Shown: positions 1 through 64,000 of the stretch, piece by piece
How the letters are laid out: the number at the start of each line of letters is the position of its first letter
Position numbering within the stretch: the stretch's first letter is position 1
NCBI GenBank assembly: GCA_944389545.1
Contig: CALXMT010000002.1
Coordinates: 108,645 to 172,644, forward strand
DNA from: an uncultured Kiritimatiellota bacterium
GTDB taxonomy: Bacteria > Verrucomicrobiota > Kiritimatiellia > RFP12 > DVOR01
Direction: 5' to 3'
Length of the DNA: 64,000 nucleotides
Made by a program: the position numbers and the translations under genes
The notes under the pieces: generated by a model
The model's input: only the letters and a program-made list of their open reading frames with translations
What the model was told of the DNA's origin: nothing
Databases searched by the model: none

Positions 1-698
1 CAGACAGTGGCGGGGGTGAGGCAACCCCAGCGATGTTGGAAGTCGAGGCGGACAGGGGCGTTTGCGTGGCGGAAGCCGCCATCGTGGGCGACGGCGAGAA
101 ACTCGAGGTCAAAGGCGAAGCGTTTGACGAGGAGGCGCGGGGCGGCGTAACGGAGGACCTCGGCGCGGACCAGCTTCATGCCGCACTGAGTGTCGGAGAC
201 GGGCAGGCGCAGGAGCGCACGGACCAGCCCGGCATAGAGGGCGGAGGCAATCCTGCGGCGCAGGGGATAGCGGACCTGGGATTGGGGGTGGCGTTTGTCG
301 CCAAGGACAAGGTCGGTGCCGGAGGCGTGGGCGACGTCCGCGAAGGCCGGGAGAGCGGCGGGGTCGAGGTCAAGGTCGCCGTCAAGGAGGAGCACCCAGG
401 GGTGGCTGACCCGCTCGAGGCCGGCGAGCAACGCGGCCCCCTTGCCGGCGTTGGCGGGGAGGAGGACCGGCAGGACGGCGGGGAGCCTCTCCGCGGCCCG
501 GCGCAGGGCCTCCGCCGTACCATCGGCGCTGCCGTCATCGACGGCGATGATGCGATAGGGGAAGCCGTGGGGGCGGAGGAGCGCGTCGAGGCGGGCGAGG
601 TTGGCTTCGGCGCGGTCGGCGAGGTTGTGGAAGGGCAAAACAACAGAAAGGCCCTCGGCGAAGAGGGCCTCGGCGTTTGTCCAATCCGTGAGGTTCAC
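1..698 (-). CDS. family-2 glycosyltransferase (dolichyl-phosphate mannosyltransferase-like); GTG start ~698, 3' end beyond window
   Basis: Minus-strand frame reads ...FPYRIIAVDDGSADGT...LLLDGDLDLDP...QCGMKL... (GT2 DxD architecture). Antisense to the listed 33..1283 ORF. Not in ORF track because the stop lies outside the window. Confidence 0.5.
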   Translation of the reverse strand, partial: MNLTDWTNAEALFAEGLSVVLPFHNLADRAEANLARLDALLRPHGFPYRIIAVDDGSADGTAEALRRAAERLPAVLPVLLPANAGKGAALLAGLERVSHPWVLLLDGDLDLDPAALPAFADVAHASGTDLVLGDKRHPQSQVRYPLRRRIASALYAGLVRALLRLPVSDTQCGMKLVRAEVLRYAAPRLLVKRFAFDLEFLAVAHDGGFRHANAPVRLDFQHRWGCLTPATV

Positions 699-704
699 GG
701 CGCC

Positions 705-1133
705 TTAGGGATCCAGGTTGGTGAGGGTGACGCCGTCGTCCATGTTGATGGAGCGGTAGTAGCAGTTGCGGGGCTTGCCGTCTTTGTTCTTGGTGTGGCA
801 GATGGCGCCTCGACGGGGACGGACGAAGTAGACGAGGGAGTTCTGCTCGCAGTTAACGCGGGCCTCGAGGACCTCGAAGGACTCGCCGGAGGTCTTGCCC
901 TTCTCCCAGAGCACGTTGCGGGAGGTGGACCAGAGGGTCAGGGTGCGGGTCTTGAAGGTGAGCTCCATGGCCTGACGGTTGGTGTAGGCGATGAGGATGA
1001 CCTCCTTGGTGTCGATGTCCTGAACGGCCACGGGGATGACGTTGTCCTTGTCCTCGTGGATGTTGGCGGCGACCTTGGCGATCTTGGTGAAGTCGAGGTT
1101 GAGGGTGAGGCCCTCTTCGAGTTCGTGGCTCAT
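705..1133 (-). CDS. hisI: phosphoribosyl-AMP cyclohydrolase
   Basis: 142 aa; VIPVAVQDIDTKEVILIAYTNRQAMELTFKTRTLTLWSTSRNVLWEKG matches the HisI core. Confidence 0.8.
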   Translation of the reverse strand: MSHELEEGLTLNLDFTKIAKVAANIHEDKDNVIPVAVQDIDTKEVILIAYTNRQAMELTFKTRTLTLWSTSRNVLWEKGKTSGESFEVLEARVNCEQNSLVYFVRPRRGAICHTKNKDGKPRNCYYRSINMDDGVTLTNLDP

Positions 1134-1147
1134 GGCGGTCCTTTCGG

Positions 1148-1747
1148 TTACTTGGCGGCAGGGAGGCCGGTCTTGGCGGGCGGGGCGAGTTCTTCGCCGT
1201 CCTTGGCGGTATCCGCCTTCGGGGGGATGCCGCCGCAGAGGACGATGATGCGGTCGGTGATGTCGCAGTCGGGCTTCACGTAAGGGACGGCGTCCTTGTA
1301 GAGGACGACGTCGTAGCCCTTCTTCTCGGCCTCGGCCTTGATGTGGGCCTGGATTTCATCGGTGGTGCGCTTGATGAAGCGGCGCTCCATCTCGGAGAGG
1401 GTGCGGGAACGCTCGGCCATCTGGGCCTCGGCGCGCTGGGCGGCCTCCTGGAGGGCGCGGTCCTGCTGGGCGGCCTTCTGGCGGAGCTCCTCGGCCTTGG
1501 CGGCGGCGAGCATGGGGTTCTGCGCGTCCTTGATGGTCTGGTCGCGCTCACCGGCCAGGCGCTCGAGCTCCACGCGGAGGGCGTCGCGCTCCTTGGAGTA
1601 GTCGGCGAGGGTGGCCTCGAGGGTCTTCTGGTCGTTGGGGGTGTTGGGATGGTTGGCGAGGACGCGCTCCATGTCCACCACGGCGATGGATTGGGCGAGG
1701 AGGGCGCAGGGGAGGGCGAAGGCGAGTGCCAGGAGGGTGGTTTTCAT
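1148..1747 (-). CDS. skp: periplasmic chaperone Skp/OmpH (start at internal MKTTLLALAF; upstream part of listed ORF overlaps bamA and is not coding)
   Basis: Signal peptide followed by a long charged coiled coil (EELRQKAAQQDRALQEAAQRAEAQ...). Sits immediately downstream of bamA, the classic bamA-skp arrangement. Confidence 0.7.
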   Translation of the reverse strand: MKTTLLALAFALPCALLAQSIAVVDMERVLANHPNTPNDQKTLEATLADYSKERDALRVELERLAGERDQTIKDAQNPMLAAAKAEELRQKAAQQDRALQEAAQRAEAQMAERSRTLSEMERRFIKRTTDEIQAHIKAEAEKKGYDVVLYKDAVPYVKPDCDITDRIIVLCGGIPPKADTAKDGEELAPPAKTGLPAAK

Positions 1748-1760
1748 GGTGTCCTTTCGA

Positions 1761-4127
1761 TTAGTCGATGCCGATCCAGAAGGTGAAGGTCTCTTCCTCG
1801 GTGTCGTCGTCGTTGACGATGGGCTTGGCGAAGTCGAGGCGGATGGGGAAGCCCGGGAGGTTGAGGCGCAGGCCGCAACCGGCGGACCACAGGAGGTCAC
1901 CGCCGATGTCGAAGAAGTCCTCGCCCACGGAACCGATATCGGTGAAGACGGCGAAGGAGACGGCGGAGGCGAGCGGGATGGAGTATTCCAGCGTGCCGCA
2001 CCAGAGGGTCTGGCCGCCCACAGGGACGACGCCGGAACCCCTGGCCTTGGGGCCGCCCTCGCGGAACTCGAAGCCGCGGACGGTGCGGCCGCCGCCGATG
2101 AAGAAGCGGTCGAACATCGGCACATCGCCGCTGTAGGCCTCGATGGTGTCGAAGCGGAAGCGGGCCATCAGCACGTGGTCCTTCCAAGGATTGAAGTACT
2201 TGGTGACGTTGAAGCCCAGACCATAGTCCTTGGCGTCGCCGCCGAGACCGACCTCAACATAGGCGAGGCTGTTCCAACCTGCGGTGGGGAAGAGCGGGCG
2301 GTCGCGGTGGTCTTCCTGCCAGAAGAAGCGGAGCTTGCTGTTGATGCCGTCGTCCTGGTCGGTGAAGCGGAAGGGCGAGCCGTCCTTCATGTACCACGTG
2401 CCCTCGTCGGGGTCATCGTACTCCACCTTCTCGAAGGTGTAACGGATGCCGATGCGGTCGAGCTGCAGGTCGCCCCACGGGGTCTCGATGGGGACGGGCT
2501 TCCACGCGAGGGTGAAGGCCGCACCCGTGCGGATTTCGTCGTAGTAGTCGCGCCAGCGCATGCGGCGGTAACCATCGACGGTGAAGGAGAGCGGCATGTC
2601 GAAGAGCCAGGGCTGCGTCCAGCTGAGCAGGACGGACTGGCGGCGGCCGCCGAGTTCGGCCTCGGCGGTGGCGCGCTGACCGCCGCCGCGGAAGCCGTTG
2701 CCGGGGTTGAAGAGGTCGAAGTTGCGCTGGGTGGCCTTGCCGTAGACGAAGAAGCTGTCGACGGTGCTCACGCCGATGCCCAGACTGGTGTCGAGCGTGC
2801 GGCTCTCACGCACCTCGAAGACCAAATCGCGCTCGCCCTTGTTGGGCGTCTTGATGGTGTAGGAGGTGACGCCGCTCTCGGGCTGGAAGTAGTTGAGGTT
2901 GCGGATGCGGGCCTCGGAGCGCTTGACCAGACGGCTGTCGTAGTCCTCGCCGGGCTGGATGGCGAGCTCGCGGCGGATGACCTTGTCCTGCGTGATGGAG
3001 TTGCCGCGGATCTGGATGTCGCGGATGCGGACGCGCTCGCCCTCGGAGAGGTGATAGGTGATGTCCACGACGGGCTCGTCCGCGCGCGCCACCATCACGG
3101 GATTGGCGAAGGTGTCCACGTAACCGCGCGAGCCGTAGTAGTCCTCGACGGCGGCGCGCACGGCGGCGAGGGTGGCGGCGGTGGCCACCTTGCCGTCCGG
3201 CGCGGTCTCGAGGGCGTTCTTGGCGGCGGCCTCGAGGGCTGCTTTGGGATAGAGCGTCGCGCCTTCCACGACGATGTTGCCGACGGTGTAGCGCGGGCCT
3301 TCGTTGACCTTGAAGATGGCGTCGCATTCGCCGGGGTCGTCGTCGGGACGCTGGCGGAGCTCGGGGAAGGAGATCTCGGCGTCCAGATAACCGGCGTCGG
3401 TGTAGACGGCGTTGGCGGCGGCGCGGGCGTCGTCGAGCTTGGCGTCGGAGAGCGGGAAGTCGGAGAACCAGCTGAGCGGGTTCCAGATGGGCATCCAGCC
3501 GAAGGCCTTGGCCAGCGTGTCGTTGTCAAAGGCCGTGTTCCCCTCGAAGATGTAGTCGTGGATGTCGCGCTCGTTGCCGGGCTCCACCGAGAAGGAGAGG
3601 AAGGCGTAGCCGGGGACATCGGCGTGGCGGATTTCGTAGGTCACCTTGGCGTCGACGTAGCCGTCCTCGGCGAGTTTGTCGCGCAGGCGGCCCGCGGCGG
3701 CGGCGGCGATGGCGTCATCCACGCGGTCGTCGCGCCCCAGTTCCACAGCCTCCTCTGCGGTGCTCTCGCGGATGGCGCCGTCCAGGCCCGAGATGGCCGG
3801 GGCCTCCGCCAGCTGCGGACGGCGGCTGACGGTGTAGACGATGACCCAGTTGCCGTCCTTGTCCTGGCCGATGGCCGCCTCCGCCTTGGCGTAGTTGGGC
3901 GTGGCGAGGAGGGCCTTGACGTCGGCGCTGATGGCGGCCTGCACGTCGGCCTGTTCGGCGGTCATGCCCTTGGTCACCGAGCACATGTCCAGGACCGCTT
4001 CGGTGGGGTCGATGCCGAAGGAGTCGTCGGCGCGCACGCGCACGTCGCTTACGGTCACGCGCGCCGCCTGCGCCGTGGAGGCCAGGCCGAGCATCAAGCA
4101 GAGGGCTAGGGGAAGGATTCGGTTCAC
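1761..4127 (-). CDS. bamA: outer membrane protein assembly factor BamA (Omp85)
   Basis: 788 aa with signal peptide, POTRA-like repeats and a C-terminal beta-barrel ending ...FTFWIGIDF. Confidence 0.85.
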   Translation of the reverse strand: MNRILPLALCLMLGLASTAQAARVTVSDVRVRADDSFGIDPTEAVLDMCSVTKGMTAEQADVQAAISADVKALLATPNYAKAEAAIGQDKDGNWVIVYTVSRRPQLAEAPAISGLDGAIRESTAEEAVELGRDDRVDDAIAAAAAGRLRDKLAEDGYVDAKVTYEIRHADVPGYAFLSFSVEPGNERDIHDYIFEGNTAFDNDTLAKAFGWMPIWNPLSWFSDFPLSDAKLDDARAAANAVYTDAGYLDAEISFPELRQRPDDDPGECDAIFKVNEGPRYTVGNIVVEGATLYPKAALEAAAKNALETAPDGKVATAATLAAVRAAVEDYYGSRGYVDTFANPVMVARADEPVVDITYHLSEGERVRIRDIQIRGNSITQDKVIRRELAIQPGEDYDSRLVKRSEARIRNLNYFQPESGVTSYTIKTPNKGERDLVFEVRESRTLDTSLGIGVSTVDSFFVYGKATQRNFDLFNPGNGFRGGGQRATAEAELGGRRQSVLLSWTQPWLFDMPLSFTVDGYRRMRWRDYYDEIRTGAAFTLAWKPVPIETPWGDLQLDRIGIRYTFEKVEYDDPDEGTWYMKDGSPFRFTDQDDGINSKLRFFWQEDHRDRPLFPTAGWNSLAYVEVGLGGDAKDYGLGFNVTKYFNPWKDHVLMARFRFDTIEAYSGDVPMFDRFFIGGGRTVRGFEFREGGPKARGSGVVPVGGQTLWCGTLEYSIPLASAVSFAVFTDIGSVGEDFFDIGGDLLWSAGCGLRLNLPGFPIRLDFAKPIVNDDDTEEETFTFWIGID

Positions 4128-4142
4128 TGGGTCTCGCTTTCC

Positions 4143-5636
4143 TTATTGCACCGGCTCCATGTCGCCGGACATCATGTCGGGGTTGGTTTCGATGCGGTCC
4201 TTGAAACGCGTCGTGGCGCCGTCGAAGTTCAGGCGCACCTCGCCGGTGGCGCCGTTGCGGTTCTTCGACACGTCCACAATGGCCAGGAGACGGTCATCGT
4301 GCTCCGGCACGCGGCTGCTCATGAAGCTGGGCCGCCGCAACAACAAAATCACGTCCGCGTCCTGCTCGATGGCGCCGGAGTCACGCAGGTCGGAGTTCTT
4401 GGGCTTCTCGTCGCCGCCGCGCTGCTCCGGGTTACGCGACAGCTGGGAGAGGACGATGACGGGCACGTTCAGTTCCTTGGCCATCGCCTTGATCTCGCCC
4501 GAAATCTTCGCCACCATCACCTGCTGCCCCTGCTGGGCGAACTCGCGGTAGGAGAGCAATTGCAGGTAGTCGATAACGATGAGTTCCACGGGGTTGCGTT
4601 TATGGGCGTGACGCGCACGGGCACGCAGTTCCATCACGTCCAGACCGCCCTGGTCATCGCAGAGGATCGGCGTCTCCTGGAGTTCCTTCGCGGCGGATTT
4701 CAGGAGCGGCAAGACCACGTCCTTCTTGACGAACTGCCCCTTCTCCACCTCGCGCGCAGAGACCCCCGCGATACCGCAAAGCATACGCGTGGTCAGCTGC
4801 ATTTGCGGCATTTCCAACGAGAAGACCAAGACCGTGCGCTTCTTCACCCTGCCGTCTTCCGAGGGGAAGGGCCGTCCCATGATGTCGCGGCCGCGCGCCA
4901 CGCACTCGGCGATGTTCATTGCCAGCGACGTCTTGCCCATGGAAGGACGCGCCGCCAAAACAATCATTTCGCCCCGGTGCAACCCGCGCAGTTGGTTGTC
5001 CAACGCCTTGAAGCCCGTCGGGATACCGGAGAGTTCGCCGGGGTGCTCCAGTTGACGCGTCAGCATGGAGAGCGTCTCGTCCACCGAGGTTCGCCAATCC
5101 ACACTGGAGCCACTCTTGGTGCGCCCCTCGCCGATGCCCAGGATGGTCTGCTCGGCCATGCCCAGCACGTAGTCCGCGGACTGTGAGGCATCGTAGACAT
5201 TCGCCTCCACCTCGCGCACCGCGCCCAGGATGCAACGGCGCAGATACTGCTCCATCACCAGCTCGGCATAGTAACTCGCGTGCGCGCTGGTCGGGGTCCG
5301 CTCCATCAGCTCCGTGAGCGCCCGCAGACCGCCCACCGCGTCCAAGTCGCCCGTCCCCTTGAGGAAGTTCGACACCGTGATGCCGTCGACCGGCTGCCCC
5401 TTCGAGGCCAACCGCGTGATGGCGGCATAGATGCTGCGATGGGTCGGATCGACAAAAGCCTCCGCCACCAAACCCTTTGTGGAGCAGATGTCCAACACCC
5501 GCACCGGATCCAAGAGAATCGAACCCAACAACCCCTGCTCGGCCTCAATATCCTGCGGCAATTCACGGCGCAACGGCGCCTCCCCCGCCATCTCGGACAG
5601 GGGCATCTGCATCTCCACTCGCTTTTTTCTAGGCAT
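4143..5636 (-). CDS. dnaB: replicative DNA helicase DnaB
   Basis: N-terminal IEAEQGLLGSILLDP, Walker A ARPSMGKTSLAMNIA, and RecA-like C-terminal ...IVIDYLQLL...SQLSR. Confidence 0.9.
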   Translation of the reverse strand: MPRKKRVEMQMPLSEMAGEAPLRRELPQDIEAEQGLLGSILLDPVRVLDICSTKGLVAEAFVDPTHRSIYAAITRLASKGQPVDGITVSNFLKGTGDLDAVGGLRALTELMERTPTSAHASYYAELVMEQYLRRCILGAVREVEANVYDASQSADYVLGMAEQTILGIGEGRTKSGSSVDWRTSVDETLSMLTRQLEHPGELSGIPTGFKALDNQLRGLHRGEMIVLAARPSMGKTSLAMNIAECVARGRDIMGRPFPSEDGRVKKRTVLVFSLEMPQMQLTTRMLCGIAGVSAREVEKGQFVKKDVVLPLLKSAAKELQETPILCDDQGGLDVMELRARARHAHKRNPVELIVIDYLQLLSYREFAQQGQQVMVAKISGEIKAMAKELNVPVIVLSQLSRNPEQRGGDEKPKNSDLRDSGAIEQDADVILLLRRPSFMSSRVPEHDDRLLAIVDVSKNRNGATGEVRLNFDGATTRFKDRIETNPDMMSGDMEPVQ

Positions 5637-5697
5637 TGTCTACTTCTTGGGCACGTCTCGGAAAATCAGCCCTATAGTTTACCAAAACGTCCCCCTC

Positions 5698-6055
5698 CTG
5701 TCCGTTAGTTTTCCGCAAAGCAATAACGCTTGGGAGAATGGGGACCGAATGGGGACCGCAAAGACGCAATAATGGGCGCGAACCGCTTCGGGCGCCATCG
5801 GTCGCTCTGCGGCTTCGCCGCTGACCGCGACCGCCGCCCTCCGTTTCGCGCCTTGAAGTAAGGAAAGTTGGGAGTAGGGTGAAGCCGCTCCATAAAAGTG
5901 AACATCTAAACTCCCTATCATCCCTTTTGAGCGCCCCTTCAGGGGCGCGATAGCGTGGAAATCCCAAGGGCGGCGCAACCAACGGGAGCGATGGAGCCCG
6001 CCGGGTTTCCAAGCCAAACCGTCTTCGGGCAAAACTTTCCTGGACACTCTTCGGT
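5698..6055. mobile_element. MITE-like non-coding repeat element copy 1 (reverse orientation relative to copy at 52462..52795; left TIR degenerate)
   Basis: ~85-90% identical over >300 bp to the reverse complement of 52462..52795. Ends carry ...GGACCGCAAAGACGCAA... and ...TTCCTGGACACTC (TIR-like). Small ORFs on it are artefacts. Confidence 0.6.
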
Positions 6056-6336
6056 CCTATTGCCTAAACAAAATCATACATTCAGTTGTCAAAGAGCAGC
6101 GCGTGAATGCTTGGTGAACGCACCACGCACCTTTGCCAAAGACCGTCATTCGTCCTCTCTAAATCAATGACAATCCTCTTGCCCAACGCAAGATACGCCA
6201 TCTTCCAGACCTGTCATTTGGTAACGAGATTTGAGGCGCACACCCTATCTCTTATCGGTCTAATAGCGTACTGCTCTACAATAGATATGCGCCATTCAAC
6301 CATTGGTGAACGGCGCACTTGCGGATGTGTTTACTG

Positions 6337-7206
6337 TCACAGCGCGGTAAAACAGTGAGACTCTAAGCAAAAGGCGTCAACATCCGATTTGAGGCTCTTG
6401 GCCGAGCAAGCGTTGTCCGTGTACAAGAAGAATGGGAGTGTTCCCTCATCTACCGTTTGCACGGGGCAAAGGTGCAACGCGGAAGCTTGCCGCTCTTTGG
6501 AAGAAGCACCAAGCGCATGGGCATTCGAGTTGGAGGGGTGAAGGTCTTTCTTCCTTCGCAACTCTTTCAGTTGGTCAGCCAAAAACGCTTGTGCGGACCC
6601 ACTCTCCATCTTACCTTCATAGAGGAAGATTTTGCGTGACCGCAATGTTCTCGCCCAGTCGCGGAAAGCTTGGGCCGTAGGCAATGCGCTCGGTTCCGCG
6701 AGCCTACCGAATCCGCGCGTGGCGCGGAGACCAAGCGCACCAACCCAAACGAAGGCTTGAACCGTCTCTTCTACTTGATCCCATAGGTTTGTCGGCACTG
6801 GGCGTACGGCTCGAATCTTGAGCGTGAACGTGCTTCCTGCGCCGATGTAATGTCCCTCTGTTGTACGGTAAACATTCTGCTTGTTGCCGGAGACCCGCGC
6901 GAAATACCCGATATAGCCCATCGGCGTGTCGTTGGGCAATGAGACAGCCCGCTGGTTGTTGACGATGTTGGTGTCTTCCACTCGCACGGCAATTGCCGAA
7001 GCGACGGCCCTAGATTCACCGTGGACACCGCCGAACAACACCTTTTCCTCTTCACGGACATCGCGATTTCCAGCCAAGACGCGGAACCACCAACGCAACG
7101 CTCCGCGGATGGAGGGCGCACGGATTTCAGGTTTGTTCTGGTCTGCCCCTGCAAGGAAGGTCGACGTGATGAAGGTCAGTTTTTTGGTGATTTCCTGTTC
7201 GTTCAT
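6337..7206 (-). CDS. cmr1: type III-B CRISPR RAMP subunit Cmr1
   Basis: 289 aa; KPEIRAPSIRGALRWWFRVLAG (Cmr1 RxxxRGxxRxW motif) and a glycine-rich loop GALGLRATRGFGRL. Last gene of the cmr operon. Confidence 0.7.
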   Translation of the reverse strand: MNEQEITKKLTFITSTFLAGADQNKPEIRAPSIRGALRWWFRVLAGNRDVREEEKVLFGGVHGESRAVASAIAVRVEDTNIVNNQRAVSLPNDTPMGYIGYFARVSGNKQNVYRTTEGHYIGAGSTFTLKIRAVRPVPTNLWDQVEETVQAFVWVGALGLRATRGFGRLAEPSALPTAQAFRDWARTLRSRKIFLYEGKMESGSAQAFLADQLKELRRKKDLHPSNSNAHALGASSKERQASALHLCPVQTVDEGTLPFFLYTDNACSAKSLKSDVDAFCLESHCFTAL

Positions 7207-8531
7207 GCTTGGCCTCCTTGCTTGGCTTTCATGGCCTCACGGATTGCCTTTTGTGCATCGCCGGGGAATCCTTTCACGCCATTGCGAATCTTGGCGTAGA
7301 CTTGCGCAGGAAGCGACCCGGCCTCCGAGAAGAGGGAGAGCATGGCTTCTCGACGTTCCGTGTTCGCCTTCAAGAATCCCTTGGCATCGTTAAGGATGCG
7401 TTTTTCGCTGTTCCAGGAGCGGCGCAGGATATCGACGGCGGATTCCTTAGGTAGGGCATTGTTGCACTTGGCTTTGAACTCGCGTAAGCGTTGGTTAATC
7501 GACTCATCTGCCTTTAAGGTTTCCGCTTCGGCCATCAGCGTTTCAGCCTGGCATTGCAGAGTGTGCGCGGTTTCGGGGGTAGGGGCCTCTTCCAAGAGCA
7601 TATTGACTGCCGTCCGGAGTGCGTCCAGACGGGCTCGGACTTGTTTGGCGGCAAGTACCTTTTCTCGCAACGCCTCGCGCTCTTGCGTGACGTTCTTGAA
7701 CCAACCGTAACCGGCGGCGGTTTTGGCGCCGGCGCCGTTCACGGTGATGGCCTCGATGAGCCACCGCTTGGCATCCGCCATGTTCGTTTCTTTGCAGTTA
7801 CGCAGGGGGACGAGAGGGAAGCAGAAGGTCACACCCGACTGGACAACAGGGAAGGCCTGGACATTGGGGTTCTCATCGTCCGTCGCTTGTGGCTTCTTTT
7901 CACCGTAATAGTCTTTGTGGTGGCAGGTGAGCACGTCGACTTCCAGATTCGCCTTGCCATCCGGGAAAGCACCCAAGAAGGCGACGCACCCGGCGTGATC
8001 TTGAACCTTTTTCCCTTCTTTCTCCCACATGGCCTTCAATTCCGCGTCCAATCCATCTTTGTCGTTGGTGGGATAGCCAAAGACCGTGGCGATGCGTTGG
8101 GCGATGGCCTTTTTCGTCTCGCCTTCTTCAGTCTTATTCCACTCGCACCAGGCTGCGTGGCGGGCGATGCCCTTCACCGCGCTCCCGGGCAGGTAGGGAT
8201 AGCCGAAGTGTGGGTGCAGGCAGATGTTCGCGTTCTCCAAGATGCCGCCGGCCAGGTTCACGGTCAGACGGCTCTGCAACTGTCCCCAGACACATTCAGC
8301 GCCTTTCGGCACGTCGTCCAAAAACGGTGTCTCCCCATACTTTTCCTGACACGCGCAGACCGCCTTCAATTCCTCCTGCTTGTTCCCACCTTCGCCGCCG
8401 ACCGTCACGAACTTCGTCAGGCGCAGCGATGGATTTTCGCATACGCGCTCGACGTCGCGCACGTTTTCCGGTGCACACCACCACGTCTTGGCCTTATCTC
8501 CCATCGCCATCCTCCTTACTGTTCTTTGCAA
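7203..8531 (-). CDS. cmr6: Cmr6 (Cas7-family RAMP) with ~150-aa C-terminal coiled-coil extension
   Basis: PYLPGSAVKGIARHAAW (Cas7 GSxxKG motif) and G-rich loop AKTAAGYGWF. C-terminal LREKVLAAKQVRARLDALRT...KAKQGGQA is extra relative to typical ~300-aa Cmr6. Confidence 0.65.
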   Translation of the reverse strand: MQRTVRRMAMGDKAKTWWCAPENVRDVERVCENPSLRLTKFVTVGGEGGNKQEELKAVCACQEKYGETPFLDDVPKGAECVWGQLQSRLTVNLAGGILENANICLHPHFGYPYLPGSAVKGIARHAAWCEWNKTEEGETKKAIAQRIATVFGYPTNDKDGLDAELKAMWEKEGKKVQDHAGCVAFLGAFPDGKANLEVDVLTCHHKDYYGEKKPQATDDENPNVQAFPVVQSGVTFCFPLVPLRNCKETNMADAKRWLIEAITVNGAGAKTAAGYGWFKNVTQEREALREKVLAAKQVRARLDALRTAVNMLLEEAPTPETAHTLQCQAETLMAEAETLKADESINQRLREFKAKCNNALPKESAVDILRRSWNSEKRILNDAKGFLKANTERREAMLSLFSEAGSLPAQVYAKIRNGVKGFPGDAQKAIREAMKAKQGGQA

Positions 8532-8904
8532 AACGGCGGAAGAAGGTCAGATAGGCCAGCACTTCTGCGGTGGTGACGCGCAACTGCATGGAGTCGGCTT
8601 TGGTCAACTCCTCGAACCACGTTGCCACATCCGTGGCTTTTCGCGCCGTCGCGTCATTGATGGCGGGGTCTTTCAAGTGGCGGAGGACGGCTTCGAAGAC
8701 TGCACGGTGTCCCTTCTTGTTGTCATCCGACAGCGCGAAGGCCATCGCGCCCAACAAGCCATGCATCACCACCATGCCGGGCACCTTCTTGGCGACGTCG
8801 CCGCCATCTTTGGCCTCAAACGTCTGGTCCTTGGACGCGGCGTAGGCGTTGAGCGCGCGGACTTGGTCGAGGCTTCTTTTGACTGCGGAGAGCGAAGCGA
8901 TCAT
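8494..8904 (-). CDS. cmr5: Cmr5 (Cas11 small subunit); start at internal MIASLS
   Basis: ~136 aa, all-helical small protein between cmr4 and cmr6. Its start abuts the cmr4 stop. Confidence 0.6.
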   Translation of the reverse strand: MIASLSAVKRSLDQVRALNAYAASKDQTFEAKDGGDVAKKVPGMVVMHGLLGAMAFALSDDNKKGHRAVFEAVLRHLKDPAINDATARKATDVATWFEELTKADSMQLRVTTAEVLAYLTFFRRFAKNSKEDGDGR

Positions 8905-9707
8905 TGCGCGTCCTCCTTGCAAGTGATGGTGCACCAACCGAGGCCCGTCGTGGCGTCTGCGCCGACTTGGAGCAGGTTATTTTCCTTCGTCAGTTGCTCT
9001 TGCAACTGCGTCAAGAGGGCGGGTTCATCGGCCATCAATTGCCCCACGAAGAGCGTTTCGGAGGGGACGTTCTCCTGCGCGAAGAGCGCACCGTTCGCGA
9101 CGGTACCGGTCGTGTCATCGATACGGTTGTGGTAGGCGATTTCGCAAGCGTTCTGCGCGAAGTGGGGCAGCACCGTGTCCGAGACCACGACCAGGCGGTT
9201 GTCCAAGGAACCCTGCCACAGCGTGTGCCCACAGAGCGGCTTCAAGGCGGCTTTCAGGTTTTCCGGCAAGTCTCCGGTGCGTTTCAGACGATACTCTTCC
9301 AACACCACATCGTTCTCAATGGCGACCAACCCTTCCGGCGCGAGCACGGCGTCTTCGCCCACTGCTGGGCAGTCAATGCCGAGCCGCGCCAAGGTCAGGG
9401 GCGAGGTCAACCACGCGAATCCACCCTTGGCCGAGCGCACGGGGAAGGCTACTAACCGAGCCTCGCCCACCAAAATCTTGCCGCGTCCGTTTTGTTCCCC
9501 AAAGAGCAAGTTTTGCGTCTGGGGATCGGTAAACAGGTCGCGCAACACGCCCTTCAGCGCAGAGCCGGGCACGGTCGGGAAGCCGGTGGCACGCTCGCGC
9601 AGGACGGGCAAGTCCACCACGCCCACAGAACTGCCACATCCCACATGGAGCGGCGTGCGCGTGAACAACGAAAAGGTCAGCGTCTTCATCTCAGTCTCCT
9701 CAATCAA
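8901..9707 (-). CDS. cmr4: Cmr4 (Cas7 backbone subunit)
   Basis: MKTLTFSLFTRTPLHVGCG...FPTVPGSALKGVLRDLF (Cmr4 signature) and G-rich loop GADATTGLGWC. Confidence 0.75.
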   Translation of the reverse strand: MIEETEMKTLTFSLFTRTPLHVGCGSSVGVVDLPVLRERATGFPTVPGSALKGVLRDLFTDPQTQNLLFGEQNGRGKILVGEARLVAFPVRSAKGGFAWLTSPLTLARLGIDCPAVGEDAVLAPEGLVAIENDVVLEEYRLKRTGDLPENLKAALKPLCGHTLWQGSLDNRLVVVSDTVLPHFAQNACEIAYHNRIDDTTGTVANGALFAQENVPSETLFVGQLMADEPALLTQLQEQLTKENNLLQVGADATTGLGWCTITCKEDAQ

Positions 9708-10845
9708 GGTGCAAATAGGAACACACGCCTAGGCCGAAACCCTTTTCGCCCAGGTCGGAACGTTGGCTCAGGTGCAGGACTTCAATCAACTTCGCAGCCT
9801 CGGCCGTGTCGGCGCATTCAAAGACGTAGCAAGCCCCTGCGGGGACGGCCAGTTCTGTGGGCTTGGCCCCATCCAGGGAGTCCCACCCTGAAAAGACCAC
9901 GGGAGTGCCGATGCGCGCGGCGATGAGGTGTGCGGAAGGGAAGGGTTTCAATTCCGCCTTGGCCCGTGCCCGCCAGGCCTTGCGCGATTCACCGGGGTGC
10001 CGCTCCACTTCGTTCATAGGAATCATTACGTGCCCGGCCTCATCGAGCCAGTTCGGATACCATCCCTTCATGAAGAGGGCCGGCGCCAAGAGCGTCCACC
10101 GCACGAACCGCGAGGGCGTTCCCTGCGGCAGAGCCTTCAAGCGCGCATCGAGGCTCGCACCTCGCACCGCGTCAAAGCGCACTGTGCCGCCCTGCCCGCC
10201 GAAACGCACGTCGTGTCCGGCCAACGTCGCGGACTTCTCCTGGCGCACATCGCACAGCATGGAGACACCCGGGGTCAACCGCAACGTCTCCATCCACCAC
10301 TGTCCGCTGAGTGCATTCTGGTCCCGCACCGACGTGTGCTTGGTGTCGTCAAGCGTTGTCCCTACGCGCGGTTCCCTGTGGTATAGTTCCGGGATTTTAG
10401 TCTCCACGCCTGCAACCGTCTCCCCGCGCAGATAACATGCGTATCCTTCGGTCGAAACCCATGCGGGGAGCGACTTCTTGCCTTCGGTGTTGTCCAGGAA
10501 ACCATGCGTCAGCGGCGCGGGCAGGTCTGTTGTCTCCTTTGTGATGGGGATTAGCTTCATGTCCCAGTCCAAAGGCCTTGGTAGGTAGAGCGTTCCCTCG
10601 CGCAGGGGGAAAGGGCCGCGAACCGCCAAGTCGGTCACGCTTCCATAGTGCTGAACCTCCGGTTTATCCGGGTCACCGAGCAACGTGTGGATGACGGCAC
10701 TGAAGAGCAGGTCCGGTCGCGGCCAATTGGCCCCGTGGCCCACCATCCGCAGGTTGGTACTTTGGCGTTTTTGGGTATCCATGGGTCGCGCGTCTCGGAA
10801 AAAGAGCACGTCCCGCGGCGTCAGTTCATAAGAGAGTGCATCCAT
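9700..10845 (-). CDS. cmr3: Cmr3 (Cas5-family subunit)
   Basis: 381 aa; N-terminal LTPRDVLFFRDARPM typical of Cmr3 and C-terminal glycine-rich loop GEKGFGLGVCSYL. Confidence 0.7.
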   Translation of the reverse strand: MDALSYELTPRDVLFFRDARPMDTQKRQSTNLRMVGHGANWPRPDLLFSAVIHTLLGDPDKPEVQHYGSVTDLAVRGPFPLREGTLYLPRPLDWDMKLIPITKETTDLPAPLTHGFLDNTEGKKSLPAWVSTEGYACYLRGETVAGVETKIPELYHREPRVGTTLDDTKHTSVRDQNALSGQWWMETLRLTPGVSMLCDVRQEKSATLAGHDVRFGGQGGTVRFDAVRGASLDARLKALPQGTPSRFVRWTLLAPALFMKGWYPNWLDEAGHVMIPMNEVERHPGESRKAWRARAKAELKPFPSAHLIAARIGTPVVFSGWDSLDGAKPTELAVPAGACYVFECADTAEAAKLIEVLHLSQRSDLGEKGFGLGVCSYLHLD

Positions 10846-12212
10846 TATTTATCCTCCCCCTGGCGCCACAGGAACGCCACACTCAGGAAAAGTCCCAGGA
10901 AGTCCTCCGCACGTGTTTTGCATTCCATCTTTAGGAAGGTTGCCAGCTTCGCCATGTCCAGCTTTCCTTTCATACCGTCCGTTCGCTCGATGGCGAAAGT
11001 CGTCTCCGCCAAGATAAGATCGGCCAAATCAGACGGCAACTCTCCTTTCAGTCCATAGGGCTGCAACAGTGCGGCCAACTTGTAGGGGAAACGCCCTGCC
11101 ACGTCCTTGCCGCATTGCGCGAAGGCATCAAAGAGGTCCAAACCGCAAGCGTCCCACGCTTCTCCATCTTGCTTGTATTTCCATTTGCTTCCCCACCATA
11201 GGATTTCACCTGACCGCTTGTGGATGGCCAGCGCCAACGCATTGCGGCCATAGGCCTCCTTTGCGCGGTGTTCCGCTTCCCGGGCGCGATTCACCAGTTC
11301 TTGCAAGGGCACGCTCTTGTGCCCGATGGCCACCCCCGCCGAGGCCGTCCCGCCGATCTGCGCGGAGAAATCTGCGGCCAACGCTTTCGCGCATGCCACA
11401 GCCAGATGCGCCGGCAACACTGCCAGCACATCGTCCCCGCCCACGTAGATGGATTGGCCTTGATAGTCTTTGATACGAGCTTCCGCCTTCGGGGCGAAGT
11501 TCAACAACAGTTCGCTGAATGCTTGGTGCTCCGCCTCGGTCTTGAAGGCACTCAAGCGCTTCCCCATTGTGTCGCCGTCCATCATGAGGACCGCCACGTA
11601 ATCGTCTTGTTTCACGGGGTCGTCAAAGGGAGCTTCTTCCGCGTGCAATCGCTTGATCAAGTTCATCGCGCCGAAGCCCAGCTTCTTGTCCAACACCGTC
11701 TCTTTGCCAGAGAGGATGTCCTTTGGATACTTGGTCGCCTCTTCCGGCCATGCGTCAAACTCGCGCGTGTTACGCCGTGCGGCCAACAATGCGCCGATGG
11801 TCTTGTAATCCTGACCCATATCGCCGGAGGGCTCCTCCAGGATTGCCCAAGAGGTTTGCGGGAAGGCCTTCACCTGCAGCAGAAAGGTCCCATCATGCGA
11901 CCACTCTGGGTGCACCTTCAATGCGCTTTCCGCCATTTCTCGCAACGCCGTTCGGAGCGCATCCGCCATCGCGCGCGCTGTTTCCGTAGCTGTTTCGCGC
12001 GGCACAAAGGCCAAGACGCGGTTCGGTAGACCAGGCCCCTCTCGTTTTGCCGGGAAGACCTCTTCGGCGCCCTCGGGCAATACCTTGAGCACTGTCTCTG
12101 TCAACTTTGACAACAAATCCGACCCCGCCCACAAATCTTGCGCGGTCTCGGCCTGTGCGATGAATCCCTGCACAGGCCCAAACTGAAAAAGCAACAACGC
12201 CTTGTCCTTCAC
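10845..12212 (-). CDS. cas10: Cas10/Cmr2, minimal form lacking HD domain, with intact GGDD cyclase palm (GTG start)
   Basis: 455 aa; LLLFQFGPVQGFIAQA (Cas10 post-HD motif), AVLMMDGDTMGKRL (palm metal-binding D) and IYVGGDDVLAVLP (GGDD). No H-HD-H-D motifs. Confidence 0.7.
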   Translation of the reverse strand: MKDKALLLFQFGPVQGFIAQAETAQDLWAGSDLLSKLTETVLKVLPEGAEEVFPAKREGPGLPNRVLAFVPRETATETARAMADALRTALREMAESALKVHPEWSHDGTFLLQVKAFPQTSWAILEEPSGDMGQDYKTIGALLAARRNTREFDAWPEEATKYPKDILSGKETVLDKKLGFGAMNLIKRLHAEEAPFDDPVKQDDYVAVLMMDGDTMGKRLSAFKTEAEHQAFSELLLNFAPKAEARIKDYQGQSIYVGGDDVLAVLPAHLAVACAKALAADFSAQIGGTASAGVAIGHKSVPLQELVNRAREAEHRAKEAYGRNALALAIHKRSGEILWWGSKWKYKQDGEAWDACGLDLFDAFAQCGKDVAGRFPYKLAALLQPYGLKGELPSDLADLILAETTFAIERTDGMKGKLDMAKLATFLKMECKTRAEDFLGLFLSVAFLWRQGEDK

Positions 12213-12225
12213 GGCAAGCCTCCTC

Positions 12226-12684
12226 TCAAATCCGTTTCATCCACCTCAGACGCAACACGTGCCACCCTGTGATTGCCGACGGCGCCGCCGCCTGGCCCGG
12301 GGCCGGTCGGCCTCCCCCTGCCACATCCGGCGACAACACATAACATTCCGCGAAGCATTCCCCGTCCAATTCCGGCAATCCCTCCGCGTTCAACCGCAAT
12401 GCCGGGCGCGGCACCCGCGGCTTCAACGTTCCCGCCGACACCCCCAGAAAGGCCTCCGCCGCACCCTGCGTCTCCGCGTGTCCCCAGAACGACCGAACCA
12501 CCGCCCCAGACGCCAACGCCTCCCGCAAGGTCTCCACCCTTATTTCCTCGATCTCCACACGCCACCCCCGCACCAACGTCAACGGGAAGGTATTTCCAAT
12601 CAACAACGTCCCACTCACGCCTTCGCCTCCCACTTTCCTGGCCTCCAGTTCCGGATGGCCTGGACGACATAATCGTTTGGGCAT
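12226..12684 (-). CDS. hypothetical protein (152 aa) between card1 and cas10; coding status uncertain
   Basis: ATG-initiated ORF in a locally GC-rich 400-bp gap. Overlaps the card1 3' end by ~70 nt and has no recognisable motif. Several alternative frames are also open. Confidence 0.3.
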   Translation of the reverse strand: MPKRLCRPGHPELEARKVGGEGVSGTLLIGNTFPLTLVRGWRVEIEEIRVETLREALASGAVVRSFWGHAETQGAAEAFLGVSAGTLKPRVPRPALRLNAEGLPELDGECFAECYVLSPDVAGGGRPAPGQAAAPSAITGWHVLRLRWMKRI

Positions 12685-13811
12685 GGCATCGGTAACTCTA
12701 GCAACATCAAATTACCGGCATCTTCGATTCGGGTCAATAGGTTTTGATAATCGGTCTCTACGTTTCCTTTGGTGTGCCCCAAGTTCTTGGAGGATGTCAC
12801 CAAGATTCCGCGTCCAAATGTACCACCATACTCATCAACAATATCACTGAATCGCTGAATTTGCTCGGAACTCACATACCCAGACTTACACTCTACAAGG
12901 TAAAGGCAGAATCCATCCGTGAATGAAACGTCAAATTCTTGCCTAGGCACACTTGTATCCTCAAAGGAGATACTTGCACCCCGTTGAAAATCATAACATC
13001 CTGGCAACCGTTTCACTTGACAGAGTACGTATGTCTCCAACCAAAGCCCTGTCACAAAACGGCAGGTCTCGATATCCCCTTTTGTCTGGCGCACGTTACT
13101 CAACAATCTCACACACCGCTCCGTTGCGGCACGGTCACGTGTTTTGTCCAAGAAATGTTTGGCTAAAGCGTCCAAATCTCCAGATAATACAGACTTAGCA
13201 TATTTTTGCATATCGCCTAGATGGTCGCTCATCTTACCGATATAACCACGGAATCCCCATCGATGTGCGCAAAGGGCACCTGCCAATTCCTCTTCTTCTT
13301 GAGAAACACCCCACTCGCCTGGGACGAAGATATCGGAAGAGCAGAGGCGCACGAATTGTTCTACGGTGGAGAATCCGCGTCTCAGATGCACTTCGCGGTC
13401 TCCACCCACATCAAGTACCCTGCGCGACTGTGTGTCTACATAAAAACACGATAATCCCGTCCAAGCATTAACTAAAGACAATGCCATCAGCTTGGTTCCG
13501 CCCGTGACGTTCGCGGCCACGGATTGCCCCTTATACTCCTCGTGTAGAGCAACAAAATCTTCTCGTAGACGCCGTTGGTTATACGAATCCACCAACTTAA
13601 TCGCTATCGGCATTTCGGCAGTGGCAAACACTGACACTAATCGTTTCGCGACCACCTCTGTCTTTTCTGTTGCCAATAAGATATGCGTTTTGGCCGGAAC
13701 ATTCAGAATGGCGAATGCCACCGGTAATTCCTGTTCGCCAATCAAATGCAATACGACATCAAACACAGACAGATTCTCTCCAAGCTTACTCATCGATCGC
13801 TCCTTGCTCAT
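12615..13811 (-). CDS. can2: CARF-domain + PD-(D/E)xK nuclease, Card1/Can2-like cyclic-oligoadenylate-activated effector
   Basis: ~398 aa; N-terminal Rossmann-like CARF with VTGGTKLMALSLVN. C-terminal EFDVSFTDGFCLYLVECKSG supplies the D...ExK catalytic triad. First gene of the cas operon next to the array. Confidence 0.65.
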   Translation of the reverse strand: MSKERSMSKLGENLSVFDVVLHLIGEQELPVAFAILNVPAKTHILLATEKTEVVAKRLVSVFATAEMPIAIKLVDSYNQRRLREDFVALHEEYKGQSVAANVTGGTKLMALSLVNAWTGLSCFYVDTQSRRVLDVGGDREVHLRRGFSTVEQFVRLCSSDIFVPGEWGVSQEEEELAGALCAHRWGFRGYIGKMSDHLGDMQKYAKSVLSGDLDALAKHFLDKTRDRAATERCVRLLSNVRQTKGDIETCRFVTGLWLETYVLCQVKRLPGCYDFQRGASISFEDTSVPRQEFDVSFTDGFCLYLVECKSGYVSSEQIQRFSDIVDEYGGTFGRGILVTSSKNLGHTKGNVETDYQNLLTRIEDAGNLMLLELPMPCPNDYVVQAIRNWRPGKWEAKA

Positions 13812-13847
13812 CAAACATCGTTAATCCTACCCCAAACTCCCAAAAAA

Positions 13848-16394
13848 GTCAACCATCCTCGCCTTTCGGTTGAAGGATGGTTGCGAGTCGTACGGGAAGT
13901 AGGACGACCCCGATGCCCTGTCGCAACGGGCTCTTGGCTGAGGGATGGTTGCGAGCTAAGTCATTGGTACAAGGAAGTCGAGTTGTCGCAACCGCCTTTC
14001 GGCTGAGGGATGGTTGCGAGGGCACGGCTCCCCAAGGAACCTACGTTCTTCAAGGTCGCAACCGCCTTTCGGCTGAAGGATGGTTGTGAGGGAGGGCAAG
14101 CTCTGCGCTCGACTCTCCATCTACGTCGCAACCGCCTTTCGGCTGAAGGATGGTTGTGAGACCATGCCAGAAAGGTATGGAGAGCTCGCCACAAGTCGCA
14201 ACCGCCTTTCGGCTGAAGGATGGTTGTGAGCTTAGTCGAGAAGACTAAGAAATTTTGGAAGGAAGTCGCAACCGCCTTTCGGCTGAAGGATGGTTGTGAG
14301 ATGGTCTCACGGCCTCAACCCGCAGCCCTGCAAAGTCGCAACCGCCTTTCGGCTGAAGGATGGTTGTGAGTCATCATCCACAACGGCTGCCTCACCCGCG
14401 CCGAGTCGCAACCGCCTTTCGGCTGAAGGATGGTTGTGAGTTACATCCAATGGATATGGATTTGATGAGGCTGTGTCGCAACCGCCTTTCGGCTGAAGGA
14501 TGGTTGTGAGACAAGGTCCAAAGAACGATTCATAAGGTCCATGTGTCGCAACCGCCTTTCGGCTGAAGGATGGTTGTGAGTTAAAGGTGTGGACCCCAGC
14601 TCCCTCTCGGAGTCTGTCGCAACCGCCTTTCGGCTGAAGGATGGTTGTGAGCCTATGGCTTTGACGAAAACGCCATCTTCCACATGTCGCAACCGCCTTT
14701 CGGCTGAAGGATGGTTGTGAGTTAAAGGTGTGGACCCCAGCTCCCTCTCGGAGTCTGTCGCAACCGCCTTTCGGCTGAAGGATGGTTGTGAGCCTATGGC
14801 TTTGACGAAAACGCCATCTTCCACATGTCGCAACCGCCTTTCGGCTGAAGGATGGTTGTGAGACTGATGCAGATTGAACTCGCCGCCCTGATGGAGTCGC
14901 AACCGCCTTTCGGCTGAAGGATGGTTGTGAGATGGGTGCCACCAAACCGCTTTCGACTTCTTTGAGTCGCAACCGCCTTTCGGCTGAAGGATGGTTGTGA
15001 GTGTGCGGCTATCCCGTGTTTATCTGTCAGCTGACGTCGCAACCGCCTTTCGGCTGAAGGATGGTTGTGAGCCAACAGAACCCGTTTCATAGATGAGAGC
15101 TCCAGTCGCAACCGCCTTTCGGCTGAAGGATGGTTGTGAGTTCTTGGCCTGGTCGCGTTTGTCGGAACGGATGTGTCGCAACCGCCTTTCGGCTGAAGGA
15201 TGGTTGTGAGTGCGGGGGCCTTGAGCGTCGCCGAGCTTGTCTGTGTCGCAACCGCCTTTCGGCTGAAGGATGGTTGTGAGAGCTCAACGCCCTCCTCAAC
15301 GCGCGCGCCGAGGAGTCGCAACCGCCTTTCGGCTGAAGGATGGTTGTGAGCACGGAGCGCCGGAGGCGCCCAAAAATCGCAGATGTCGCAACCGCCTTTC
15401 GGCTGAAGGATGGTTGTGAGGCCGAAAAGAAGCCCGAGCCCGCCGCCAAGCCTTGTCGCAACCGCCTTTCGGCTGAAGGATGGTTGTGAGACGTCAAGCC
15501 AGTTCGTCGTCGCGTTCTCCTGCGTGTCGCAACCGCCTTTCGGCTGAAGGATGGTTGTGAGTCGGAGGATGGCACCCTCCAGTTGCGCAATCTGGGTCGC
15601 AACCGCCTTTCGGCTGAAGGATGGTTGTGAGGTCACGGAAGAGACCGAGACGCTCTACGAGAGCGTCGCAACCGCCTTTCGGCTGAAGGATGGTTGTGAG
15701 TTGGCGACACCGTCCCCGTCTCCGCCACCGAGACGTCGCAACCGCCTTTCGGCTGAAGGATGGTTGTGAGTGGCCGGCGTGACCGCCAACGACGCCTTGG
15801 TCCGGTCGCAACCGCCTTTCGGCTGAAGGATGGTTGTGAGTCGTCTCCAATGCAGTTCAGTGTCGTGGCTCAAGTCGCAACCGCCTTTCGGCTGAAGGAT
15901 GGTTGTGAGCCGTCCAGAGGCGCGTCGTCCGGCCCTGGTCTGTCGCAACCGCCTTTCGGCTGAAGGATGGTTGTGAGCGGAAAAATCCGCGGCCTCGGCT
16001 CCACCGACGCGTCGCAACCGCCTTTCGGCTGAAGGATGGTTGTGAGTTTCCCCATCGGGCCTCGCCACGATGGGCACCAGGTCGCAACCGCCTTTCGGCT
16101 GAAGGATGGTTGTGAGTCCCGCTCGACGTGCTCATGCTTTGGTTTTCCGAGTCGCAACCGCCTTTCGGCTGAAGGATGGTTGTGAGGGGAATGCCGCATG
16201 ATGCCCTATGACGTTTGCGCGTCGCAACCGCCTTTCGGCTGAAGGATGGTTGTGAGTTGGAGTTAATGGAGACCACTCCGGTGGACATGGTCGCAACCGC
16301 CTTTCGGCTGAAGGATGGTTGTGAGCGCCAAGGCGCAGAAGCTCGCCGAGGAGGCGGGGTCGCAACCGCCTTTCGGCTGAAGGATGGTTGTGAG
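13848..16394 (-). CRISPR. CRISPR array, 37 repeats of 36 bp (GTCGCAACCGCCTTTCGGCTGAAGGATGGTTGTGAG), 36 spacers of 29-37 bp; leader at 16.4-kb end, degenerate repeats at 13.85-kb end
   Basis: Direct repeats every 69-72 bp. The three leftmost repeats are mutated (trailer end) and an AT-richer leader lies right of 16394. Inferred transcription is toward lower coordinates, co-directional with the cas genes. Confidence 0.95.
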
Positions 16395-16620
16395 TATATC
16401 AAAAAATCGGGTTGATTGCATGGGGGTTATTTGGCGATTTGCGCGAACCTCTGGGGAAAAGGGAGATTTTGTTTGGGATGGGCAGGCGTATTTTTTTTGG
16501 AAGGGAGAGACAACTTCTTCTGTGATAAGCAATTCTTATGTTTGTGCGGCGTGCGCGAACCTCCCAGGGTTTGAAGGGGGGTGATGGGTTCGCGCAGGGA
16601 AGGGGCGGAGAGGCCTTTTA
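16395..16620 (-). promoter_or_regulatory. CRISPR leader with internal GCGCGAACC(T)C repeats
   Basis: AT-rich start (TATATCAAAAAATCGGG...) and three copies of GCGCGAACCyC in direct or inverted orientation. Adjacent to the youngest repeat. Confidence 0.45.
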
Positions 16621-16631
16621 GAAGGGGTGTT

Positions 16632-16768
16632 GGCGGACCACTATAGGGTCTCGGTGTGGACCCCTATAAGGGTTGACCGCGGACCCCTATAAGGGTTGGC
16701 CGCGGACCACTATAGGGTCTCATCTGCGACCACTATAGGGGTCGGGGCGGACCCTTATAGGGTCTGAA
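16632..16768. repeat. iteron cluster A: six tandem ~22-bp units with near-palindromic core GACCACTATAGGGTC / GGACCCCTATAAGGGTTG, preceded by AGGGGTGTTGG
   Basis: Read directly from the sequence; cognate cluster at 47262..47400. Confidence 0.8.
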
Positions 16769-16782
16769 GGGCGGCTGGCGCC

Positions 16783-16855
16783 GCCCCGGAGAACGGAGAA
16801 CAGAGAACGGAGAACGGAAACGCCCCTGCGGGGCGACGGGCGAAGCTCCGAGAAG
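16783..16855. repeat. GAGAACR heptad tandem repeat + CCCCTGCGGGGCGACGGGCG module (mosaic intergenic repeat family)
   Basis: Same module at 22622-22735, 25995-26125, 33045-33215, 53487-53600 and inverted at 53700-53765. Confidence 0.7.
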
Positions 16856-16985
16856 ACCAAGCCGCTAAATTTCTAAACTTTTCTAGAGCGTCCTGCGTGC
16901 GGTAGCACGCCATTAATCTGCTCAAAATCTGCGAAAGCTGCGTTTTTCGGAGATTCGGGGTGCAAATGCATGACGGGTGAAGGCG

Positions 16986-17031
16986 GAACCAAACTTCTAA
17001 ACTTCCAAACTTCTAAACTTCTAAACTTCCA
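16986..17031. repeat. AAACTTCY octamer tandem repeat
   Basis: aacttctaaacttccaaacttctaaacttctaaacttcc; related copies at 26245-26275, 33476-33510 and 52600-52630. Confidence 0.7.
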
Positions 17032-17047
17032 TTTGCGGGTGCAAAAA

Positions 17048-17092
17048 AAAGGCCCCCGGGGGGCCGGGGGCTTTTTGGGGAGTGAGGGGTGG
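17048..17092 (-). terminator. Rho-independent terminator of glgP (GC hairpin GGCCCCCGGGGGGCCGGGGGC flanked by A/T runs, bidirectional)
   Basis: Perfect GC stem directly after the glgP stop codon, with an A8 run on one side and a T5 run on the other. Confidence 0.7.
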
Positions 17093-17095
17093 GCC

Positions 17096-19600
17096 TTACT
17101 TGACCTGGAAGGAGGGGAGGTGCCAGATGTCTTCGGCGTATTCGCGGATGGTGCGGTCGCTGGAGAACTTGCCGGCGGAGGCGACGTTCATCAGGGAGGC
17201 TTTGTTCCAGGCGGTCTGGTCGCGGTAGAGGGCTTCGACGCGGTCTTGGGCCTTGATGTAGTCGGGCAGGTCTTTGAGGAGCATGTAGTAGTCGTTGTAG
17301 TCCAGGAGGTTCTGGAGGAGGGGCTCGAAGATTCCGGGGGCCATGAGGGAGAAGACGTTGCGGCGGATCATGTCGAGCGCGCGCTTGATCTCGGGGTTGC
17401 TCTCGTAGATGGCCTTGGAGTTGTAGGTGGGGCGGAGTTTGGCGACTTCTTCGGTTTTGAGGCCGAAGATGACGATGTTGTCGTCGCCGACTTCCTGGGC
17501 GATTTCGACGTTTGCGCCGTCGAGGGTGCCGAGGGTGATGGCGCCGTTGAGCATGAGTTTCATGTTGCCGGTGCCGGAGGCCTCGGTGCCGGCGAGGGAG
17601 ATTTGCTCGGAGACGTCGGCGGCGGGGATGATTTTCTCGGCGAGGGAGACGCGGTAGTCGGGGAGGAAGGCGACGGCGATGCGGCCCTTGACGAGGGGGT
17701 GGGAGTTGACGACGCTGGCGACGCCGTGGATGAGGCGGATGATGAGCTTGGCGACCCAGTATCCGGGGGCGGCTTTGGCGCCGAAGACGAAGACGCGGGG
17801 GTAGACGTCGAGGTCGGGCTTTTCAATCAGGCGATTGAAGAGGATGATGATGTAGAGGACGAGGAGGAGCTGGCGCTTGTACTCGTGGAGGCGCTTGACC
17901 TGGACATCGAAGATGGCGTCGGGGGAAACCTGGAAGCCGAGGGTGTTGAAGATGGTGTTGGCGAGGATTTCCTTGTTGGCGCGTTTGATTTCGGCGAAGC
18001 GCTTGAGGAAGGCTTTGTCGTTGACCTTGGCTTTGAGCTTGGAGAGCTGGCTGAGGTCGGTGACCCAGCCGTCGCCGATGGTCTCGGTGATGAGGGCGGC
18101 GAGGCGGGGGTTGGCCTTGAGGAGCCAGCGGCGCTGGGTGATGCCGTTGGTCTTGTTGGAGAAGTGGGTGGGCATGATCTCATAGAAGTCCTTGAAGATG
18201 GTCTTCTTGAGGATCTCGGTGTGGAGTGCGGCGACGCCGTTGACGGCGGAGGTGCCGACGAGGCAGAGGTTGGCCATGCGGACGAATTTATCGCCGCTTT
18301 CGTCGATGAGGCTCATGCGGGCGAGGCGGGCGACGTCGCCGGGGAAGAGGGTGGCGACCTGCTGGAGGAAGCGTGCGTTGATCTCGTAGATGATCTGCAT
18401 GTGGCGGGGGAGGACGCGCTCCATGAGGGGGACGGGCCACTTTTCGAGGGCTTCGGGGAGGACGGTGTGGTTGGTGTAGCCGGTGCAGGCGCGGACGTAG
18501 GTCCAGGCGTCGTCCCAGGTGAGGCCTTCGACGTCCACGAGGATGCGCATGAGCTCGGGGATGACGAGGGTGGGGTGGGTGTCGTTGAGCTGGATGAAGA
18601 CGTACTTGGGGAGGTGGCGCCATTCGTGGCCTTCCTCGCGGAAGCGGCGGAGGATGTCGTGGACGGAGGCGGCGACGAAGAGGTATTGCTGGCGGAGGCG
18701 GAGCTCTTTGCCGGCGGTGGTGGAGTCGTTGGGGTAGAGGACTTTGGTGAGGTTCTCGGCGAGGACTTTGCTTTCGACGGCTTCGACGTAGTCGCCGCGG
18801 TTGAATTCGTCGAGGGAGAATTCGTTGGTGGCTTTGGCGCTCCAGAGGCGGAGGGTGGAGACGGTTTTGCCTTGGTAGCCGACGATGGGGAGGTCGTAGG
18901 GGACGGCCTGGACCTGTTGCGCGGGGACCCAGACCCATTCGTCGCGGCCGGTGCGGCCGGTGTAGTGCTCGACGTGGCCGCCGAAGCCGATGAGGCAGGC
19001 GTATTCGGGGCGCTGGATTTCCCAGGGGTAGCCGTATTTCAGCCAGTTGTCGGGCTCTTCGCGCTGTTCGCCGTTGACGATGCGCTGGCGGAAGATGCCG
19101 TAGTCGTAGCGCAGGCCGTAGCCGGTGGCGGGGAGGTTGAGGGTGGCGAGGGAATCCATGAAGCAGGCGGCGAGGCGGCCGAGGCCACCGTTGCCGAGGC
19201 CGGCGTCCATCTCGTAGTCGCGGAGGCGGTTCCAGTCCAGGCCGAGGGAGTCCATGGCTTCGCGGCACTGCTGCTCGAGGCCGAGGTTGATGACGTTGTT
19301 GCCGAGGAGGCGGCCGATAAGGAACTCGAGGGAGAGGTAGTAGACGCGGCGGACCTTGGCGGCGCGGTAGGCGTCTTGGGTGGCCATCCAGCGGTCGACG
19401 ATGCGGTCGCGCACGGCATAGGCGAGGGCTTTGTAGCAATCGCGTTCGGTGGCTCGGTCGCCGCTCTTGGCGAGGGAGAAACGCATGTTCCAGAGGAAGT
19501 CCTGGGCGAGGCCCTCGGCGGTGAACTCAGCGGAGGGGTGGTTGCCGGGCAGGACGACCTTTTCGGTGGTTTTGTCCTTGGTCTTGGTGGACGTGCTCAT
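17096..19600 (-). CDS. glgP: glycogen/maltodextrin phosphorylase
   Basis: 834 aa; EFLIGRLLGNN, NGGLGRLAACFMDSLATL and the pyridoxal site EASGTGNMKLMLNGA. Confidence 0.95.
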   Translation of the reverse strand: MSTSTKTKDKTTEKVVLPGNHPSAEFTAEGLAQDFLWNMRFSLAKSGDRATERDCYKALAYAVRDRIVDRWMATQDAYRAAKVRRVYYLSLEFLIGRLLGNNVINLGLEQQCREAMDSLGLDWNRLRDYEMDAGLGNGGLGRLAACFMDSLATLNLPATGYGLRYDYGIFRQRIVNGEQREEPDNWLKYGYPWEIQRPEYACLIGFGGHVEHYTGRTGRDEWVWVPAQQVQAVPYDLPIVGYQGKTVSTLRLWSAKATNEFSLDEFNRGDYVEAVESKVLAENLTKVLYPNDSTTAGKELRLRQQYLFVAASVHDILRRFREEGHEWRHLPKYVFIQLNDTHPTLVIPELMRILVDVEGLTWDDAWTYVRACTGYTNHTVLPEALEKWPVPLMERVLPRHMQIIYEINARFLQQVATLFPGDVARLARMSLIDESGDKFVRMANLCLVGTSAVNGVAALHTEILKKTIFKDFYEIMPTHFSNKTNGITQRRWLLKANPRLAALITETIGDGWVTDLSQLSKLKAKVNDKAFLKRFAEIKRANKEILANTIFNTLGFQVSPDAIFDVQVKRLHEYKRQLLLVLYIIILFNRLIEKPDLDVYPRVFVFGAKAAPGYWVAKLIIRLIHGVASVVNSHPLVKGRIAVAFLPDYRVSLAEKIIPAADVSEQISLAGTEASGTGNMKLMLNGAITLGTLDGANVEIAQEVGDDNIVIFGLKTEEVAKLRPTYNSKAIYESNPEIKRALDMIRRNVFSLMAPGIFEPLLQNLLDYNDYYMLLKDLPDYIKAQDRVEALYRDQTAWNKASLMNVASAGKFSSDRTIREYAEDIWHLPSFQVK

Positions 19601-19629
19601 GGTGAGTCTCCTTGGGGGGATGAAGGGGG

Positions 19630-20004
19630 TTAGCGGGCGGACTTGGCGTTGCGGGCCTCGTTGCCGCGGGATTTGCGGCCCATGCCGGGTTTGCCGTTGC
19701 GGGCTTCGTTGACGCGGAGTTCGCGGCCCATGACGGTTTTCTTGTTGAGGGCCTTGATGGCCTTTTCGGCCTCGACGCGATAGACCATCTCGACGAAACC
19801 GAAGCCTTTGCTCTTGTTGTTGAAGCGGTTGGTGATGACACGGGCGTCGCGGACGGTGCCGTATTTGGCGAAGAGCTTTTCGAGCTGTTCGTCGGTCATG
19901 TCATAGTTCAGGTTGCCGGCGAAAATCTCGATGCGTTCCTGGGGGCCGGTGGGGGCCTTCTTGCGGATGCCGAAGAGGGCGAGCAAGGGGGAGAAGATGC
20001 TCAT
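19630..20004 (-). CDS. RRM-type RNA-binding protein
   Basis: IFAGNLNYDMT (RNP2), KGFGFVEM (RNP1) and a C-terminal RG-rich tail. Confidence 0.8.
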   Translation of the reverse strand: MSIFSPLLALFGIRKKAPTGPQERIEIFAGNLNYDMTDEQLEKLFAKYGTVRDARVITNRFNNKSKGFGFVEMVYRVEAEKAIKALNKKTVMGRELRVNEARNGKPGMGRKSRGNEARNAKSAR

Positions 20005-20048
20005 GGTGTCTGGGGTTCTTTCTGTCTGTCTTGGTCTGGGGTGGGGGC

Positions 20049-22469
<2,421 letters not shown>

Positions 22470-22506
22470 GGGTTGACAGACGCTCCCTTTGGGGTTTCGG
22501 TGGATG

Positions 22507-22524
22507 TTATCACGGATGTGATAA
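22507..22524. promoter_or_regulatory. perfect inverted repeat TTATCAC-GGAT-GTGATAA upstream of rpoD (candidate operator)
   Basis: 7-bp arms, about 40-60 bp upstream of the rpoD start codon in an AT-richer stretch. Confidence 0.3.
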
Positions 22525-22621
22525 ATTGCCTATAATTTTAGCAAAACCGCATGCCATTCGGCAAAACTTTTAGTGCATTTCCAATCGTCTCCGGGGAATT
22601 TCCACAAAGACGATTTGGGCG

Positions 22622-22860
22622 GCTTATGCCGCCCCGGAGAACAGCGAACGGAGAACAGAGCGTGCAGGCCCAGAGGGCCAAACCTTCCACGGCCACGGAA
22701 CGCCCCTGCGGGGCGACGGATGGAGTTCCCAAGAAAATGATAAGGCACGAAACGGAGGGCGTCGGTCGCGGTCAGCGGTGAAGCCGTCGTCCAATCAGCT
22801 AATCAGCTGGATGCTCCGCTAGAGCACCCTTTCTTCGCGGTTTCCATTTTCCCGGACACA
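22622..22860. repeat. mosaic intergenic repeat: GAGAACR heptads + partial MITE-like element with one TIR (CGCGGTTTCCATTTTCCCGGACA)
   Basis: Shares modules with 25995-26262, 33045-33215 and 52462-52795. Confidence 0.65.
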
Positions 22861-22863
22861 ATT

Positions 22864-22895
22864 CATCCCTAGGGGCACGCGTGCCCTTAGGGATG
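22864..22895 (-). terminator. hairpin CCCTAGGGGCACGCGTGCCCTTAGGG downstream of second sigma gene
   Basis: Imperfect palindrome directly after the stop codon at 22913. Confidence 0.5.
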
Positions 22896-22912
22896 GGATG
22901 ATCGGCTGGGCA

Positions 22913-24580
22913 TCAGCGTTCGCCGAGGAAGCCGTCGAGTTTCTTGATGCGCGAGGGGTGACGGAGCTTGCGCAGGGCCTTGGCTTCGATTTGGCGGATG
23001 CGCTCGCGCGTGACGTTGAATGCCTTGTTGACCTCGTCGAGGGTGTGCACGACGCCGTCCGTGAGGCCGTAACGCATATCGAGGACCTCGCGATCGCGCT
23101 CATTGAGAACAACGAGTACTTCGCGCAGACGCTCTTTGAGTTGGGCGAAGGCGGCGGCATCCTCGGGGCGCTCGGCGTCTTCGCCGTCGTCAACGGGGCT
23201 CTGCAGGGAGCTGGGTTGCTGGGCCATGCGGCAGATGTTGCGGATGCGTTCGACGGGCATGCCCATTTCCTCGGCGGTCTCCTCCGGAGTGGGCTCGCGG
23301 CCGAGTTCCTGGAGAAGCTTCTTCTGCGCACGGAGGAGCTTGTTGATGGTCTCAATCGTGTGCACGGGGATGCGGATGGTGTGGGCTTGGTCGCCGGTGG
23401 CACGGGTGAGGGTCTGGCGGATCCACCAAGTGGCGTAGGTGGAGAACTTGTAGCCGCGCTTGTACAGGTCCACGAACTTCTCGACGGCCGTCATGAGACC
23501 GGTGTTACCCTCTTGGATGAGCTCGAGGAGGCTGAGACCGCGGTTCATGAACTTCTTGGCGATGGAGACGAGAAGGCGGAGGTTCGCCTCGATCACTTTA
23601 CTTCGGTTCTGGGTAATCAAGTGGAGTGCTTGGCGAAGCTCTTTGAACTTCTCCATGAAGAGGTCAGCGGGCATGCCGAGGGCCTGTTCGGCCTCATCTC
23701 GGGCGGCTTCGGCCTTGGCGACATGCTGGGCCTTAGTCTTGCTCTCGGCCTTCTGGGCCTTTTTGAGAGCCGCGATGGCGCTGGCGTAGGGCTTGTAATA
23801 GCACTTCTCCGCTTCGATGCAGATGTCCTCCAGTATCTTTTGCTTGAAGTGGAGCGAGTCGTACTTGGTACGCAACGCCTCGCACAAGGCTTCGATTTGC
23901 TTGTCAGCCTTGTCCAGGGCGTCGGTGTCCTCGGGATTGAGATTGGCGCGGGCCATGTAGGCCTCGGCCATGCGGTCGCCCAAGCGGTTGAGCGCCTCTT
24001 GCTCCGGGTGCATCGTCTCGACGTACTCGTCGCGTTTCTTGTCGGTCTTGGCGACCACGCGGTTGAACCTCTCGCGGCCGGCCTCCAGGTCGCTCAAGAC
24101 TTGGGCGTAGAGGCGCGGGGCCATGGGCAACTGGTTGAAGACCTCGAAGATGACCCTTTCGCCGGCCTCGATGCGCTGGAAGATTTCCACCTCCTGCTCG
24201 CGCGTCAGTAGGGGCACTTTGGAAATTTGGCGCAGGTAGATGCGGATGGCGTCGTCGCAGTGATCCTCGCGTTTGGCGGAGGCCTCCCCCTTATATTCAT
24301 CGAGCGCGTCCAAATCTTTCTGGTCGTGGGCCCTCTTGGCTTCTTTTTCGGATTCGTTGAAGACCGCGCGCAGGACAGACCCTTCGCACAGACCGTCGAG
24401 GGACTCCTCGTCGTCGGCCATGTCCTCCGCGTCGGTGTACGCATTGTCTAGCGATTCCTTCTCGAGGTCCATCCTCGAGTCGGCGACGGCAGGCTTTTGG
24501 GGCTCAGTTTCCGGTTTGTCTTGCTTCGTAGCCATAGGTGAGAAACGCTCCTTGGGGGTGTTCGGTTGGTTTTGCCACAA
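22913..24580 (-). CDS. second sigma-70 family factor, RpoD paralog (tandem to rpoD)
   Basis: 555 aa; C-terminal 300 aa nearly identical to the upstream RpoD (…[34 protein letters not shown]) with a divergent N-terminus. Confidence 0.85.
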
Positions 24581-24654
24581 GAAGTGTGGGACGCTGTCTC
24601 TTAGTATAATAACCGCACCAGCACTAGGAACCTTTTTCTAAAAATTATAAAACC

Positions 24655-24690
24655 AACGTGGGGCACCGTCAGGCGCCCCACGTTGGCTGA
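24655..24690 (-). terminator. metK terminator hairpin (CCAACGTGGGGCGCC..GGTGCCCCACGTTGG)
   Basis: Long GC-rich inverted repeat immediately after the metK stop. Confidence 0.6.
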
Positions 24691-24719
24691 TTGGATAGGC
24701 GGAAGTCCGCTCCGGACGG

Positions 24720-25901
24720 TCAGAGGAGGGCCTCGCGGAGGGCCTCGGCGCGGTCTTCGCGCTCCCAAGGGACGCCGGTACGGCCGAAGTGGCCGTAGAC
24801 GCAGTTGTCGGCGTAGTTCCAGCCGGTGGGGGTGAGGAGGCCGAGGTCGCGGATGATGGCGGCGGGACGGAAGTCGAAGAGTTCGCCGCTGAGGAGGAAG
24901 TCCGCGATGCGGGCCTCATCGACCTTGCCGGTGCCGTAGGTGGAGACGTTGATGCTCATGGGGCGGGCGAGGCCGATGGCATAGGCCACCTGGATTTCGC
25001 ACTTGTCGGCGAGGCCGGCAGCGACGATGTTGCGGGCGATGTAGCGGGCGTAGTAGGCCGCGGAACGGTCGACCTTGGAGGGGTCCTTGCCGCTGAAGGC
25101 GCCGCCGCCGTGCGAGCCGACGCCGCCATAGGTATCGACGATGATTTTGCGGCCGGTGATGCCGGAGTCGCCCGCGGGGCCGCCGATGACGAAGCGACCG
25201 GTGGGGTTGATGTGCAGGGCGGTGTCCTTGGAGAGGAGGCCGGTGTCGGCGAGGACCTCATGGATGACGTCACCGATGGCCTGGTGGATGGTCTCGGTTT
25301 CGACTTCTTCAATGGTCTGGTGGGAGCAGACGATGTCGGTGATGGCCTGGGGCTTGCCGCCATCGTAAAGGACGGAGACTTGGGCCTTGGCATCGGGGCG
25401 GAGCCAGTCGAGCTTGCCACTGTGGCGGAGCGCGGCCAAGCGCTTGAGGATGCGGTTGGCACAGACGAGGGGGAGCGGGAGGCGCTCGGGGGTCTCGTTG
25501 GTGGCGTAGCCGAACATCATGCCTTGGTCGCCGGCGCCCTGTTCCTCGGGGTCTTCGCGCTCGACGCCTTGGTTGATGTCAGGGGACTGGGCGTGGAGGT
25601 TGTTGATGTAGGTGAAGTCCTGCCAGCAGAAGCCTTCTTCGGGACGGTCGTAGCCAATCTTCTGAATGACACGTTGGGCGATGGCCTTGGGGTCGAGCGT
25701 CTCGAAACCTTTGCAGGTGATTTCACCGAGGTTGACGACCAGATTCTTACCACAGGCGGTTTCGCAAGCGACGTGGGCATGGGGATCGAGCGCGAGGCAG
25801 GCATCAAGGATGGAGTCGGAAATAGCATCGGCGACCTTGTCGGGGTGCCCCTCAGAGACGGATTCAGAGGTGTAGATGTGTCTGGTGGCAAGCTTGCTCA
25901 T
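24720..25901 (-). CDS. metK: S-adenosylmethionine synthetase
   Basis: 393 aa; GHPDKVADAISD, GAGDQGMMFGYA and DTYGGVGSHGGGAFSGKDPSKVDRSAAY. Confidence 0.95.
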   Translation of the reverse strand: MSKLATRHIYTSESVSEGHPDKVADAISDSILDACLALDPHAHVACETACGKNLVVNLGEITCKGFETLDPKAIAQRVIQKIGYDRPEEGFCWQDFTYINNLHAQSPDINQGVEREDPEEQGAGDQGMMFGYATNETPERLPLPLVCANRILKRLAALRHSGKLDWLRPDAKAQVSVLYDGGKPQAITDIVCSHQTIEEVETETIHQAIGDVIHEVLADTGLLSKDTALHINPTGRFVIGGPAGDSGITGRKIIVDTYGGVGSHGGGAFSGKDPSKVDRSAAYYARYIARNIVAAGLADKCEIQVAYAIGLARPMSINVSTYGTGKVDEARIADFLLSGELFDFRPAAIIRDLGLLTPTGWNYADNCVYGHFGRTGVPWEREDRAEALREALL

Positions 25902-25974
25902 GTCGGTTCCTGTCGGTTCCTTTTTGATAAAACGGAACTAATTATATCACATTTGTGTGCGTCCTCTATTTTCT

Positions 25975-26265
25975 TCACAAAAAGGTAATCGTGGGGCACC
26001 TCGGGTGCCCCGGAGAACGGAGAACAGAGAACGGAGAACGGGAGGGACGCTGACGCGTCCCGGAGAACAGAGAACAGAGAACAGAGAACAGAGCGCGCGG
26101 CAAGCGCGCGACGGGTGGGGTTTCTGGAAATTGACCAGACGCGAAACGGAGGGCGGCGGGCGCGGTCAGCGGCGGAGCCGCAGAGCGACCGATGGAGCCC
26201 GAGGCGTTTCGCGCCCACAGTTGCGTCTTTGCGGTCTCATTTCAATGAAAGACCAAGCCTCTAGA
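25975..26265. repeat. mosaic intergenic repeat: GGGGCACC-TCG-GGTGCCCC hairpin, GAGAACR heptads, GCGCGCGGCAAGCGCGCGACGGGTGGGG module, partial MITE-like element with TIR
   Basis: Near-identical modules at 53487-53600, 33045-33215 and 22622-22860. Confidence 0.7.
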
Positions 26266-26289
26266 CTTCTAAGCTTTCCCCTGTGGTAA

Positions 26290-27543
26290 TCAAGGGGCGA
26301 GGAGGGTAGCGGAGGCGGTGCGGGCGGCGGCGAGGATGTCGGCTTCGCCGGGGACTTGGTGGGCGCGCATGAGGAGGCGACCGGCACAGGCAACGGTGTC
26401 GACGCAGGAGGAATCGGCGGCGTAGATGAAGTTGGCGTCGGGGTCGCCGCCACCGGCGAAGGCAGGGGTTTCGAGGTCGATGAGGATGAAGTCGGCGTCG
26501 GCACCCGGGGCGATGCGTCCGGCGTTGGGGAAGCCGAGGGCGGCGGCGGCCTCTTCGGTGACGGCGCGGTCGAGGTCGGCGAAGCGGAGGGCATCCGGCG
26601 CGCCGGCGCCGAGTTTGGCGGAGAGGGCGGCGGCCTTGGCCTCGGCGATCATGGAGAGGCCGTTGTTGGAGGCGGCGCCATCGGTGCCGACGGTGATGCG
26701 GACGCCTGCGGCGGCGGCCTTGGCCCAGGGGAAGACGCCACTGGCGAGCTTTTGGTTGGACTGCGGGCAGTGGGCGACGAAACACCCGCGCGCGGCGATG
26801 AGGGCCAGGTCGGCCTCGGTGGCGTGGCAGCAGTGGGCGAGGATGGTGCCGGGGCGAAGGATGCCGCAGGCATCGAGGTAGGCGATGGGGGAGTCGAACC
26901 CGAAGCGCTCCTTGGCGATGGCGGTTTCGGCGGCGGTTTCGGCGGCGTGGATGTGGAGGGGCAGGCCGAGGGATTCGGCTTGGTCGGCGACGCGGCGGAG
27001 GAGTTCCGGGGAGGTGGTGTAGAGGGCGTGGGGGGCGATGGAGAGGCCAATGGTGGGGGGCAGGGCGTCGCGGAGGGCGAGGGTGGTGTCGTTTTCGATG
27101 TGGTCGCTGACCTGATCCATGTACATCAAGCCGATGCGGGCGCGGACGCCCATTTCCTCGGCGGCGCGGATGACGGCGGGTTGGTGGAAATACATGTCGT
27201 TGAAGGCGACGCATCCGCTCTTGAGGCCTTCGAGGATGGCGAGGCGCGTGCCGGCGTAGACGGCATGGGGGGTGAGGCGGGCCTCGCGGGGCCAGATTTC
27301 GCGGGTGAGCCAGTCCATGAGGGCGCAGTCGTCATCGATGCCGCGCAGGAGGGTCATGGCCTGGTGGGTGTGGGTGTTGTAGAAGGGGGCGCGGAGGAGG
27401 AAGCGGGAGCAGTCGAGGCGTTCGCGGGCTTCGGCCTGGGCGAGCGTGCCGGCGGGCTCGACGGCGGCGAAGGTGGAGCCTTGGATGGCGACATCGACGC
27501 GGCGGCCTTTGAGGAGCGCGTTGGAGAGGAGGAGGTCAAACAT
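26290..27543 (-). CDS. amidohydrolase-family deaminase, likely 5-methylthioadenosine/S-adenosylhomocysteine deaminase (MtaD-like)
   Basis: 417 aa; metal-binding FYNTHTHQAM and HIHAAET, TIM-barrel amidohydrolase layout. Sits next to metK and the SAHH-like gene. Confidence 0.7.
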   Translation of the reverse strand: MFDLLLSNALLKGRRVDVAIQGSTFAAVEPAGTLAQAEARERLDCSRFLLRAPFYNTHTHQAMTLLRGIDDDCALMDWLTREIWPREARLTPHAVYAGTRLAILEGLKSGCVAFNDMYFHQPAVIRAAEEMGVRARIGLMYMDQVSDHIENDTTLALRDALPPTIGLSIAPHALYTTSPELLRRVADQAESLGLPLHIHAAETAAETAIAKERFGFDSPIAYLDACGILRPGTILAHCCHATEADLALIAARGCFVAHCPQSNQKLASGVFPWAKAAAAGVRITVGTDGAASNNGLSMIAEAKAAALSAKLGAGAPDALRFADLDRAVTEEAAAALGFPNAGRIAPGADADFILIDLETPAFAGGGDPDANFIYAADSSCVDTVACAGRLLMRAHQVPGEADILAAARTASATLLAP

Positions 27544-28594
27544 GGGAGACTCCTTGTTGCTCGGACTCGAAGGCGGTCAATTCGTCCAAGAGGCCTTTGG
27601 GGAGGGTGGCGAGGATGGCGGCTTCGTCTTCCGGGGCGGGGAGGAGAAGGCCGGGGGCGTAGGCGGTCTGGGCCAGGCGGAGGGCGGCGAGGCTGTGGAG
27701 GGCCATCGTTGGGTCGATGTAGCGCATGCGGGTGGGATCCGGGAGCGCGAAGTTGAGGGGGGCTTTGGCGTTGAGGACGCGGTCGGCGGGGATGGCCGGG
27801 CCGAACTCGTCCTCCACGCCCATGTTGGCGAGGATGGCGCGAGAGGCGAGGATGGCAGGGGCGTGGGACGCAGCGGCGTCTTTGATGCCGGTGGCGGTGA
27901 CGATGAGGTCGGCACCGCGGAGGAGTTCGTCCGGGGCGTCCGCGCGTGTGACGCCTTGCGGGGGGTGAGGGCGGGCGGGGTCAACGACGAAACAGTGCGC
28001 GCCCTCGCGGATGAGGCGGAAGAGGATGCCGCGGCCGACCTTGCCACACCCGAAGACGACCGCGGTCTTGCCGCGCAGGTCGTCCACGCCGAAGTGGCGG
28101 AGGCCGCGGATGAGTCCATCGCCGGTGCCGAGGGCGGTCTCGAAGGTCTTGATTCTGCTCCCATCCACGTTGAAGACGGGCTTCGTCTTGGCGACCGCAC
28201 AGTAACCGGCGACACCGGAGCGGGTGAGCTCCGCATAGCCGAGACGCGCGGGGATGTCCGCGAAGGCGGCGGCACAGTCGACGACAACGTCAAAGCCCTG
28301 TGCCAGACGCGCGGCATCCGGGATGTTCAAGCCCAAGGCGGGCGCCATTTCGGCGGCCATGGGATCGAAGGGCATGGCACGACCGTAGCCGACCCAGACC
28401 TCCGCGCCCGCGGCTTGGAGGGCGAGGTGTTTGACCAAGGTGTTACGGAAGAGCGGCGTGGCGTCCAGGACGGTCAGCCCGGCAAGTGGCCGGGTTTGGG
28501 CCCATGCGTTGCGTTGGGCGGTGAGGGCAGGGCACTCGGAGGGGGGATAGTCCCGCGCGAGCGTACCCTCTGCCTCCTGCCGCGTCATGGTCAC
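27536..28594 (-). CDS. short adenosylhomocysteinase-like NAD-binding protein
   Basis: 352 aa; PLAGLTVLDATPLFRNTLVKHLALQAAGAEVW resembles the SAHH substrate domain and GKTAVVFGCGKVGRGI is a Rossmann NAD site. Shorter than canonical SAHH. Confidence 0.5.
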   Translation of the reverse strand: MTMTRQEAEGTLARDYPPSECPALTAQRNAWAQTRPLAGLTVLDATPLFRNTLVKHLALQAAGAEVWVGYGRAMPFDPMAAEMAPALGLNIPDAARLAQGFDVVVDCAAAFADIPARLGYAELTRSGVAGYCAVAKTKPVFNVDGSRIKTFETALGTGDGLIRGLRHFGVDDLRGKTAVVFGCGKVGRGILFRLIREGAHCFVVDPARPHPPQGVTRADAPDELLRGADLIVTATGIKDAAASHAPAILASRAILANMGVEDEFGPAIPADRVLNAKAPLNFALPDPTRMRYIDPTMALHSLAALRLAQTAYAPGLLLPAPEDEAAILATLPKGLLDELTAFESEQQGVSHV

Positions 28595-29877
28595 TTCTTG
28601 TCGTCCCCGGAGAAGAGTTTGAGCGCGCCGCCGATGAGTCCACCGGTCGTTTCCGAGACGGACTTGGCGCCCTCGCCGAGTGCGCCCCCGGCGGAGCCGA
28701 GGACTTCCGTGGTGGTGTCGATGAGGGCCCCGACGGCCTTGCCGGTACGCTCGATGGCGGCGTTGGCGGTGTCGATGGCGGTGCGGATGGGCGTCATGAT
28801 GGATTCGATTTGATCCTGCACTTCCTTGGTGCTCATGTCTTCCATGAGGAAGTTCGGGATGGGGCAGGGGATGGAGGCCGGCATGGCACCGGCGATGACC
28901 CAGCGGACGGTGACGTTGTTGTCCTTGAAGTCCGCCAAGCGGACACGCACGTTTGTCTGCGGCGCCTTGGGGGCATCCTCGGCGGGTTGGTCGGCGGACG
29001 CACCCTGGGATTCAGGGGCGGGGGCGGGTTCAGGCTCGGGTACGGGGGCCGGGGCGGATTCGGCTGCCGGCGTGGGCTCCGACTCCGGTTTGGGCGGCAC
29101 AAGCTGGGTGGTGAGGGCCGTGACGTTGTCGGTGTCGTAGTCGAGCGCGTAGAGGACATTCAGCCCATGGACGCGAATCAAGTCGATGACAATCTCGTCA
29201 GCGTTGAGGGAGTCGAGGTCGACCTTGACTTCGGCCAACGTGAGCGTGAGGAAGGGATTTTCGGCGTAATAGTCGTCACCGTCCTCGGCGTAATGGAAGG
29301 CGTCCGGATTGCCGATGCAGAGGTTGTCGACCCGGATGTAGCCTTCCAGGGGCTTGCATTGGAAGGCGTCCAGGGTGATGAGGGCGTCTTCGGTGCCGAT
29401 GCGCGGGGAACCGACGGTGTCGAGGCGGAGCCCGGCGATGCGGATGTCGTCAGCGAGCGGCTTGACGACGCATTCTTGGATGGAGAGATCGTAACCGACG
29501 GTGTGAGCGATGGGCGGCGCAAGCCAACGAATGAGCGGACCGAAGGCCCCGCAGAGGAAGAGGATAATCAGCAGAATCAGCAGGAGCAGAACCCAGAAGA
29601 GCACGCAGGCCAGGACGAAGATCAGCGTGCGCACCACGCGCATGGGCGTCGAGGCATAGACGCGCGCCGCGCCGTCTTGAATGCATTTCGGCAATTTCTT
29701 CCAGAGGAGCCCCACCCAGCGAAAGCACCAGAGCAAGCCTCGGCCGACCCATCGCGGCGGGATGGAGAGCCAATAGAACACCTTGCAGAGGCCAAGCCAG
29801 AGCGGGCGCAACACTTTGCCCAAGGGGCGGAAGTATTTTTGGAGGACGGGAGAGAGTTTGAGCGTGGAACGAGGCAT
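28591..29877 (-). CDS. hypothetical membrane protein with proline/glutamate-rich linker
   Basis: 428 aa with N-terminal TM helices, a PESEPTPAAESAPAPVPEPEPAPAPE linker and a Gly/Ala-rich C-terminus. Translationally coupled within the operon. Confidence 0.4.
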   Translation of the reverse strand: MPRSTLKLSPVLQKYFRPLGKVLRPLWLGLCKVFYWLSIPPRWVGRGLLWCFRWVGLLWKKLPKCIQDGAARVYASTPMRVVRTLIFVLACVLFWVLLLLILLIILFLCGAFGPLIRWLAPPIAHTVGYDLSIQECVVKPLADDIRIAGLRLDTVGSPRIGTEDALITLDAFQCKPLEGYIRVDNLCIGNPDAFHYAEDGDDYYAENPFLTLTLAEVKVDLDSLNADEIVIDLIRVHGLNVLYALDYDTDNVTALTTQLVPPKPESEPTPAAESAPAPVPEPEPAPAPESQGASADQPAEDAPKAPQTNVRVRLADFKDNNVTVRWVIAGAMPASIPCPIPNFLMEDMSTKEVQDQIESIMTPIRTAIDTANAAIERTGKAVGALIDTTTEVLGSAGGALGEGAKSVSETTGGLIGGALKLFSGDDKK

Positions 29878-29880
29878 AGG

Positions 29881-30804
29881 TCAGAGCGAAGTGATGAGGA
29901 GTTTGGTGGGGGCGAAGGGGTGGAGGACGATTGTTTGGCGCGCCGGGACGAGCACGGAATCGCCCGGCATGAGGGTGAGGGGGTGGGGGCCATCGTGCTC
30001 GAGGGTCGTCTTGCCTTCGGCGCAGAAGAGAATCATGAAGCTCTGGCCCGTGGTGTGGAGGGTGCGGCTACGGGAGAGGTTGAGGGTGGCGAAGTCGAAG
30101 ATAGGCGTGGAGAGGCGCGGACGGAGGTCCCGCTTGGTGGCGGGCGGCGGGAGGGCCATGGTTTGGAGCTCTGTGCGGATGGCGACACGGGCGGCCTCAG
30201 GTTGGGTGGGGCGCCCCCGCCCCCAGTCGTGCACACGCAGGGTGGTGTCGCTGGATTGCTGGACCTCGTAGAGCAAGTTACCGGGACCGATACAATGAAC
30301 CAGGCCCGGGGGGATGTCGTAGACCTCGCCGGGATGGGTCACATGGGAGACCAGGGAAGTCTCTGCGAGGTTGGTGAGGTCGGCGTTCGGGCGGAGGCCG
30401 GCCCAGAGCATGGCGTTTGGCGCGGCATCGAGGACGTACCACATCTCGTGCTTGGGGTTCCCACCGATGACTTTCGCGGCCTCGGCATCCGGGTGGACCT
30501 GGACGGAGAGCCGGCTATGGACGTCCAAGATCTTGATGAGGAGCGGGAAGCGCTCCGGGTCCGGAGCCTTGGTACCGATCAAGTCGCGGCCAAAGGTTTG
30601 GGTGAGCTTCCCGAGGTCGACCCCTTCGAAGGGACCGTTCGTGACGATGCTTTCGTGCCCGGGCAGACCGCAAATCTCCCAGCTTTCCGCGCAGGGACGC
30701 GGGGTGTTGGCGCGGTTGTAACGCGTGGCAATGGCATCGCCGCCCCAGATGTAATCGCGATACTGGGGGCGGAACATGAGCGGATAGAGCGAATGGGTCT
30801 TCAT
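29881..30804 (-). CDS. manA: mannose-6-phosphate isomerase, class I (cupin)
   Basis: LMFRPQYRDYIWGG, SVQVHPD and PGLVHCIG motifs. Confidence 0.7.
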   Translation of the reverse strand: MKTHSLYPLMFRPQYRDYIWGGDAIATRYNRANTPRPCAESWEICGLPGHESIVTNGPFEGVDLGKLTQTFGRDLIGTKAPDPERFPLLIKILDVHSRLSVQVHPDAEAAKVIGGNPKHEMWYVLDAAPNAMLWAGLRPNADLTNLAETSLVSHVTHPGEVYDIPPGLVHCIGPGNLLYEVQQSSDTTLRVHDWGRGRPTQPEAARVAIRTELQTMALPPPATKRDLRPRLSTPIFDFATLNLSRSRTLHTTGQSFMILFCAEGKTTLEHDGPHPLTLMPGDSVLVPARQTIVLHPFAPTKLLITSL

Positions 30805-31946
30805 GATGCGGCGAAACGGTCTACGGAAGCCTCGGCCTGGCGGAGGATGGCGTCGAAGGGGGCCGGTCCGGCGGCCAAGGCTTCCTCGATGACGGCTGCG
30901 ATACGGTCAGCGGTGATACGGCCGGCGAGGAAGGCGCGCACGGCGACCTCGTTGGCCAGGGTCAGGATCGGGTGCGTCCACGTGCCCTGTGGCAAGGCCT
31001 CGAAGACCAGGTGCAGGCAGGGGAAACGCGACAAATCGGGTTCGATGAACTCCAAGCCTTGCATCTGTGCAAGGGACAAGGGCTCGACGGGCGCATCGGC
31101 GGCGCGGTCCGGCCACGTGAGCGCGTATTGGATGGGCAGGGCCATGTCCGCCACGCCAAGCTGGGCCAGGAGCGCCCCATCGCGGAAGCGCACGAGGGAA
31201 TGGACAATGCTCTGCGGATGGATCCAGACGCGGAGTTGGTCCGGACGGAGGTTGAAGAGGTGGATGGCCTCGATGAGCTCCAGGCCTTTGTTCATCATGG
31301 TGGCAGAATCGATGGTCACCTTCGGCCCCATGCGCCACCGCGGGTGATTGAGCGCCTCGGCAACAGTGACACGCTTCCAATCCAACTCCTTGCGTCGCAG
31401 GAAGGGCCCTCCGCTGGCCGTGAGGATGGCCTCCGCAACACGCGCCTCCGCGGCCGGCTCATCGGCCGTGCGGACGCAGGCGGGGCGGTAGGCCTCGCCT
31501 TGGAGGGCCTGGAAGAGGGCGGAGTGCTCGGAGTCCAAGGGCAGGATTCGCACGCCCTTGGCGGCACGGCGGCGCATGACCTCCTCGCCGGCCATGACGA
31601 GCACCTCTTTGGTGGCGAGGGCCACATCATGCCCGGCCTCGATGGCCGCGAGGGTCGGCTCATAGCCCGCCATGCCGGCGATGGCCATCACCGTCAAATC
31701 GGCGTCCGGGTGTGCGGCCAGGTCGCAGAGGGCTTGCTTGCCGTGGGGGATGGTGGGGTCGTCGGAGTCCGCGAGGGCCAAGTTGCGCACGTTGAAGCGT
31801 GCGGCCAACTCCCGCAATTTCGCGGTGTCGCGTCCTGCGGCCAGGCCGACGACCTCGAAGAGGTCCGGATGCGCGGCGATCACGCGGAGCGTGCTCGCTC
31901 CGATGGAACCTGTTGCGCCAAGGATGACCAGGCGTTTTCTTCGCAT
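30801..31946 (-). CDS. dxr: 1-deoxy-D-xylulose 5-phosphate reductoisomerase
   Basis: LVILGATGSIGASTLRVIAAHPDLFEVVGLAAGRD, DSEHSA and the full DXR C-terminus. Confidence 0.9.
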   Translation of the reverse strand: MRRKRLVILGATGSIGASTLRVIAAHPDLFEVVGLAAGRDTAKLRELAARFNVRNLALADSDDPTIPHGKQALCDLAAHPDADLTVMAIAGMAGYEPTLAAIEAGHDVALATKEVLVMAGEEVMRRRAAKGVRILPLDSEHSALFQALQGEAYRPACVRTADEPAAEARVAEAILTASGGPFLRRKELDWKRVTVAEALNHPRWRMGPKVTIDSATMMNKGLELIEAIHLFNLRPDQLRVWIHPQSIVHSLVRFRDGALLAQLGVADMALPIQYALTWPDRAADAPVEPLSLAQMQGLEFIEPDLSRFPCLHLVFEALPQGTWTHPILTLANEVAVRAFLAGRITADRIAAVIEEALAAGPAPFDAILRQAEASVDRFAAS

Positions 31947-31952
31947 GCCGTC

Positions 31953-32981
31953 TTAGCCTAGGATGAGCCCACCCAGCGCGACCATGAAGATGAAGGCCGC
32001 CGGAACGAAGATGAGGCTGTCGAAGGTGTCGAAGAAACCGCCCATCGCGGGGAAGAGCGCGGAGGAATCCTTCACGCCGCACTGGCGCTTGAAGAGCGAT
32101 TCCAGCAGATCCCCGCAGATGCCCACCGTCACCAACACGATGACCGTCAGCAAGGCCCACATGACCTTCGCAGGCGTATTCGTCAATGCCCGAACAAAGT
32201 CCAAGCAGGCGGCCTCCTTAAAGATATAAGCCGCAGCGATGATGACAAGCGCGCCGATTAGGGAGACGACATAACCGCCAAATGTCCCTTCCCAGGTTTT
32301 GCCCGGGGAAAGGCGCGGGCACATCTTATGGCTACCCAACATCGTCCCTACGAAGTAGGCCCCCGTGTCGGAGAGCTTGGTGACCAAGACCAACGAGAAG
32401 GCCATGAAGATACCCGCCGAGACATCAAATTTCGGGCAGAGCGCAATCGGGACGAGGAAGGAGAGCAGATAAGGCACATAGATGAAGGCGCCGACGGCCA
32501 AAGCCGCCGTCTCCATCGGCTTCTGCGCGCGCCGGGAGAGAAGGACGCGGAAGAAGAGCACCATCACAAAGATGGGGAGCAACACAAAGGGCAGGAGTAT
32601 CGTCAGGCCCAACTCGTTCGGCGTTTTGTTGGCATAGTGCATCGTCAGGTACATCGCGGTGTACCACAGCGCCGTCATGACGGACATCCAGAAGAAGGGC
32701 AAGACATAACCCACCCGCTTGAGCATGGAGCGCAACTCAAAGAGGCAGATCAGCGCGGAGAGCGCCAACAAAATCACCAACGACCAGGGCGGTAGGAAGA
32801 AAATGGCCAACACCCATAGTGCCGCCACGACGAGTCCGCAAAGGATACGCGCCGGATTGGGCTTCCGAATCGCAACCTTCGGCTGCTCATCCTGCGGTTG
32901 TGGTCCCTCCAGACGCGGCGGTTGCGTATCGGCGGGGTTCGCACCGTTCGCGGTCGTATCGGGTATCAAGTCGTTGGACAT
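31953..32981 (-). CDS. cdsA: phosphatidate cytidylyltransferase (start at internal MSNDLIPD; upstream part of listed ORF runs through a repeat region)
   Basis: SPGKTWEG and KRQCGVKDSSALFPAMGGFFDTFDSL motifs; the cdsA-dxr arrangement is classical. Confidence 0.8.
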   Translation of the reverse strand: MSNDLIPDTTANGANPADTQPPRLEGPQPQDEQPKVAIRKPNPARILCGLVVAALWVLAIFFLPPWSLVILLALSALICLFELRSMLKRVGYVLPFFWMSVMTALWYTAMYLTMHYANKTPNELGLTILLPFVLLPIFVMVLFFRVLLSRRAQKPMETAALAVGAFIYVPYLLSFLVPIALCPKFDVSAGIFMAFSLVLVTKLSDTGAYFVGTMLGSHKMCPRLSPGKTWEGTFGGYVVSLIGALVIIAAAYIFKEAACLDFVRALTNTPAKVMWALLTVIVLVTVGICGDLLESLFKRQCGVKDSSALFPAMGGFFDTFDSLIFVPAAFIFMVALGGLILG

Positions 32982-33039
32982 CGTTCTGCTCCTTTCTCGG
33001 ACTTCACAATAAATGATACCAGAATGGCGCAGTAAAGGA

Positions 33040-33215
33040 AAGTCGGGCGCAGACGCGCCCCGGAGAACAGAGAACAGAGAACAGAGCGTGCAGGCCCAAA
33101 GGGCCAAACCTTCCACGGCCACAGAACGCCCCTGCGGAGCGACGGGCGGAGCGGTGGGAGGGTGTGGAAGATTTACCCTGCGGGGCTGACACGAAGAACA
33201 CGAAGGACCACAAAG
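33040..33215. repeat. mosaic intergenic repeat (GGGCGCAGACGCGCCC hairpin, GAGAACA heptads, CAGGCCCAAAGGGCCAAACCTTCCACGGCCAC module)
   Basis: Same module at 22640-22735 and a partial copy at 33395-33475. The hairpin can serve as the trkH terminator. Confidence 0.65.
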
Positions 33216-33512
33216 ACACACGAAGGACTGCCAGAATAGGGGACCGCAGATGTTGCTTCGTTTCGCTCGAAAGACCTTCGGGAGTTGCAGATTTTGGCAA
33301 ATTAAGGGCGTACTATCGCACGCAGGACGCGTGATTGGAAGTTTGGAGGCTTGGACAGGTTCCACGCTACGCGACTATCACAAAGGACTCAAAGAAGCAC
33401 CGTGCAGGCGCAAAGCGCCAACCTCCCACGGCCACAGTGAACGGAACACCCCTGAGGGCGATGGGCGGAGCCGAAACTCAAGCCTCTGAGCTTCCAAATT
33501 TCTATTTGGGGA

Positions 33513-35078
33513 TTAGCCGACGGAGACGGTTTCCTCGGGATAGCGGACGTGTGGGGCTTGGGCGCGGGAGGCCATCATGAGGGCGAGGGAGACGGGGCCG
33601 ATACGGCCCAGGAACATGGCGAGAGAGATGAGCAGTCGGCCAATCTGGGAGAGGTCGCCGGTGGCATCAAGGGTGACGCCGACAGTGCCGAGCGCAGAGG
33701 AGACTTCGTAGAAGAGGGCGAACTCGCCGTGTTTGGCGATGAGGGTGTGTTCGGTGAAGAGGAGGATGAAGTAGAGCAGGAAGAGGGTGGTGAGGTAGAA
33801 GAAGAGGATGACCATGGCCTCGCGGCAGATGGAATCGGGGATGGTGCGGCGGTGGAGTTGGACGTCCGGATTGCCGCGAATATAGGCACGGATGGTGAGG
33901 AGGACGACGACGAGGGTGGTGGTCTTGATGCCGCCGGCCATGGAGCCCGGCGCGCCGCCAATGAGCATGAGGAGGACGGAGAAGACGTTGGCGGGGTGAG
34001 AGACTTCTCCCATGGGGATGGCGTTGAAGCCGGCGGTTCGGAAGAAGACGGTTTGGGCGACGCCGGCGCAGGCCTCCTCGAAGTCCGTGCCGAGGGCGAT
34101 GAGGGCGTCGCGCCAGGCACCGTCCGTGAGGGAGGCCCAGAGGCCTGGGGCGGAGGGGTCGTGGACGAGGGAGCCGTTCCACTCGAGGGCGGAGAAGAGA
34201 ATGCCGCCGCCGATGGAGAGGATGAGACTCATCCAGAGGACAATGCGGGCCTGGAGGATGATGTGGCCGCGTCGGCGGAGATCGCGCCGCCAGAAGCGGT
34301 AGCGGAAGACGTTGGAGAGGACGAGGAAGCCGATGCCGCCGGCGGCGACGAGCAGGGCGATGATAATCATGTAGGCCGCATCGCCACGCATGTCCAAGAG
34401 ATTGTTGGGATGGAGGGAGATGCCGGCGTTGCAGAAGGCGGAGACGGCGTGGAAGACGGAGAACCAGACGGCTTTGCCCAATTCGTAGCCGTGGGCGAGA
34501 TAGTATCGGAAGAAGAGGAGGATGGCGCCGGCGATCTCGAAGGTGAGGACGTAGCGGAAGGTCTGGGAGAGGAGGCTGGCGGGGCGGCCGCTCGAGCCGA
34601 AGCTGATGGCGATTTGACGTTCGCCGCCGAATGGAACGCGGCCGAGCAGGATGGAGACGATAAGCGTGCCGAGGGCGACCAAGCTGATGCCGCCGAGCTG
34701 GATGCAGCCCAGGAGGACCAACTGACCGAAGAAGGTGTAGGTCTTGGGGACGGAGACGACGGTGAGGCCCGTGACGCAGGAGGCCGAGGTGGCCATGAAG
34801 AGGTTGTCGATGAGGGCCTCGGCGACTTTGGCCCAAGTGAAGGGGCGCCCCGGGGAGAGCCAGGCCCAACAGTGGTCGCTTTGGGCCCAGGGGGAGCAGA
34901 GGAGGAGGGTGCCGATGGCGATGAGCGCCAGGAAGGTGACGGCGAGGGTGCGATAAGGGTTGAAGGGGGCACGCTTCGCGGGACCCGCGCGGCGCGTTGG
35001 CTGGGGGGTGGGAAGATCGCGGAGGCGGTCGCGATAGTCGCGGAGCGCCTGGGCCTGCGAAGTGGTGTCAAGAGTCAC
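33513..35078 (-). CDS. trkH: Trk/Ktr-type potassium uptake transporter membrane subunit
   Basis: 521 aa polytopic protein with repeated M-P-M units and selectivity-filter-like glycines (e.g. GFNA..G, GGAPGSMAGGIKTTT). Confidence 0.75.
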   Translation of the reverse strand: MTLDTTSQAQALRDYRDRLRDLPTPQPTRRAGPAKRAPFNPYRTLAVTFLALIAIGTLLLCSPWAQSDHCWAWLSPGRPFTWAKVAEALIDNLFMATSASCVTGLTVVSVPKTYTFFGQLVLLGCIQLGGISLVALGTLIVSILLGRVPFGGERQIAISFGSSGRPASLLSQTFRYVLTFEIAGAILLFFRYYLAHGYELGKAVWFSVFHAVSAFCNAGISLHPNNLLDMRGDAAYMIIIALLVAAGGIGFLVLSNVFRYRFWRRDLRRRGHIILQARIVLWMSLILSIGGGILFSALEWNGSLVHDPSAPGLWASLTDGAWRDALIALGTDFEEACAGVAQTVFFRTAGFNAIPMGEVSHPANVFSVLLMLIGGAPGSMAGGIKTTTLVVVLLTIRAYIRGNPDVQLHRRTIPDSICREAMVILFFYLTTLFLLYFILLFTEHTLIAKHGEFALFYEVSSALGTVGVTLDATGDLSQIGRLLISLAMFLGRIGPVSLALMMASRAQAPHVRYPEETVSVG

Positions 35079-35761
35079 AGCTTGAGCTCCTCCGGGGAGG
35101 GTGGGCGCAGGTGCGCGCCGGGATAGGGGATGCCGAGGGCCTCGTATTTATGGATCCCGAGCTCGTGGTAGGGGAGGCGGTCGATGCGCTGGACATTGAG
35201 GCCTTGGAGGAGGGCGCGGGTGGCGTCTTTCTCGGCGGGGGTGTCGTTGAGGCCGTGCGCAACGACCTGGCGGACCCAGATGGGTTTTTGCGTTGCGCGA
35301 AGGTGGTCCAGGTTGCGCCAGTAGGGCGCGGGGTCGGCGCCGGTGACGGCACGGAAACCCTCCTGTGTGGGGCTTTTGACGTCGAGGAGGATGAGGTCGG
35401 CGGCATCAAGGACGGCGCGGGTGTCCGGGGTGTCAACACCGCCGGAGGTGTCGACGGCGACGTGGAAGCCTTCGTCGTGGAGCGCCTGGATGGCGGCGAG
35501 GAGGGGCTTGGCCTGGAGGAGCGGTTCCCCGCCGGAGAAGGTGACGCCGCCATCTTGACCGAGGTAGGGGCGCATGCGGACGGCCCTGCGGACGAGGTCG
35601 GGAATCGTCGTCTCGGTGCCGCCTTGGGGCGACCAGGTGTCAGGATTGTGGCAGAAGAGGCAACGGAGGGGACACCCCTGGAGGAAGACGACGAGACGAA
35701 TGCCGGGGCCATCGACGGCACCGAAACTCTCGTAAGAATGGACGCGGAGGGTGGGGGTCAT
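35075..35761 (-). CDS. pflA: glycyl-radical enzyme activating protein (pyruvate formate-lyase activase-like, radical SAM); start at internal MTPTLRVHSYESFG
   Basis: HSYESFGAVDGPGIRLVVFLQGCPLRCLFCHNPDTW, the CxxxCxxC radical-SAM cluster in PflA context. Confidence 0.75.
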   Translation of the reverse strand: MTPTLRVHSYESFGAVDGPGIRLVVFLQGCPLRCLFCHNPDTWSPQGGTETTIPDLVRRAVRMRPYLGQDGGVTFSGGEPLLQAKPLLAAIQALHDEGFHVAVDTSGGVDTPDTRAVLDAADLILLDVKSPTQEGFRAVTGADPAPYWRNLDHLRATQKPIWVRQVVAHGLNDTPAEKDATRALLQGLNVQRIDRLPYHELGIHKYEALGIPYPGAHLRPPSPEELKL

Positions 35762-36531
35762 GGGGCGCGACGGAGCAATTCGAAGACTTTGTAGATGTAT
35801 TTCGGGGCCATCATGGGCAGGCAACAGCGGATGCCGTTGAGACGGTTGGCGCGGACAATCTCGCGGTTGAGGCGGATTTTGGCTTGGAGACCATCGGTGG
35901 AGAGTCCACCCAGGCGCATGGCGGTGGTGCAGAAGGGGAGGTAACGGGCTCGGGCGCCGGAGCGGAAGAGGCGGACGAGGAACTCGTGGTCGGCGGCGAT
36001 ACGCATATCGGTGCGATAGCCGCCCAAGCGCAAGAGGACCTCGCGGCGGATGGCAAAACTCGGGTGCGGGGGGATGAGTCCCCAGCGGAGCATCCAGGGG
36101 CGCCAGAAGCCGCCGGCGTAGTAGCGGCGGGTGGGGGCGTCACGCGTGGTGGCGTCGCGGGCGATGAAACGGATGTCGGCATAGACGGCATCGAGTGACG
36201 GATCTTCGAGGAAGGGGGCGCACCAACGGGCGAGCACGTCGTCGGCATTGAGGATGTCATCGGCGTGAAGGAGCACGATGAGGTCGCCGGAGGCACGGGT
36301 GATGGCCTTGTTGAGGGCATCGTAGAGGCCGGCGTCCGGTTCGCTGACCCAACGAAGGCGTCCGTTGAAGCGGGGCTCCCACTCACGGAGCAGATCGAGC
36401 GTGCCATCGGTGGAGAGACCGTCCTGGACGAGCAGTTCGTAGTCCGCGCCCTGCTGACGGGACAGGCTGTCGAGGGCGGTGGCGAGGGTGGCGACGTTGT
36501 TGCGGCAGGCGGTGATGACGGAGAGCTTCAT
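35758..36531 (-). CDS. family-2 glycosyltransferase (start at internal MKLSVITAC)
   Basis: MKLSVITACRNNVATLATALDSL...LVQDGLSTDGT...HADDIL (GT2 DxD fold); ATGA-coupled to the pflA-like gene. Confidence 0.7.
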   Translation of the reverse strand: MKLSVITACRNNVATLATALDSLSRQQGADYELLVQDGLSTDGTLDLLREWEPRFNGRLRWVSEPDAGLYDALNKAITRASGDLIVLLHADDILNADDVLARWCAPFLEDPSLDAVYADIRFIARDATTRDAPTRRYYAGGFWRPWMLRWGLIPPHPSFAIRREVLLRLGGYRTDMRIAADHEFLVRLFRSGARARYLPFCTTAMRLGGLSTDGLQAKIRLNREIVRANRLNGIRCCLPMMAPKYIYKVFELLRRAP

Positions 36532-36839
36532 GGCGTCACTCCCATTTCTTTCAAGTCGTTGCAGTTGGCGAAGGCCGGGTCGCCTGCACCGGATTCCAAG
36601 ACACTCCGGGCGCGCCAACCACCCCAGACCCACAGACGGCCCGGCTTGACGCCAAGGGTTTGGCGGACGAGTTTGCCACGGCGGTCGTAGAAGCGCACAT
36701 CGATGGGGAAGCGCATGCCGAGCGTGTGGATGGCGCGGCAGGGCGCGATGAGCAAAGCCTGGCCGGCGGGCAAGGCATCCCGACCCAGCAGGCCTCGCAT
36801 TCGGGACAAAGGCGTACGTGCGACCTCCACCTTAGTCAT
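36528..36839 (-). CDS. DUF192 family protein
   Basis: 103 aa; RGLLGR...GQALLIAPCRAIHTLGMRFPIDVRFYD matches the DUF192/COG1430 core. Confidence 0.6.
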   Translation of the reverse strand: MTKVEVARTPLSRMRGLLGRDALPAGQALLIAPCRAIHTLGMRFPIDVRFYDRRGKLVRQTLGVKPGRLWVWGGWRARSVLESGAGDPAFANCNDLKEMGVTP

Positions 36840-38355
36840 GGGGCATCTTTCCTTCGGCCCAGAGGGTTGGCCACCACACTTGCATGAAGCGGCGGAGCGT
36901 CTCCTCGCCCTCCGGCGTGCGGAAGTCCACGGAGTCGCAACGGATGGTAACCATGGCCCAACGGCGGATACGGTTGTGGAGCGAGCGTTCCAAGGTGTCG
37001 CCGACCACGCGGCGGAGGTTGGAGACGGTGGCGCCGTCGGAGTTGAGGAAGACGTAGGCGAAGCCGCTCATGCGGGTCTCTTGCTCGCGGTGGATGGAGA
37101 AGAGGGCTACGGGCACGCCGGGCAGGATGTCGCGGACATCGCGTTCGCTGAGGATGTAGCCTTGGGCGGGAAGGCAGAGCTCGGGGCGGTGGATGGAGCG
37201 ACGGCTGTGGCCGGCAATGACGACGGCGATGGTGAAGGAGGTGCCGTCCGGAAGGGTGTAGATGGCCTTGCGGGTGGTGGTGTCGGCGGGGAGGATGTCG
37301 CGCTCGGCGCGGCTCATGCGGTCAAACTCGTGGCCACCGCAAAGGGGGCAGGACTCCGGCGGATTGCCTTCGACCTCGTAGGCCTGTTCCCAAGGGCAAT
37401 CGCGGCCTTGGCAGAACCAGGGATAGCGCAGGGTGCACCTCTCGAGGGGGGCAAAGTCGGGGGCGATGAAGTCGGCGTCCTCGTAGACGGGTTCGGGCAT
37501 GGTGCCGACCCAGGCGCGGAAGGTTGGCAAGGCGCAGGCCAGGACGCAGAGGAGCGAGACGCTGAAGCGGAGATAGCGGGGAGAGGGGGGCGGCGGCGGG
37601 GTGGGGGTGGGCACCTCCGTTTTGTCGTTGCGGCGAAGGCGGTCGGCCAGCCAGAAGACACAGAGGGCGTAGACGGGGGCGACAATGAAGAGGGCGTTGT
37701 CGTGAAGCACCATGCCGGCGCTTTGGCCCCAGAGCTTGCACGTGAAGGCGGTGAGCAAGAGACGCAGGATGTTGCCCAAGAAGGCGATGGGCAGGCTGGA
37801 GAGGAAGAGCGCCCAGCGACGCCAGACGCCGCGCAACATAAAGGCGCCGTAGGCAGCCGTGCCCACGAAGAGGGCGACGAGCGACCGGATGCCGCTGCAG
37901 GGGTCGGCGACGTCGAGCTGGAAGGGGGGCACGCCGGTGGAGATGATGGCGGTGCCCTGCTGATGGACCTCGATGCCCAGGCCGTTCAGGATGACCGCCG
38001 TGACGGTGACCGAGGCCTTGCGCAGGGGCACGGTGAAGTTGTCCAGGAAGCCCACGGGCATCACGAAGGCCAGCAGGATGATGGGGAACCAAGCGACCTT
38101 GAAGGCGCTTTTCCCGTAGCACGCCAAGGGCGCGGCCAAGAGGAGCAAGACGGCGGCGGTCTGAATGAAACGCGATTGGCCGCCGCGCGCACCCAGGAAG
38201 AAGAATGCCGCAGCCACCAGAATGATGGGTAGGGCGGCCAAGGGGTTGGGCGCGCCCAACGAAGCCAGGAGCGGTTTGCGTCGTGCCCAGAGCACGGCGG
38301 CGGCCAAAACCGGCACCAGCCAGACATATTCCATGTTCTGAGAGGCGTCTGTCAT
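36832..38355 (-). CDS. exosortase (XrtA-like) fused to C-terminal EpsI-family domain; start tentatively at MTDASQ
   Basis: Eight TM helices with DPCSGIRSL (exosortase Cys motif) and NILRLLL (conserved Arg). C-terminal soluble domain carries CxxGxxC...CPLCGGHEF. The listed ORF N-terminal extension overlaps the upstream gene. Confidence 0.65.
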   Translation of the reverse strand: MTDASQNMEYVWLVPVLAAAVLWARRKPLLASLGAPNPLAALPIILVAAAFFFLGARGGQSRFIQTAAVLLLLAAPLACYGKSAFKVAWFPIILLAFVMPVGFLDNFTVPLRKASVTVTAVILNGLGIEVHQQGTAIISTGVPPFQLDVADPCSGIRSLVALFVGTAAYGAFMLRGVWRRWALFLSSLPIAFLGNILRLLLTAFTCKLWGQSAGMVLHDNALFIVAPVYALCVFWLADRLRRNDKTEVPTPTPPPPPSPRYLRFSVSLLCVLACALPTFRAWVGTMPEPVYEDADFIAPDFAPLERCTLRYPWFCQGRDCPWEQAYEVEGNPPESCPLCGGHEFDRMSRAERDILPADTTTRKAIYTLPDGTSFTIAVVIAGHSRRSIHRPELCLPAQGYILSERDVRDILPGVPVALFSIHREQETRMSGFAYVFLNSDGATVSNLRRVVGDTLERSLHNRIRRWAMVTIRCDSVDFRTPEGEETLRRFMQVWWPTLWAEGKMPHD

Positions 38356-38444
38356 CGCGCCGATGGTCTCATTCACCGCCGGGAAGACCCACGCCAGCGA
38401 GCACAGCAAGAAGAATGCGCAGGGCAGATGACGCAAATATCGAC

Positions 38445-39875
38445 TCACTGGGCACCCCCTTTCGCGTGCGATGGAAGGTCTGCAAAGACATGGAAGATCC
38501 GGTCCTTGCGCAGTTCGACCGTGCCCAAATAGTGTTGGCGCGGTTCCCAAGGGGTTTTCTCCGGTACGATGGAGATGTCGGCCTCGGTGTAGGAATAATC
38601 GCAAGTCACGCTGGTGGCCACCGACCGCAGGGGCCAAAGGAGGGCGGCACAGTCTTCGGGATTCCAGAGGTTTGGGGCATCCGCGAGGATTCGGATCCGC
38701 GGGCTGTGGGTGGCCGGGGCCGTGTGAGCCTTGGCCAAGCACTCAATGGCGGCCTTTTGCGTGCCACGACTCGGGATTCTTTCCCAGGCCTCACCGGTGG
38801 TCCAGAAGAGCCAAACCGTGAGGAAGACGAGCACCAATCCACCGAGGATCCCGCGGCCCCAGGGTTTCGGGATGGTGGAGAGCGCCACGCCGCCCATAAG
38901 CGGCGTCAGGCAGGCCAACGGCACGGCCAGTGCGCCACCTTTGTCGAAGAAGAGAGAACCGATGAGGCAGAACGGAAAGGCCGCGGCCATCAAGCGTGCC
39001 CAGCGACGGTCGTTGCGCCACCCGCCCCAGATTGTGAGCCCCAACCAAGCCAACACCGCCAAACCGCCCGCGCAGAGCCAGACCAACCGCCAAGTGGATT
39101 CCCGCAACCAGTCCCCTGCGACGGTGTTGAACGTGGGCAACTCCAACGCGCCGCCGCACCATCCCGTCCAGGCCAGTGCCCCCCACACGAGGGCCAATGC
39201 CGCGACCATCGCCACGATGTGTGTCGTGCGCCAATAGAGGCAGAGACGCGTCCAGCCCACGCCGATGGCCATTGCCGGAGCCAAGGCCAAGAGGACCCAG
39301 ACGACGTTGGGGTCAACGGCTATCCCGATGGCCACAATTGTTCCGAAGAGGATGGCGGCCACATAGGTCGGCCATTGTGCATAGGCCCGAGCCGCAATCA
39401 AAAGCGCCAAGAAGGCGAACGCTTGCCCCGCAAAAGGCGTAAAGAGCGTACCGGACCAGACCAACGCCGGCGAAACGGCGGCGAAGGCCATCGCCCACAG
39501 CGGCCCATCGGCGGTCTCGAAGACGCCGCCACGTCGCCGCAAGCCGAGCGCCGGGATGAGCGCCAAGAAGAGCACGGAGAGGGTTAACCCGAAGGTGCGA
39601 TAACATCTGGCGGTTGGCGGAGTCTCGGTGCCTTCATGGAGGAAGCGCGCAAAAAGCGCGGAAGAAAGGAGGAAGGGGGAGGGGCGCTCCACCACGCCCT
39701 CCGGCCAATCAGTCGTGTCCAAGCCCTCGCCAATCGTAGCCGCACCCAAGAGCGCGGGGGCTTCTTCCGGTACCGGCAGGGGCGCGTTCACGTTCTGCGA
39801 ACGGAACCCTATGCCCATGGCCACAATCGCCAAGAACACCAGAATCTCTATCGAGACAATCCAAAGTTTGCGCAT
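38445..39875 (-). CDS. hypothetical polytopic membrane protein (possible glycosyltransferase/ligase-like)
   Basis: 476 aa, at least 10 predicted TM helices, adjacent to the exosortase; no diagnostic motif. Confidence 0.4.
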   Translation of the reverse strand: MRKLWIVSIEILVFLAIVAMGIGFRSQNVNAPLPVPEEAPALLGAATIGEGLDTTDWPEGVVERPSPFLLSSALFARFLHEGTETPPTARCYRTFGLTLSVLFLALIPALGLRRRGGVFETADGPLWAMAFAAVSPALVWSGTLFTPFAGQAFAFLALLIAARAYAQWPTYVAAILFGTIVAIGIAVDPNVVWVLLALAPAMAIGVGWTRLCLYWRTTHIVAMVAALALVWGALAWTGWCGGALELPTFNTVAGDWLRESTWRLVWLCAGGLAVLAWLGLTIWGGWRNDRRWARLMAAAFPFCLIGSLFFDKGGALAVPLACLTPLMGGVALSTIPKPWGRGILGGLVLVFLTVWLFWTTGEAWERIPSRGTQKAAIECLAKAHTAPATHSPRIRILADAPNLWNPEDCAALLWPLRSVATSVTCDYSYTEADISIVPEKTPWEPRQHYLGTVELRKDRIFHVFADLPSHAKGGAQ

Positions 39876-40117
39876 AATTACTCACCATTTTAGCAAACCA
39901 TGCCGCCTTCGTGCCCGTTGCTTTTTTGTAAGCAATAGTATCCGGGGAAATCGACAAGCCTCCTTTTCCCGCAAAAACGCCAATGTGCGCGAAGCCAGAT
40001 GGGCTAACGCCGGTCGCTTTGCGGGCTAAACGCCCGCTGATCGCACCCTCCCGCCCATCGTCTTCGCGCTTGGGCCGTCTTAAGAAGTCCTTTTGGCGCA
40101 GGGAAGTGGGGCGCGGG

Positions 40118-40140
40118 AGGGCGCACGACCGTGCGCCCGG
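40118..40140 (-). terminator. hairpin GGGCGCACG-ACC-GTGCGCCC after arginase-family gene
   Basis: Perfect 9-bp GC stem; a solo MITE TIR lies at 40168-40206 between it and the arginase-family gene stop at 40239. Confidence 0.5.
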
Positions 40141-40238
40141 CGTTAGCGCCCCACTTTTCCTGCAAGATTTGCGTCTTTGCGGTCTCCATTTTCCCCGGAC
40201 ATATTGTTTTGTAAACGAGCGTCACTTGCTGGACGCGC

Positions 40239-41108
40239 TTAGGAGAGGAGCGGGAGGGCGGCGAGCAGACGCTGGAGGCGGAGCGCGTCGCGGGGCATGG
40301 GCTCGGCGATGGTGAGGCCGATGATGTCGAAGTCTTGCTTGAGCGCCTTCATGAGGCGGGTGAGGGCGGCGAGGGAGAGCTTGCCGGAGGTGCCGACCGC
40401 GAGGCGGATTTCGGCGGGGTCAAGGACGTCGAGGTCAAGATGGATGAGCAGTTTGCGCGCACCGGTGGCGCGGAGGGCGTCAAGCGCGGGGGCCGGGCTC
40501 TCGTTGAGGGATTCCGGAGGGAGGTGGCGGAGCCCAAGCGCTTTCTGGCGGGCACGGATTTCGTCACGCTCCCAATCGCAGAGTCCGCCCAGGAGGACTT
40601 TGTCTGCGGGGAGTTTGGCGGGGAGGGTGGCCAGCAATGTGGGGTCGCCGTGACCGAGGCAGGCGGCGAGGGCCATGGCGTGCCAGCCCGGATAGGGGTC
40701 GCCGGGAAGGGTGATGTCGGGGTGGGCGTCGAGCCAAAGGAGGGCGAGGGGCTCGGCGGTGTGGGCGGCAAGCCACGTGAAGGGGGCGACGCTGGCGGAA
40801 CAGTCGCCGCCGAGGGTGACGATACGGGCCGGGGCGCGAGCGTCGAGCATCGCGAGTGCGGCCTGGGTTTGGCGCAGGATGGGGGCGCGATCCAGGACGC
40901 CCTCGGTGACCGTGCGCGGACCGGGGGCAAGATCCACGGGGACGGTGAGGGTTTCCTGGCCGCTGTTCGGGGCGAGAGCATCCAAGAGGCGTGCGCCAAG
41001 GGCGTAGCCACGGGAGACGAGCGTTTTGTCATCGAACTCGTCGAACCAACGGGCAATGTCGCCCCCTTGCCATTGGGGATAGACCAGTCGGATGGTGTCG
41101 GGCTTCAT
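40239..41108 (-). CDS. arginase/agmatinase/formiminoglutamase-family ureohydrolase
   Basis: LGGDCSASV (GGDHS-like), LWLDAHPD and LIHLDLDVLDP manganese-binding motifs. Confidence 0.7.
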   Translation of the reverse strand: MKPDTIRLVYPQWQGGDIARWFDEFDDKTLVSRGYALGARLLDALAPNSGQETLTVPVDLAPGPRTVTEGVLDRAPILRQTQAALAMLDARAPARIVTLGGDCSASVAPFTWLAAHTAEPLALLWLDAHPDITLPGDPYPGWHAMALAACLGHGDPTLLATLPAKLPADKVLLGGLCDWERDEIRARQKALGLRHLPPESLNESPAPALDALRATGARKLLIHLDLDVLDPAEIRLAVGTSGKLSLAALTRLMKALKQDFDIIGLTIAEPMPRDALRLQRLLAALPLLS

Positions 41109-42430
41109 GGGGTGGGTTCCTTGGGTTGCGCTTGGGTGGGGGCGTCAAGGAAAATCCATTGGGTGGGGCAAGCTTCATTGAGGGCGGCGGCGAAGGGCGC
41201 GAGCTCGCCGACGGTGACATCGGGCGCGGCATAGAAAAAGGCGACGTAGACGCGTCCGGCATTGACATCGACCTGCCGCAGGACGGTCGCGATGGTGGCG
41301 GGGGTGACGCCGGGATAGCATTTGCGGGTGAGGGCGGGGTTGGGGCCGGGGACGGTCCAGTCCTCAAGGATTTGGCAGAGCGTGACGGTGGGCGGGGCGC
41401 CGTCTTTGCCGTGGGCGATTTCGATTTCCCAGGGCTGGAAGACGCGCGTGGAGCGGTCGAGCCAGTCGGGGTTGGGCAGGAAGGCGCGGAGGTTGAGCTG
41501 GCCCGGGGCCGGAACGTCAAGGACGAGCCCGCCTTCGGCCTCGAGCGCGACGAGAAGCGCGGCGAAGGGGCGGACCTGGGCAAGGGTGAGCGAGGGGTCG
41601 AGGCGGACGTCAAGGAAGATGTCGCGGGGGTCTTCGCAGAGGGCTCGGAGCTCAGCGAGGAGCGGGTCGGCGTCGGCGATGGCCTTGGCGTCCACGGTGA
41701 CTTGGCGCTTGAGGACGCGGGCTTGGCCATCGGGGAGGCGTTGCCAGTTGAGCGCGACGACGACGGGCGTGCCGGCGGGATAGGAGACCTTGCTGCGGAA
41801 GAGTCCGTAGACATTGCTCTTTGGGGCACCGTAGGGGAGGCCAAGGATGGCGTAGGGCTCGGTGTAGGCGGCGATGATGGAGGCCGGCATGGCGTCGTCG
41901 AAGCCTGTGGTGCCGATGTAAGGGAAGCCGCGCTCGAAGAGGGCTTGGGCGGGGGTGGAGCACTGATCGTCAACGAAGTCCGAGAGGGGACGGAAGTCGG
42001 TGTCTTCGCCGAGACGCTTGATGGTCATGGTGACGCGTTCGCCCTGTGCCATGGCGCGGCCCCTTTGGGGGTCGGCCCGGGAGCCGGTGGGCATGCCGAG
42101 GGCGGAGAAGGCCTTGACGATGGTGGAGGGGGCGTCCCAGGCGATGGCAAGCCCCTCATAGGCGCGGTCGCTGAGGGCACCCAAGAGGAAGAATTCGACC
42201 TCGTAGCCCTCGTCCAGCCCGCACAGTTCGGCAAGCAGATAGACGGCGCCTTTGGAGGGGGAGTAGACGCAGGTGGGTGTGATTTCCTTGCAGTCGGCGG
42301 GGAGACCTTCGCGCCAAGCGGCTTTGGCATCGGCACGGGTGAACGTATAGGCGGCCGGGCCGGATTCGGTCGGCGCGGCGAAGAGGGGCGCGAGGGCCAG
42401 GGCGAAGAGGATGGAGAGGAGGCGTTTCAT
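41105..42430 (-). CDS. secreted hypothetical protein (signal peptide)
   Basis: MKRLLSILFALALAPLFAAP... has no recognisable domain; translationally coupled to the flanking genes. Confidence 0.4.
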   Translation of the reverse strand: MKRLLSILFALALAPLFAAPTESGPAAYTFTRADAKAAWREGLPADCKEITPTCVYSPSKGAVYLLAELCGLDEGYEVEFFLLGALSDRAYEGLAIAWDAPSTIVKAFSALGMPTGSRADPQRGRAMAQGERVTMTIKRLGEDTDFRPLSDFVDDQCSTPAQALFERGFPYIGTTGFDDAMPASIIAAYTEPYAILGLPYGAPKSNVYGLFRSKVSYPAGTPVVVALNWQRLPDGQARVLKRQVTVDAKAIADADPLLAELRALCEDPRDIFLDVRLDPSLTLAQVRPFAALLVALEAEGGLVLDVPAPGQLNLRAFLPNPDWLDRSTRVFQPWEIEIAHGKDGAPPTVTLCQILEDWTVPGPNPALTRKCYPGVTPATIATVLRQVDVNAGRVYVAFFYAAPDVTVGELAPFAAALNEACPTQWIFLDAPTQAQPKEPTP

Positions 42431-42762
42431 GGGGTGGCTCCGGAGGCGCGCCGATAATCGATGACGGTGCGCAGGGCTTGGTCGGCGGGCGTGCCGCCTG
42501 CGATGAGAGCATGCCAGGCGGCGATGTCTTCGCGGCGGAGGGTAACGTGGAAAGTGGTGAGAACCTCGGCTGCGACGGCGGCCGGCGCGGGGTTTTCGGG
42601 AAGACGCGCGACGAGGGCGGCGTAGGGGTCGGATGGCGTGGCGGGTTGCGTGACGGGCTCAGCAATGGTCTCGGGTTGCGAAAGGGCACGGGCGAGGCAC
42701 CACGCGAGCACAAGGAGTGCGGCGAGGATGGGGAGCGGCCAGAGCGCGGCGAGACGTCTCAC
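42427..42762 (-). CDS. small hypothetical exported/membrane-anchored protein
   Basis: 111 aa with an N-terminal hydrophobic segment LAALWPLPILAALLVLAWCLA. Confidence 0.3.
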   Translation of the reverse strand: MRRLAALWPLPILAALLVLAWCLARALSQPETIAEPVTQPATPSDPYAALVARLPENPAPAAVAAEVLTTFHVTLRREDIAAWHALIAGGTPADQALRTVIDYRRASGATP

Positions 42763-43460
42763 TGGTCGGCTTCCTCCAGCATGGCCAGCACAATGCGGGC
42801 GGATTGGTCTGCCGCACGTTCGATGAAGTCATCATAAGTGGCATCGGCGTCGTCATCGGCGCAGTCGCTCATGGTGCGAATCACGAGGCAGGGTTTTCCG
42901 GCGGCGAAGGCGACATGGGCGATGGCGGCGCCTTCCATCTCAACGCAGTCTGGGGCGCAGTCGGCAACGATGCGATCGCGGGTGGTGCGGTCAGCCACAA
43001 AGCGGTCGCCGGTGGCGATGCGTCCTTCGCGATAGGCCCCCTCGAGGATGCCGGGTTTGGCGCAGACGCGCCGGCAGAGCGCGAGGAGGTCGGGGTCGCC
43101 CTCGAAGAAACGGCGCGCGGGGAAATATTTGAGCATCACGGGGTCTTGGTCGTGGAAGCAGAGTTCGCGCGAGGCGACGACGTCGAGGGTACGCAGGCCG
43201 TGGCCGACTGCCCCGGCGATGCCGGCGTTGAGGATGAGGTCGCACCCTCGGGCGCAGAGCAACCACGTGGCGCAGGCCGCGGCGTTGACCTTGCCCACGC
43301 CGCAACAGGCCACCGCGACGGGCCGCCCCATGAGGGTGCCGAAGGCGAATTCCGTGCCCATGGCTTGTTCGATGTGATCGATCTCCATCCGGTCACGCAA
43401 GAGCGCGACCTCGCGGTCAAGCGCGCCAAGAATGGCCCAAGTGCATGCTGTCTCTTCCAT
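42759..43460 (-). CDS. mtnN: 5'-methylthioadenosine/S-adenosylhomocysteine nucleosidase (start at internal MEETAC)
   Basis: CGVGKVNAAACATWLL...MEGAAIAHVAFAAGKPCLVIRTMSD fits the MTAN fold; the listed N-terminal 84 aa are an upstream read-through. Confidence 0.65.
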   Translation of the reverse strand: MEETACTWAILGALDREVALLRDRMEIDHIEQAMGTEFAFGTLMGRPVAVACCGVGKVNAAACATWLLCARGCDLILNAGIAGAVGHGLRTLDVVASRELCFHDQDPVMLKYFPARRFFEGDPDLLALCRRVCAKPGILEGAYREGRIATGDRFVADRTTRDRIVADCAPDCVEMEGAAIAHVAFAAGKPCLVIRTMSDCADDDADATYDDFIERAADQSARIVLAMLEEADQ

Positions 43461-43554
43461 GACGCACAGTATAGCAAAGCAAAAAAAACTTGCCAAAAGG
43501 GGCATGAAGGTGCTATTTGTTATGGATATCCATTGAAAGGACGGTAAAGCGGCA

Positions 43555-46011
43555 ATGGCTGGCAAGAAGGAAAACAGTTCGTTGGTTATTGTGGAGTCGC
43601 CGAGCAAGGCGCACAAGATTGCTTCGTATGTGGGGCCGGATACGAAAGTTATGGCCTCCGTGGGACATGTGCGCGACCTGCCGACGTATCGCTTGGGTGT
43701 GGCGGTGTCCAATGGTTTTGCCCCGCACTATGAGGTGCCGCGCGACAAGCGCGAGGTGGTCGACTCCCTGCGCAAAGCCGCCGCGAAAGTCTCCACCGTC
43801 TATCTGGCAAGCGACCCTGACCGCGAGGGGGAGAGTATCGCCTGGCACCTGCGCGAGGTGCTCAAAGACGTGCCCGGCGACCGCAAGTTCTACCGCGTGC
43901 GCTACAACGAGGTGACCAAAGGCGCGGTGCTTGATGCGTTGGCTCATCCCACGGAAATTGACCAAAACCTGGTGAATGCCCAGCAGGCGCGCCGCATCGA
44001 GGATCGCCTTTCCGGTTTCAAGCTCTCCAAGTTGGTTTCCCAGTCCATCCGCGGGGCGAAGAGCGCCGGGCGTGTGCAGTCTGTGGCGTTGCGTCTGATT
44101 GTCGACCGCGAGCGTGCGGTGCAGGCCTTCCGCCCCACGCCCTACTGGCTTATCGGCGCACGGCTCTCCAAGGGGCCGACGATGTTTGTGGCGCGCCTTG
44201 CTTCGGTCGACGGCAAAGCGCCCAAATTCATGGCCTATGACAAAGAGGTGCAGGGCATCTGGGACGAGGCCACCGCCGATGCCTATATTAAGGACCTCAC
44301 GGGGCGTAACGCCGCGGTCATCGGCATCGACCGCAAGACGCTCACGCGCCGTCCCCAGCCGCCCTTCATCACCTCCACCCTTCAACAGTCTGCCGCCACG
44401 CACCTGGGCTATTCGCCCGATCAGACCATGCGCTTGGCGCAAGCCCTCTACGAAGAGGGGCATATCACCTATATGCGTACCGACGGCTACACTGTCAGCG
44501 CCTCCATCCGCAGTGCCGTCGAGGCCGAGATTGAGAAGCTCTTCGGCCGCGAGTGCGTCCCCGCCAGCCCCAACTTTTACGGCAACAAGGTCAAGAACGC
44601 CCAAGAGGCGCACGAGCCGATTCGCCCCACGGATGTGACCAAGCGGGAGATTTCCGGTCTGGACCCCCAGCAGGCCAAGCTCTATGACCTCATCTGGAAG
44701 CGCTTTGTCGCCAGTCAAATGGCTCCGGCCAAGGTCGAGCGCACCACGCTGACCTTCGAGCCCACAACGCCCCCGCCCACGCAGCATGCCTACCGACTGA
44801 CGGCCTCCGCGCAACAAGTCATCTTCAAGGGCTTCCTCTCTGCGTGGGACGGCAAGGAGAAAGCCCAAGCCCTGCCGCAGGAGGAAGGCGACGCCACGAG
44901 GCTTCCCATCGTCAATGTCGGCGATGTCCTCACCTGTGAGGAGTGGCTCTGCGAAGGCAAGGAAACCCAACCGCCTGCGCGCTACAACGAGGCCTCTCTC
45001 GTCAAGGCGCTCGAAGAGAACGGCATCGGGCGCCCCTCCACCTACGCGTCCACCATTCGCACCCTGCTCTCCCGCGAGTACGTCAAGAGTGGCCGCGGCC
45101 ATGTCCTCACCCCCACAGAGATGGGCATCGCCACCATCGATTACCTCCTCCAACAGACGCCCGACTTCGTCAACGTCGAATTCACCGCGCAGATGGAGGA
45201 TGCGCTCGACAAGGTGGCCGAGGGCGCCCTGGACTGGGAGCGTGAGGTCGCGGATTTCTACGCCAAGCTCACCGAGTGGCTTGCCGCCGATCCGGTCCGC
45301 GTCACGCCCATCATGGAGCAACTCGCCCACGTCACCCAATGGCGGGAGCCCACTGTCGGTAAGTCCGGCAAGGTCACGTGGGATGATCAGGCCTTCTACA
45401 ATGACATGAAGGCCCAGCTTGAGTCCGGTGAGCCGCTCTCCAAGACCCAGCTCGCCATCCTCACGCGTATCGCCGTCTCCTATCGCGACCAACTCCCCGG
45501 CCTGGAGGCCGTCGTCGAGTTGCCGCCCGCTGTTGACCGCGCCGAGGTGGAGCGTCTCTTTGCCGCACTGGCCGATCGCGAGCTCACCCCCTGGGAACAA
45601 CGCTTTTTCGAGTCCGTCAAGATTCAGTTTGAGCGCAAGGGCGACCTTTCTCCCAAGCAGCTTGCCATGCTCAAGCGTATCGCCGATCCGGGTGAGTCTG
45701 CCGCCAACCAGGCCGACCCCGAGGCCGCCCGCGCCCTGCTCGAGGCCATCGCCAACGTCAAGGATTGGAACGAGCCCGTCACCCGTGGGAAGCGCGTCTA
45801 CGATGACCGCGCCTTCGTTCAGAGCCTCACCGAGCAGCTCGACACCCGTAAGTTCCTGACGGAGCGTCAGTTCTCTGCGCTCAAGCGACTGGTCGTCGGT
45901 TATCGTGCTCAGATTCCCGGCTATGTCGAGCTTGCCGCCAAGTATGGTCTCAAGGAACCCGCCAAGCGCGCGGCCAAGGGGACCAAGCGCGCTCCCAAGA
46001 AAAAGGAGTGA
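43555..46011 (+). CDS. topA: DNA topoisomerase I with C-terminal repeat domains
   Basis: MAGKKENSSLVIVESPSKAHKIASYVG (TOPRIM), active-site region GHITYMRTDGYTVS, and three C-terminal ~55-aa repeats (QLAILTRIA..., QLAMLKRIA..., QFSALKRLV...). Confidence 0.9.
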   Translation: MAGKKENSSLVIVESPSKAHKIASYVGPDTKVMASVGHVRDLPTYRLGVAVSNGFAPHYEVPRDKREVVDSLRKAAAKVSTVYLASDPDREGESIAWHLREVLKDVPGDRKFYRVRYNEVTKGAVLDALAHPTEIDQNLVNAQQARRIEDRLSGFKLSKLVSQSIRGAKSAGRVQSVALRLIVDRERAVQAFRPTPYWLIGARLSKGPTMFVARLASVDGKAPKFMAYDKEVQGIWDEATADAYIKDLTGRNAAVIGIDRKTLTRRPQPPFITSTLQQSAATHLGYSPDQTMRLAQALYEEGHITYMRTDGYTVSASIRSAVEAEIEKLFGRECVPASPNFYGNKVKNAQEAHEPIRPTDVTKREISGLDPQQAKLYDLIWKRFVASQMAPAKVERTTLTFEPTTPPPTQHAYRLTASAQQVIFKGFLSAWDGKEKAQALPQEEGDATRLPIVNVGDVLTCEEWLCEGKETQPPARYNEASLVKALEENGIGRPSTYASTIRTLLSREYVKSGRGHVLTPTEMGIATIDYLLQQTPDFVNVEFTAQMEDALDKVAEGALDWEREVADFYAKLTEWLAADPVRVTPIMEQLAHVTQWREPTVGKSGKVTWDDQAFYNDMKAQLESGEPLSKTQLAILTRIAVSYRDQLPGLEAVVELPPAVDRAEVERLFAALADRELTPWEQRFFESVKIQFERKGDLSPKQLAMLKRIADPGESAANQADPEAARALLEAIANVKDWNEPVTRGKRVYDDRAFVQSLTEQLDTRKFLTERQFSALKRLVVGYRAQIPGYVELAAKYGLKEPAKRAAKGTKRAPKKKE

Positions 46012-46014
46012 CCC

Positions 46015-46416
46015 ATGCTCCCTTATCATTACCTCCATCGCATTCGTGTCCGCTACGGCGAGACCGACCAGATGGGCGTCTGTTGGCACGGTAATTACCT
46101 CCTCTACCTTGAGGAGGCCCGCGGAGAGGCCATCCGTGCCGCTTGTGGCTCCTACGCCGACATCGAGGCCGAGGGCATCATCACACCCGTTGTCTCCGTC
46201 AACCTCCGTTATCACCACCCCGCCCACTACGACGAGGTGCTCGACATTCACGTCTACGTCGACGAGCCACCCCGCGCCACCGTCCGCTTCCGCTACGAAA
46301 TCTTCAACCCCGCCGGCGACCATGTCCTCGACGGCACCGTCGACCTCGCCTTTGTGAACAAGGCCTCCGGCCGGCCCTGCCGTCCGCCCCTTGCCATGCG
46401 CAACGCCTTCCAGTGA
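46015..46416 (+). CDS. 4HBT/YbgC-type acyl-CoA thioesterase
   Basis: 133 aa; YHYLHRIRVRYGETDQMGVCWHGNYLLYLEEAR is the hot-dog fold signature. Confidence 0.75.
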   Translation: MLPYHYLHRIRVRYGETDQMGVCWHGNYLLYLEEARGEAIRAACGSYADIEAEGIITPVVSVNLRYHHPAHYDEVLDIHVYVDEPPRATVRFRYEIFNPAGDHVLDGTVDLAFVNKASGRPCRPPLAMRNAFQ

Positions 46417-46423
46417 GGCACCC

Positions 46424-47158
46424 ATGAACGATCTTATCCCGCTCCACGAAACCATTCTCGCACGCATCGCCGCCGCCGCCCAACGCGCCCACCGCGACCC
46501 CGCCGAGGTCACTTTGGTCGCCGTCACGAAGACCCATGGTCCCGAGGTCGTCCGCGACGCCATTGACGCCGGCATGACCCTCTTCGGCGAGAATAAGGTT
46601 CAAGAAGCCGCTTGGAAGATCCCGCTCTGTCCCTCTTCCGCCCATTGGCATCTCATCGGCCACCTCCAGAGCAATAAGGCCCGCCACGCCGTCCGTCTCT
46701 TCGAGGCCATCCATTCGGTTGACTCCGCCAAACTCTTTGACGTCCTCGAGTCCGCCGCCCGTCAGGCCGGCACGCGCCCCGAGATCTTCCTGGAGGTCAA
46801 CGTCTCCGGCGAACCCTCCAAATACGGAGTCACCCCGGAGGCCCTCCCCGCGCTCATCGATCACATCCTCAATGGCGCTCAGGCCCTCACGCTCACCGGC
46901 CTCATGACCATGGCGCCCTTTGACCCCGAGCCCGAACACGCGCGTCCCCACTTCGCCCGTCTTCGCGAGCTCCGCGACCGGATGGAGGCGCAGTTCGCCA
47001 TCTCGCTCCCGAACCTTTCCATGGGCATGACCAACGACTTCGAGGTCGCGGTCGAGGAGGGCGCCTCCCATGTCCGCATCGGCACCGCGCTCTTTGGCGC
47101 CCGCCCCAAAATCTCTCGCCCCGCGCTCGACGCCGACACCACCTCCGGCATCCTCTGA
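46424..47158 (+). CDS. yggS: YggS-family PLP-binding protein
   Basis: [33 protein letters not shown]...[12 protein letters not shown] is the YggS signature. Confidence 0.8.
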
Positions 47159-47184
47159 CATAGGAGTATATGACCCCTTTGTGG

Positions 47185-47213
47185 CACGCCTCGTGGCGTG
47201 CCTTTTTTATGTT
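47185..47213 (+). terminator. yggS terminator (GGCACGCCTCGTGGCGTGCC + T-run)
   Basis: Perfect hairpin followed by TTTTTTAT. Confidence 0.7.
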
Positions 47214-47261
47214 TACTTACGCGACGCCTCTGCCCTGGAAAAGGGGTGTTGGAGAAACCCT

Positions 47262-47400
47262 TAAGGGTCCGAGGTGAGACCCTATAGTGGTCGGGGTCGA
47301 GACCCTATAGTGGTCGGGGTCGAGACCCTATAGTGGTCCATGGTCGACCCCTATAGTGGTCCAGAACGAACCCTTAAGGGGTCCGCAACAGACCCCTTGC
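47262..47400. repeat. iteron cluster B: six tandem ~22-bp units (core GACCCTATAGTGGTC, flanking AACCCTTAAGGGGTCC), preceded by AGGGGTGTTGG
   Basis: Cognate of the cluster at 16632-16768; followed 12 bp later by a solo MITE TIR at 47412-47455. Confidence 0.8.
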
Positions 47401-47499
47401 TCTCGTACAAACCAATAGTGTCCGGGGAAAAAGAGATGGACCGCAAAGACGCAACTCTTGCAGGAAGATGAGGCGTCATTGAATCTTCTAAGTTTCTTG

Positions 47500-47640
47500 T
47501 GCGCCTGGGGTTGTTTCCAAAGAAATGATGGAAACACAAGGGAAGGGCACGGTAGAGAGGCCGTAAGGCCGAACGGTGAAGTGCCCAGGCCCTTGTGTTC
47601 CTTTCGTGTTTTCGTGGAAACATCCTCGGACAGTGTTGGC
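47500..47640 (+). ncRNA. candidate structured RNA / cis-regulatory leader upstream of PNPOx/Nim gene
   Basis: Nested helices are visible: GTTTCCA..TGGAAAC, ACAAGGG....CCCTTGT enclosing GGGCAC..GTGCCC and a GGCC-GUAA-GGCC tetraloop hairpin, then GTTCC..GGAAC. Lies in the untranslated gap before 47702. Confidence 0.3.
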
Positions 47641-47701
47641 CTAGCAGTGTGATAAAATAGGGCCAAAGCTCTAGACGGGACTTTTGAGTGAGGACGCGAC
47701 C

Positions 47702-48184
47702 ATGAGAAGAAAAGAACGTGAAGTGACAGATCTCAACGAGATTAAGGATATTCTGACACGGGCCGAGGTTCTCCGGGTCGCCTTGAACAACGGCGACTAT
47801 CCCTATCTCTTCCCGGTGAACTACGGATTTGTCATGGATGGCGCACAGTTGGTGCTCTTCTTTCATGGGGCGAAGGAGGGTGCCAAACACGCCATTATCG
47901 CGCGGGACAACAAGGTCACCTTTGAGGTCGATTGCGGCCATGCGCTGATGCAACCGCTCGGCGAGGAATCCTGCACTAGCAGTTTCGCCTATGAAAGCGT
48001 CATCGGAACCGGCACGATTGAAAAGGCCGCGGACTCAGAAAAAGAAGCCTTACTGCCCCTGTTGCTGGAACATTATGGAATCACGGCAAAGCATTTCAAT
48101 CCCGTACATCTGGCCAATACGGTCGTCTACAAAATCACGGCAACGACCTACACGGCCAAGCGCAGAGTCAACGACCGACTCTGA
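47702..48184 (+). CDS. pyridoxamine 5'-phosphate oxidase-family FMN-binding protein (Nim-like); start at MRRKEREV
   Basis: ILTRAEVLRVALNNGDYPYLFPVNYGF and the split-barrel PNPOx pattern. Confidence 0.7.
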   Translation: MRRKEREVTDLNEIKDILTRAEVLRVALNNGDYPYLFPVNYGFVMDGAQLVLFFHGAKEGAKHAIIARDNKVTFEVDCGHALMQPLGEESCTSSFAYESVIGTGTIEKAADSEKEALLPLLLEHYGITAKHFNPVHLANTVVYKITATTYTAKRRVNDRL

Positions 48185-48512
48185 TAGATGCCGATAAAGT
48201 GTAAACCCGCAAAGCGACCGGTGTTACTCCATCCGGCGTCGCGTGTACTGGTGTCTTCGCGGAAAGACTTCCTCGAATGCTCTTGTGCTTGACGGGGTGG
48301 TGCGGGATGATATAAACTAACCACATCAGTACGAAGGGACTCGTAAATGGCGTTCACTGCAATGTGTTTGAAGCTTGGCGTTGTGGCGATGCTCACGGCG
48401 CAGGGCAACGCCGTGCGGAGGGCGTTTGTGTGGGATTTCACGAAGCCGGTTGCCACACTGCCCTTTTCGTTGAGATAGGTGCAGTGGGTGAAGTCAACGT
48501 CACGACTGTTGA

Positions 48513-49661
48513 TTGGTGTCACTGATGAAGAAGTCGCAATCACGGAGGACGCATCGAGGTAAAGTGGCCTCGTTGTTGCTTCGTGTCGTGCTTGTCATCT
48601 TTGCTTTGTGTGCAACGATAACGCTCTATCTTGTACATGACGAGACGATGCGTGAACGCCGCAATGCACCCCAGCGGGAAGTCGAGGTGCACGAATTGTT
48701 GCAGGTTCGTGAGGGAGGTGTTTTTCCACCACGGGTACAGGACCAACCTTGTCTGCGGACAAGTGATGGTGAGATTGTGCATTGGGAGGCTTCATTGGGA
48801 GAGTTGGCGGAGTTTTGCCGCCAGGGATTGCCCTTTAGGATGAACGTGTATGAGATGTATGGAGGGCTGTATTATTATTCTTCTTATGCAGCCAGAGGGT
48901 GGTTGATTTTCTCGATGTCCTTGTTTCTTTTCTCTTTACACATTCTGTTTTGGCCTGTCAAACGGTCGAAAGTGGAACCCGTCGCTTGTATATCCAAGCG
49001 GGGAGCTTCCATTGGCATGGCCGTTACGGACAAGATAACGTTTGACCTGTCTCAACACGAGCGTCGTCGCCGTATTGTGTTCCAAGTAGTGATTCAGGGT
49101 GCCTTTGCCGTCCTCTTCGTCGGGTGGATGACGTATGCATGGGGATGGTCTTGGTTATTGTTGGCGGTAGCGCTTCCGGTTTTACTGAGCACGGCGCTTG
49201 TTTGTTGGCCAGACGCTCTCGTCCGTTTCATAGGTGGGGCGTTACTCCTATGCGTTCCCTTTTTGGCAGAGGCTTTCGGACACGGTTTGTATTGGCGGGA
49301 AACGACGCGTATTGAAGCAATTCCGCGATATGTGCGCTACGACATGAGCCATTCTGCCGACAAAAAGCATGGGGCGCCTGAGGAGGTTTACGAAGTGCTC
49401 TTCAGCTATGATTGGGCGGGAAGAGAACGTTATGGGTTTATACGCCTTCGCTCAAATCAAGCCGCAGAATGTGCTTTGATCCGTCAGTTGAGAGGGGGTC
49501 ACCTTCAATTGTTGCGTGATCAGTCGCCTGAGGGTCGCTTTTTTGCCTTTGACGCGGCTTGGGCCATCAGCCAACTTGTCAGTGGGGCGGGCGCGCTCTT
49601 TTGCTTCTTGTGCGGAGGTGCCATGCTCTTGCTGGGGCAGAAGAAGCGGAGGACCGAATGA
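48513..49661 (+). CDS. hypothetical polytopic membrane protein (low-GC island)
   Basis: 382 aa with at least 5 TM segments and no recognisable motif. Local GC is ~42-50% versus ~67% background. Confidence 0.45.
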   Translation: MVSLMKKSQSRRTHRGKVASLLLRVVLVIFALCATITLYLVHDETMRERRNAPQREVEVHELLQVREGGVFPPRVQDQPCLRTSDGEIVHWEASLGELAEFCRQGLPFRMNVYEMYGGLYYYSSYAARGWLIFSMSLFLFSLHILFWPVKRSKVEPVACISKRGASIGMAVTDKITFDLSQHERRRRIVFQVVIQGAFAVLFVGWMTYAWGWSWLLLAVALPVLLSTALVCWPDALVRFIGGALLLCVPFLAEAFGHGLYWRETTRIEAIPRYVRYDMSHSADKKHGAPEEVYEVLFSYDWAGRERYGFIRLRSNQAAECALIRQLRGGHLQLLRDQSPEGRFFAFDAAWAISQLVSGAGALFCFLCGGAMLLLGQKKRRTE

Positions 49662-49893
49662 GACGGAACGCGCGGAACCAGAACATTGCCATCGCCCCCT
49701 TCGGCGCTGTCATCCGTATCCTTCAGGCATTTGAGAGGGTACACCAATGATGTACGTAAAAGAACTTGCCCCAAAAGAGTGGACGCTTCGATTCTGGTTG
49801 CATGGGCCACTGGCAACCCTTCGGGAGTGGAGGCATGAACGGGTCGAGTAGCATGGAAGACCGCAAAGATGGGTTTATGAGTGGAAGGACTAC

Positions 49894-50376
49894 TTGTTCA
49901 ACCTTATCGCAGGACTTCCTATTTTCCTGCTAGGATGTGGTCTATTCTATTATCATGCCTGTGTGGAAGAGAGTATCGCGGTTGGCGTTGTGGTGGCTGC
50001 TATCCCTTTTTGCGGAGGGGCGTGGATGGTTCTGGCTCCTCTTCGCTCTTGGCTTGGGCATTTCGCCCTTCATTATTATCTGACGCCATCAACAATCCTT
50101 GTCGTTTTCAGGTTTCTCTTCTTCAGCGTTTCCCTGTCCGCCCCAAAGCAAAGGATTGGCTTTGTTCTGATTGATCGGTATGAGGAGGTGGCCGTCATCA
50201 AGTTCGCGAATCTTTCGTTTACCCCCGTTGATAGACTTGATGATATCACCGTAGAACTGAAGTTTTATGGGTTGACCTTGTCTGATTGCCTGGCGTTGCG
50301 GTCTTATTTCAGCGGTAAGGCGTTTTATGTCTCCGGTGAGCATCCGGATGAGTATAAGGCGTACCGCGGCGGTTGA
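49894..50376 (+). CDS. hypothetical membrane-anchored protein (low-GC island)
   Basis: 160 aa with two N-terminal TM helices then a small soluble domain. Confidence 0.4.
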   Translation: MFNLIAGLPIFLLGCGLFYYHACVEESIAVGVVVAAIPFCGGAWMVLAPLRSWLGHFALHYYLTPSTILVVFRFLFFSVSLSAPKQRIGFVLIDRYEEVAVIKFANLSFTPVDRLDDITVELKFYGLTLSDCLALRSYFSGKAFYVSGEHPDEYKAYRGG

Positions 50377-50500
50377 CAAGTGTTGGTGAGCGGTGTATCC
50401 TATGAAACATGAGGATGATGTCTATGGGAACCGCATCAAGACGGCGACCTTCTTGGATAAGGAAGGGAATGGGACATCGTGGTTGAATAAGTGAGGCGGA

Positions 50501-51718
50501 GTGGCTTTCATGAGATTCGTGATTTTATTGCTTGGGTTTTGTTTGACTGGCTTGTCTTGGGCCTCGTGTGTGCAATTCATATGGATTGATGAAGACGGCA
50601 ATGAGGTAGAGCTCCCTATTGGGCCAACGTTTTATGAACGCTTTTCAAGAGGGATGGATAGAGAAACTGTCGCTCAAGCCCTGAATGAAGGGTGTCCCAG
50701 ACGAACACGAGAAATCTCGTTCGAGGAGGCATGTGCGGAGTTTTTCGACCTGAGGCAATCGGTTCCTTTTCTATTTAGGGAAGGGCGCACTGTCACGGCC
50801 TATCAAGAAATCCCTGTAGAGAATCAGCGTGGCGGCTCCTTGCCGCAGAGCGATGTGGATGAGGAGCAATTTTACTTCTTTATATTTGATGAACAGGGGC
50901 AACTGACAGATGCGGTTGAAGTACCGCAGAACAGAGGGGAACCGCTCTTCTTCATAGAGGGCGAATTTGTCGATGAACTATTATCCCTCAAGCAAGGCGA
51001 GGAATCAGAGGCGGTGTTTGCGAGATTCGGGACCCGTCGGCCAATCCAGCATTTGCAAACGCAAGATGGGCGATGGTATGTTATCTATAACTATGAGTGT
51101 GTCGCAAATGGGCGACGCGGGGTCTTTTGCAGGGTATGGATTGGTGGCGGTACGGGGCGAGTGGAGTATGTCGAAGGAGGAATGCTAGGTCGAAAATGGA
51201 CCGGTGGGCAATCTGACGCGAAAGATGTGGAGGCCATTTTGCAGGAAGCCATCCGTGAATGTGAGAGGAAATCAGGAGGTCAGTGGAAGGAATCCTTAGA
51301 CACTGTGCGGTTACGATTGGTTTTATCCCGTTACCGGAGTGAGTCAGGCAAGGTCTCCGCGGATGACGAGAGAGGGCTTTGCCAACAGGTTGAACGCATA
51401 CTGGTCAAGGAAAGCAAAGACGCTGCGAGCGATGCCGCAAGTGGTTTCGGGAGTGATTTGGTCGCGGCGCGTCTGCGCGAGAGACTGACGCGGTTTAGGT
51501 GCGAAGAAAGCCAGACGCTTTATTCGCTTTTCCCCGGTGACACGGTTGATTTGTCGCCTTTGTTGTGGGAACATCGGCGTGCGGCGGAAGCGCTTGTCAA
51601 ACTGTCGTATCAAGCGTATCAAGCCGGGACGATAGACGAACGAGAGTTCATAGATGCGCTCTTATTGTTGAACCCTCCTTCTCCCCGTATCGTTCCGGAG
51701 ACAGAGGATACATTATAG
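50501..51718 (+). CDS. hypothetical secreted/lipoprotein (low-GC island)
   Basis: 405 aa; signal peptide MAFMRFVILLLGFCLTGLSWASC (possible lipobox) and an acidic domain with no known motif. Confidence 0.45.
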   Translation: MAFMRFVILLLGFCLTGLSWASCVQFIWIDEDGNEVELPIGPTFYERFSRGMDRETVAQALNEGCPRRTREISFEEACAEFFDLRQSVPFLFREGRTVTAYQEIPVENQRGGSLPQSDVDEEQFYFFIFDEQGQLTDAVEVPQNRGEPLFFIEGEFVDELLSLKQGEESEAVFARFGTRRPIQHLQTQDGRWYVIYNYECVANGRRGVFCRVWIGGGTGRVEYVEGGMLGRKWTGGQSDAKDVEAILQEAIRECERKSGGQWKESLDTVRLRLVLSRYRSESGKVSADDERGLCQQVERILVKESKDAASDAASGFGSDLVAARLRERLTRFRCEESQTLYSLFPGDTVDLSPLLWEHRRAAEALVKLSYQAYQAGTIDEREFIDALLLLNPPSPRIVPETEDTL

Positions 51719-51883
51719 TCAGAAGAAGCAACGAACATGTCTATGCTGACACGTTTTGGAGTTTCGTCAAATCGCGCAATGATACGGTCGCCTCGCAGTA
51801 CAACGATATGAACAATCTGCTCGGCCACCCTGTGTGGATGTGCTAAAGCAAGGGTGATGGGATAACCAAGGAGGAGCGGTGAT

Positions 51884-52354
51884 ATGCACGTTTACCTCAA
51901 GTATGGGTTTGTGCTTTTCCCTACAGAGCAGATGAAGTTGACGAGATTGTCGAGCGAAGGTGTTTATTTGTACAGTGGTTGCATCTTATCCCATCTGTTT
52001 GGAAACGCTCGGGGTCGGTCATGGGTTGTATTTTCACGTAATCGTGTACGTCTTCATGGTGTGACACCGTTCAATAGCGGGAGCATGGATTACTGTTTTT
52101 CCAAAAGGGAGATTCGATCCATCTATACAAACGATTCGCCCTCCGTTCCTTTCTTGGGGACGGGCTATGGGCTCGATTCGAGGCCTCCGTTTCTGACAAG
52201 AATGTATTATTTTTATACCGCTCCAGCGCTCAGATATCGATGGCCTATGCGGTACAGGTTTCTGATCATCGAGATGGTATCCTTCTATATCCTCATGTTT
52301 GTCGAGTCTGAACGTGAAGTGCGTCTATATCAAGAGCAGCTCAAAAAACGATAA
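51884..52354 (+). CDS. hypothetical protein (low-GC island)
   Basis: 156 aa, Tyr/Arg-rich, C-terminal hydrophobic helix. Confidence 0.35.
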   Translation: MHVYLKYGFVLFPTEQMKLTRLSSEGVYLYSGCILSHLFGNARGRSWVVFSRNRVRLHGVTPFNSGSMDYCFSKREIRSIYTNDSPSVPFLGTGYGLDSRPPFLTRMYYFYTAPALRYRWPMRYRFLIIEMVSFYILMFVESEREVRLYQEQLKKR

Positions 52355-52461
52355 AGATTCTCTTAAATGGCAATCTCGCAGATTGTTTGTCCTTGGTGAA
52401 GAATGCGGTTGTCAAATAACCGCACTTCCCTTGCTCTTTGACAATGGCATCGTGTTTGTGG

Positions 52462-52795
52462 CAATAGTGTCCGGGGAAGTTTTACCGCGAAAACGGTCTT
52501 GCGTGGAAACCCTGCGGGCTCCATCGCTCCCGTTGGTCGCGCCGCCCTTGGGGTTTCCACGCTATCGCGCCCCTGAAGGGGCGCTCAAAAGGGGAATGAG
52601 GAAGTTTGGAAGCTTGGAAGTTCAGCTTTTACGGTGGGGCTTCGCCTCACATCCTCTACATTCCTTACTTCAAGGCGCGAAACGGAGGGCGGCGGTCGCG
52701 GTCAGCGGCGAAGCCGCAGAGCGACCGATGGAGCCCGAAGCGGTTCGCGCCAATTGTTGCGTCTTTGCGGTTCCCATTTTCCCCGGACAGTATTG
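52462..52795. mobile_element. MITE-like non-coding element copy 2, complete, with ~38-bp terminal inverted repeats CAATAGTGTCCGGGGAAnnTTTnCCGCGAAAACGG... / ...TTGCGTCTTTGCGGTTCCCATTTTCCCCGGACAGTATTG
   Basis: TIRs read directly from the sequence. The interior matches 5698-6055 (reverse complement), and fragments or solo TIRs occur at 22745-22860, 26115-26262, 40168-40206 and 47412-47455. No ORF of transposase size. Confidence 0.7.
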
Positions 52796-52834
52796 TGTTT
52801 GTGGTGGGCGATTGACCCGAGCGTGGTCTTATTA

Positions 52835-53464
52835 TTATAGAGCGGGGAGGAGGGCGATGAGGCGGCGGGCGAGGTCGAGTTTGGAGAGGAGGGGGAGGGC
52901 CTCGCGGCGGCCATCGGGGTAGAGGAGGGTGACGCGGTTGGTCTCGACGGCGAAACCGGCTCCGGGAGCGGTGACGTCGTTGGCGACGATGAGGTCGAGG
53001 CCCTTTTCACGGAGTTTGCGCCCGGCCTCGGCGGTCGGTTCGCCGGTTTCGGCGGCGAAGCCGATGAAGCGGCGGTTCCCCTTTTGGGGACGGATGGTCT
53101 TGAGGATGTCGGGATTGGGGACGAGGCGGAGGACGCCGTTCATGCCGGACTTTTTGAGTTTGGTGGAGGAACAGGTCTCGGGACGCCAGTCGGCGACGGC
53201 GGCGGAGGCGATGAGGACATCGGCCTGAACCAGTTCACGCTGGACGGCGGCAAGCATATCGCGGGCGGTAACGACATCGACACGGCGGACGTTGGGCGGG
53301 GTGGGGAGCTCAACGGGGCCGGCGATAAGGGTGACGGTGTGGCCGGCCTCGGCGGCGGCCTGGGCAATGGCGAAGCCCATACGGCCGGTGGAACGGTTGG
53401 AGAGGAAGCGAACGGGGTCAATGGGCTCGCGCGTAGGGCCGGCGGTGATGAGGATGTGTGACAT
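52835..53464 (-). CDS. coaB: phosphopantothenate--cysteine ligase (CoaB domain only)
   Basis: [27 protein letters not shown]...[10 protein letters not shown] is the CoaB signature; 209 aa with no CoaC flavoprotein half. Confidence 0.8.
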
Positions 53465-53486
53465 GGGAGGGACTGTTGGAGGGGTG

Positions 53487-53790
53487 GCCTGAAGTTAAGG
53501 AGAACGGAGAACAGAGAACGGAGAACGGAGCGCGCGGCAAGCGCGCGACGGGTAGGGTGGAGGGAGAACAGTGGAATGTTTGCCTTGCGGGGCTGACACG
53601 AAGGGGCACGAAGAACCACGAAGGTCTACAGAGAAAGAACGTATACGGCTTGACGGGACGTGCCACAAAGGGAACGAGGACGTTCGCCCGTCGCCCGTAA
53701 GGGCGTTCTGTTCTCTGTGGCCGTGGAAGGTTTGTCCCTTCGGGCCTGCACGCTCCGTTCTCTGTTCTCTACTAAGTCGGGCTGGCCCGA
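53487..53790. repeat. mosaic intergenic repeat (GAGAACR heptads, GCGCGCGGCAAGCGCGCGACGGGTAGGG, inverted partner module) ending in hairpin AGTCGGGCTGGCCCGACT that can terminate panD
   Basis: Near-identical to 25995-26125; the hairpin at 53766-53786 sits just after the panD stop. Confidence 0.65.
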
Positions 53791-53791
53791 C

Positions 53792-54151
53792 TTAGTAGGC
53801 CTGGGCGATGACGTTGTTGTCGGCGTCGAGGCGGACGACTTTGGGTTGGTGGGTGGGGGCGTCTTGCTCGGGGACTTGGGCGAAGGCCATGACGATGAGG
53901 CGGTCGCCGACCTTGCCCATGTAGGCGGCGGCGCCGTTGAGGCAGGCGATGCGGGAGCCGCGGACGCCGGGGATGACGTAGGTCTCGAGGCGCTGGCCGT
54001 TGTCGAGGTTGGCGACGAGGACCTTTTCGTAGGCGCGGATGCCGACGGCATCCATGAGGTCTTCATCGACGGTGAGGGAGCCGAGATATTCGAGGTCGGC
54101 TTGGGTGACACGCAGGTGGTGAAGCTTGGCGTGGAGAAGAGTCAGGGTCAT
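53792..54151 (-). CDS. panD: aspartate 1-decarboxylase (start at internal MTLTLLHAKLHH)
   Basis: 119 aa; LHAKLHHLRVTQADLEYLGSLTVDEDLMDAVGI and ERGSRIACLNGAAA (pyruvoyl self-processing G-S site). Confidence 0.85.
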   Translation of the reverse strand: MTLTLLHAKLHHLRVTQADLEYLGSLTVDEDLMDAVGIRAYEKVLVANLDNGQRLETYVIPGVRGSRIACLNGAAAYMGKVGDRLIVMAFAQVPEQDAPTHQPKVVRLDADNNVIAQAY

Positions 54152-54152
54152 G

Positions 54153-57100
54153 TTAGGGTTTCCAATCCCACTTGTAGGTGTTGGGGACAAAGGGTTTGTG
54201 GGAACGTTCGAAGGCATCGACTTCACTGGTGAGGACATCGATGGCGGCATCCAGCTGGGGGTCTCTGCCGGCGACGGCGTCGGCGGGGGTCGTTTCGACG
54301 ATGACGTCTGGGATGGCGCCGTGGAGCTCCATATCGGTGCCATCGAGGGTGTACCAGCCGTAGTGGGCGTGGCGGAAGGTGCCAACGTCAAGGAGGGGGC
54401 GATCGTTGGTGGCGATGACACCGCCCTGGGTCTGGACGCCGACGAGCTTGCCGCGGCCGAGCTGCTTGATGGCGTGGGAGAAGATTTCGCCGTTGGAGAC
54501 GGTGTTTTGGTTGCAGAGGACAACGATGGGCTTGTCGAAGACGGGGCGGCCCCAGTAGCCGGCGAGGTAGGCGGGGGAGCCGTGGCGGGGGACAGACCAG
54601 GAGTGGCGCTGGATGCCGAGGATGTTGAGGACGCGGTCGGCGGTGAAGCCGCCGGTGTTGTCGCGGACATCGATGACCATGCCGGCCTTGTCGAAGCCTT
54701 CGGCGAAGATTTCGCGCTCGAAGCGGTTGTATTCGTCGTTGTTCATCTGGGTGATGTTGATGTAGCCGAAGGCGCCGCCGGAACGGCGGTGGACGTAGTC
54801 GCGGCGGTCGGCGTACATGGCCTTCTGGAGAAGGTTGCGGGCTTGGCCGTAGGTGATGGCCTCGATGTAGACCTTGCGGGTGGTGTCACCGGTGCGGACC
54901 TCGATGGTGAACTTGCCGGGGCGGGGGCCGTTGAGAAGGAGGGTGGGGTCCATGCCGTTACGGATGGGCTTGCCGTTGATGGAGACGATGAGGTCGCCGG
55001 GCTTGAGATTGATTTGCGCGGAGTCCGCGGGGCCGTCCGGGATGACGCGGCGGACCATCCAGCCGACATCGCCGGTGTAGGTGTTGTCGAACTGGATGCC
55101 GAGGTGAGAGGTGACGGGCTCCCAGGCGTTGGCGGAGGTGTCGCGCTCCCATTCCTTGCGAGAATTCTCGGAGGGATAGAAGCCGAGGTGAGAGGCGTTG
55201 AGCTCGCCGTTGAGGGCCTGGAGGATGCGGTTGAAGACGGAGGCGTTGGGGGCGTAGCGGGCGGCGGCCTGGTATTTGAGGCGGACGCGCTCCCAGTCGG
55301 CGCCGTGGTGGTTGGCGTCGTAGAACTCATCGCGCAGGCCACGCCAGGCTGAGAGGAAGGCGAGCTCTTGGTAGTCCGGGAGGTAGAGCTCCTGGTAGAC
55401 GTTGAAGGGATAACGCTCGTTGAGGGTGCCGATGCGGTTGTCGTTGGTGATCATGATGAGGCGGTCCGGGGTGGCGCCGGGCTTGCCGAACCAACCGATG
55501 GGATAGCCCCAAGTTGCGTTGAGGAAGCGGGGGGTGATGGCGTCCGGGATGGTGACTTCGTAGGTGCCGGCGCGGCCATCGATGGTGGCGGGGAAGAGGA
55601 TGCGACGGCTGTCCGGGGCGAAGGTGGGGGCACCCATGGCGGCGACGGGCTTGGCGTGGACGCGCTCGTGGAGGTCGGCGAAGTCGACCACGACGGGTTT
55701 CGGGCCGGGGCGCTGTGGCGCTGCGGCGTCTGCGTTGGGGCTGTTGGGGTCGGGGGCGTCCAGCGCGGTGGCGCCGAGGAGCTCGGAGGTCTCGGGGCGA
55801 TCCTGGAGGCTCAGGCCCATGTGTTCGATGGCCTTGCGGTAGGATTGGGCCTTGAGAGCCTCTTCGTCGTGGCGGTTGAGCCAGACGTAGAAGAGGGTGG
55901 TGCCGGAGCCGACGCGTTGGCCGTTCCAGGCGATGATCTTTCCGTCCGGAGACCAGGCCGGGGTGCCATCCCACGTGAAGGAGCGGGAGAGGTTGTAGGG
56001 CCGTTGGTTGGGGTCATCGATGGGGAGAACCCAGATGTCGCTGTTGACGTAGTCGTCTTCCATGGCGGCGACCAGCCAACGGCCGTCCGGAGACCAGTCG
56101 TAGGTGTTGACACGCTTGACCTGCGGCATGGTTCGGATGACGTTCGCATCGAGGTCGGCGACGACGATGCGGCAGGTGTTCTCGACCCAGGCGAGGCGAG
56201 AGCCGTCCGGCGAAACGGAAAGCATGGAACGATTGACGGGGTCGTCCTTGAGGGGACGGACGTTGAAGTCTGAGTTTTCCCACCAGAAGTGGTCGGGGCG
56301 GGCTTTTTCGGCAAGGAGGAGCGCGGTGCCGTCGCCGCGATCGGAGAGGATGTAGAGGCGGGTGGCGTCCTTGGAGAAGACGGCCTCGCGTTCGTGCGTG
56401 CGGGAGTCGCCGTAGACCAAGCGGGGCTCGCGGAGGACGGTGTCCATGACGTAGACATCGCCGCCGGCGGTGAAGGCGAATTGGAGGCCGTCCTCGGTGG
56501 CGGCGAGGGAGCCGATGGCATCGTTGTTCCAGAGGGTGTCGTAGTAGCGGCGACGGATGGTGGGGCGAGCAAGGCCGGTGTCCTCCGGAAGGAGGTCGAT
56601 GCGGCGAGGGGCGCGGCCGGGGCGCGTGGGGTCGAAGGACCAGAACCAAAAGCCTTGGCGGAAGACCATGGTGCGGCCGTCTGCGGAGAGGGTGGGGGCG
56701 ATGACACTGTCGCCTTCGAAGAAGGTCAGCTGGCGTTCCTCGGTGCCGGGGAAGGCGTGCCACCAGATGTTTTGGGTGCCGCCCTGGCCGGAGACGTAGT
56801 AGAAGCCGTTGCCGTCCGGGCACCAAATGGGGGAGAGGCTCTCGGTGGGGTGCTTGACGGCGAGGGCAAAGGTACGGGTCTGGGTGTCGTAGCACCAGAT
56901 GCGGGCGGCGTTCTCGCCGGTGAACCCTTTGCGATAGAGGCTTTCGCCTTCTTGGACAAAGAGCAGGTAGCGACCGTCCGGAGAGAGGGAGGGATCATTG
57001 CCCATGGCGTCGAAGACCTGGCGTTCTGCGGCGCGTTCGTCGACGGGGAGCCAAGCCAGGCGCCCTTGCTCGAAGACTGAGCCGTTGTCGTCGCGCAGGA

Positions 57101-57584
57101 CGTAGCAGAGCAACTCGGAGTCGTCGGCCGACCAGAGGTAGGGGCGCTCGCCTTCGGAGTTGAAGCCGATTTGGCGCGCCTCGGCGCCTTCGTCAATGTC
57201 GGCGACGAAGACGTGCCAGCCGCCGGCGCGGTTGGACTGGAAAGCGAAGCGCTTGCCGTCGCGGGAGACGACGGGCCAGGCATCGTGGCCGGTGGAGTGC
57301 TGGAGAATCTTGGCCGTGCCGCCGGAGACGGGCGCAATCCAGATGGCGTCGCACCACTCGAAGATAAAGCGCTGGCCATCCGGCAAGAGGGAGGGACGGC
57401 TGGCAAGGTAAATATGGGAAGGGTCGAAGCCCTGGGGCAGGGGAGCCTCCGGAGGGCGGCAAGACCATGTCTGGGTCGCGGCCGGCCGGGTCTGCGCCTG
57501 GGGGTGTTGGGCGCCGAAGGCAAGTGCGGACGTGACGCAGAGGAGGAGTGCGGTGGCAAACCTTTTGGTGCGAAGGATGCGCAT
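54153..57584 (-). CDS. tricorn protease homolog (S41-family peptidase with tandem beta-propellers and PDZ)
   Basis: 1143 aa with signal peptide, many TolB-like WD/PD40 repeats, a PDZ (…KPGDLIVSINGKPI…) and a C-terminal S41 catalytic region (…TVSNGEIFSHAIK…). Confidence 0.75.
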   Translation of the reverse strand: MRILRTKRFATALLLCVTSALAFGAQHPQAQTRPAATQTWSCRPPEAPLPQGFDPSHIYLASRPSLLPDGQRFIFEWCDAIWIAPVSGGTAKILQHSTGHDAWPVVSRDGKRFAFQSNRAGGWHVFVADIDEGAEARQIGFNSEGERPYLWSADDSELLCYVLRDDNGSVFEQGRLAWLPVDERAAERQVFDAMGNDPSLSPDGRYLLFVQEGESLYRKGFTGENAARIWCYDTQTRTFALAVKHPTESLSPIWCPDGNGFYYVSGQGGTQNIWWHAFPGTEERQLTFFEGDSVIAPTLSADGRTMVFRQGFWFWSFDPTRPGRAPRRIDLLPEDTGLARPTIRRRYYDTLWNNDAIGSLAATEDGLQFAFTAGGDVYVMDTVLREPRLVYGDSRTHEREAVFSKDATRLYILSDRGDGTALLLAEKARPDHFWWENSDFNVRPLKDDPVNRSMLSVSPDGSRLAWVENTCRIVVADLDANVIRTMPQVKRVNTYDWSPDGRWLVAAMEDDYVNSDIWVLPIDDPNQRPYNLSRSFTWDGTPAWSPDGKIIAWNGQRVGSGTTLFYVWLNRHDEEALKAQSYRKAIEHMGLSLQDRPETSELLGATALDAPDPNSPNADAAAPQRPGPKPVVVDFADLHERVHAKPVAAMGAPTFAPDSRRILFPATIDGRAGTYEVTIPDAITPRFLNATWGYPIGWFGKPGATPDRLIMITNDNRIGTLNERYPFNVYQELYLPDYQELAFLSAWRGLRDEFYDANHHGADWERVRLKYQAAARYAPNASVFNRILQALNGELNASHLGFYPSENSRKEWERDTSANAWEPVTSHLGIQFDNTYTGDVGWMVRRVIPDGPADSAQINLKPGDLIVSINGKPIRNGMDPTLLLNGPRPGKFTIEVRTGDTTRKVYIEAITYGQARNLLQKAMYADRRDYVHRRSGGAFGYINITQMNNDEYNRFEREIFAEGFDKAGMVIDVRDNTGGFTADRVLNILGIQRHSWSVPRHGSPAYLAGYWGRPVFDKPIVVLCNQNTVSNGEIFSHAIKQLGRGKLVGVQTQGGVIATNDRPLLDVGTFRHAHYGWYTLDGTDMELHGAIPDVIVETTPADAVAGRDPQLDAAIDVLTSEVDAFERSHKPFVPNTYKWDWKP

Positions 57585-57587
57585 GGG

Positions 57588-59615
57588 TCAGGCCTCCAGA
57601 TGCTGCTCGTTTTGGATGTCGCAGAGGCGGCGATAGATGCCGCCGCGCGCGTAGAGTTCCTCGTGAGTGCCACGCTCTTTGATGACACCATGCTCGAGAA
57701 CGAGGATGCAATCGGCGTTGCGAATGGTGGAGAGTCGGTGGGCGATGGCGAAGATGGTGCGGTTCTGCATCAAGTTGTTGATGGCTTCCTGCACCTGTTG
57801 CTCGGTGACGGTGTCAAGGGCGCTGGTGGCCTCGTCGAGGATGAGAATGGGCGGGTTGCGCAGAATGGCGCGGGCGATGGCGACACGTTGGCGCTCGCCG
57901 CCGCTGAGAACAAAGCCCTTTTCGCCGACGATGCGCTCATACCCCTCGGGGTGCGCCATGATGAAATTGTGGGCGTTCGCGAGTTTTGCGGCTTCGATGA
58001 TTTGCTCGCGGGTGGCGTCGGGCGAGCCGTAGGCGATGTTGGCGGCGATGGTGTCGTTGAAGAGGATGGACTCTTGGGTGACGGCTCCGATGACGGCGCG
58101 GATGTCGGCGATTTTGTAGTCGCGGATGTCGTGGCCATCGATGAGAATCTGGCCGGAGGTGACGTCGTAGAAACGGGCGAGGAGGTTGGCGATGGTGCTC
58201 TTGCCGCTGCCGGTTGAGCCGACGACTGCGTACATCTGACCGCGCTTGATGGTGAAGTTGGCATCGTTGACGATGAGGTCCCCGGAGCCCGCGTAGAGGA
58301 AGGAGACGTGGTCGAAGACGATGCTGTCATTGAAGGACTTGATGGGCAATGCGTCCGGCTTCTCGATGAGTTCCTCGTGGACATCAAGCAACGAGAAGAT
58401 ACGCTGGAGCGCGGCGCGTCCATTCTCCAAGGCAATCTGGATGCGCCCGATTTGCTTCATGGGCTTGTAGAGAATGAGGAAGGGCGGCAACAAGGGGATG
58501 ATTTCGACAAAGGAGAACCCTCTGAACGCGCACATCATCAAGAAGGCTCCGGCCAAGACCATCGCCACCAGTTCGGTCAACGGTCCGACCAAGATGCTGA
58601 AGCGGACCGCCCGCATGTTCATCTTGTATTGGCGGAGGCTGATGAGTCGGAATTTCTCGGTCTCCGCGGCCTCGGTGTTGTAGGCCTTGATGATGCGGAC
58701 GCACGTGAGGTTCTCATGGAAGTTGGACCCCATGCCCGCGCTTTGTTCAAGCATACGGGCCGTCCAACGACGGATTTGACGGCCGAGCCACACCACCGGC
58801 ACCATGCAGAGCGGATAGCCGAAGACGGTGATGAGCAGGAGGCTCAGCATGCCATTTTGGATGGCATAGGCACTGACGAAGACGATGGCCGTGAGCACCT
58901 CGAAGGGCGCCCGGCACAGGTCGCTCATCGTGGAGGAGATGATGGTCTGGACAATGGCGGGGTCGCCGGTGGCGCGGCTCATCAGCTTGCCCACATCGCA
59001 ACGCCCATGGAAGGCAAGGGATTGTTGTTGCAAGTGGGCAAACATGGTGTTGCGCAGATCCAACACCACCTTCATGCCGGCCTTCGTCAGGAAGTATTGG
59101 TTCAGATATTGCGTGACCATCTTCAGACCGACGGCACCGGCAAAGAAGAGGAGAAGAATGATCAGAATGCTGGTTCGTGCACTGCCGTCGTCGTTGGAGA
59201 TGGAGATGCCGAAGCGTTCGAAGAGGCGTTCTGCCTCGGAAAGGTTTTTCTTGGCCTTTTCGGCTTCTTTCTTGCCGGTTTCGGCCAACTGTTCGGTCGC
59301 CGTGGGCTGCTTCTTGGCCGCTGTCTCCGGTTGCGTTACGACCGGCGTCTCTTGTTGGGGCGCTTCAGGGGAGACGCTCTGTTCGACCTGCTGCGGGATG
59401 AGTTGCTCGGCCATGGGGCGCACCATCATGAAGATGGGAGTCCACGCGCCGCCGGTAAGCATGCCTAGGAGCATACCTGCAATGATGATTCCCCGATATT
59501 TTCGTGTGTATCCCCACAGACGCCGATAAACCGTTTTCGCGTCATAGTCTCGGTCAAACCATTCCCGGCCAAACTGTTCGGGGGCTGGCATATGCTTTTT
59601 CTGTTTCCGCGGCAT
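57588..59615 (-). CDS. ABC exporter, fused permease/ATPase (MsbA-like) with ~90-aa insertion in first extracytoplasmic loop
   Basis: Walker A GSTGSGKST, signature LSGGERQRVAIARAIL and Walker B ILILDEATSALD. A Glu/Lys/Pro-rich insert lies between TM1 and TM2. Confidence 0.85.
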   Translation of the reverse strand: MPRKQKKHMPAPEQFGREWFDRDYDAKTVYRRLWGYTRKYRGIIIAGMLLGMLTGGAWTPIFMMVRPMAEQLIPQQVEQSVSPEAPQQETPVVTQPETAAKKQPTATEQLAETGKKEAEKAKKNLSEAERLFERFGISISNDDGSARTSILIILLLFFAGAVGLKMVTQYLNQYFLTKAGMKVVLDLRNTMFAHLQQQSLAFHGRCDVGKLMSRATGDPAIVQTIISSTMSDLCRAPFEVLTAIVFVSAYAIQNGMLSLLLITVFGYPLCMVPVVWLGRQIRRWTARMLEQSAGMGSNFHENLTCVRIIKAYNTEAAETEKFRLISLRQYKMNMRAVRFSILVGPLTELVAMVLAGAFLMMCAFRGFSFVEIIPLLPPFLILYKPMKQIGRIQIALENGRAALQRIFSLLDVHEELIEKPDALPIKSFNDSIVFDHVSFLYAGSGDLIVNDANFTIKRGQMYAVVGSTGSGKSTIANLLARFYDVTSGQILIDGHDIRDYKIADIRAVIGAVTQESILFNDTIAANIAYGSPDATREQIIEAAKLANAHNFIMAHPEGYERIVGEKGFVLSGGERQRVAIARAILRNPPILILDEATSALDTVTEQQVQEAINNLMQNRTIFAIAHRLSTIRNADCILVLEHGVIKERGTHEELYARGGIYRRLCDIQNEQHLEA

Positions 59616-59669
59616 AGACGCTCCAAAGGGAAGGAGGGGGCCGCCGATAGACGGCCCCCTCGTGAGGCT

Positions 59670-61526
59670 TTACTCGATTTCGGCCAGGGGTTCGCCCTTC
59701 TGGACGGTCTCGCCGGGCTTGACCAAGAAGCGGACGATCTTGCAATCCTCGGTCGCCTTGACGGGATTGAAGAGCTTCATGGCCTCCAACACGCAGACGG
59801 GCTGGCCGGCCTTCACGGTTGCGCCTTCCTCGACCATGTTGGGCTTGCCGGGGGCGTCGGCGCGATAGAAGGTGCCGGTGAGGGTGGCGTTCAGCGTCTT
59901 CTTCGGCGCGGCGGCAGGCGCAGGTGTGGCCTCCGCGGGGGCGGCTTCAGCCGTCGGCGCGGACGTCGCGGCCAGGGCGGAGGCATCGACCTTGATGTTG
60001 CCACCGAGCGACCCGAAGAGGGCCACGAACTGCTTGCCGATGACAGCGAACTTGGCGTCGTCCGCGGAGAGCGGCGCGGGTTTGGGCGCTTCCTCGGCCT
60101 TCTTGGCCTGCTCGGCGGCCTTGGCGATGGTGAGTTCGCCATCGGCGGGGATGGGGTCGCGTTCGCCTTCGGGTTTGGCGCGCCACTTGAAGTAATCCAG
60201 CGCCACGGCCGGGAACATGCAGTAGGAGAGGATGTCTTCCTCGCTCTTCACCAGCTTGGGGTCGAGCTCCTTGGCGGCCTTGGCCAAGCCGGGCTCGAGC
60301 AGGTCGGCGGGACGGCAGGTGATCTTCTTTTCCTTGCCGAGGATCTTCTTCTCGAGCTTGGGATCGACCGGCGCGGGGGAACGGCCATAGTAGCCGGCAA
60401 CGTACTGGCGCGTCTCGTTGGTGACGGTCTCGTAGCGCTTGCCGGTGAGGACGTTGAGGACGGCCTGCACGCCCATGATTTGCGAGGTGGGCGTGACGAG
60501 CGGGGGATAGCCCATGTCCTTGCGCACGCGGGGGAGCTCTTCGAGCACCTCGGGCAACTTGTCGAGGGCGCCCTGCTGGGCCAGCTGGCTGCGGGTGTTC
60601 GAGATCATGCCGCCGGGAATGTGGTGGATGAGCACCTGCACGTCCACGACCTCGGCGTTGGCGTTGGCCTGGAGGGCGCGCTGGGGCTTGAGCTTCTTGA
60701 AGTACTCGTCGATCTCGGTGATGCGGTCGACCTTCACGCCGGTCTCATAGCCCAAGCCTTCGAAGATGGCCTTCATCGTGCCGTGGGCCGGCTGCGAGGA
60801 GAAGCCCGAGAGGGTGGCGACGGCGCAGTCGATGGCGCCCGCACCGGCCTCGACGGCGGCCATGTACATCGCGGGGGCCATGCCGCTGGTCATGTGCGAG
60901 TGCACCTCGATGGGGAGGTCGGGGAGGGCCTTCTTGAGGGCGCCGACGAGCTCGCGGGCGGCGGCGGGCGTCAGGATGCCGGCCATATCCTTGATGGCGA
61001 GGGAGTCAATGCCCAGGTCGACCTGCTCCTTGGCGAACTTCACGAAGTTGGCCGCGGTGTGGACAGGGGAGACGGTGTAGCAAATGGTGCCCTGCGCGTG
61101 GCCGCCGTACTTCTTGACGGCCTTGATGGCGGCCTCGAGGTTGCGCACATCGTTCAGCGCGTCGAAGCAACGGAAGATGTCCATGCCGTTCTCGCACATC
61201 TTCGCGACGCAACGCTCCAGCACGTCGTCCGGATAGTGCTTGTAGCCCAGGCAGTTCTGGCCGCGGAGCAACATCTGCAACGGCGTCTTCTTGCAGACGG
61301 CCTTGATTTGGCGCAGACGCTCCCAGGGGTCTTCACGGAGGAAGCGCATGCAGACATCGAACGTCGCGCCGCCCCAGCACTCAATCGCGTAGAAGCCCGC
61401 GTCGTCCACCGCCTCCAGGATGCCCAAGATATCCTTGGTGCGCATACGCGTGGCCCAGAGCGACTGGTGTGCGTCGCGCAAGGTGGTGTCGACGAAACGA
61501 ACCCGTTTCTTCTCGGTTTTGACCAT
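59670..61526 (-). CDS. biotin-dependent carboxyltransferase 5S subunit with C-terminal biotinyl domain (oxaloacetate decarboxylase alpha / pyruvate carboxylase subunit B)
   Basis: VRFVDTTLRDAHQSLWATRM (TIM-barrel carboxyltransferase) and the biotinyl-lysine motif LEAMKLFNPV near the C-terminus. Confidence 0.85.
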   Translation of the reverse strand: MVKTEKKRVRFVDTTLRDAHQSLWATRMRTKDILGILEAVDDAGFYAIECWGGATFDVCMRFLREDPWERLRQIKAVCKKTPLQMLLRGQNCLGYKHYPDDVLERCVAKMCENGMDIFRCFDALNDVRNLEAAIKAVKKYGGHAQGTICYTVSPVHTAANFVKFAKEQVDLGIDSLAIKDMAGILTPAAARELVGALKKALPDLPIEVHSHMTSGMAPAMYMAAVEAGAGAIDCAVATLSGFSSQPAHGTMKAIFEGLGYETGVKVDRITEIDEYFKKLKPQRALQANANAEVVDVQVLIHHIPGGMISNTRSQLAQQGALDKLPEVLEELPRVRKDMGYPPLVTPTSQIMGVQAVLNVLTGKRYETVTNETRQYVAGYYGRSPAPVDPKLEKKILGKEKKITCRPADLLEPGLAKAAKELDPKLVKSEEDILSYCMFPAVALDYFKWRAKPEGERDPIPADGELTIAKAAEQAKKAEEAPKPAPLSADDAKFAVIGKQFVALFGSLGGNIKVDASALAATSAPTAEAAPAEATPAPAAAPKKTLNATLTGTFYRADAPGKPNMVEEGATVKAGQPVCVLEAMKLFNPVKATEDCKIVRFLVKPGETVQKGEPLAEIE

Positions 61527-61937
61527 GAGTCTACTTCCTTTCGCTGGTCAAGCCATGGGGCTTGGAATCATAAAACGCCTCTCATTATCCCACTTTCCAC
61601 CGCCGGGGTCAAGTTTCAATAGTCGTTTTGGTGAGAGCGTGGGGTATAAAAGTAGGCCGATAGGGACCGGATAAAAGGCGTTTGTTGATTCCTTGGAACG
61701 CGTGACTGTCTGAGTATCATGAGGATAAATCGTGATAGCGTCAGGGAGGCGGTTGGACGGTGCGTTGAATTCGAGCGAGGCGCGAGTGGGCATGGGGGTG
61801 CGGGCTCGGTCTTTGTTAGCTGTTCTCTAACATTTCCAAAACAAAGATTTAACCTAACCTTGAGGTTTGTATGTTGACCCTGTGCGCGGGAATTTGGTAC
61901 AATGCACACATTATCCTTTAAGAAAGGGAACGACAGC

Positions 61938-62513
61938 ATGGAAAACCTCGACGCACTTTTGGAAAAGATCCGAACGGACGGCATTGAAGCCGCGAAGCAG
62001 GAGGCGGCGGACATCGTCGCAAAAGCCCAAAAGGAGGCGGCGGAGACCGTGGCGAAGGCCAAGGCTGAAGCCCAGGCCGAGCGTGACCGGGCGAAGGCCG
62101 ACGCGGAGCGTCTGGCGCAGGGTGCGGAAGCGACCATCCGTCAGGCCGCGCGCGACGTGCTGTTGAAGTTGGGGCAGGACATCGAGGCCCTCTTCGAGCG
62201 GACGCTCGGGGGCGCGGTGGATGAGGCTTTGGCCAAGGGCGCGACGGTGGAGGGTCTCGTCGAGGCCGCCGTCAAGGGTTATATTAAGGAAGGCGACGTG
62301 ACCATCGAGGCCGCGCCCGGGCTGGCGGAGGCGCTGAAGGCGCGTCTGGCCAAGCAGGGTGAGGCGACGGTGGTGACGGACCCGCAGATGGGGACGGGCT
62401 TCAAGGTTCGTCTGGCGGGTGGCCGCGTGGAACACGATTTCTCGGGCGATGCCGTGCGCGAGGCGCTGGCCGGCCTGTTGCGTCCGCAGCTGGCGAAGCT
62501 CCTGGAGGCCTAA
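61938..62513 (+). CDS. ntpE: V/A-type ATPase subunit E
   Basis: 192 aa helical N-terminus (LDALLEKIRTDGIEAAKQEAADIVAKAQKEA...) with a globular C-terminus; RBS AAGAAAGGGA upstream. First gene before subunit A. Confidence 0.6.
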   Translation: MENLDALLEKIRTDGIEAAKQEAADIVAKAQKEAAETVAKAKAEAQAERDRAKADAERLAQGAEATIRQAARDVLLKLGQDIEALFERTLGGAVDEALAKGATVEGLVEAAVKGYIKEGDVTIEAAPGLAEALKARLAKQGEATVVTDPQMGTGFKVRLAGGRVEHDFSGDAVREALAGLLRPQLAKLLEA

Positions 62514-62516
62514 GGC

Positions 62517-63041
62517 GTGAGCCTGGTGTATTTGTTGGCTTCGTTGCCGATGCTGACCTATGGCCGTGCGCCGCAAATCACGGTGTCGGCGTTCGCGGAG
62601 GCTTGCGCCTCGGCGCTTTCGGCGAAGGACGCGGCGTGTGCGGCGGCTTTGGCCGCGGGCGCACCCTGTGATCATCCCGCGGCCCGTCAGTGGCAGGATT
62701 TGGAAGCCGCCATCGATGGGGCCATCGGACGGCGCCGTTTGGCGCGCCGTGCGCAGGGCGGCGGCGAGTTCGCCGCGCCGGAGACGGCCGCGTGCCCCGT
62801 GTGGCTGACGCGAATGGTCGATGCGGCCTTTGAAGGCGCGCCCGACCCGTTGGCCCGGGAAGAGGCGCTTGACCGGGCCCGTTGGGCGGCGGCGGATGAG
62901 CTGGGCGGTTTCGACCCCTTGGCGAAAGGCCAGGTCTTCGCCTATGCGGTGCGGTTGCGCCTGGCGGCGCGGCGCGCGGCGTTGGATGCGGCGCAAGGTC
63001 GGGAACGGCTGGAGGCCGCGCTCCCGAAGCAGACTCTTTGA
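62517..63041 (+). CDS. hypothetical protein conserved between V-ATPase E and A genes (chlamydial-type operon layout)
   Basis: 174 aa, Ala/Arg-rich, co-directional and tightly spaced. Confidence 0.4.
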   Translation: MSLVYLLASLPMLTYGRAPQITVSAFAEACASALSAKDAACAAALAAGAPCDHPAARQWQDLEAAIDGAIGRRRLARRAQGGGEFAAPETAACPVWLTRMVDAAFEGAPDPLAREEALDRARWAAADELGGFDPLAKGQVFAYAVRLRLAARRAALDAAQGRERLEAALPKQTL

Positions 63042-63048
63042 GGTAACT

Positions 63049-64000
63049 ATGGATAAGACGATAGGCAAGGTTACGGGCGTCAACGGCAACATGATTACGG
63101 TGGCGTTCACCGGGGCCGTGGCGCAGAATGAGGTGGGTTACGCCTGCATCCCCGGCAAGGATCGCCCCCTGCGGCTGATGAGCGAGATTGTGCGTATCCG
63201 CGACGGTGTGGCCGATATGCAGGTCTTCGAGGATACGCGTGATCTGCAGGTCGGCGACGCGTTGGAGTTCTCCGGCGACATGCTCGCCGCGGAGCTCGGC
63301 CCGGGCCTGCTCGGCCGCGTTTACGATGGCTTGCTGAACCCCCTCCCCGAGCTGGCCGAGCAGTGCGGCTTCTTCCTGCAGCGCGGCACCTATCTGCCTT
63401 CGCTCGACCGTACCACGAAGTGGGCCTTCACGCCCGTGGCCAAGCCCGGCGATCGCCTGACGGCCGGTGAGACGGTCGGCACGGTGCCCGAAGGCGTCCA
63501 TACGCACCGCATCATGATTCCCTTCGCCTGGCGCGGCGTCTACACGGTGAAGTCCGTGGCCCCCGCGGGCGAGTACACGGTGGAAGATACGGTGGCGACG
63601 GTGACCGACGCCAAGGGCCAGGAGCACGAGGTGAAGCTGATGCAGCGTTGGCCCGTGAAGCTCCCCATCACCTGCTACGCCGAGCGTCTGCGCCCCACCG
63701 AGACCCTCTCCACGGGCATCCGTTCCGTGGATACCTTCTTCCCTGTGGCCGTCGGCGGCACCTATTGCATCCCCGGTCCCTTCGGCGCCGGCAAGACGGT
63801 GATCCAGCACCAGACCTCGCAGTATGCGGACGTCGACATCGTGATCGTGGCGGCCTGCGGCGAGCGCGCCGGTGAGGTCGTCGAGACCCTCCGCGAGTTC
63901 CCCGAGCTCATTGACCCGAAGACGGGCCGCACGCTGATGGACCGCACGGTCATCATCTGCAACACCTCGTCCATGCCCGTGGCGGCGCGTGAGGCCTCCG
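63049..64000 (+). CDS. ntpA: V/A-type ATPase catalytic subunit A (5' part; continues beyond window)
   Basis: MDKTIGKVTGVNGNMITV... (N-terminal beta-barrel) and Walker A GPFGAGKTV at ~63780; no stop codon within the window. Confidence 0.85.
   Translation, partial: MDKTIGKVTGVNGNMITVAFTGAVAQNEVGYACIPGKDRPLRLMSEIVRIRDGVADMQVFEDTRDLQVGDALEFSGDMLAAELGPGLLGRVYDGLLNPLPELAEQCGFFLQRGTYLPSLDRTTKWAFTPVAKPGDRLTAGETVGTVPEGVHTHRIMIPFAWRGVYTVKSVAPAGEYTVEDTVATVTDAKGQEHEVKLMQRWPVKLPITCYAERLRPTETLSTGIRSVDTFFPVAVGGTYCIPGPFGAGKTVIQHQTSQYADVDIVIVAACGERAGEVVETLREFPELIDPKTGRTLMDRTVIICNTSSMPVAAREAS

What the first reader, a model, noticed from the sequence alone, without database searches (positions are those of the whole stretch)
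16632..16768. Two cognate clusters of six near-palindromic ~22-bp iterons (core GACCACTATAGGGTC)
Clusters at 16632-16768 and 47262-47400 each contain six tandem units built from two related near-palindromes (GACCACTATAGGGTC and GGACCCCTATAAGGGTTG / AACCCTTAAGGGGTCC). Regularly spaced palindromic iterons are typical of protein-binding arrays (partition centromeres, plasmid origins, recombinase/transposase binding arrays), not of ordinary intergenic DNA. One cluster sits immediately next to the CRISPR leader.
Basis: seen in the sequence. Interest (0 to 1): 0.6.

Follow-up and report, generated by a model that had tools for sequence, protein, structure and literature searches.

The report
Dispersed tandem near-palindrome repeat family
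The two "iteron" clusters are real, but they are two copies of a repeat element found at about 47 or more intergenic sites in a closely related Kiritimatiellia genome, so this is a new example of ordinary bacterial interspersed repeats and not a replication origin, a centromere or a CRISPR accessory.

Summary
Both arrays exist: six near-palindromic units each, period 22-23 bp, at 16636-16764 and 47256-47383, far beyond chance. They are not a private cognate pair. A two-unit pattern scanned over 185,579 species genomes hit only two uncultured Kiritimatiellaeota MAGs. One MAG holds 43 loci with about 47 arrays of 3-8 units on 18 contigs (1.7 Mb).

All arrays lie between genes, in convergent, divergent and tandem contexts, with no orientation bias relative to transcription. 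Many dispersed copies share one ordered about 130-bp architecture: a degenerate terminal CCCTTAAGGG-type module, U1 GACCCTATAGTGGTC, U2 AACCACTATAGTGGTC, U3, U4 AACCCTTAAGGGTC, then an inverted terminal module. So a whole fold-back element was copied around the genome and then expanded locally. A 96-98% identical strain has five units instead of six at array 1.

The window is chromosomal (dnaB, bamA, rpoD, topA, dxr). No Rep, ParB, recombinase or transposase gene was found, no DnaA boxes lie near the arrays, and there is no GC-skew switch. None of the other arrays is next to this CRISPR repeat.

Best reading: an undescribed REP/BIME/BOX/MITE-like interspersed repeat family, probably mobilised in trans, with slippage-driven unit-number variation. 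The mobilising or binding protein is unknown. Interest is low to moderate.

The parts
16636..16764 (-). Array 1: six 15-16-bp near-palindromic cores with 22-23-bp start-to-start spacing. Most asymmetric units (GACCACTATAGGGTC) are in the reverse ('R') orientation on the + strand.
   Evidence: nhmmer E=4.5e-22.
16612..16635 (-). Terminal module of element 1 on the CRISPR-leader side (TTTTAGAAGGGGTGTTGGCG). It is a degenerate CCCTTxxAAGGGG-type end unit plus linker.
   Evidence: Flank consensus cCCCttAAGGGgcCTTtccGA over 49 arrays. Conserved in strain L051.
16765..16777 (-). Other terminal linker/module of element 1 (TGAAGGGCGGCTG). It abuts a GC hairpin and GGAGAAC heptamer repeats.
47256..47383 (+). 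Array 2: six cores with 22-23-bp spacing. The outer units are AACCCTTAAGGG(G)TC and the inner units are GACCC(C)TATAGTGGTC ('F' orientation). Two inner unit-plus-linker copies are identical, indicating local duplication.
   Evidence: nhmmer E=1.9e-22. Identical in L063 and L064.
47239..47255 (+). Terminal module of element 2 (AAAAGGGGTGTTGGAGA). The same module flanks the non-orthologous array L036:5165.
47384..47400 (+). Distal terminal module of element 2 (CGCAACAGACCCCTTGC). It pairs with 47240-47255 in the predicted 161-nt fold-back.
   Evidence: -85.8 kcal/mol, z = -7.05.
47183..47202 (+). Context: intrinsic-terminator-like hairpin plus T-run of the yggS-like gene. It lies between that gene and array 2.
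17052..17071 (-). Context: intrinsic-terminator-like hairpin plus T-run of glgP. It lies between glgP and array 1.
13920..16394 (-). Context: type III-B (Cmr) CRISPR array of 36 repeats. The leader is at 16395 to about 16611, between the array of repeats and element 1.

Best explanation
Each cluster is one copy of a lineage-specific, non-coding interspersed repeat element of a Kiritimatiellia clade. The element is about 110-180 bp long. It has two inverted terminal modules of degenerate CCCTTAAGGG-type units, enclosing 3-8 tandem 22-24-bp units. Each unit is a 14-16-bp near-palindromic core, (G/A)ACC(C/AC)-TATA-(G/GT)GGTC, followed by a 7-8-bp linker.

The element as a whole was copied to dozens of intergenic sites. 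The most likely route is that it behaves as a non-autonomous fold-back element whose cores and ends are recognised by an enzyme encoded elsewhere. After arrival, individual arrays gain and lose units by slipped-strand mispairing or unequal exchange between units.

The two window copies are independent members of this family. They have no special relationship to each other, to the CRISPR array, or to replication or partition.

Shown here:
- genome-wide dispersal;
- restriction to intergenic DNA;
- conserved order of distinct units across dispersed copies;
- inverted terminal modules and fold-back potential;
- unit-number change between strains;
- presence or absence between close species.

Inferred, not shown:
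- transposition as the copying process;
- the existence and identity of the trans-acting protein;
- slippage as the cause of unit-number change.
For: Distribution:
- the two-unit pattern hits 43 loci in one MAG (CALXOF01, 18 contigs, 1.71 Mb by my sum of contig lengths), 1 locus in a second Kiritimatiellaeota MAG, and nothing in the other species genomes. There are 0 hits in viral contigs and only chance-level, unrelated hits in JGI metagenomes.
- about 47 arrays of 3-8 units in those loci. Periods are 22, 23 or 24 bp in 166 of 167 intervals.
- every array is intergenic, in 12 convergent, 7 divergent and about 26 tandem contexts (my tally of the rows). There is no orientation bias relative to flanking transcription (10 same, 12 opposite).

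Architecture:
- 25 four-unit copies align end to end. Most share the same ordered, distinct units and linkers (U1-CGAGGTC-U2-GGGGTCGA-U3-...-U4).
- the flanks are conserved for about 20 bp and mirror each other.
- the whole element folds into one long hairpin (z = -5.2 to -7.1).

Dynamics:
- a 96-98% identical strain has array 1 at the same place with 5 units instead of 6.
- a contig (L065) ends inside array 2.
- close relatives lack an array downstream of glgP (GlgP 94% identical in L055-L062; 95% in L052) and downstream of yggS (YggS 97% identical).
- L002 has five identical consecutive units, and array 2 has two.

Constraint on cores:
- cores are 7.4% and linkers 22.8% divergent from consensus.
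- My count on the alignment gives about 2 of 62 core positions changed against about 4 of 22 linker positions between the window and L051.

Exclusion of origin or centromere readings:
- (chromosomal window; no Rep, Par or recombinase gene; no DnaA boxes; no skew switch; no link to CRISPR).
Against: - No target-site duplication signal (shared k-mers across the ends are about as frequent as in mismatched controls).
- No clean filled-versus-empty orthologous site was found. At both window sites the neighbouring DNA is also rearranged in the relatives.
- Few decayed copies exist. That also fits maintenance by selection for a host function.
- The lower divergence of the cores is partly an ascertainment effect, because copies were found through their cores.
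Confidence: 0.7

Rival explanations
1. The arrays are host-function protein-binding platforms. A nucleoid-associated or architectural protein, or a gyrase/IHF-type factor as reported for E. coli BIMEs, binds the phased near-palindromes. The arrays are maintained by selection, not spread selfishly.
For: - Cores are much better conserved than linkers.
- Phasing is strict at 22-24 bp.
- Few decayed copies are seen.
- A more distant relative has a single unit in the orthologous yggS spacer.
- Both window arrays lie beyond the terminators of the flanking genes, in untranscribed-looking DNA.
Against: - Core length varies (14, 15 or 16 bp) and the two arms vary independently (odds ratio 1.2, p=0.82). 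That is awkward for a rigid dimer.
- Arrays are present or absent between species with 94-97% identical flanking proteins.
- Placement relative to genes looks random.
- No candidate binding protein was identified.
Confidence: 0.15
2. The arrays act at the RNA level, for example as 3'-end stabilising hairpins, terminators, insulators, or a small RNA made of tandem hairpins.
For: The whole element is predicted to form a very stable hairpin as RNA. REP elements in enterobacteria can stabilise upstream mRNA (established knowledge).
Against: - No orientation bias relative to transcription, and 7 arrays lie between divergent genes.
- Both window arrays lie downstream of terminator-like sites.
- No promoter-like site in or next to the arrays.
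- No Rfam family match.
- No covariation between the arms of a unit.
Confidence: 0.05
3. The two arrays are the matched ends of one unit. That unit would be either a 30.6-kb invertible or mobile segment bounded by inverted arrays, or the recombination sites that brought in the two low-GC regions (CRISPR-Cmr at 6-16.8 kb and the island at 47.4-53 kb).
For: - The arrays are in opposite unit orientation.
- Each lies at the junction of core genes and a lower-GC region.
- Each lies exactly where synteny with close relatives breaks.
Against: - The 30 kb between the arrays holds rpoD, metK, dxr, cdsA and topA, which is core DNA.
- Over 34 array-bearing intergenic regions, GC shifts are not significantly larger than in 80 controls (p=0.14).
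- Arrays elsewhere are single, not paired.
- No recombinase gene is present.
Confidence: 0.04
4. The arrays are true iterons, a centromere, or a CRISPR-leader accessory site.
For: Tandem repeats at about 22-23 bp resemble plasmid iterons. One array abuts a CRISPR leader, and that position is kept in a sister strain.
Against: - There are about 47 or more chromosomal loci.
- No Rep or Par genes and no DnaA boxes.
- No GC-skew switch in the window.
- No other array in the loci held is near this CRISPR repeat.
Confidence: 0.02

Closest known systems
REP / BIME elements of Enterobacteria and Pseudomonas (REPINs, mobilised by RAYT Y1 transposases)
   Same: Both are short imperfect palindromes confined to intergenic DNA. 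Both occur at tens to hundreds of copies and are lineage-specific. Both are often clustered in tandem with semi-conserved linkers of alternating length; here the linkers alternate between 7 and 8 bp, giving a 46-bp super-period, as in BIME-2. Both have a variable number of units, and single strands fold into hairpins.
   Different: The cores here are shorter (14-16 bp against 20-40 bp) and the period is a strict 22-24 bp. The arrays carry their own inverted terminal modules. Units are not in regularly alternating orientation. No RAYT gene and no REP-flanked gene were found in the DNA available, and the arms do not covary.
BOX elements of Streptococcus pneumoniae (boxA-boxB(n)-boxC)
   Same: Both have a modular build: two different terminal modules enclose a variable number (0-8) of a tandem internal module. 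Both are dispersed in intergenic regions, have fold-back potential, and lack coding capacity and a known transposase.
   Different: BOX modules are 45-59 bp and not near-palindromic. The phylum is unrelated and there is no sequence similarity.
Bacterial MITEs (e.g. Correia/NEMIS, RUP, Nezha)
   Same: Both are small, non-coding and multi-copy, with terminal inverted repeats and a fold-back structure. Both are present or absent between close relatives.
   Different: No target-site duplication was detected, and no parent IS with matching ends is known. The interior here is a tandem array, not unique sequence.
MIRU-type VNTR loci of mycobacteria
   Same: Both are tandem repeats dispersed at some 40 intergenic loci, with strain-to-strain changes in unit number.
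   Different: MIRUs are 46-100 bp, not palindromic, and lie inside operons where they can be translated.
Plasmid iterons and partition-site repeat arrays
   Same: Both are phased tandem repeats of about 22 bp that look like protein-binding sites.
   Different: Iterons occur at one or a few loci per replicon, next to rep or par genes, an AT-rich unwinding region and DnaA boxes. None of that is present here, and the copy number is about 47 or more on the chromosome.

Membership tests
Plasmid-type iterons (origin of replication) | Tandem direct repeats of about 17-22 bp with roughly two-turn phasing | tested here: met
   Period 22-24 bp, 3-8 units.
Plasmid-type iterons (origin of replication) | Adjacent gene for the cognate Rep initiator | tested here: not met
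   The neighbours are a CRISPR array, glgP, a yggS-like gene and a Pyridox_ox_2 gene. No Rep family was found anywhere in the window (precomputed Pfam).
Plasmid-type iterons (origin of replication) | DnaA boxes and/or a strand-skew switch at the site | tested here: not met
   There are 5 near-matches to TTATCCACA in 64 kb (4.2 expected) and none is near either array. Cumulative GC skew shows no origin-type switch at either array; it rises steadily from about 13 kb to the window end, apart from a small dip at 43-47 kb.
Plasmid-type iterons (origin of replication) | One or a few loci per replicon | tested here: not met
   About 47 arrays on 18 contigs of one MAG.
parS / partition centromere | Sites clustered near parAB or the origin, few per genome, bound by ParB | tested here: not met
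   No ParA or ParB gene in the window. The arrays are dispersed over all large contigs. Binding itself cannot be tested here.
REP/BIME (RAYT-associated) | Imperfect palindromes, strictly extragenic, high copy number, frequently in tandem clusters | tested here: met
REP/BIME (RAYT-associated) | A RAYT (Y1 HUH transposase) gene in the genome, typically flanked by inverted REPs | tested here: inconclusive
The whole genome could not be searched.
REP/BIME (RAYT-associated) | Hairpin maintained by compensatory change between the arms | tested here: not met
   The AC/GT insertions and the terminal G/A...C/T positions of the two arms vary independently (odds ratios 1.2 and 1.05, p=0.82 and 1.0).
MITE | Small non-coding element with terminal inverted repeats | tested here: met
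   Mirror-image flank consensus of about 20 bp. Whole-element hairpin with z = -5 to -7.
MITE | Target-site duplication flanking each copy | tested here: not met
   Shared k-mers across the ends are close to the control rate (k=6: 15 observed against 8.3 expected; k=7: 3 against 2.6; k=8: 0 against 0.9). The boundaries are fuzzy, so a 2-3-bp duplication cannot be excluded.
MITE | Filled and empty orthologous sites; a parent IS with the same ends | tested here: inconclusive
   Arrays are absent downstream of glgP and yggS in close relatives, but the adjacent DNA is rearranged there too. No parent element was seen.
BOX-like modular repeats | Distinct terminal modules enclosing a variable number of one tandem internal module | tested here: met
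   Terminal CCCTTAAGGG-type modules with 3-8 internal units.
CRISPR-leader-associated element | Recurrent association with CRISPR leaders | tested here: not met
   The window's CRISPR repeat occurs in 1 of 76 loci, the strain-level orthologue L051. Other CRISPR types were not searched for.

The most novel reading that the evidence does not exclude
The near-palindromic cores are the cis sites of an as-yet unknown protein system specific to this Kiritimatiellia clade. Two forms are possible. One is a new mobilising enzyme for a fold-back element built from tandem recognition sites. A candidate is the expanded AAA-ATPase_like + PD-(D/E)XK (PDDEXK_9) paralogue family, of which 5 of 7 copies in the sampled loci sit directly beside an array. 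The other is a genome-organising protein that binds about 50 phased arrays and marks rearrangement-prone intergenic sites. Both window arrays lie exactly at synteny breakpoints next to acquired DNA.
Probability: 0.12. Interest if true: 0.6.

Novelty: new member of a known kind. Interest (0 to 1): 0.27.

Why it matters
Practical value comes first. Annotators should not read these arrays as origins, centromeres or CRISPR accessories. The arrays also break short-read assemblies: contig L065 ends inside array 2.

The family is an undescribed interspersed repeat of an uncultured Kiritimatiellia lineage known only from metagenome assemblies (sampling source not established here). Its unit number differs between strains, which could make it a strain-typing marker. 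It lies at two synteny breakpoints in a clade whose gene order is very fluid, so it may contribute to rearrangement.

If a cognate protein exists, the strict 23-bp phasing and the position-specific units would make a neat system for studying how a protein reads tandem near-palindromes. Nothing here yet requires that.

Tried and rejected
- Rfam at gathering thresholds over the whole window: no match.
- Viral contigs, two pattern variants: 0 hits.
- JGI metagenomes: 6 hits, all in 31-42% GC contigs. The best (L045/L046) is a 25-bp direct repeat in DNA with almost no ORFs and is not this family.
- Target-site duplication search: no signal.
- Y1/RAYT transposase tblastn: nothing found.
- Association with GC-content jumps (island borders) over 34 array-bearing against 80 control intergenic regions: not significant (p=0.14).
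- Recurrent neighbour genes: only the AAA-ATPase_like + PDDEXK_9 family stands out (5 of 7, hypergeometric P=0.02). That does not survive correction over about 17 families, and the relative geometry is inconsistent.
- PADLOC and NCBIfam on the island ORFs and on one AAA-ATPase_like + PDDEXK_9 protein: no hits.
- Literature: no paper holds the core motif in a relevant context or describes such repeats in Kiritimatiellia.
- Resemblance to phage promoters: the unit GACCACTATAGGGTC contains CACTATAGGG (T7 promoter -7 to +3, from memory) and the 23-bp period equals the T7 promoter length. However, the upstream match needs a 1-nt deletion, the palindromic variants would fire both ways, and no phage context exists. 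I treated it as coincidence.
- Tn7/CAST-type transposon ends: rejected. There are no tns genes, the CRISPR system is type III-B, the units are palindromic, and the arrays are unpaired.

Full report
**Observation.** The two clusters are present as described. TRF reports period-23 arrays at 16633-16765 and 47254-47364, and the repeat finder gives the same register. My unit scan finds six cores in each, at 16636-16764 and 47256-47383, spaced 22-23 bp. A strict one-unit pattern has 8 matches in the window against 0.51 expected, and none of 100 shuffles reaches 8. A profile of the element finds no third site in the 64 kb. Cores are 14-16 bp near-palindromes of the form (G/A)ACC(C or AC)-T(T)A(T)A-(G or GT)GGT(C/T), followed by 7-8-bp linkers.

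**Local context.**
- The window is chromosomal. It encodes BamA, DnaB, Dxr, CdsA, TrkH, two sigma-70 paralogues, MetK, GlgP, TopA, a YggS-like protein, CoaBC and a tricorn-like protease.
- Array 1 lies between the leader of a type III-B (Cmr) CRISPR array and the 3' end of glgP, beyond glgP's terminator-like hairpin. The CRISPR array has 36 repeats at 13920-16394, and its degenerate repeats are at the cas-proximal end, so the leader is at 16395 onward.
- Array 2 lies just after the terminator-like hairpin of the yggS-like gene. It precedes a lower-GC stretch (47.4-53 kb) whose ORFs have no family hits, apart from one pyridoxamine-oxidase-like protein.
- No Rep, ParB, recombinase or transposase gene was found. 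No DnaA box lies near either array. Cumulative GC skew shows no origin-type switch at either array.

**Distribution elsewhere.** A pattern spanning two adjacent units was scanned over one genome from each of 185,579 species.
- It hit 43 loci in a single MAG, uncultured Kiritimatiellaeota BRZ_KQ__bin80. It hit one locus in a second Kiritimatiellaeota MAG and nothing else.
- The 43 loci lie on 18 contigs that sum to 1.71 Mb and contain about 47 arrays of 3-8 units. Four units is the commonest number, in 25 of 49 arrays. Periods are 22-24 bp in 166 of 167 intervals.
- The count is a lower bound. An array in a bin80-type contig found by another route (L067:16029-16111) does not match the search pattern.
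- Viral contigs gave nothing. JGI metagenomes gave only unrelated low-GC hits.
- The window is from a sister lineage of bin80: YggS is 97% identical, and the cluster representative's longest contig has the length of a bin80 contig. Its own contigs are in ENA assemblies.

**Anatomy of the family.** Every array is intergenic. Contexts are 12 convergent, 7 divergent and about 26 tandem, close to what random intergenic placement would give. Orientation relative to the flanking genes is unbiased, 10 against 12 (the tallies are my counts over its rows).

When oriented alike, the 25 four-unit copies align over their whole length. Most share one order of distinct parts:
- terminal module ..AAAGGGGCTTTCTGA;
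- U1 GACCCTATAGTGGTC, then linker CGAGGTC;
- U2 AACCACTATAGTGGTC, then linker GGGGTCGA;
- U3 GACCCTATAGTGGTC, then a linker;
- U4 AACCCTTAAGGGTC;
- terminal module CAGAAAGGCCCTTTAG.

The two flanks are mirror images and are conserved for about 20 bp. They amount to degenerate CCCTTAAGGG-type end units. Position-specific units shared by dispersed copies mean that the about 130-bp element as a whole was copied. The alternative, that arrays arose independently at each site, does not fit. Runs of identical unit-plus-linker copies (five in L002, two in window array 2) show secondary local expansion. As a single strand, the complete element folds into one long hairpin (z = -5.2 to -7.1).

**Dynamics.**
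- A strain with 96-98% nucleotide identity to the window (L051) has array 1 in the same place. It has five units instead of six, plus a few substitutions. It shares no CRISPR spacer with the window.
- Two other assemblies are identical to the window at array 2, and a third contig ends inside the array.
- Relatives with 94-95% identical GlgP have neither an array nor a CRISPR locus downstream of glgP.
- The bin80-type species has yggS converging on a prismane gene across a 70-bp spacer with no array.
- A more distant relative (YggS 86% identical) has a single U2-type unit with its linker in that spacer.
- Both window arrays therefore sit exactly where synteny with close relatives ends. Over all array-bearing intergenic regions, however, GC jumps are not significantly larger than in controls (p=0.14).

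**Constraint.**
- In 20 canonical copies the cores differ from consensus at 7.4% of positions and the linkers at 22.8% (p=3e-15). Part of this is ascertainment, since copies were found through their cores.
- The window against L051 comparison was found through a protein and is free of that bias. It points the same way on small numbers: about 2 of 62 core positions changed against about 4 of 22 linker positions, by my count.
- The two arms of a core do not covary. Perfect intra-unit pairing is therefore not what is being kept.
- Hardly any decayed copies are detectable.

**Interpretation.** The arrays are members of an undescribed, lineage-restricted interspersed repeat family of the REP/BIME, BOX and MITE kind. 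I think the most likely mechanism has two steps:
- trans-mobilisation of a non-autonomous fold-back element whose cores and ends are protein recognition sites;
- subsequent slippage-driven change in unit number.

The copying, the architecture and the unit-number change are shown. Transposition and the protein are inferred. Counting against the mechanism, I found no target-site duplication, no clean empty site and no transposase (a weak test). A host architectural-binding role is the main rival at about 0.15. RNA-level roles fit poorly with the lack of orientation bias, the position beyond terminators and the lack of covariation. The origin, centromere and CRISPR-accessory readings are contradicted by the distribution and the gene content.

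**Comparison with known systems.** The closest analogues are BIME-2-type REP clusters and pneumococcal BOX elements.
- BIME-2-type REP clusters are tandem imperfect palindromes with alternating linkers. Here the 7/8-bp linkers give a 46-bp super-period.
- Pneumococcal BOX elements have terminal modules enclosing a variable number of an internal module.
- Membership in the RAYT-REP class cannot be claimed, because no RAYT was found and arm covariation is absent.
- Membership in the MITE class fails on target-site duplication as far as it could be tested.

The family works like these elements but is not demonstrably a member of any named family. I rate it a new member of a known kind, of low to moderate interest.

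Noticed in passing
window 5755-6040 (+), 52474-52774 (-), 39933-40206 (+), diverged copy 47413-47650; also L007:669-947 and L014:4831-5090: A second repeat family: a MITE-like element of about 300-340 bp. Its terminal inverted repeats are CAATA(C/G)TGTCCGGGGAA...GACCGCAAAGACGCAA on one end and ...CGTCTTCGCGGTAAAACTTCCCCGGACACTATTG on the other. It is 82-86% identical between the window and the bin80 MAG. One copy lies at the left edge of the CRISPR-Cmr region, one at the right edge of the 47.4-53 kb island, and a diverged copy lies 30 bp from array 2. Spurious ORFs such as 5679-6047 run across it.
   Followed up: partly
window 16787-16822, 22637-22660, 26011-26093, 33063-33086, 53499-53530; 17 of 76 loci: Heptamer tandem repeats (GGAGAAC/AGAGAAC) occur in many intergenic regions, usually beside short GC-rich hairpins (e.g. 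16769-16786 and 16821-16835). On the opposite strand they read as a hairpin followed by a TTCTC-rich tail and score as terminator-like. Several sit directly beside 23-bp arrays (window array 1, L010, L012, L022, L023, L029), giving mosaic repeat regions. AAACTTCT octamer repeats are at 16991-17029.
   Followed up: partly
window 47684-52922: A lower-GC (0.49-0.55) stretch begins with a Pyridox_ox_2 gene. Five ORFs follow (48513-49661, 49894-50376, 50501-51718, 51884-52354, 52299-52922) that have no Pfam, NCBIfam or PADLOC hit. The stretch is absent from this position in the bin80-type species.
   Followed up: partly
L012:3-1343, L017:4398-5969, L030:3-1613 and 5271-6887, L040:1667-4483, L041:254-1915, L044:3406-5082: An expanded paralogue family of AAA-ATPase_like (PF09820) + PDDEXK_9 (PF08011) proteins, 55-78% identical to each other. 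Five of the seven are the immediate neighbour of a 23-bp array (hypergeometric P=0.02 uncorrected). The array can be upstream or downstream of the gene and in either orientation.
   Followed up: partly
window 13920-16394 versus L051:13377-15885: Two strains with 96-98% identical flanking genes share none of their 35 and 34 CRISPR spacers. Within the window array, two spacers occur twice, as an adjacent pair that is duplicated (spacers 9-10 equal 11-12). The Cmr operon includes a Card1-like CARF nuclease (12615-13814).
   Followed up: partly
window 16540-16620 and 16436-16452: The CRISPR leader contains a perfect 10-bp inverted repeat, TGCGCGAACC...GGTTCGCGCA, with a 25-nt loop (16550-16594 region). 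A further copy of the TGCGCGAACC arm, read on the + strand (GGTTCGCGCA on the transcribed - strand), lies nearer the array. Both are conserved in strain L051, while the sequence between them is not.
   Followed up: no
L072:1200-1290 (also L073, L074): In a relative with 86% identical YggS (GC 0.69), a single unit AACCACTATAGTGGTC with its linker GGGGTCGA sits inside a 10-bp inverted repeat (GCCTAGTCAA/TTGACTAGGC). It occupies the yggS-prismane spacer, the position orthologous to window array 2.
   Followed up: partly
window 16970-17100 versus L051:12560-13000: The 280 bp between the glgP terminator and array 1 is made of short repeats and differs greatly in length and content between two strains that are otherwise 96-98% identical. 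This is much more divergent than the array or the leader.
   Followed up: no

Follow-up and report, generated by a model that had tools for sequence, protein, structure and literature searches.

Does a low-GC stretch filled with open reading frames (ORFs) of no recognisable family mark a new bacterial defence system? The question is raised by an island in the window, the whole stretch of 64,000 nucleotides analysed here, whose host is probably a Candidatus Spyradenecus-like uncultured gut Lentisphaerota bacterium. An initial annotation had described four orphan membrane or secreted ORFs and suggested an uncharacterised envelope-associated defence or toxin/immunity module. Comparing the island with contigs of relatives (designated L and a number), we found Rhs gene remnants between the ORFs, and we consider it probable that the island is a degenerate Rhs orphan-cassette array, with leftover putative orphan immunity genes, in a strain-variable hotspot. 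The compositional anomaly and the four "orphan" ORFs can then be accounted for without a new system.

Extent and boundaries of the low-GC island

GC measured in 400-nt windows is 0.46-0.55 from about 47,200 to about 52,600-52,800, with both flanks at 0.62-0.70, and the island averages 0.51 vs 0.62 for the whole window. The sharp drop noticed before is real, but the 42-50% first given is slightly too low; moreover, the low-GC block begins about 1 kb before the start originally set, so it takes in a fifth ORF, A. On the chromosome it lies between yggS and coaB, at a hotspot whose content varies by strain.

The island had been described as bracketed by the same repeats as the CRISPR-Cas island, and this is correct: 47262-47381 corresponds to 16619-16742 and 52475-52778 to 5748-6040, the two edges of a type III-B CRISPR-Cas locus. 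The left boundary (47262-47381) is a tandem array of 23-nt period with a 15-bp near-palindrome, GACC(A/C)CTATAG(G/T)GGTC, which is also found at 16619-16765 beside the CRISPR array and in relatives forms the edge of variable cargo (L011 9023-9106, L024 14530-14640). At the right boundary (52463-52794) lies a MITE-like element, about 330 bp long, whose terminal inverted repeats read AATA(G/C)TGTCCGGGGAA (6 matches vs 0.01 expected); another copy, related to it, flanks the Cas genes at 5748-6040. A 207-aa ORF (52299-52922) runs through this element and is probably spurious. Within the island, a hairpin-type dispersed repeat of about 90 bp (47531-47620) has 81-82% identity to L005 9467-9556 and, inverted, to L005 11539-11622, the two copies that flank the B cassette there. 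Pfam and NCBIfam searches of the island ORFs found no integrase or recombinase domain of the rAID-1 type, and a tRNA search found no tRNA.

ORFs A to E and the selection acting on them

All five ORFs lie on the forward strand, and the four co-directional ones listed initially, here B to E, are present. ORF A (47702-48184, 160 aa), inside the low-GC block and accompanying B in two contexts, encodes a PNPOx-like flavoprotein (Pfam Pyridox_ox_2, E 8e-18, 65 bits vs a cut-off of 27). An assignment of A as a Nim 5-nitroimidazole reductase was rejected, with an NCBIfam NimABCDEF score of 35.5 bits vs an equivalog cut-off of 260; it is only a generic Pyridox_ox_2 member. The absence of recognisable motifs reported for the other four was borne out, with no match for B-E in Pfam, NCBIfam, PADLOC or PHROGs.

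ORF B (48525-49661) encodes a polytopic membrane protein with about six transmembrane (TM) segments in the hydropathy scan, a putative orphan immunity protein of a small family (11 representatives at E<=1e-3 among 1.84 billion). ORF D (50510-51718) encodes an exported protein with a lipobox-like N terminus and no hydropathy feature other than the N-terminal signal. The 382- and 405-aa ORFs annotated before exist, but the ATG starts favoured by public gene calls and exact-sequence look-ups shorten them to 378 aa (B) and 402 aa (D). ORF C (49747-50376) encodes a membrane protein with three TM segments, 209 aa when intact. Alignment with the intact copies of L011 and L014 shows that it is broken in the window by an in-frame TAG (49849-49851), leaving a 160-aa ORF with a TTG start (49894-50376). 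The 160-aa membrane-anchored protein listed as a full gene is a truncated allele: homologues have 207-209 aa, with 209 aa in most members of the 90% cluster. ORF E (51884-52354, 156 aa), with GGAGG 9 nt upstream of its ATG, has no TM segment or signal and is a putative cytoplasmic orphan immunity protein; it is small and basic, and no homologues were found outside its own cluster. The envelope orientation first proposed fits the two membrane proteins, B and C, and the signal/lipobox-like N terminus of D. Structure prediction gave no structural support, the AlphaFold models of B and D (pLDDT 37-38) being unusable.

One may ask whether these ORFs are chance frames in decaying foreign DNA, given the lack of family matches, the break in C and the spurious look of the 207-aa ORF. 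Such a reading verges on the untenable, because frame-specific purifying selection acts on A, B, C and D across 8-16% nucleotide divergence. The dN/dS ratio is 0.03-0.05 for A, 0.12-0.40 for C, 0.18-0.27 for D and 0.20-0.27 for B, the last vs 0.7-1.5 in the two shifted frames (about 0.7-2.1 for B and D taken together); for E it is 0.11-0.28, from just 7-14 substitutions. Moreover, B, D and E each belong to a 90% cluster of 65-73 members, the majority of those listed being full length, and E is intact in all 14 aligned variants from its 65-member cluster. For B and D, purifying selection (dN/dS about 0.2) is combined with an absence of in-frame stops in the aligned homologous segments, which refutes the reading for these two.

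Rhs remnants, intact arrays and gene content in relatives

Searching with the L017 and L019 Rhs genes by tblastn and blastn, we found that the "spacers" between the ORFs, overlooked before, are Rhs gene remnants. Sequence derived from the Rhs/YD-repeat core lies upstream of each of B, C, D and E, all on the forward strand, in fragments of 11-55 codons, most of them interrupted by a stop or deletion. The first (48347-48510), directly upstream of B, has a stop and a frame change inside; it is matched in tblastn by L017 Rhs proteins and a 112-aa L005 fragment (E 2e-11 to 7e-5), and its DNA has 79-85% identity to five L017 Rhs core copies. The second (49693-49726), between B and C just past the B stop codon, comes from the "APFGAV" region of the core and has 91% identity to L017 13285-13317 and L019 4674-4697. 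The third (50370-50485), upstream of D, comes from the core YD-repeat region (tblastn E 8e-6 to main Rhs residues 1268-1301; 80% DNA identity to L017 3783-3880 and L019 3435-3532). The fourth (51754-51879), carrying a stop and an internal deletion, is where a further orphan Rhs fragment begins, and it aligns with residues 5-60 of L017 RhsCT415 (E 5e-5) and with RhsCT390; DNA homology to L017 extends 60 nt beyond the D stop codon and restarts at 51823-51878. A generic dispersed repeat unrelated to Rhs is an unlikely origin, since the remnants are colinear with different parts of the Rhs core. An intact Rhs-associated core domain (TIGR03696) with a variable C-terminal toxin domain, present in L017 and L019, is absent from the window, where a 43-aa ORF of the fragments has no TIGR03696 match. 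Neither a toxin tip (tblastn with relatives' Rhs proteins) nor a main Rhs gene was found within the 64 kb.

Intact arrays are found in sister-species contigs. In L017/L018, a main Rhs gene of >1,974 aa (RHS_repeat, YD_repeat, TIGR03696) is followed by a 205-aa protein, orphan390, a 384-aa protein, orphan349, the D homologue, orphan415, a 193-aa protein, orphan361 and a 207-aa protein, with all four orphan fragments passing the TIGR03696 cut-off. D has homologues (85% and 82% identity) in L017/L018 and in L019, an independent contig; each lies immediately 3' of one and the same orphan Rhs-CT, and the toxin tip of this Rhs-CT carries an HEREH motif (HEREHAND) in both. This position lends good support to the view that D confers immunity to an Rhs C-terminal toxin with the HExxH motif. 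Such a pair, the same tip with a small gene downstream, was found for D only, and none of the homologues found for B, C or E adjoins an intact toxin; by position alone, these three are putative immunity proteins, E being the weakest assignment of the set. Among the other L017 proteins in the immunity slot, three of the four (205, 193 and 207 aa) have lipobox-type N termini like D, and the fourth (384 aa) has a hydrophobic signal-like N terminus. GC in L017 is 0.65 in the Rhs core, 0.41-0.45 in the toxin tips and 0.36-0.50 in the immunity-slot genes. Since Rhs tip/immunity cassettes are AT-rich, they would explain the low-GC signal of the window, where the ORFs have 0.46-0.53 vs 0.65-0.67 in the flanks.

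Rhs tips frequently encode toxins that cannot be recognised. An active toxin-immunity module could therefore be imagined, with one ORF, such as B or the small, basic and homologue-free E, as the toxin and a neighbour as its immunity protein, and the Gly-rich end of the L005 fragment would suit it. However, none of the island ORFs continues the reading frame of an Rhs-associated core domain and the core pieces are all short and interrupted, B, C and D resemble the L017 immunity-slot genes in having starts of their own and features that target the envelope, and the position of D relative to the toxin is constant in two arrays, so that we regard an active module as improbable. The toxin/immunity idea of the initial annotation survives in placing the island in that world, but only degenerate Rhs fragments, and no toxin, are present.

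Gene content varies among relatives. L011 lacks D and E, its A-B-C run stopping 6 bp from coaB; L020/L021 carry B, a frameshifted C, D and E; L017-L019 have D within the Rhs array; and L005 has B alone, with an Rhs remnant on either side (112 aa and 68 aa). The L005 fragment fused upstream of B has a Gly-rich stretch at its end. In L024, a Type ISP restriction enzyme (R-M) occupies the site that holds the island in the window, and L044 and L026 have none of A-E, L044 also lacking the low-GC stretch after coaB. The block is accessory, as proposed: close relatives either lack it or carry other cargo in its place. The four genes do not travel together: they occur separately in L011, L005 and L017-L019.

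A novel envelope-associated anti-phage system, in which the membrane, anchored, secreted and small proteins act together, would fit the co-directional, envelope-directed genes, the R-M system in the same hotspot of a sister strain and the boundary repeats common to the type III-B CRISPR-Cas locus. The lack of co-occurrence largely refutes it, and the Rhs remnants separate genes that are not operon-tight. In addition, C is nonsense-mutated in the window and frameshifted in L020/L021 while the other genes persist, D resides within Rhs arrays, and PADLOC-DB gave 0 families at E<=1 for A-E. Nothing points to phage defence, and a coherent four-gene system, one gene of which is broken here, is very unlikely.

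B may be a native membrane-protein family just caught between Rhs remnants, because its distant relatives (31-45% identity) are located in ordinary host-GC contexts beside gltX, an LRR protein or a histidine kinase, with no Rhs sequence visible on the short contigs there. More broadly, B, C and E might be no immunity genes at all but unrelated cargo gained by horizontal transfer, or membrane genes native and specific to the lineage, beside Rhs debris, at a site bounded by dispersed repeats and rearrangement breakpoints and containing in A an ordinary, strongly constrained flavoprotein. Against this, Rhs remnants bracket B at two different chromosomal sites (window and L005), the GC of B, C and E fits Rhs tip/immunity cassettes and not the host, and D demonstrably belongs to Rhs arrays, leaving unrelated cargo a small share of the probability. 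About as doubtful are two other ideas taken together: either the 23-nt near-palindrome tandem arrays and MITE-like elements represent an undescribed Lentisphaerota cargo-exchange hotspot mechanism that swaps CRISPR-Cas, restriction-modification and immunity arrays, or B founds a new immunity/defence family with about six TM segments against a membrane-acting toxin whose tip was lost.

A probable decaying immunity array among known systems

For the degenerate Rhs array that we favour, the ancestral state would resemble the intact sister-species arrays, with a main Rhs gene and then alternating orphan fragments (core end plus variable toxin tip) and small immunity genes. Every toxin tip would have been removed, we infer, by deletions between repeated Rhs core sequences, and the short, untranslatable core remnants that precede B, C, D and E would be what stayed behind. 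D, exported and probably lipid-anchored, would bind an Rhs C-terminal toxin with the HExxH motif and block it when related strains send it into the envelope, B and C may protect against membrane- or envelope-acting toxins, and E may act in the cytoplasm. Such an array would provide passive inter-bacterial defence, being neither a phage-defence nor an active toxin system, and it is probably decaying slowly, with C already inactivated in the window strain.

Most likely, the protein families of the island are thus new but belong to an inter-bacterial defence of known kind, and not to a new four-gene system, and current concepts are unchanged. The locus brings Rhs polymorphic-toxin warfare and orphan immunity retention into view in an uncultured gut lineage of Lentisphaerota, Candidatus Spyradenecus-like, and offers one concrete candidate toxin-immunity pair (the HExxH tip of L017 orphan349 and D), while B, C, D and E may represent as many as four new immunity families. 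The coaB-adjacent site with its 23-nt repeat array is a candidate marker for variable defence cargo in this clade.

Orphan immunity arrays left by Rhs or effector displacement, with effector remnants, are established in other bacteria (PMC3150448, PMC5361080, PMC3967940, PMC10539506). Closest in layout are the arrays of orphan rhs-CT/rhsI and cdiA-CT/cdiI cassettes downstream of main Rhs and CDI genes (Poole et al. 2011, PMC3150448; Koskiniemi et al. 2014, PMC3967940). These arrays share with our locus repeated conserved-core pieces before each cassette, a small gene after each variable toxin tip, AT-rich cassettes against a GC-rich core and strain-dependent content, and L017/L018 have precisely this layout. 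In contrast, the window, from an uncultured Lentisphaerota bacterium, has no toxin tips, Rhs-associated core domain or main Rhs gene in its 64 kb, keeping only immunity-slot genes and core debris as a relic rather than a functional locus.

Orphan immunity arrays formed by effector displacement are also known for type VI secretion (T6SS) in Vibrio cholerae (Kirchberger et al. 2017, PMC5361080) and for Rhs immunity in Serratia (PMC10539506), and gut Bacteroidales carry acquired interbacterial defence (AID) clusters (PMC10470768, PMC12247911). Here too, heterogeneous genes form a string, in our case of putative immunity genes with no toxin tip found in the 64-kb window, and resemble effector-paired immunity genes of other strains (shown here for D only); the gut setting and the presumed benefit, protection against toxins of kin or sister species, are likewise shared. 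The window array differs in not being attached to a secretion-system cluster, in having no recombinase or integrase, unlike rAID-1, and in having one gene, C, that is already a pseudogene. Compared with defence islands and integration hotspots, the window island shows no integrase, tRNA or attachment-site logic, its boundaries being the 23-nt tandem array and the MITE-like repeats. It shares with them boundary repeats common to the CRISPR-Cas locus and a single site that holds different protective cargo by strain, the Type ISP R-M system in L024 and the putative immunity array in the window.

The low-GC island and its genes

In 400-nt windows, GC content is 0.46-0.55 at about 47,200-52,600 vs 0.62-0.70 in the flanks (means of 0.51 for the island and 0.62 for the whole window), bearing out the low-GC island of four ORFs described in the initial annotation. 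These ORFs, all on the + strand, were confirmed, and one that had been omitted lies within the same low-GC block; the five are called A to E here from left to right, B to E being the original four. In the gene models favoured by exact-sequence look-ups in a public protein collection, A spans 47702-48184 (+, 160 aa), B 48525-49661 (+, 378 aa), D 50510-51718 (+, 402 aa), and E 51884-52354 (+, 156 aa). Two further ORFs were rejected as genes: a 207-aa ORF at 52299-52922 crosses a MITE-like repeat and overlaps E and coaB, and the "homologies" of an antisense 131-aa ORF at 48148-48543 are an Rhs remnant on the wrong strand. Scans of the window for Rfam families and tRNAs found no RNA genes. Promoter-like sites lie at 48289-48318 and 50373-50401.

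Comparing the window with diverged copies from public metagenomes (L011-L023) by the NG86 method, we found in-frame dN/dS of 0.03-0.05 for A, 0.20-0.27 for B, 0.12-0.40 for C, 0.18-0.27 for D, and 0.11-0.28 for E, the last from only 7-14 substitutions. In the two shifted frames, the five genes as a group ranged over about 0.4-10, with values of about 0.7-2.1 for B and D. Judged by these substitution patterns, B and D are clearly coding, and E is probably coding, since its ORF is unbroken in 14/14 aligned variants of its 65-member cluster. C is a damaged gene in the window strain: its homologues run to 207-209 aa (MMYVKALSPKEW...), and an in-frame TAG (49849-49851) interrupts the copy in the window; in L020/L021 the allele carries a frameshift.

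A is a Pyridox_ox_2 flavoprotein (Pfam, 8e-18) that failed Nim equivalog status in NCBIfam, and it alone among the five matched anything in Pfam, NCBIfam, PADLOC, or PHROGs. By hydropathy scan, B has about six transmembrane segments and C has three; D shows nothing beyond a signal at its N terminus, which includes a lipobox-like ...(L/W)ASC, and E has neither transmembrane segment nor signal. Pfam searches across the 14 members of the B family produced just scattered noise from single members, profile searches of PDB sequences with the B and D families found nothing below E 0.7, and AlphaFold2 with shallow alignments produced unusable models (pLDDT 36.9 for D and 38.1 for B). B has only four 90%-identity clusters at ≥79% identity, D likewise has four, and E only its own; a search of genome contigs with D and searches of metagenome contigs with B and D alignments gave no match. 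Distant relatives of B (31-45% identity; 11 representatives in 1.84 billion) lie in ordinary host-GC surroundings on short contigs (L050-L055), and within these short stretches no toxin or Rhs sequence was seen near them. The proteins B to E are new families, but this type of element is already known.

Rhs arrays in relatives and Rhs remnants in the window

On two relatives' contigs, L017 and L018, a D homologue (85% identity) lies inside a textbook Rhs locus, which encodes, in order, a main Rhs protein (>1,974 aa), a lipoprotein (205 aa), an orphan Rhs fragment (390 aa), an exported protein (384 aa), an orphan fragment (349 aa), the D homologue, an orphan fragment (415 aa), a lipoprotein (193 aa), an orphan fragment (361 aa), and a lipoprotein (207 aa). 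The main Rhs gene of L017 matches RHS_repeat, YD_repeat, and TIGR03696, the Rhs-associated core domain. Each of the four orphan fragments scores above the cut-off for this domain and ends in a tip, the variable C-terminal toxin part; these tips are unrelated and about 190 aa long. On an independent contig, L019, a D homologue (82% identity) directly follows the same tip; D thus occupies the immunity slot, the position directly after a tip, and is paired with one particular tip. This partner tip (about residues 165-349 of the 349-aa fragment in L017) carries the motif HEREHAND, an HExxH signature that suggests a metallopeptidase, and has no Pfam family match. D shares a lipoprotein-type N terminus with three of the other four proteins in L017 immunity slots (the remaining one has a plain signal-like N terminus), which implies a toxin acting in the envelope.

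These sister-species contigs (L017 1-14749, L018, and L019) carry an intact Rhs array with at least five distinct tips, all outside Pfam save for a subthreshold DUF922-like HExxH tip of the main gene, and with five exported proteins in the immunity slots, D and three others bearing lipobox-type N termini. New toxin/immunity families of Lentisphaerota can be drawn from this array.

Using Rhs proteins and DNA of L017 as queries against the window, we found an Rhs-derived remnant ahead of every ORF from B to E. The remnant before B (48347-48510) covers the 'QGNAVRRAFVWDFTKPVATLPFSLR*' region, its DNA being 79-85% identical to five L017 core copies; that between B and C (49693-49726) covers the 'APFGAV' region; that before D (50370-50485) is a YD-repeat piece from mid-core; and that before E (51754-51879), which has a stop and an internal deletion, corresponds to the beginning of the following orphan fragment. 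All four lack an intact core domain and a toxin tip. On L005-L010, B (81% identity) occupies a different location in the chromosome, the interval between macAB and an HNH gene, with Rhs remnants on both sides (112 aa and 68 aa). Base composition fits: in L017, GC is 0.65 for the Rhs core, 0.41-0.45 for the tips, and 0.36-0.50 for the immunity-slot genes, and the window ORFs, at 0.46-0.53, resemble these cassettes, so that the low-GC island has the compositional signature usual for Rhs tip/immunity cassettes.

A hairpin-type repeat of ~90 bp at 47531-47620 of the window recurs on L005 (9467-9556 and 11539-11622), in inverted orientation on both sides of the remnant-B-remnant cassette, a hint that this cassette may have been mobilised as a single unit bounded by the repeats.

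The island is likely what remains of an orphan toxin/immunity array of the Rhs type. The toxin/immunity module offered initially as one option is partly right. Recombination or deletion between the repeated core copies would have removed the tips while the immunity genes were kept. The retained genes would give passive protection against Rhs toxins from related strains, which do carry such toxins, for example, the tip of the 349-aa orphan fragment. From position only, the membrane proteins B and C could serve as immunity proteins against toxins that act on the membrane or envelope, and E against a cytoplasmic toxin.

A strain-variable site and its repeats

Gene content differs among relatives. 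On L011-L016 (flanks about 92% identical), the order is NrdR, a 23-nt array, A, B, and an intact C ending 6 bp short of coaB, without D and E; L020/L021 have B, frameshifted C, D, and E; L005 has B alone; and L017-L019 have D alone, within Rhs arrays. A GTDB genome, L024 (tricorn protease 98% identical), lacks A to E. After coaB it has a 1,604-aa Type ISP restriction-modification enzyme (9672-14486; Mrr_cat_2, ResIII, ISP_coupler, Eco57I, and Type_ISP_C domains) that replaces the immunity array at this hotspot, followed by the same 23-nt tandem array. In the sister species L026/L044, A to E were not matched after coaB, and L044 also lacks the low-GC stretch. The site is therefore a hotspot whose content varies among strains, and the island is a modular array of decaying cassettes, not a four-gene system; since the genes do not move as a set, a novel four-gene defence system is not borne out. 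MAGs matching the flanking tricorn-like protease are labeled Candidatus Spyradenecus, "Kiritimatiellaeota", or Lentisphaeraceae and come from animal and human gut samples.

The island is indeed bracketed by repeats resembling those at the two edges of the type III-B Cmr/Card1 CRISPR-Cas locus (47262-47381 resembles 16619-16742, and 52475-52778 resembles 5748-6040). Tandem arrays with a 23-nt period, of 4-6 units with a 15-bp near-palindrome GACC(A/C)CTATAG(G/T)GGTC, occur at 16619-16765 and 47262-47381 of the window, L011 9023-9106, and L024 14530-14640, right at the boundaries of cargo that varies among strains (CRISPR-Cas, immunity array, and Type ISP restriction-modification). The core genes on their far side vary among relatives (yggS, nrdR, and an AAA-ATPase/PDDEXK_9 gene), suggesting rearrangement breakpoints. 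A dispersed MITE-like element of about 280-330 bp has terminal inverted repeats AATA(G/C)TGTCCGGGGAA (6 matches vs 0.01 expected). Copies lie at 52463-52794 and 22583-22863, with solo ends at 47414 and at 39934, and related copies are found at 5748-6040 and 26137-26243; among these, one lies at the boundary of the island and another at that of the Cas genes. A new mechanism of cargo exchange at hotspots, marked by the 23-nt arrays and the MITE-like repeats, is conceivable although improbable, as is a new family of membrane immunity proteins founded by B. No recombinase was found near the 23-nt arrays, and a transposon bounded by the two in the window was rejected, as the 30 kb between them contains core genes such as topA and yggS.

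Elsewhere in the window, the type III-B locus (6337-16400) encodes Cmr2/Cas10, Cmr3, three RAMP proteins, and a Card1-like CARF-nuclease effector, with about 37 copies of a 37-nt CRISPR repeat and no cas1 or cas2 evident among the scanned ORFs. An 887-aa ORF (16970-19633, +) directly after the CRISPR-side 23-nt array has no Pfam match at E≤0.001. A coding tandem duplication of ~1.7 kb (20044-21803 vs 22908-24433; 76-88% identical; D5-D9 and D16 repeat families) looks like two adjacent, diverged paralogous genes. Intergenic GGAGAAC/AGAGAAC heptad repeats are dispersed at 16783-16828, 22631, 26007, 26057, 33057, 53494, and other sites, often beside a conserved 57-nt hairpin-like element (33069-33125, 53714-53770, and 22643-22699).

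Comparison with known Rhs arrays

Orphan rhs-CT/rhsI and cdiA-CT/cdiI arrays, and immunity-only arrays arising from effector displacement, are well described (PMC3150448, PMC3967940, PMC5361080, PMC10539506), and AID clusters are known in gut Bacteroidales (PMC10470768, PMC12247911). Unlike these, the window has no main Rhs gene or secretion cluster attached within 64 kb, has lost every tip, and is without a recombinase; it is not a functional Rhs locus, because neither an intact core nor a tip is present. What it has in common with such loci is its Rhs-derived origin, its immunity-slot homology (for D only), and its GC discontinuity.

Follow-up and report, generated by a model that had tools for sequence, protein, structure and literature searches.

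The 64-kb stretch of DNA analysed here (hereafter the window) carries a family of small non-coding units with inverted ends and a 9-bp target duplication, which are very probably prokaryotic MITEs and for which we infer movement in trans by a DDE transposase. Whole small units insert and duplicate 9 bp of their target, and at least one such insertion (copy D) differs between strains that are 98-99% identical to each other.

Copies and ends of the element in the window

We identified five repeat-bounded copies in the window (A to E, 226-342 bp) together with one fragment (F), whose coordinates are listed in Table 1, instead of the two full copies of the original prediction; a search of the window with all end types returned no further copy. 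BLAST of copy A against the window recovered, besides B, pieces at 22.7, 26.1, 40.1 and 47.4 kb, that is, at the positions at which solo terminal repeats or halves had been noticed earlier. One of these pieces (26115-26262) is a true fragment, now delimited as F (26137-26250), while those at 22745-22860, 40168-40206 and 47412-47455 turned out to be the ends of the complete copies C, D and E, respectively. Copy B, formerly placed at 5698-6055, is the reverse complement of A as described (87% identity over 5748-6051), with its ends moved to 5721 and 6062 and with damage to both cores instead of one end only: one core has a 9-nt insertion, and the other has substitutions and an 11-nt tandem duplication. 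Copies A, C, D and F share one orientation, and B and E have the opposite one. Each of the six is located between called genes, which bears out the claim that they are always intergenic, and they often directly follow the 3' end of a gene or separate co-directional genes. The GC content of the elements is about 60%, compared with 62% for the window, and that of E is 51%. The interior of C includes a GC-hairpin/heptamer-repeat module and a partial M3 module, and C is present in all the strains sampled; D has 95.8% identity with a copy from Ca. Spyradenecus faecavium; and the pairing of ends seen in E recurs in locus L008 of another genome.

Table 1. Positions in the window of the element copies, of the duplications flanking A and D, and of the R-type end and M3 module of copy A
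Feature	Position	Strand	Description
Copy A	52462-52795	+	complete 334-bp element, from L-type end to R-type end
Target-site duplication of A, left copy	52453-52461		TGTTTGTGG, 9/9 identical to 52796-52804
Target-site duplication of A, right copy	52796-52804		TGTTTGTGG
R-type end of A	52758-52795	-	CAATACTGTCCGGGGAAAATGGGAACCGCAAAGACGCAA; bipartite, 17-nt core plus ACCGCAAAGACGCAA
Module M3	52674-52751	+	78-nt GC-rich hairpin beside the R-type end; most conserved internal piece of the family
Copy B	5721-6062	-	342 bp, both terminal cores damaged, no target-site duplication
Copy C	22582-22864	+	283 bp, degenerate cores (2 and 3 mismatches), no target-site duplication
Copy D	39933-40206	+	274 bp, polymorphic insertion; core with 1 mismatch on the left and a 1-nt deletion on the right
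Target-site duplication of D, left copy	39924-39932		TTTTGTAAG
Target-site duplication of D, right copy	40207-40215		TTTTGTAAA, 8/9
Copy E	47413-47638	-	226 bp; R-type end at 47413, "E-type" end at 47638 (core 13/17); no target-site duplication
Fragment F	26137-26250	+	M3 and the inner part of the R-type end, no terminal core

The terminal arms of copy A (52462-52478 and 52779-52795, reading CAATAGTGTCCGGGGAA and TTCCCCGGACAGTATTG, respectively) are 94% complementary, with the 17-nt core inverted at 16 of 17 positions. Allowing up to three mismatches, the core CAATAGTGTCCGGGGAA has six matches in the 64-kb window against 0.08 expected, a number that none of 100 dinucleotide-preserving shuffles reached. 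Both the alignment of the arms and the core count therefore uphold the terminal inverted repeats proposed for 52462-52795, a proposal that hung on the arms being inverted copies of each other. Their proposed length of 38 bp holds in part, since 17 nt are firmly inverted, whereas the rest is only a looser second block (ACCGCRAARACG), with about 27 of 38 positions matching in A and weaker agreement in the remaining copies. In copy A this second block, inward of the core, reads ACCGCGAAAACG on the left and ACCGCAAAGACG on the right, and the two match each other loosely. The "38-bp TIR" is thus better described as a bipartite end, which consists of the 17-nt core, a short variable spacer and a second 12-nt motif, ACCGCRAARACG.

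Copy A has no coding capacity, in agreement with the original prediction: the 207-aa ORF that crosses it is related solely to short ORFs of 64-198 aa, which were called across other copies, and no Pfam domain was found in this ORF or its relatives. Folded as single-stranded DNA, the whole copy reaches -96 kcal/mol (z = -8.66 against shuffled sequence). Copy A was found in every strain sampled, and in strain L017 the insertion lacks 161 internal bp (52536-52696) beside short GGTCGCG repeats. Four independent contigs and one short Logan contig terminate within copy A, as one would expect where a repeat is present in multiple copies, and the family explains assembly breaks in intergenic regions of these bacteria.

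Target-site duplications and strain comparison

Nine complete copies from the window and related genomes could be compared for flanking duplications, and four of them have 9-bp duplications that match at eight or nine positions, namely, A (9/9), D (8/9) and two complete copies in another genome, L010 (9/9, TCGCTGAAG/TCGCTGAAG) and L013 (8/9, (C/T)ATATATTC); no recognisable duplication was seen at the other five. As the chance of a match at eight or more of nine fixed positions is 28/4^9, or about 1e-4 per element, four out of nine copies with a duplication is decisive. A check for duplications had been proposed at the two copies then regarded as full; it came out in favour at A, with the perfectly repeated TGTTTGTGG, B has none, and further examples are D, L010 and L013.

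Over 20.6 kb, the window and the ENA contig BRZ_FB NODE_450 are 100% identical, and the same species occurs in many other assemblies at 97-99% identity. Strains were compared at the sites of individual copies, and this comparison gave the strongest evidence for transposition. Copy D is absent from three strains that are 98-99% identical (L023, L025 and L026), in which the arginase gene is separated from the next gene by 81 bp, compared with 364 bp where D is present. The alignment of these D-less strains breaks exactly at the ends of D, and the target TTTTGTAAG is present just once in their empty site (gcttTTTTGTAAGcgagcg). D therefore inserted precisely and recently, as a 274-bp unit that duplicated 9 bp of its target. 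This makes copy D a recently active strain-level marker in uncultured gut bacteria of the PVC group, and the exact ends together with the 9-bp duplication could be used to trace the transposase that moves the elements.

In strains L030, L031, L033 and L034, site B is occupied at the same junction by a different sequence of about 398 bp that begins with its own core, CAGTAGTGTCCGGGGAA, and intergenic sites such as B evidently turn over quickly. A second strain-level indel concerns a segment of about 167 bp at 33212-33378, which belongs to another repeat family (ACACGAAGGAC ... GCAGATTTTGGCA ...), has the flanks CACGAAGGAC/CACAAAGGAC and is absent from L026 and L029; a related sequence fills site B in L030. 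A TTTGT-containing 9-mer lies beside an end in four copies of the window (A, B, D, and E read on the other strand), which hints at a target preference for TTTGT. We also noticed the motif TGCTCTykkACAA 2-25 nt outside an end of A, B and E (52432-52444, 6086-6098 on the minus strand and 47399-47411, respectively); it has no further match in 513 kb comprising the window and the loci, where about one is expected by chance, and may be a target signal or a nested repeat, or else flanking sequence that was carried along. The sequence TGTTT(G/A)(T)GG beside an end is common to A and B.

Architecture of the family and alternative readings

The elements range from 226 to 342 bp in the window and from 232 to 465 bp in related loci. 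Their ends start with 5'-CAATAGTGTCCGGGGAA, and the second short motif ACCGCRAARACG follows 3-10 nt further inward. Every complete copy that we examined in the window and in other genomes has the R-type end CAATAGTGTCCGGGGAAAATGG-nn-ACCGCAAAGACGCAA, although it is degenerate in C and damaged in B, while the opposite end has the same core in at least four versions (A-type, D-type, E-type and C-type). Module M3 is carried by A, B, F and many copies in other genomes, and partially by C; the segment formed by M3 and the R-type end occurs in 14 distinct copies in the window and two named related genomes, with about 88-98% identity over the aligned stretch. In contrast to this end, the middles of the elements vary, and they are built of modules that are also free-standing in intergenic DNA, e.g., GC hairpins flanking runs of GAGAACA/CGGAGAA heptamers. 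Short runs of these heptamers bracketed by GC-rich hairpins are located in the window at 16787-16822, 22637-22660, 26011-26093, 33063-33086 and 53499-53530, and form a separate intergenic family that is also seen in the middle of copy C and of copies in other genomes.

Since a constant R-type end is combined with several versions of the other end and a mosaic interior, the family diversifies as elements undergo internal deletion, exchange modules and receive nested insertions, and older copies lose their duplications and terminal cores. As the interiors are mosaics common to other repeats, some of the "copies" may be products of recombination that did not transpose as a unit. A more far-reaching explanation of one constant end, mostly with the M3 hairpin, and free exchange of the rest would be an undescribed or unusual transposase family that needs one structured end and a minimal 17-nt core opposite to it, or that M3 is a functional RNA or DNA signal of the host or the element; in either case, routine deletion within an ordinary insertion sequence would not suffice to account for the family. 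We consider this unlikely. If it were true, the flank motif TGCTCTykkACAA and the TTTGT targets could reflect sequence-directed targeting.

It is very unlikely that the elements are mosaic intergenic repeats of the REP/BIME or BOX type, whose modules would be shuffled by recombination, gene conversion or a RAYT-type enzyme, with the "TIR" being one more module. Such a reading would account for the interior modules that also stand alone (GC hairpins with GAGAACA/CGGAGAA arrays, 23-bp tandem repeats and ACACGAAGGAC-type units), for the five of nine copies without duplications, for the different contents of site B between strains at one junction, and for the flank motif that A, B and E share outside the element. 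However, inverted cores, four duplications matching at 8-9 of 9 positions and a precise empty site are signatures of DDE transposition that REP/RAYT spread and recombination do not yield, and there is no Y1/RAYT or other transposase domain among the genes called in the window region. REP/BIME sequences are palindromic units of 20-40 nt without duplication, accompanied by a RAYT gene in the genome; we rejected them as the identity of the present elements, which have inverted termini and 9-bp duplications and no Y1 transposase domain among the window-region genes. The BOX/RUP/SPRITE clusters of Streptococcus pneumoniae and the BIMEs of E. coli are likewise small and intergenic, and they cluster, nest and form mosaics, but BOX and BIME units have neither terminal inverted repeats nor target duplications, whereas the present elements have both.

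Less probable still is the view that the elements, or at least the M3 hairpin, are functional structured RNA or DNA signals, such as a small RNA, an attenuator or a terminator, which are under selection and only secondarily mobile. The very stable fold of copy A (z = -8.66), the conservation of M3 between genomes (about 88-98% identity over the aligned stretch) and the frequent position of copies directly after the 3' end of a gene or between co-directional genes are in its favour. On the other hand, Rfam gave no match on the whole window at the gathering threshold, nor on 52400-52860 even at E<=1, and copy A has no sigma-70-like promoter or intrinsic-terminator consensus. The M3 consensus folds at -39.3 kcal/mol, yet compensatory changes are seen in 0 of 26 pairs, a count to which strong weight cannot be attached as the copies are too similar; moreover, the orientation of the copies with respect to the neighbouring genes is inconsistent, with B and E inverted relative to A, C, D and F. 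The least probable reading, namely that the units are dead relics, i.e., decayed ends of former full-length insertion sequences that are no longer mobile as small units, could draw on the lack of any autonomous copy and on the degenerate ends of B, C, E and F, all without duplications, but since D entered an 81-bp spacer as a 274-bp unit in one sub-lineage of a 98-99% identical population, and A and L010 have perfect 9/9 duplications, the small units themselves transposed recently.

Transposase, distribution and genomic surroundings

For prokaryotic MITEs mobilised in trans, the reading that we prefer, the mechanism would be as follows. The two bipartite ends, each with a 17-nt core and a second motif, look like transposase-binding ends; a full-length insertion sequence elsewhere, bounded by the same ends, would code for a DDE-type transposase, which would bind both ends of the element, cut the target with a 9-bp stagger and join the element in, and gap repair would then create the 9-bp duplication. 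No transposase Pfam domain was found among the genes called across the window region, so the transposase would be located elsewhere, if it still exists. There was also no transposase near the two of the 49 ORF-cluster members (see below) that we looked up, and no core pairs more than about 500 bp apart, as a sign of an autonomous partner, in 45 related loci (about 0.6 Mb). Multi-copy insertion sequences usually remain unassembled in MAGs, and thus the missing autonomous partner is weak evidence.

Insertion sequences with a 9-bp duplication are known in the IS4-type, IS5/IS903-type, IS256, ISAs1 and ISLre2 families, and those of ISAs1 have ends beginning with CAGGG and a duplication of 8-10 bp. 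We rejected ISAs1 as the parent: its duplication length is compatible, but the flanks of the E. coli K-12 yhhI H-repeat (CAGGGAAAGAT/CAGGGCAAGAT), the one copy checked, share just CA(G) with CAATAGTGTCC/CAGTAGTGTCC. A composite transposon bounded by E and A around the island at 48-52 kb was also rejected, since the outer flanks (CGTACAAAC versus TGTTTGTGG) form no duplication and A has its own. The genes of this low-GC island (48200-52400, 50-53% GC versus 62%) code for predicted membrane proteins and orphan proteins (382, 160, 405 and 156 aa) that neither Pfam nor PADLOC matched; in L041, a relative with 90% identity, the gene for the 405-aa protein is kept, but after it come a Type ISP restriction enzyme and a PDDEXK/AAA gene. 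The end of the L041 contig was considered as the end of an autonomous element and discarded, as the sequence after the core matches the CRISPR-leader region of other strains, so that it is a solo core beside a leader. The loci concerned are L041 18146-18273 (the end of a 144,741-bp contig), L035 860-980 and L008 1-110; the perfect solo core is followed by leader-like GGCCAAATCGAAAAGTAATTGC... and by two GGTGTCCTAAnGAGGG repeats, which gives the appearance of a truncated MITE end placed against a CRISPR leader.

Using the bipartite R-end pattern, an exact scan of 185,579 species-representative genomes detected 13 loci, 12 of them in the MAG "uncultured Kiritimatiellaeota bacterium BRZ_KQ__bin80" and one in Candidatus Spyradenecus faecavium. 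The flanks of these loci are unrelated to the window, and the repeats alone match, with about 74-98% identity depending on the module and the match length. When the reading frame open across A served as a protein query, 49 clusters of short spurious ORFs were returned, all from ENA assemblies, so the family is widespread across these samples. For the genome-wide abundance proposed earlier, the evidence comprises the 12 exact-pattern hits in one related MAG and these 49 clusters. The DFP protein beside the element is about 78% identical to that of one named Candidatus Spyradenecus sp., a genus that NCBI places under Lentisphaerota in the PVC group. The same pattern scan gave two matches in JGI metagenome contigs, both due to chance and otherwise unlike the element, and none in viral contigs, and a distant blastn search with copy A found no match in plasmid and phage collections. 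In a relative with 84% nucleotide identity in the DFP region the core is absent from three 20-kb loci; thus the distribution is patchy even among close lineages. Neither a clean empty site for A nor a transposase was found in the orthologous loci reached via the neighbouring DFP gene, and in the 90%-identity relative the homology ends 22 bp short of A. No gene of the window has an orthologue in the MITE-bearing loci that we fetched, and the high identity between copies of different genomes may reflect horizontal transfer or conservation. The spacers of the CRISPR array in the window gave only 15-nt chance matches to the element and all the loci. One narrow literature query, combining Kiritimatiellae and transposable elements, returned no description of such an element.

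The family shows the structural features of prokaryotic MITEs, with a length below 500 bp, terminal inverted repeats, a duplication in younger copies, no coding capacity, and dispersed polymorphic copies. MITEs are common in bacteria and the category is not new, but the family itself is without match in Rfam and in the plasmid and phage collections. Tn3-derived TIMEs have ends of about 38 bp that start with GGGG and 5-bp duplications; this end length resembles the 38 bp originally given for the terminal repeats, and TIMEs were rejected because the ends here start with CAATAG and the duplication is 9 bp. The Correia element was likewise rejected as the identity of the family. The present elements would count as "type II" MITEs if identity with the parent were confined to the ends. 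In published descriptions, MITEs are small, repeat-bounded and intergenic, with decaying duplications, a stable fold and truncated relatives, and are typically shorter than 500 bp and AT-rich (PMC10969869); the GC content of about 60% sets the present family apart in the last respect. The closest in behaviour is MITEAba12 of Acinetobacter, a 113-bp element of 78% AT with 16-bp repeats, 9-bp duplications kept by about 40% of copies and the co-resident parent ISAba12 (PMC6382973): both are non-coding and have inverted ends and 9-bp duplications, which are kept in 4/9 (44%) of the copies here, whereas the present elements are 226-465 bp long, GC-rich (about 60%), bounded by a 17-nt core with a second motif, and without sequence similarity to it. 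The closest in size variability are QMITE1/QMITE2 of Coxiella and Chunjie of Geobacter, which vary in size and sequence and have conserved ends, direct repeats of 7-9 bp (QMITE2), stable folds, truncated copies and intergenic or 3'-UTR locations (PMC10969869). They share with the present family the many truncated copies with lost ends, although the sequences and hosts are unrelated and here one end is constant while the other occurs in several versions. The family thus departs from the textbook MITE in being GC-rich and in having one constant end with a conserved hairpin module beside it, and this GC-rich modular build around one constant end makes it genuinely, if slightly, odd among the described prokaryotic MITEs.

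Several other features were noticed in the window and in related strains. A type III-B cassette (Cmr2, Cmr3, RAMPs and Cmr5) and a Card1-type CARF nuclease, at 6337-13814, adjoin a CRISPR array at 13985-16394, which comprises 35 repeats of 36 nt (GTCGCAACCGCCTTTCGGCTGAAGGATGGTTGTGAG) and 34 spacers of 32-35 nt; the contig BRZ_FB NODE_450 begins at the last repeat of this array, at about position 16359 of the window. Tandem 23-bp units with the palindrome GACCACTATAGGGTC / GACCCTATAGTGGTC are located at 16633-16765 and 47254-47364, and also in L004, L006 and L039; these arrays have 88-92% identity with those of other genomes, and one of them lies directly beside copy E. Relative to position ~4130 of the window, L030/L031 have at 16883-17683 an extra gene for a 266-aa DnaB_C/AAA_25 protein between dnaB and the Omp85 (BamA-like) gene, which is absent from the window and from L032. 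The gene for a sigma-70 paralogue beside copy C (540 aa, 22913-24580 on the minus strand) is called as three pieces (304, 124 and 115 aa) in L023 (17457-19069) and L027 (8870-10482), so that some of the population may carry a frameshifted or pseudogenised allele.
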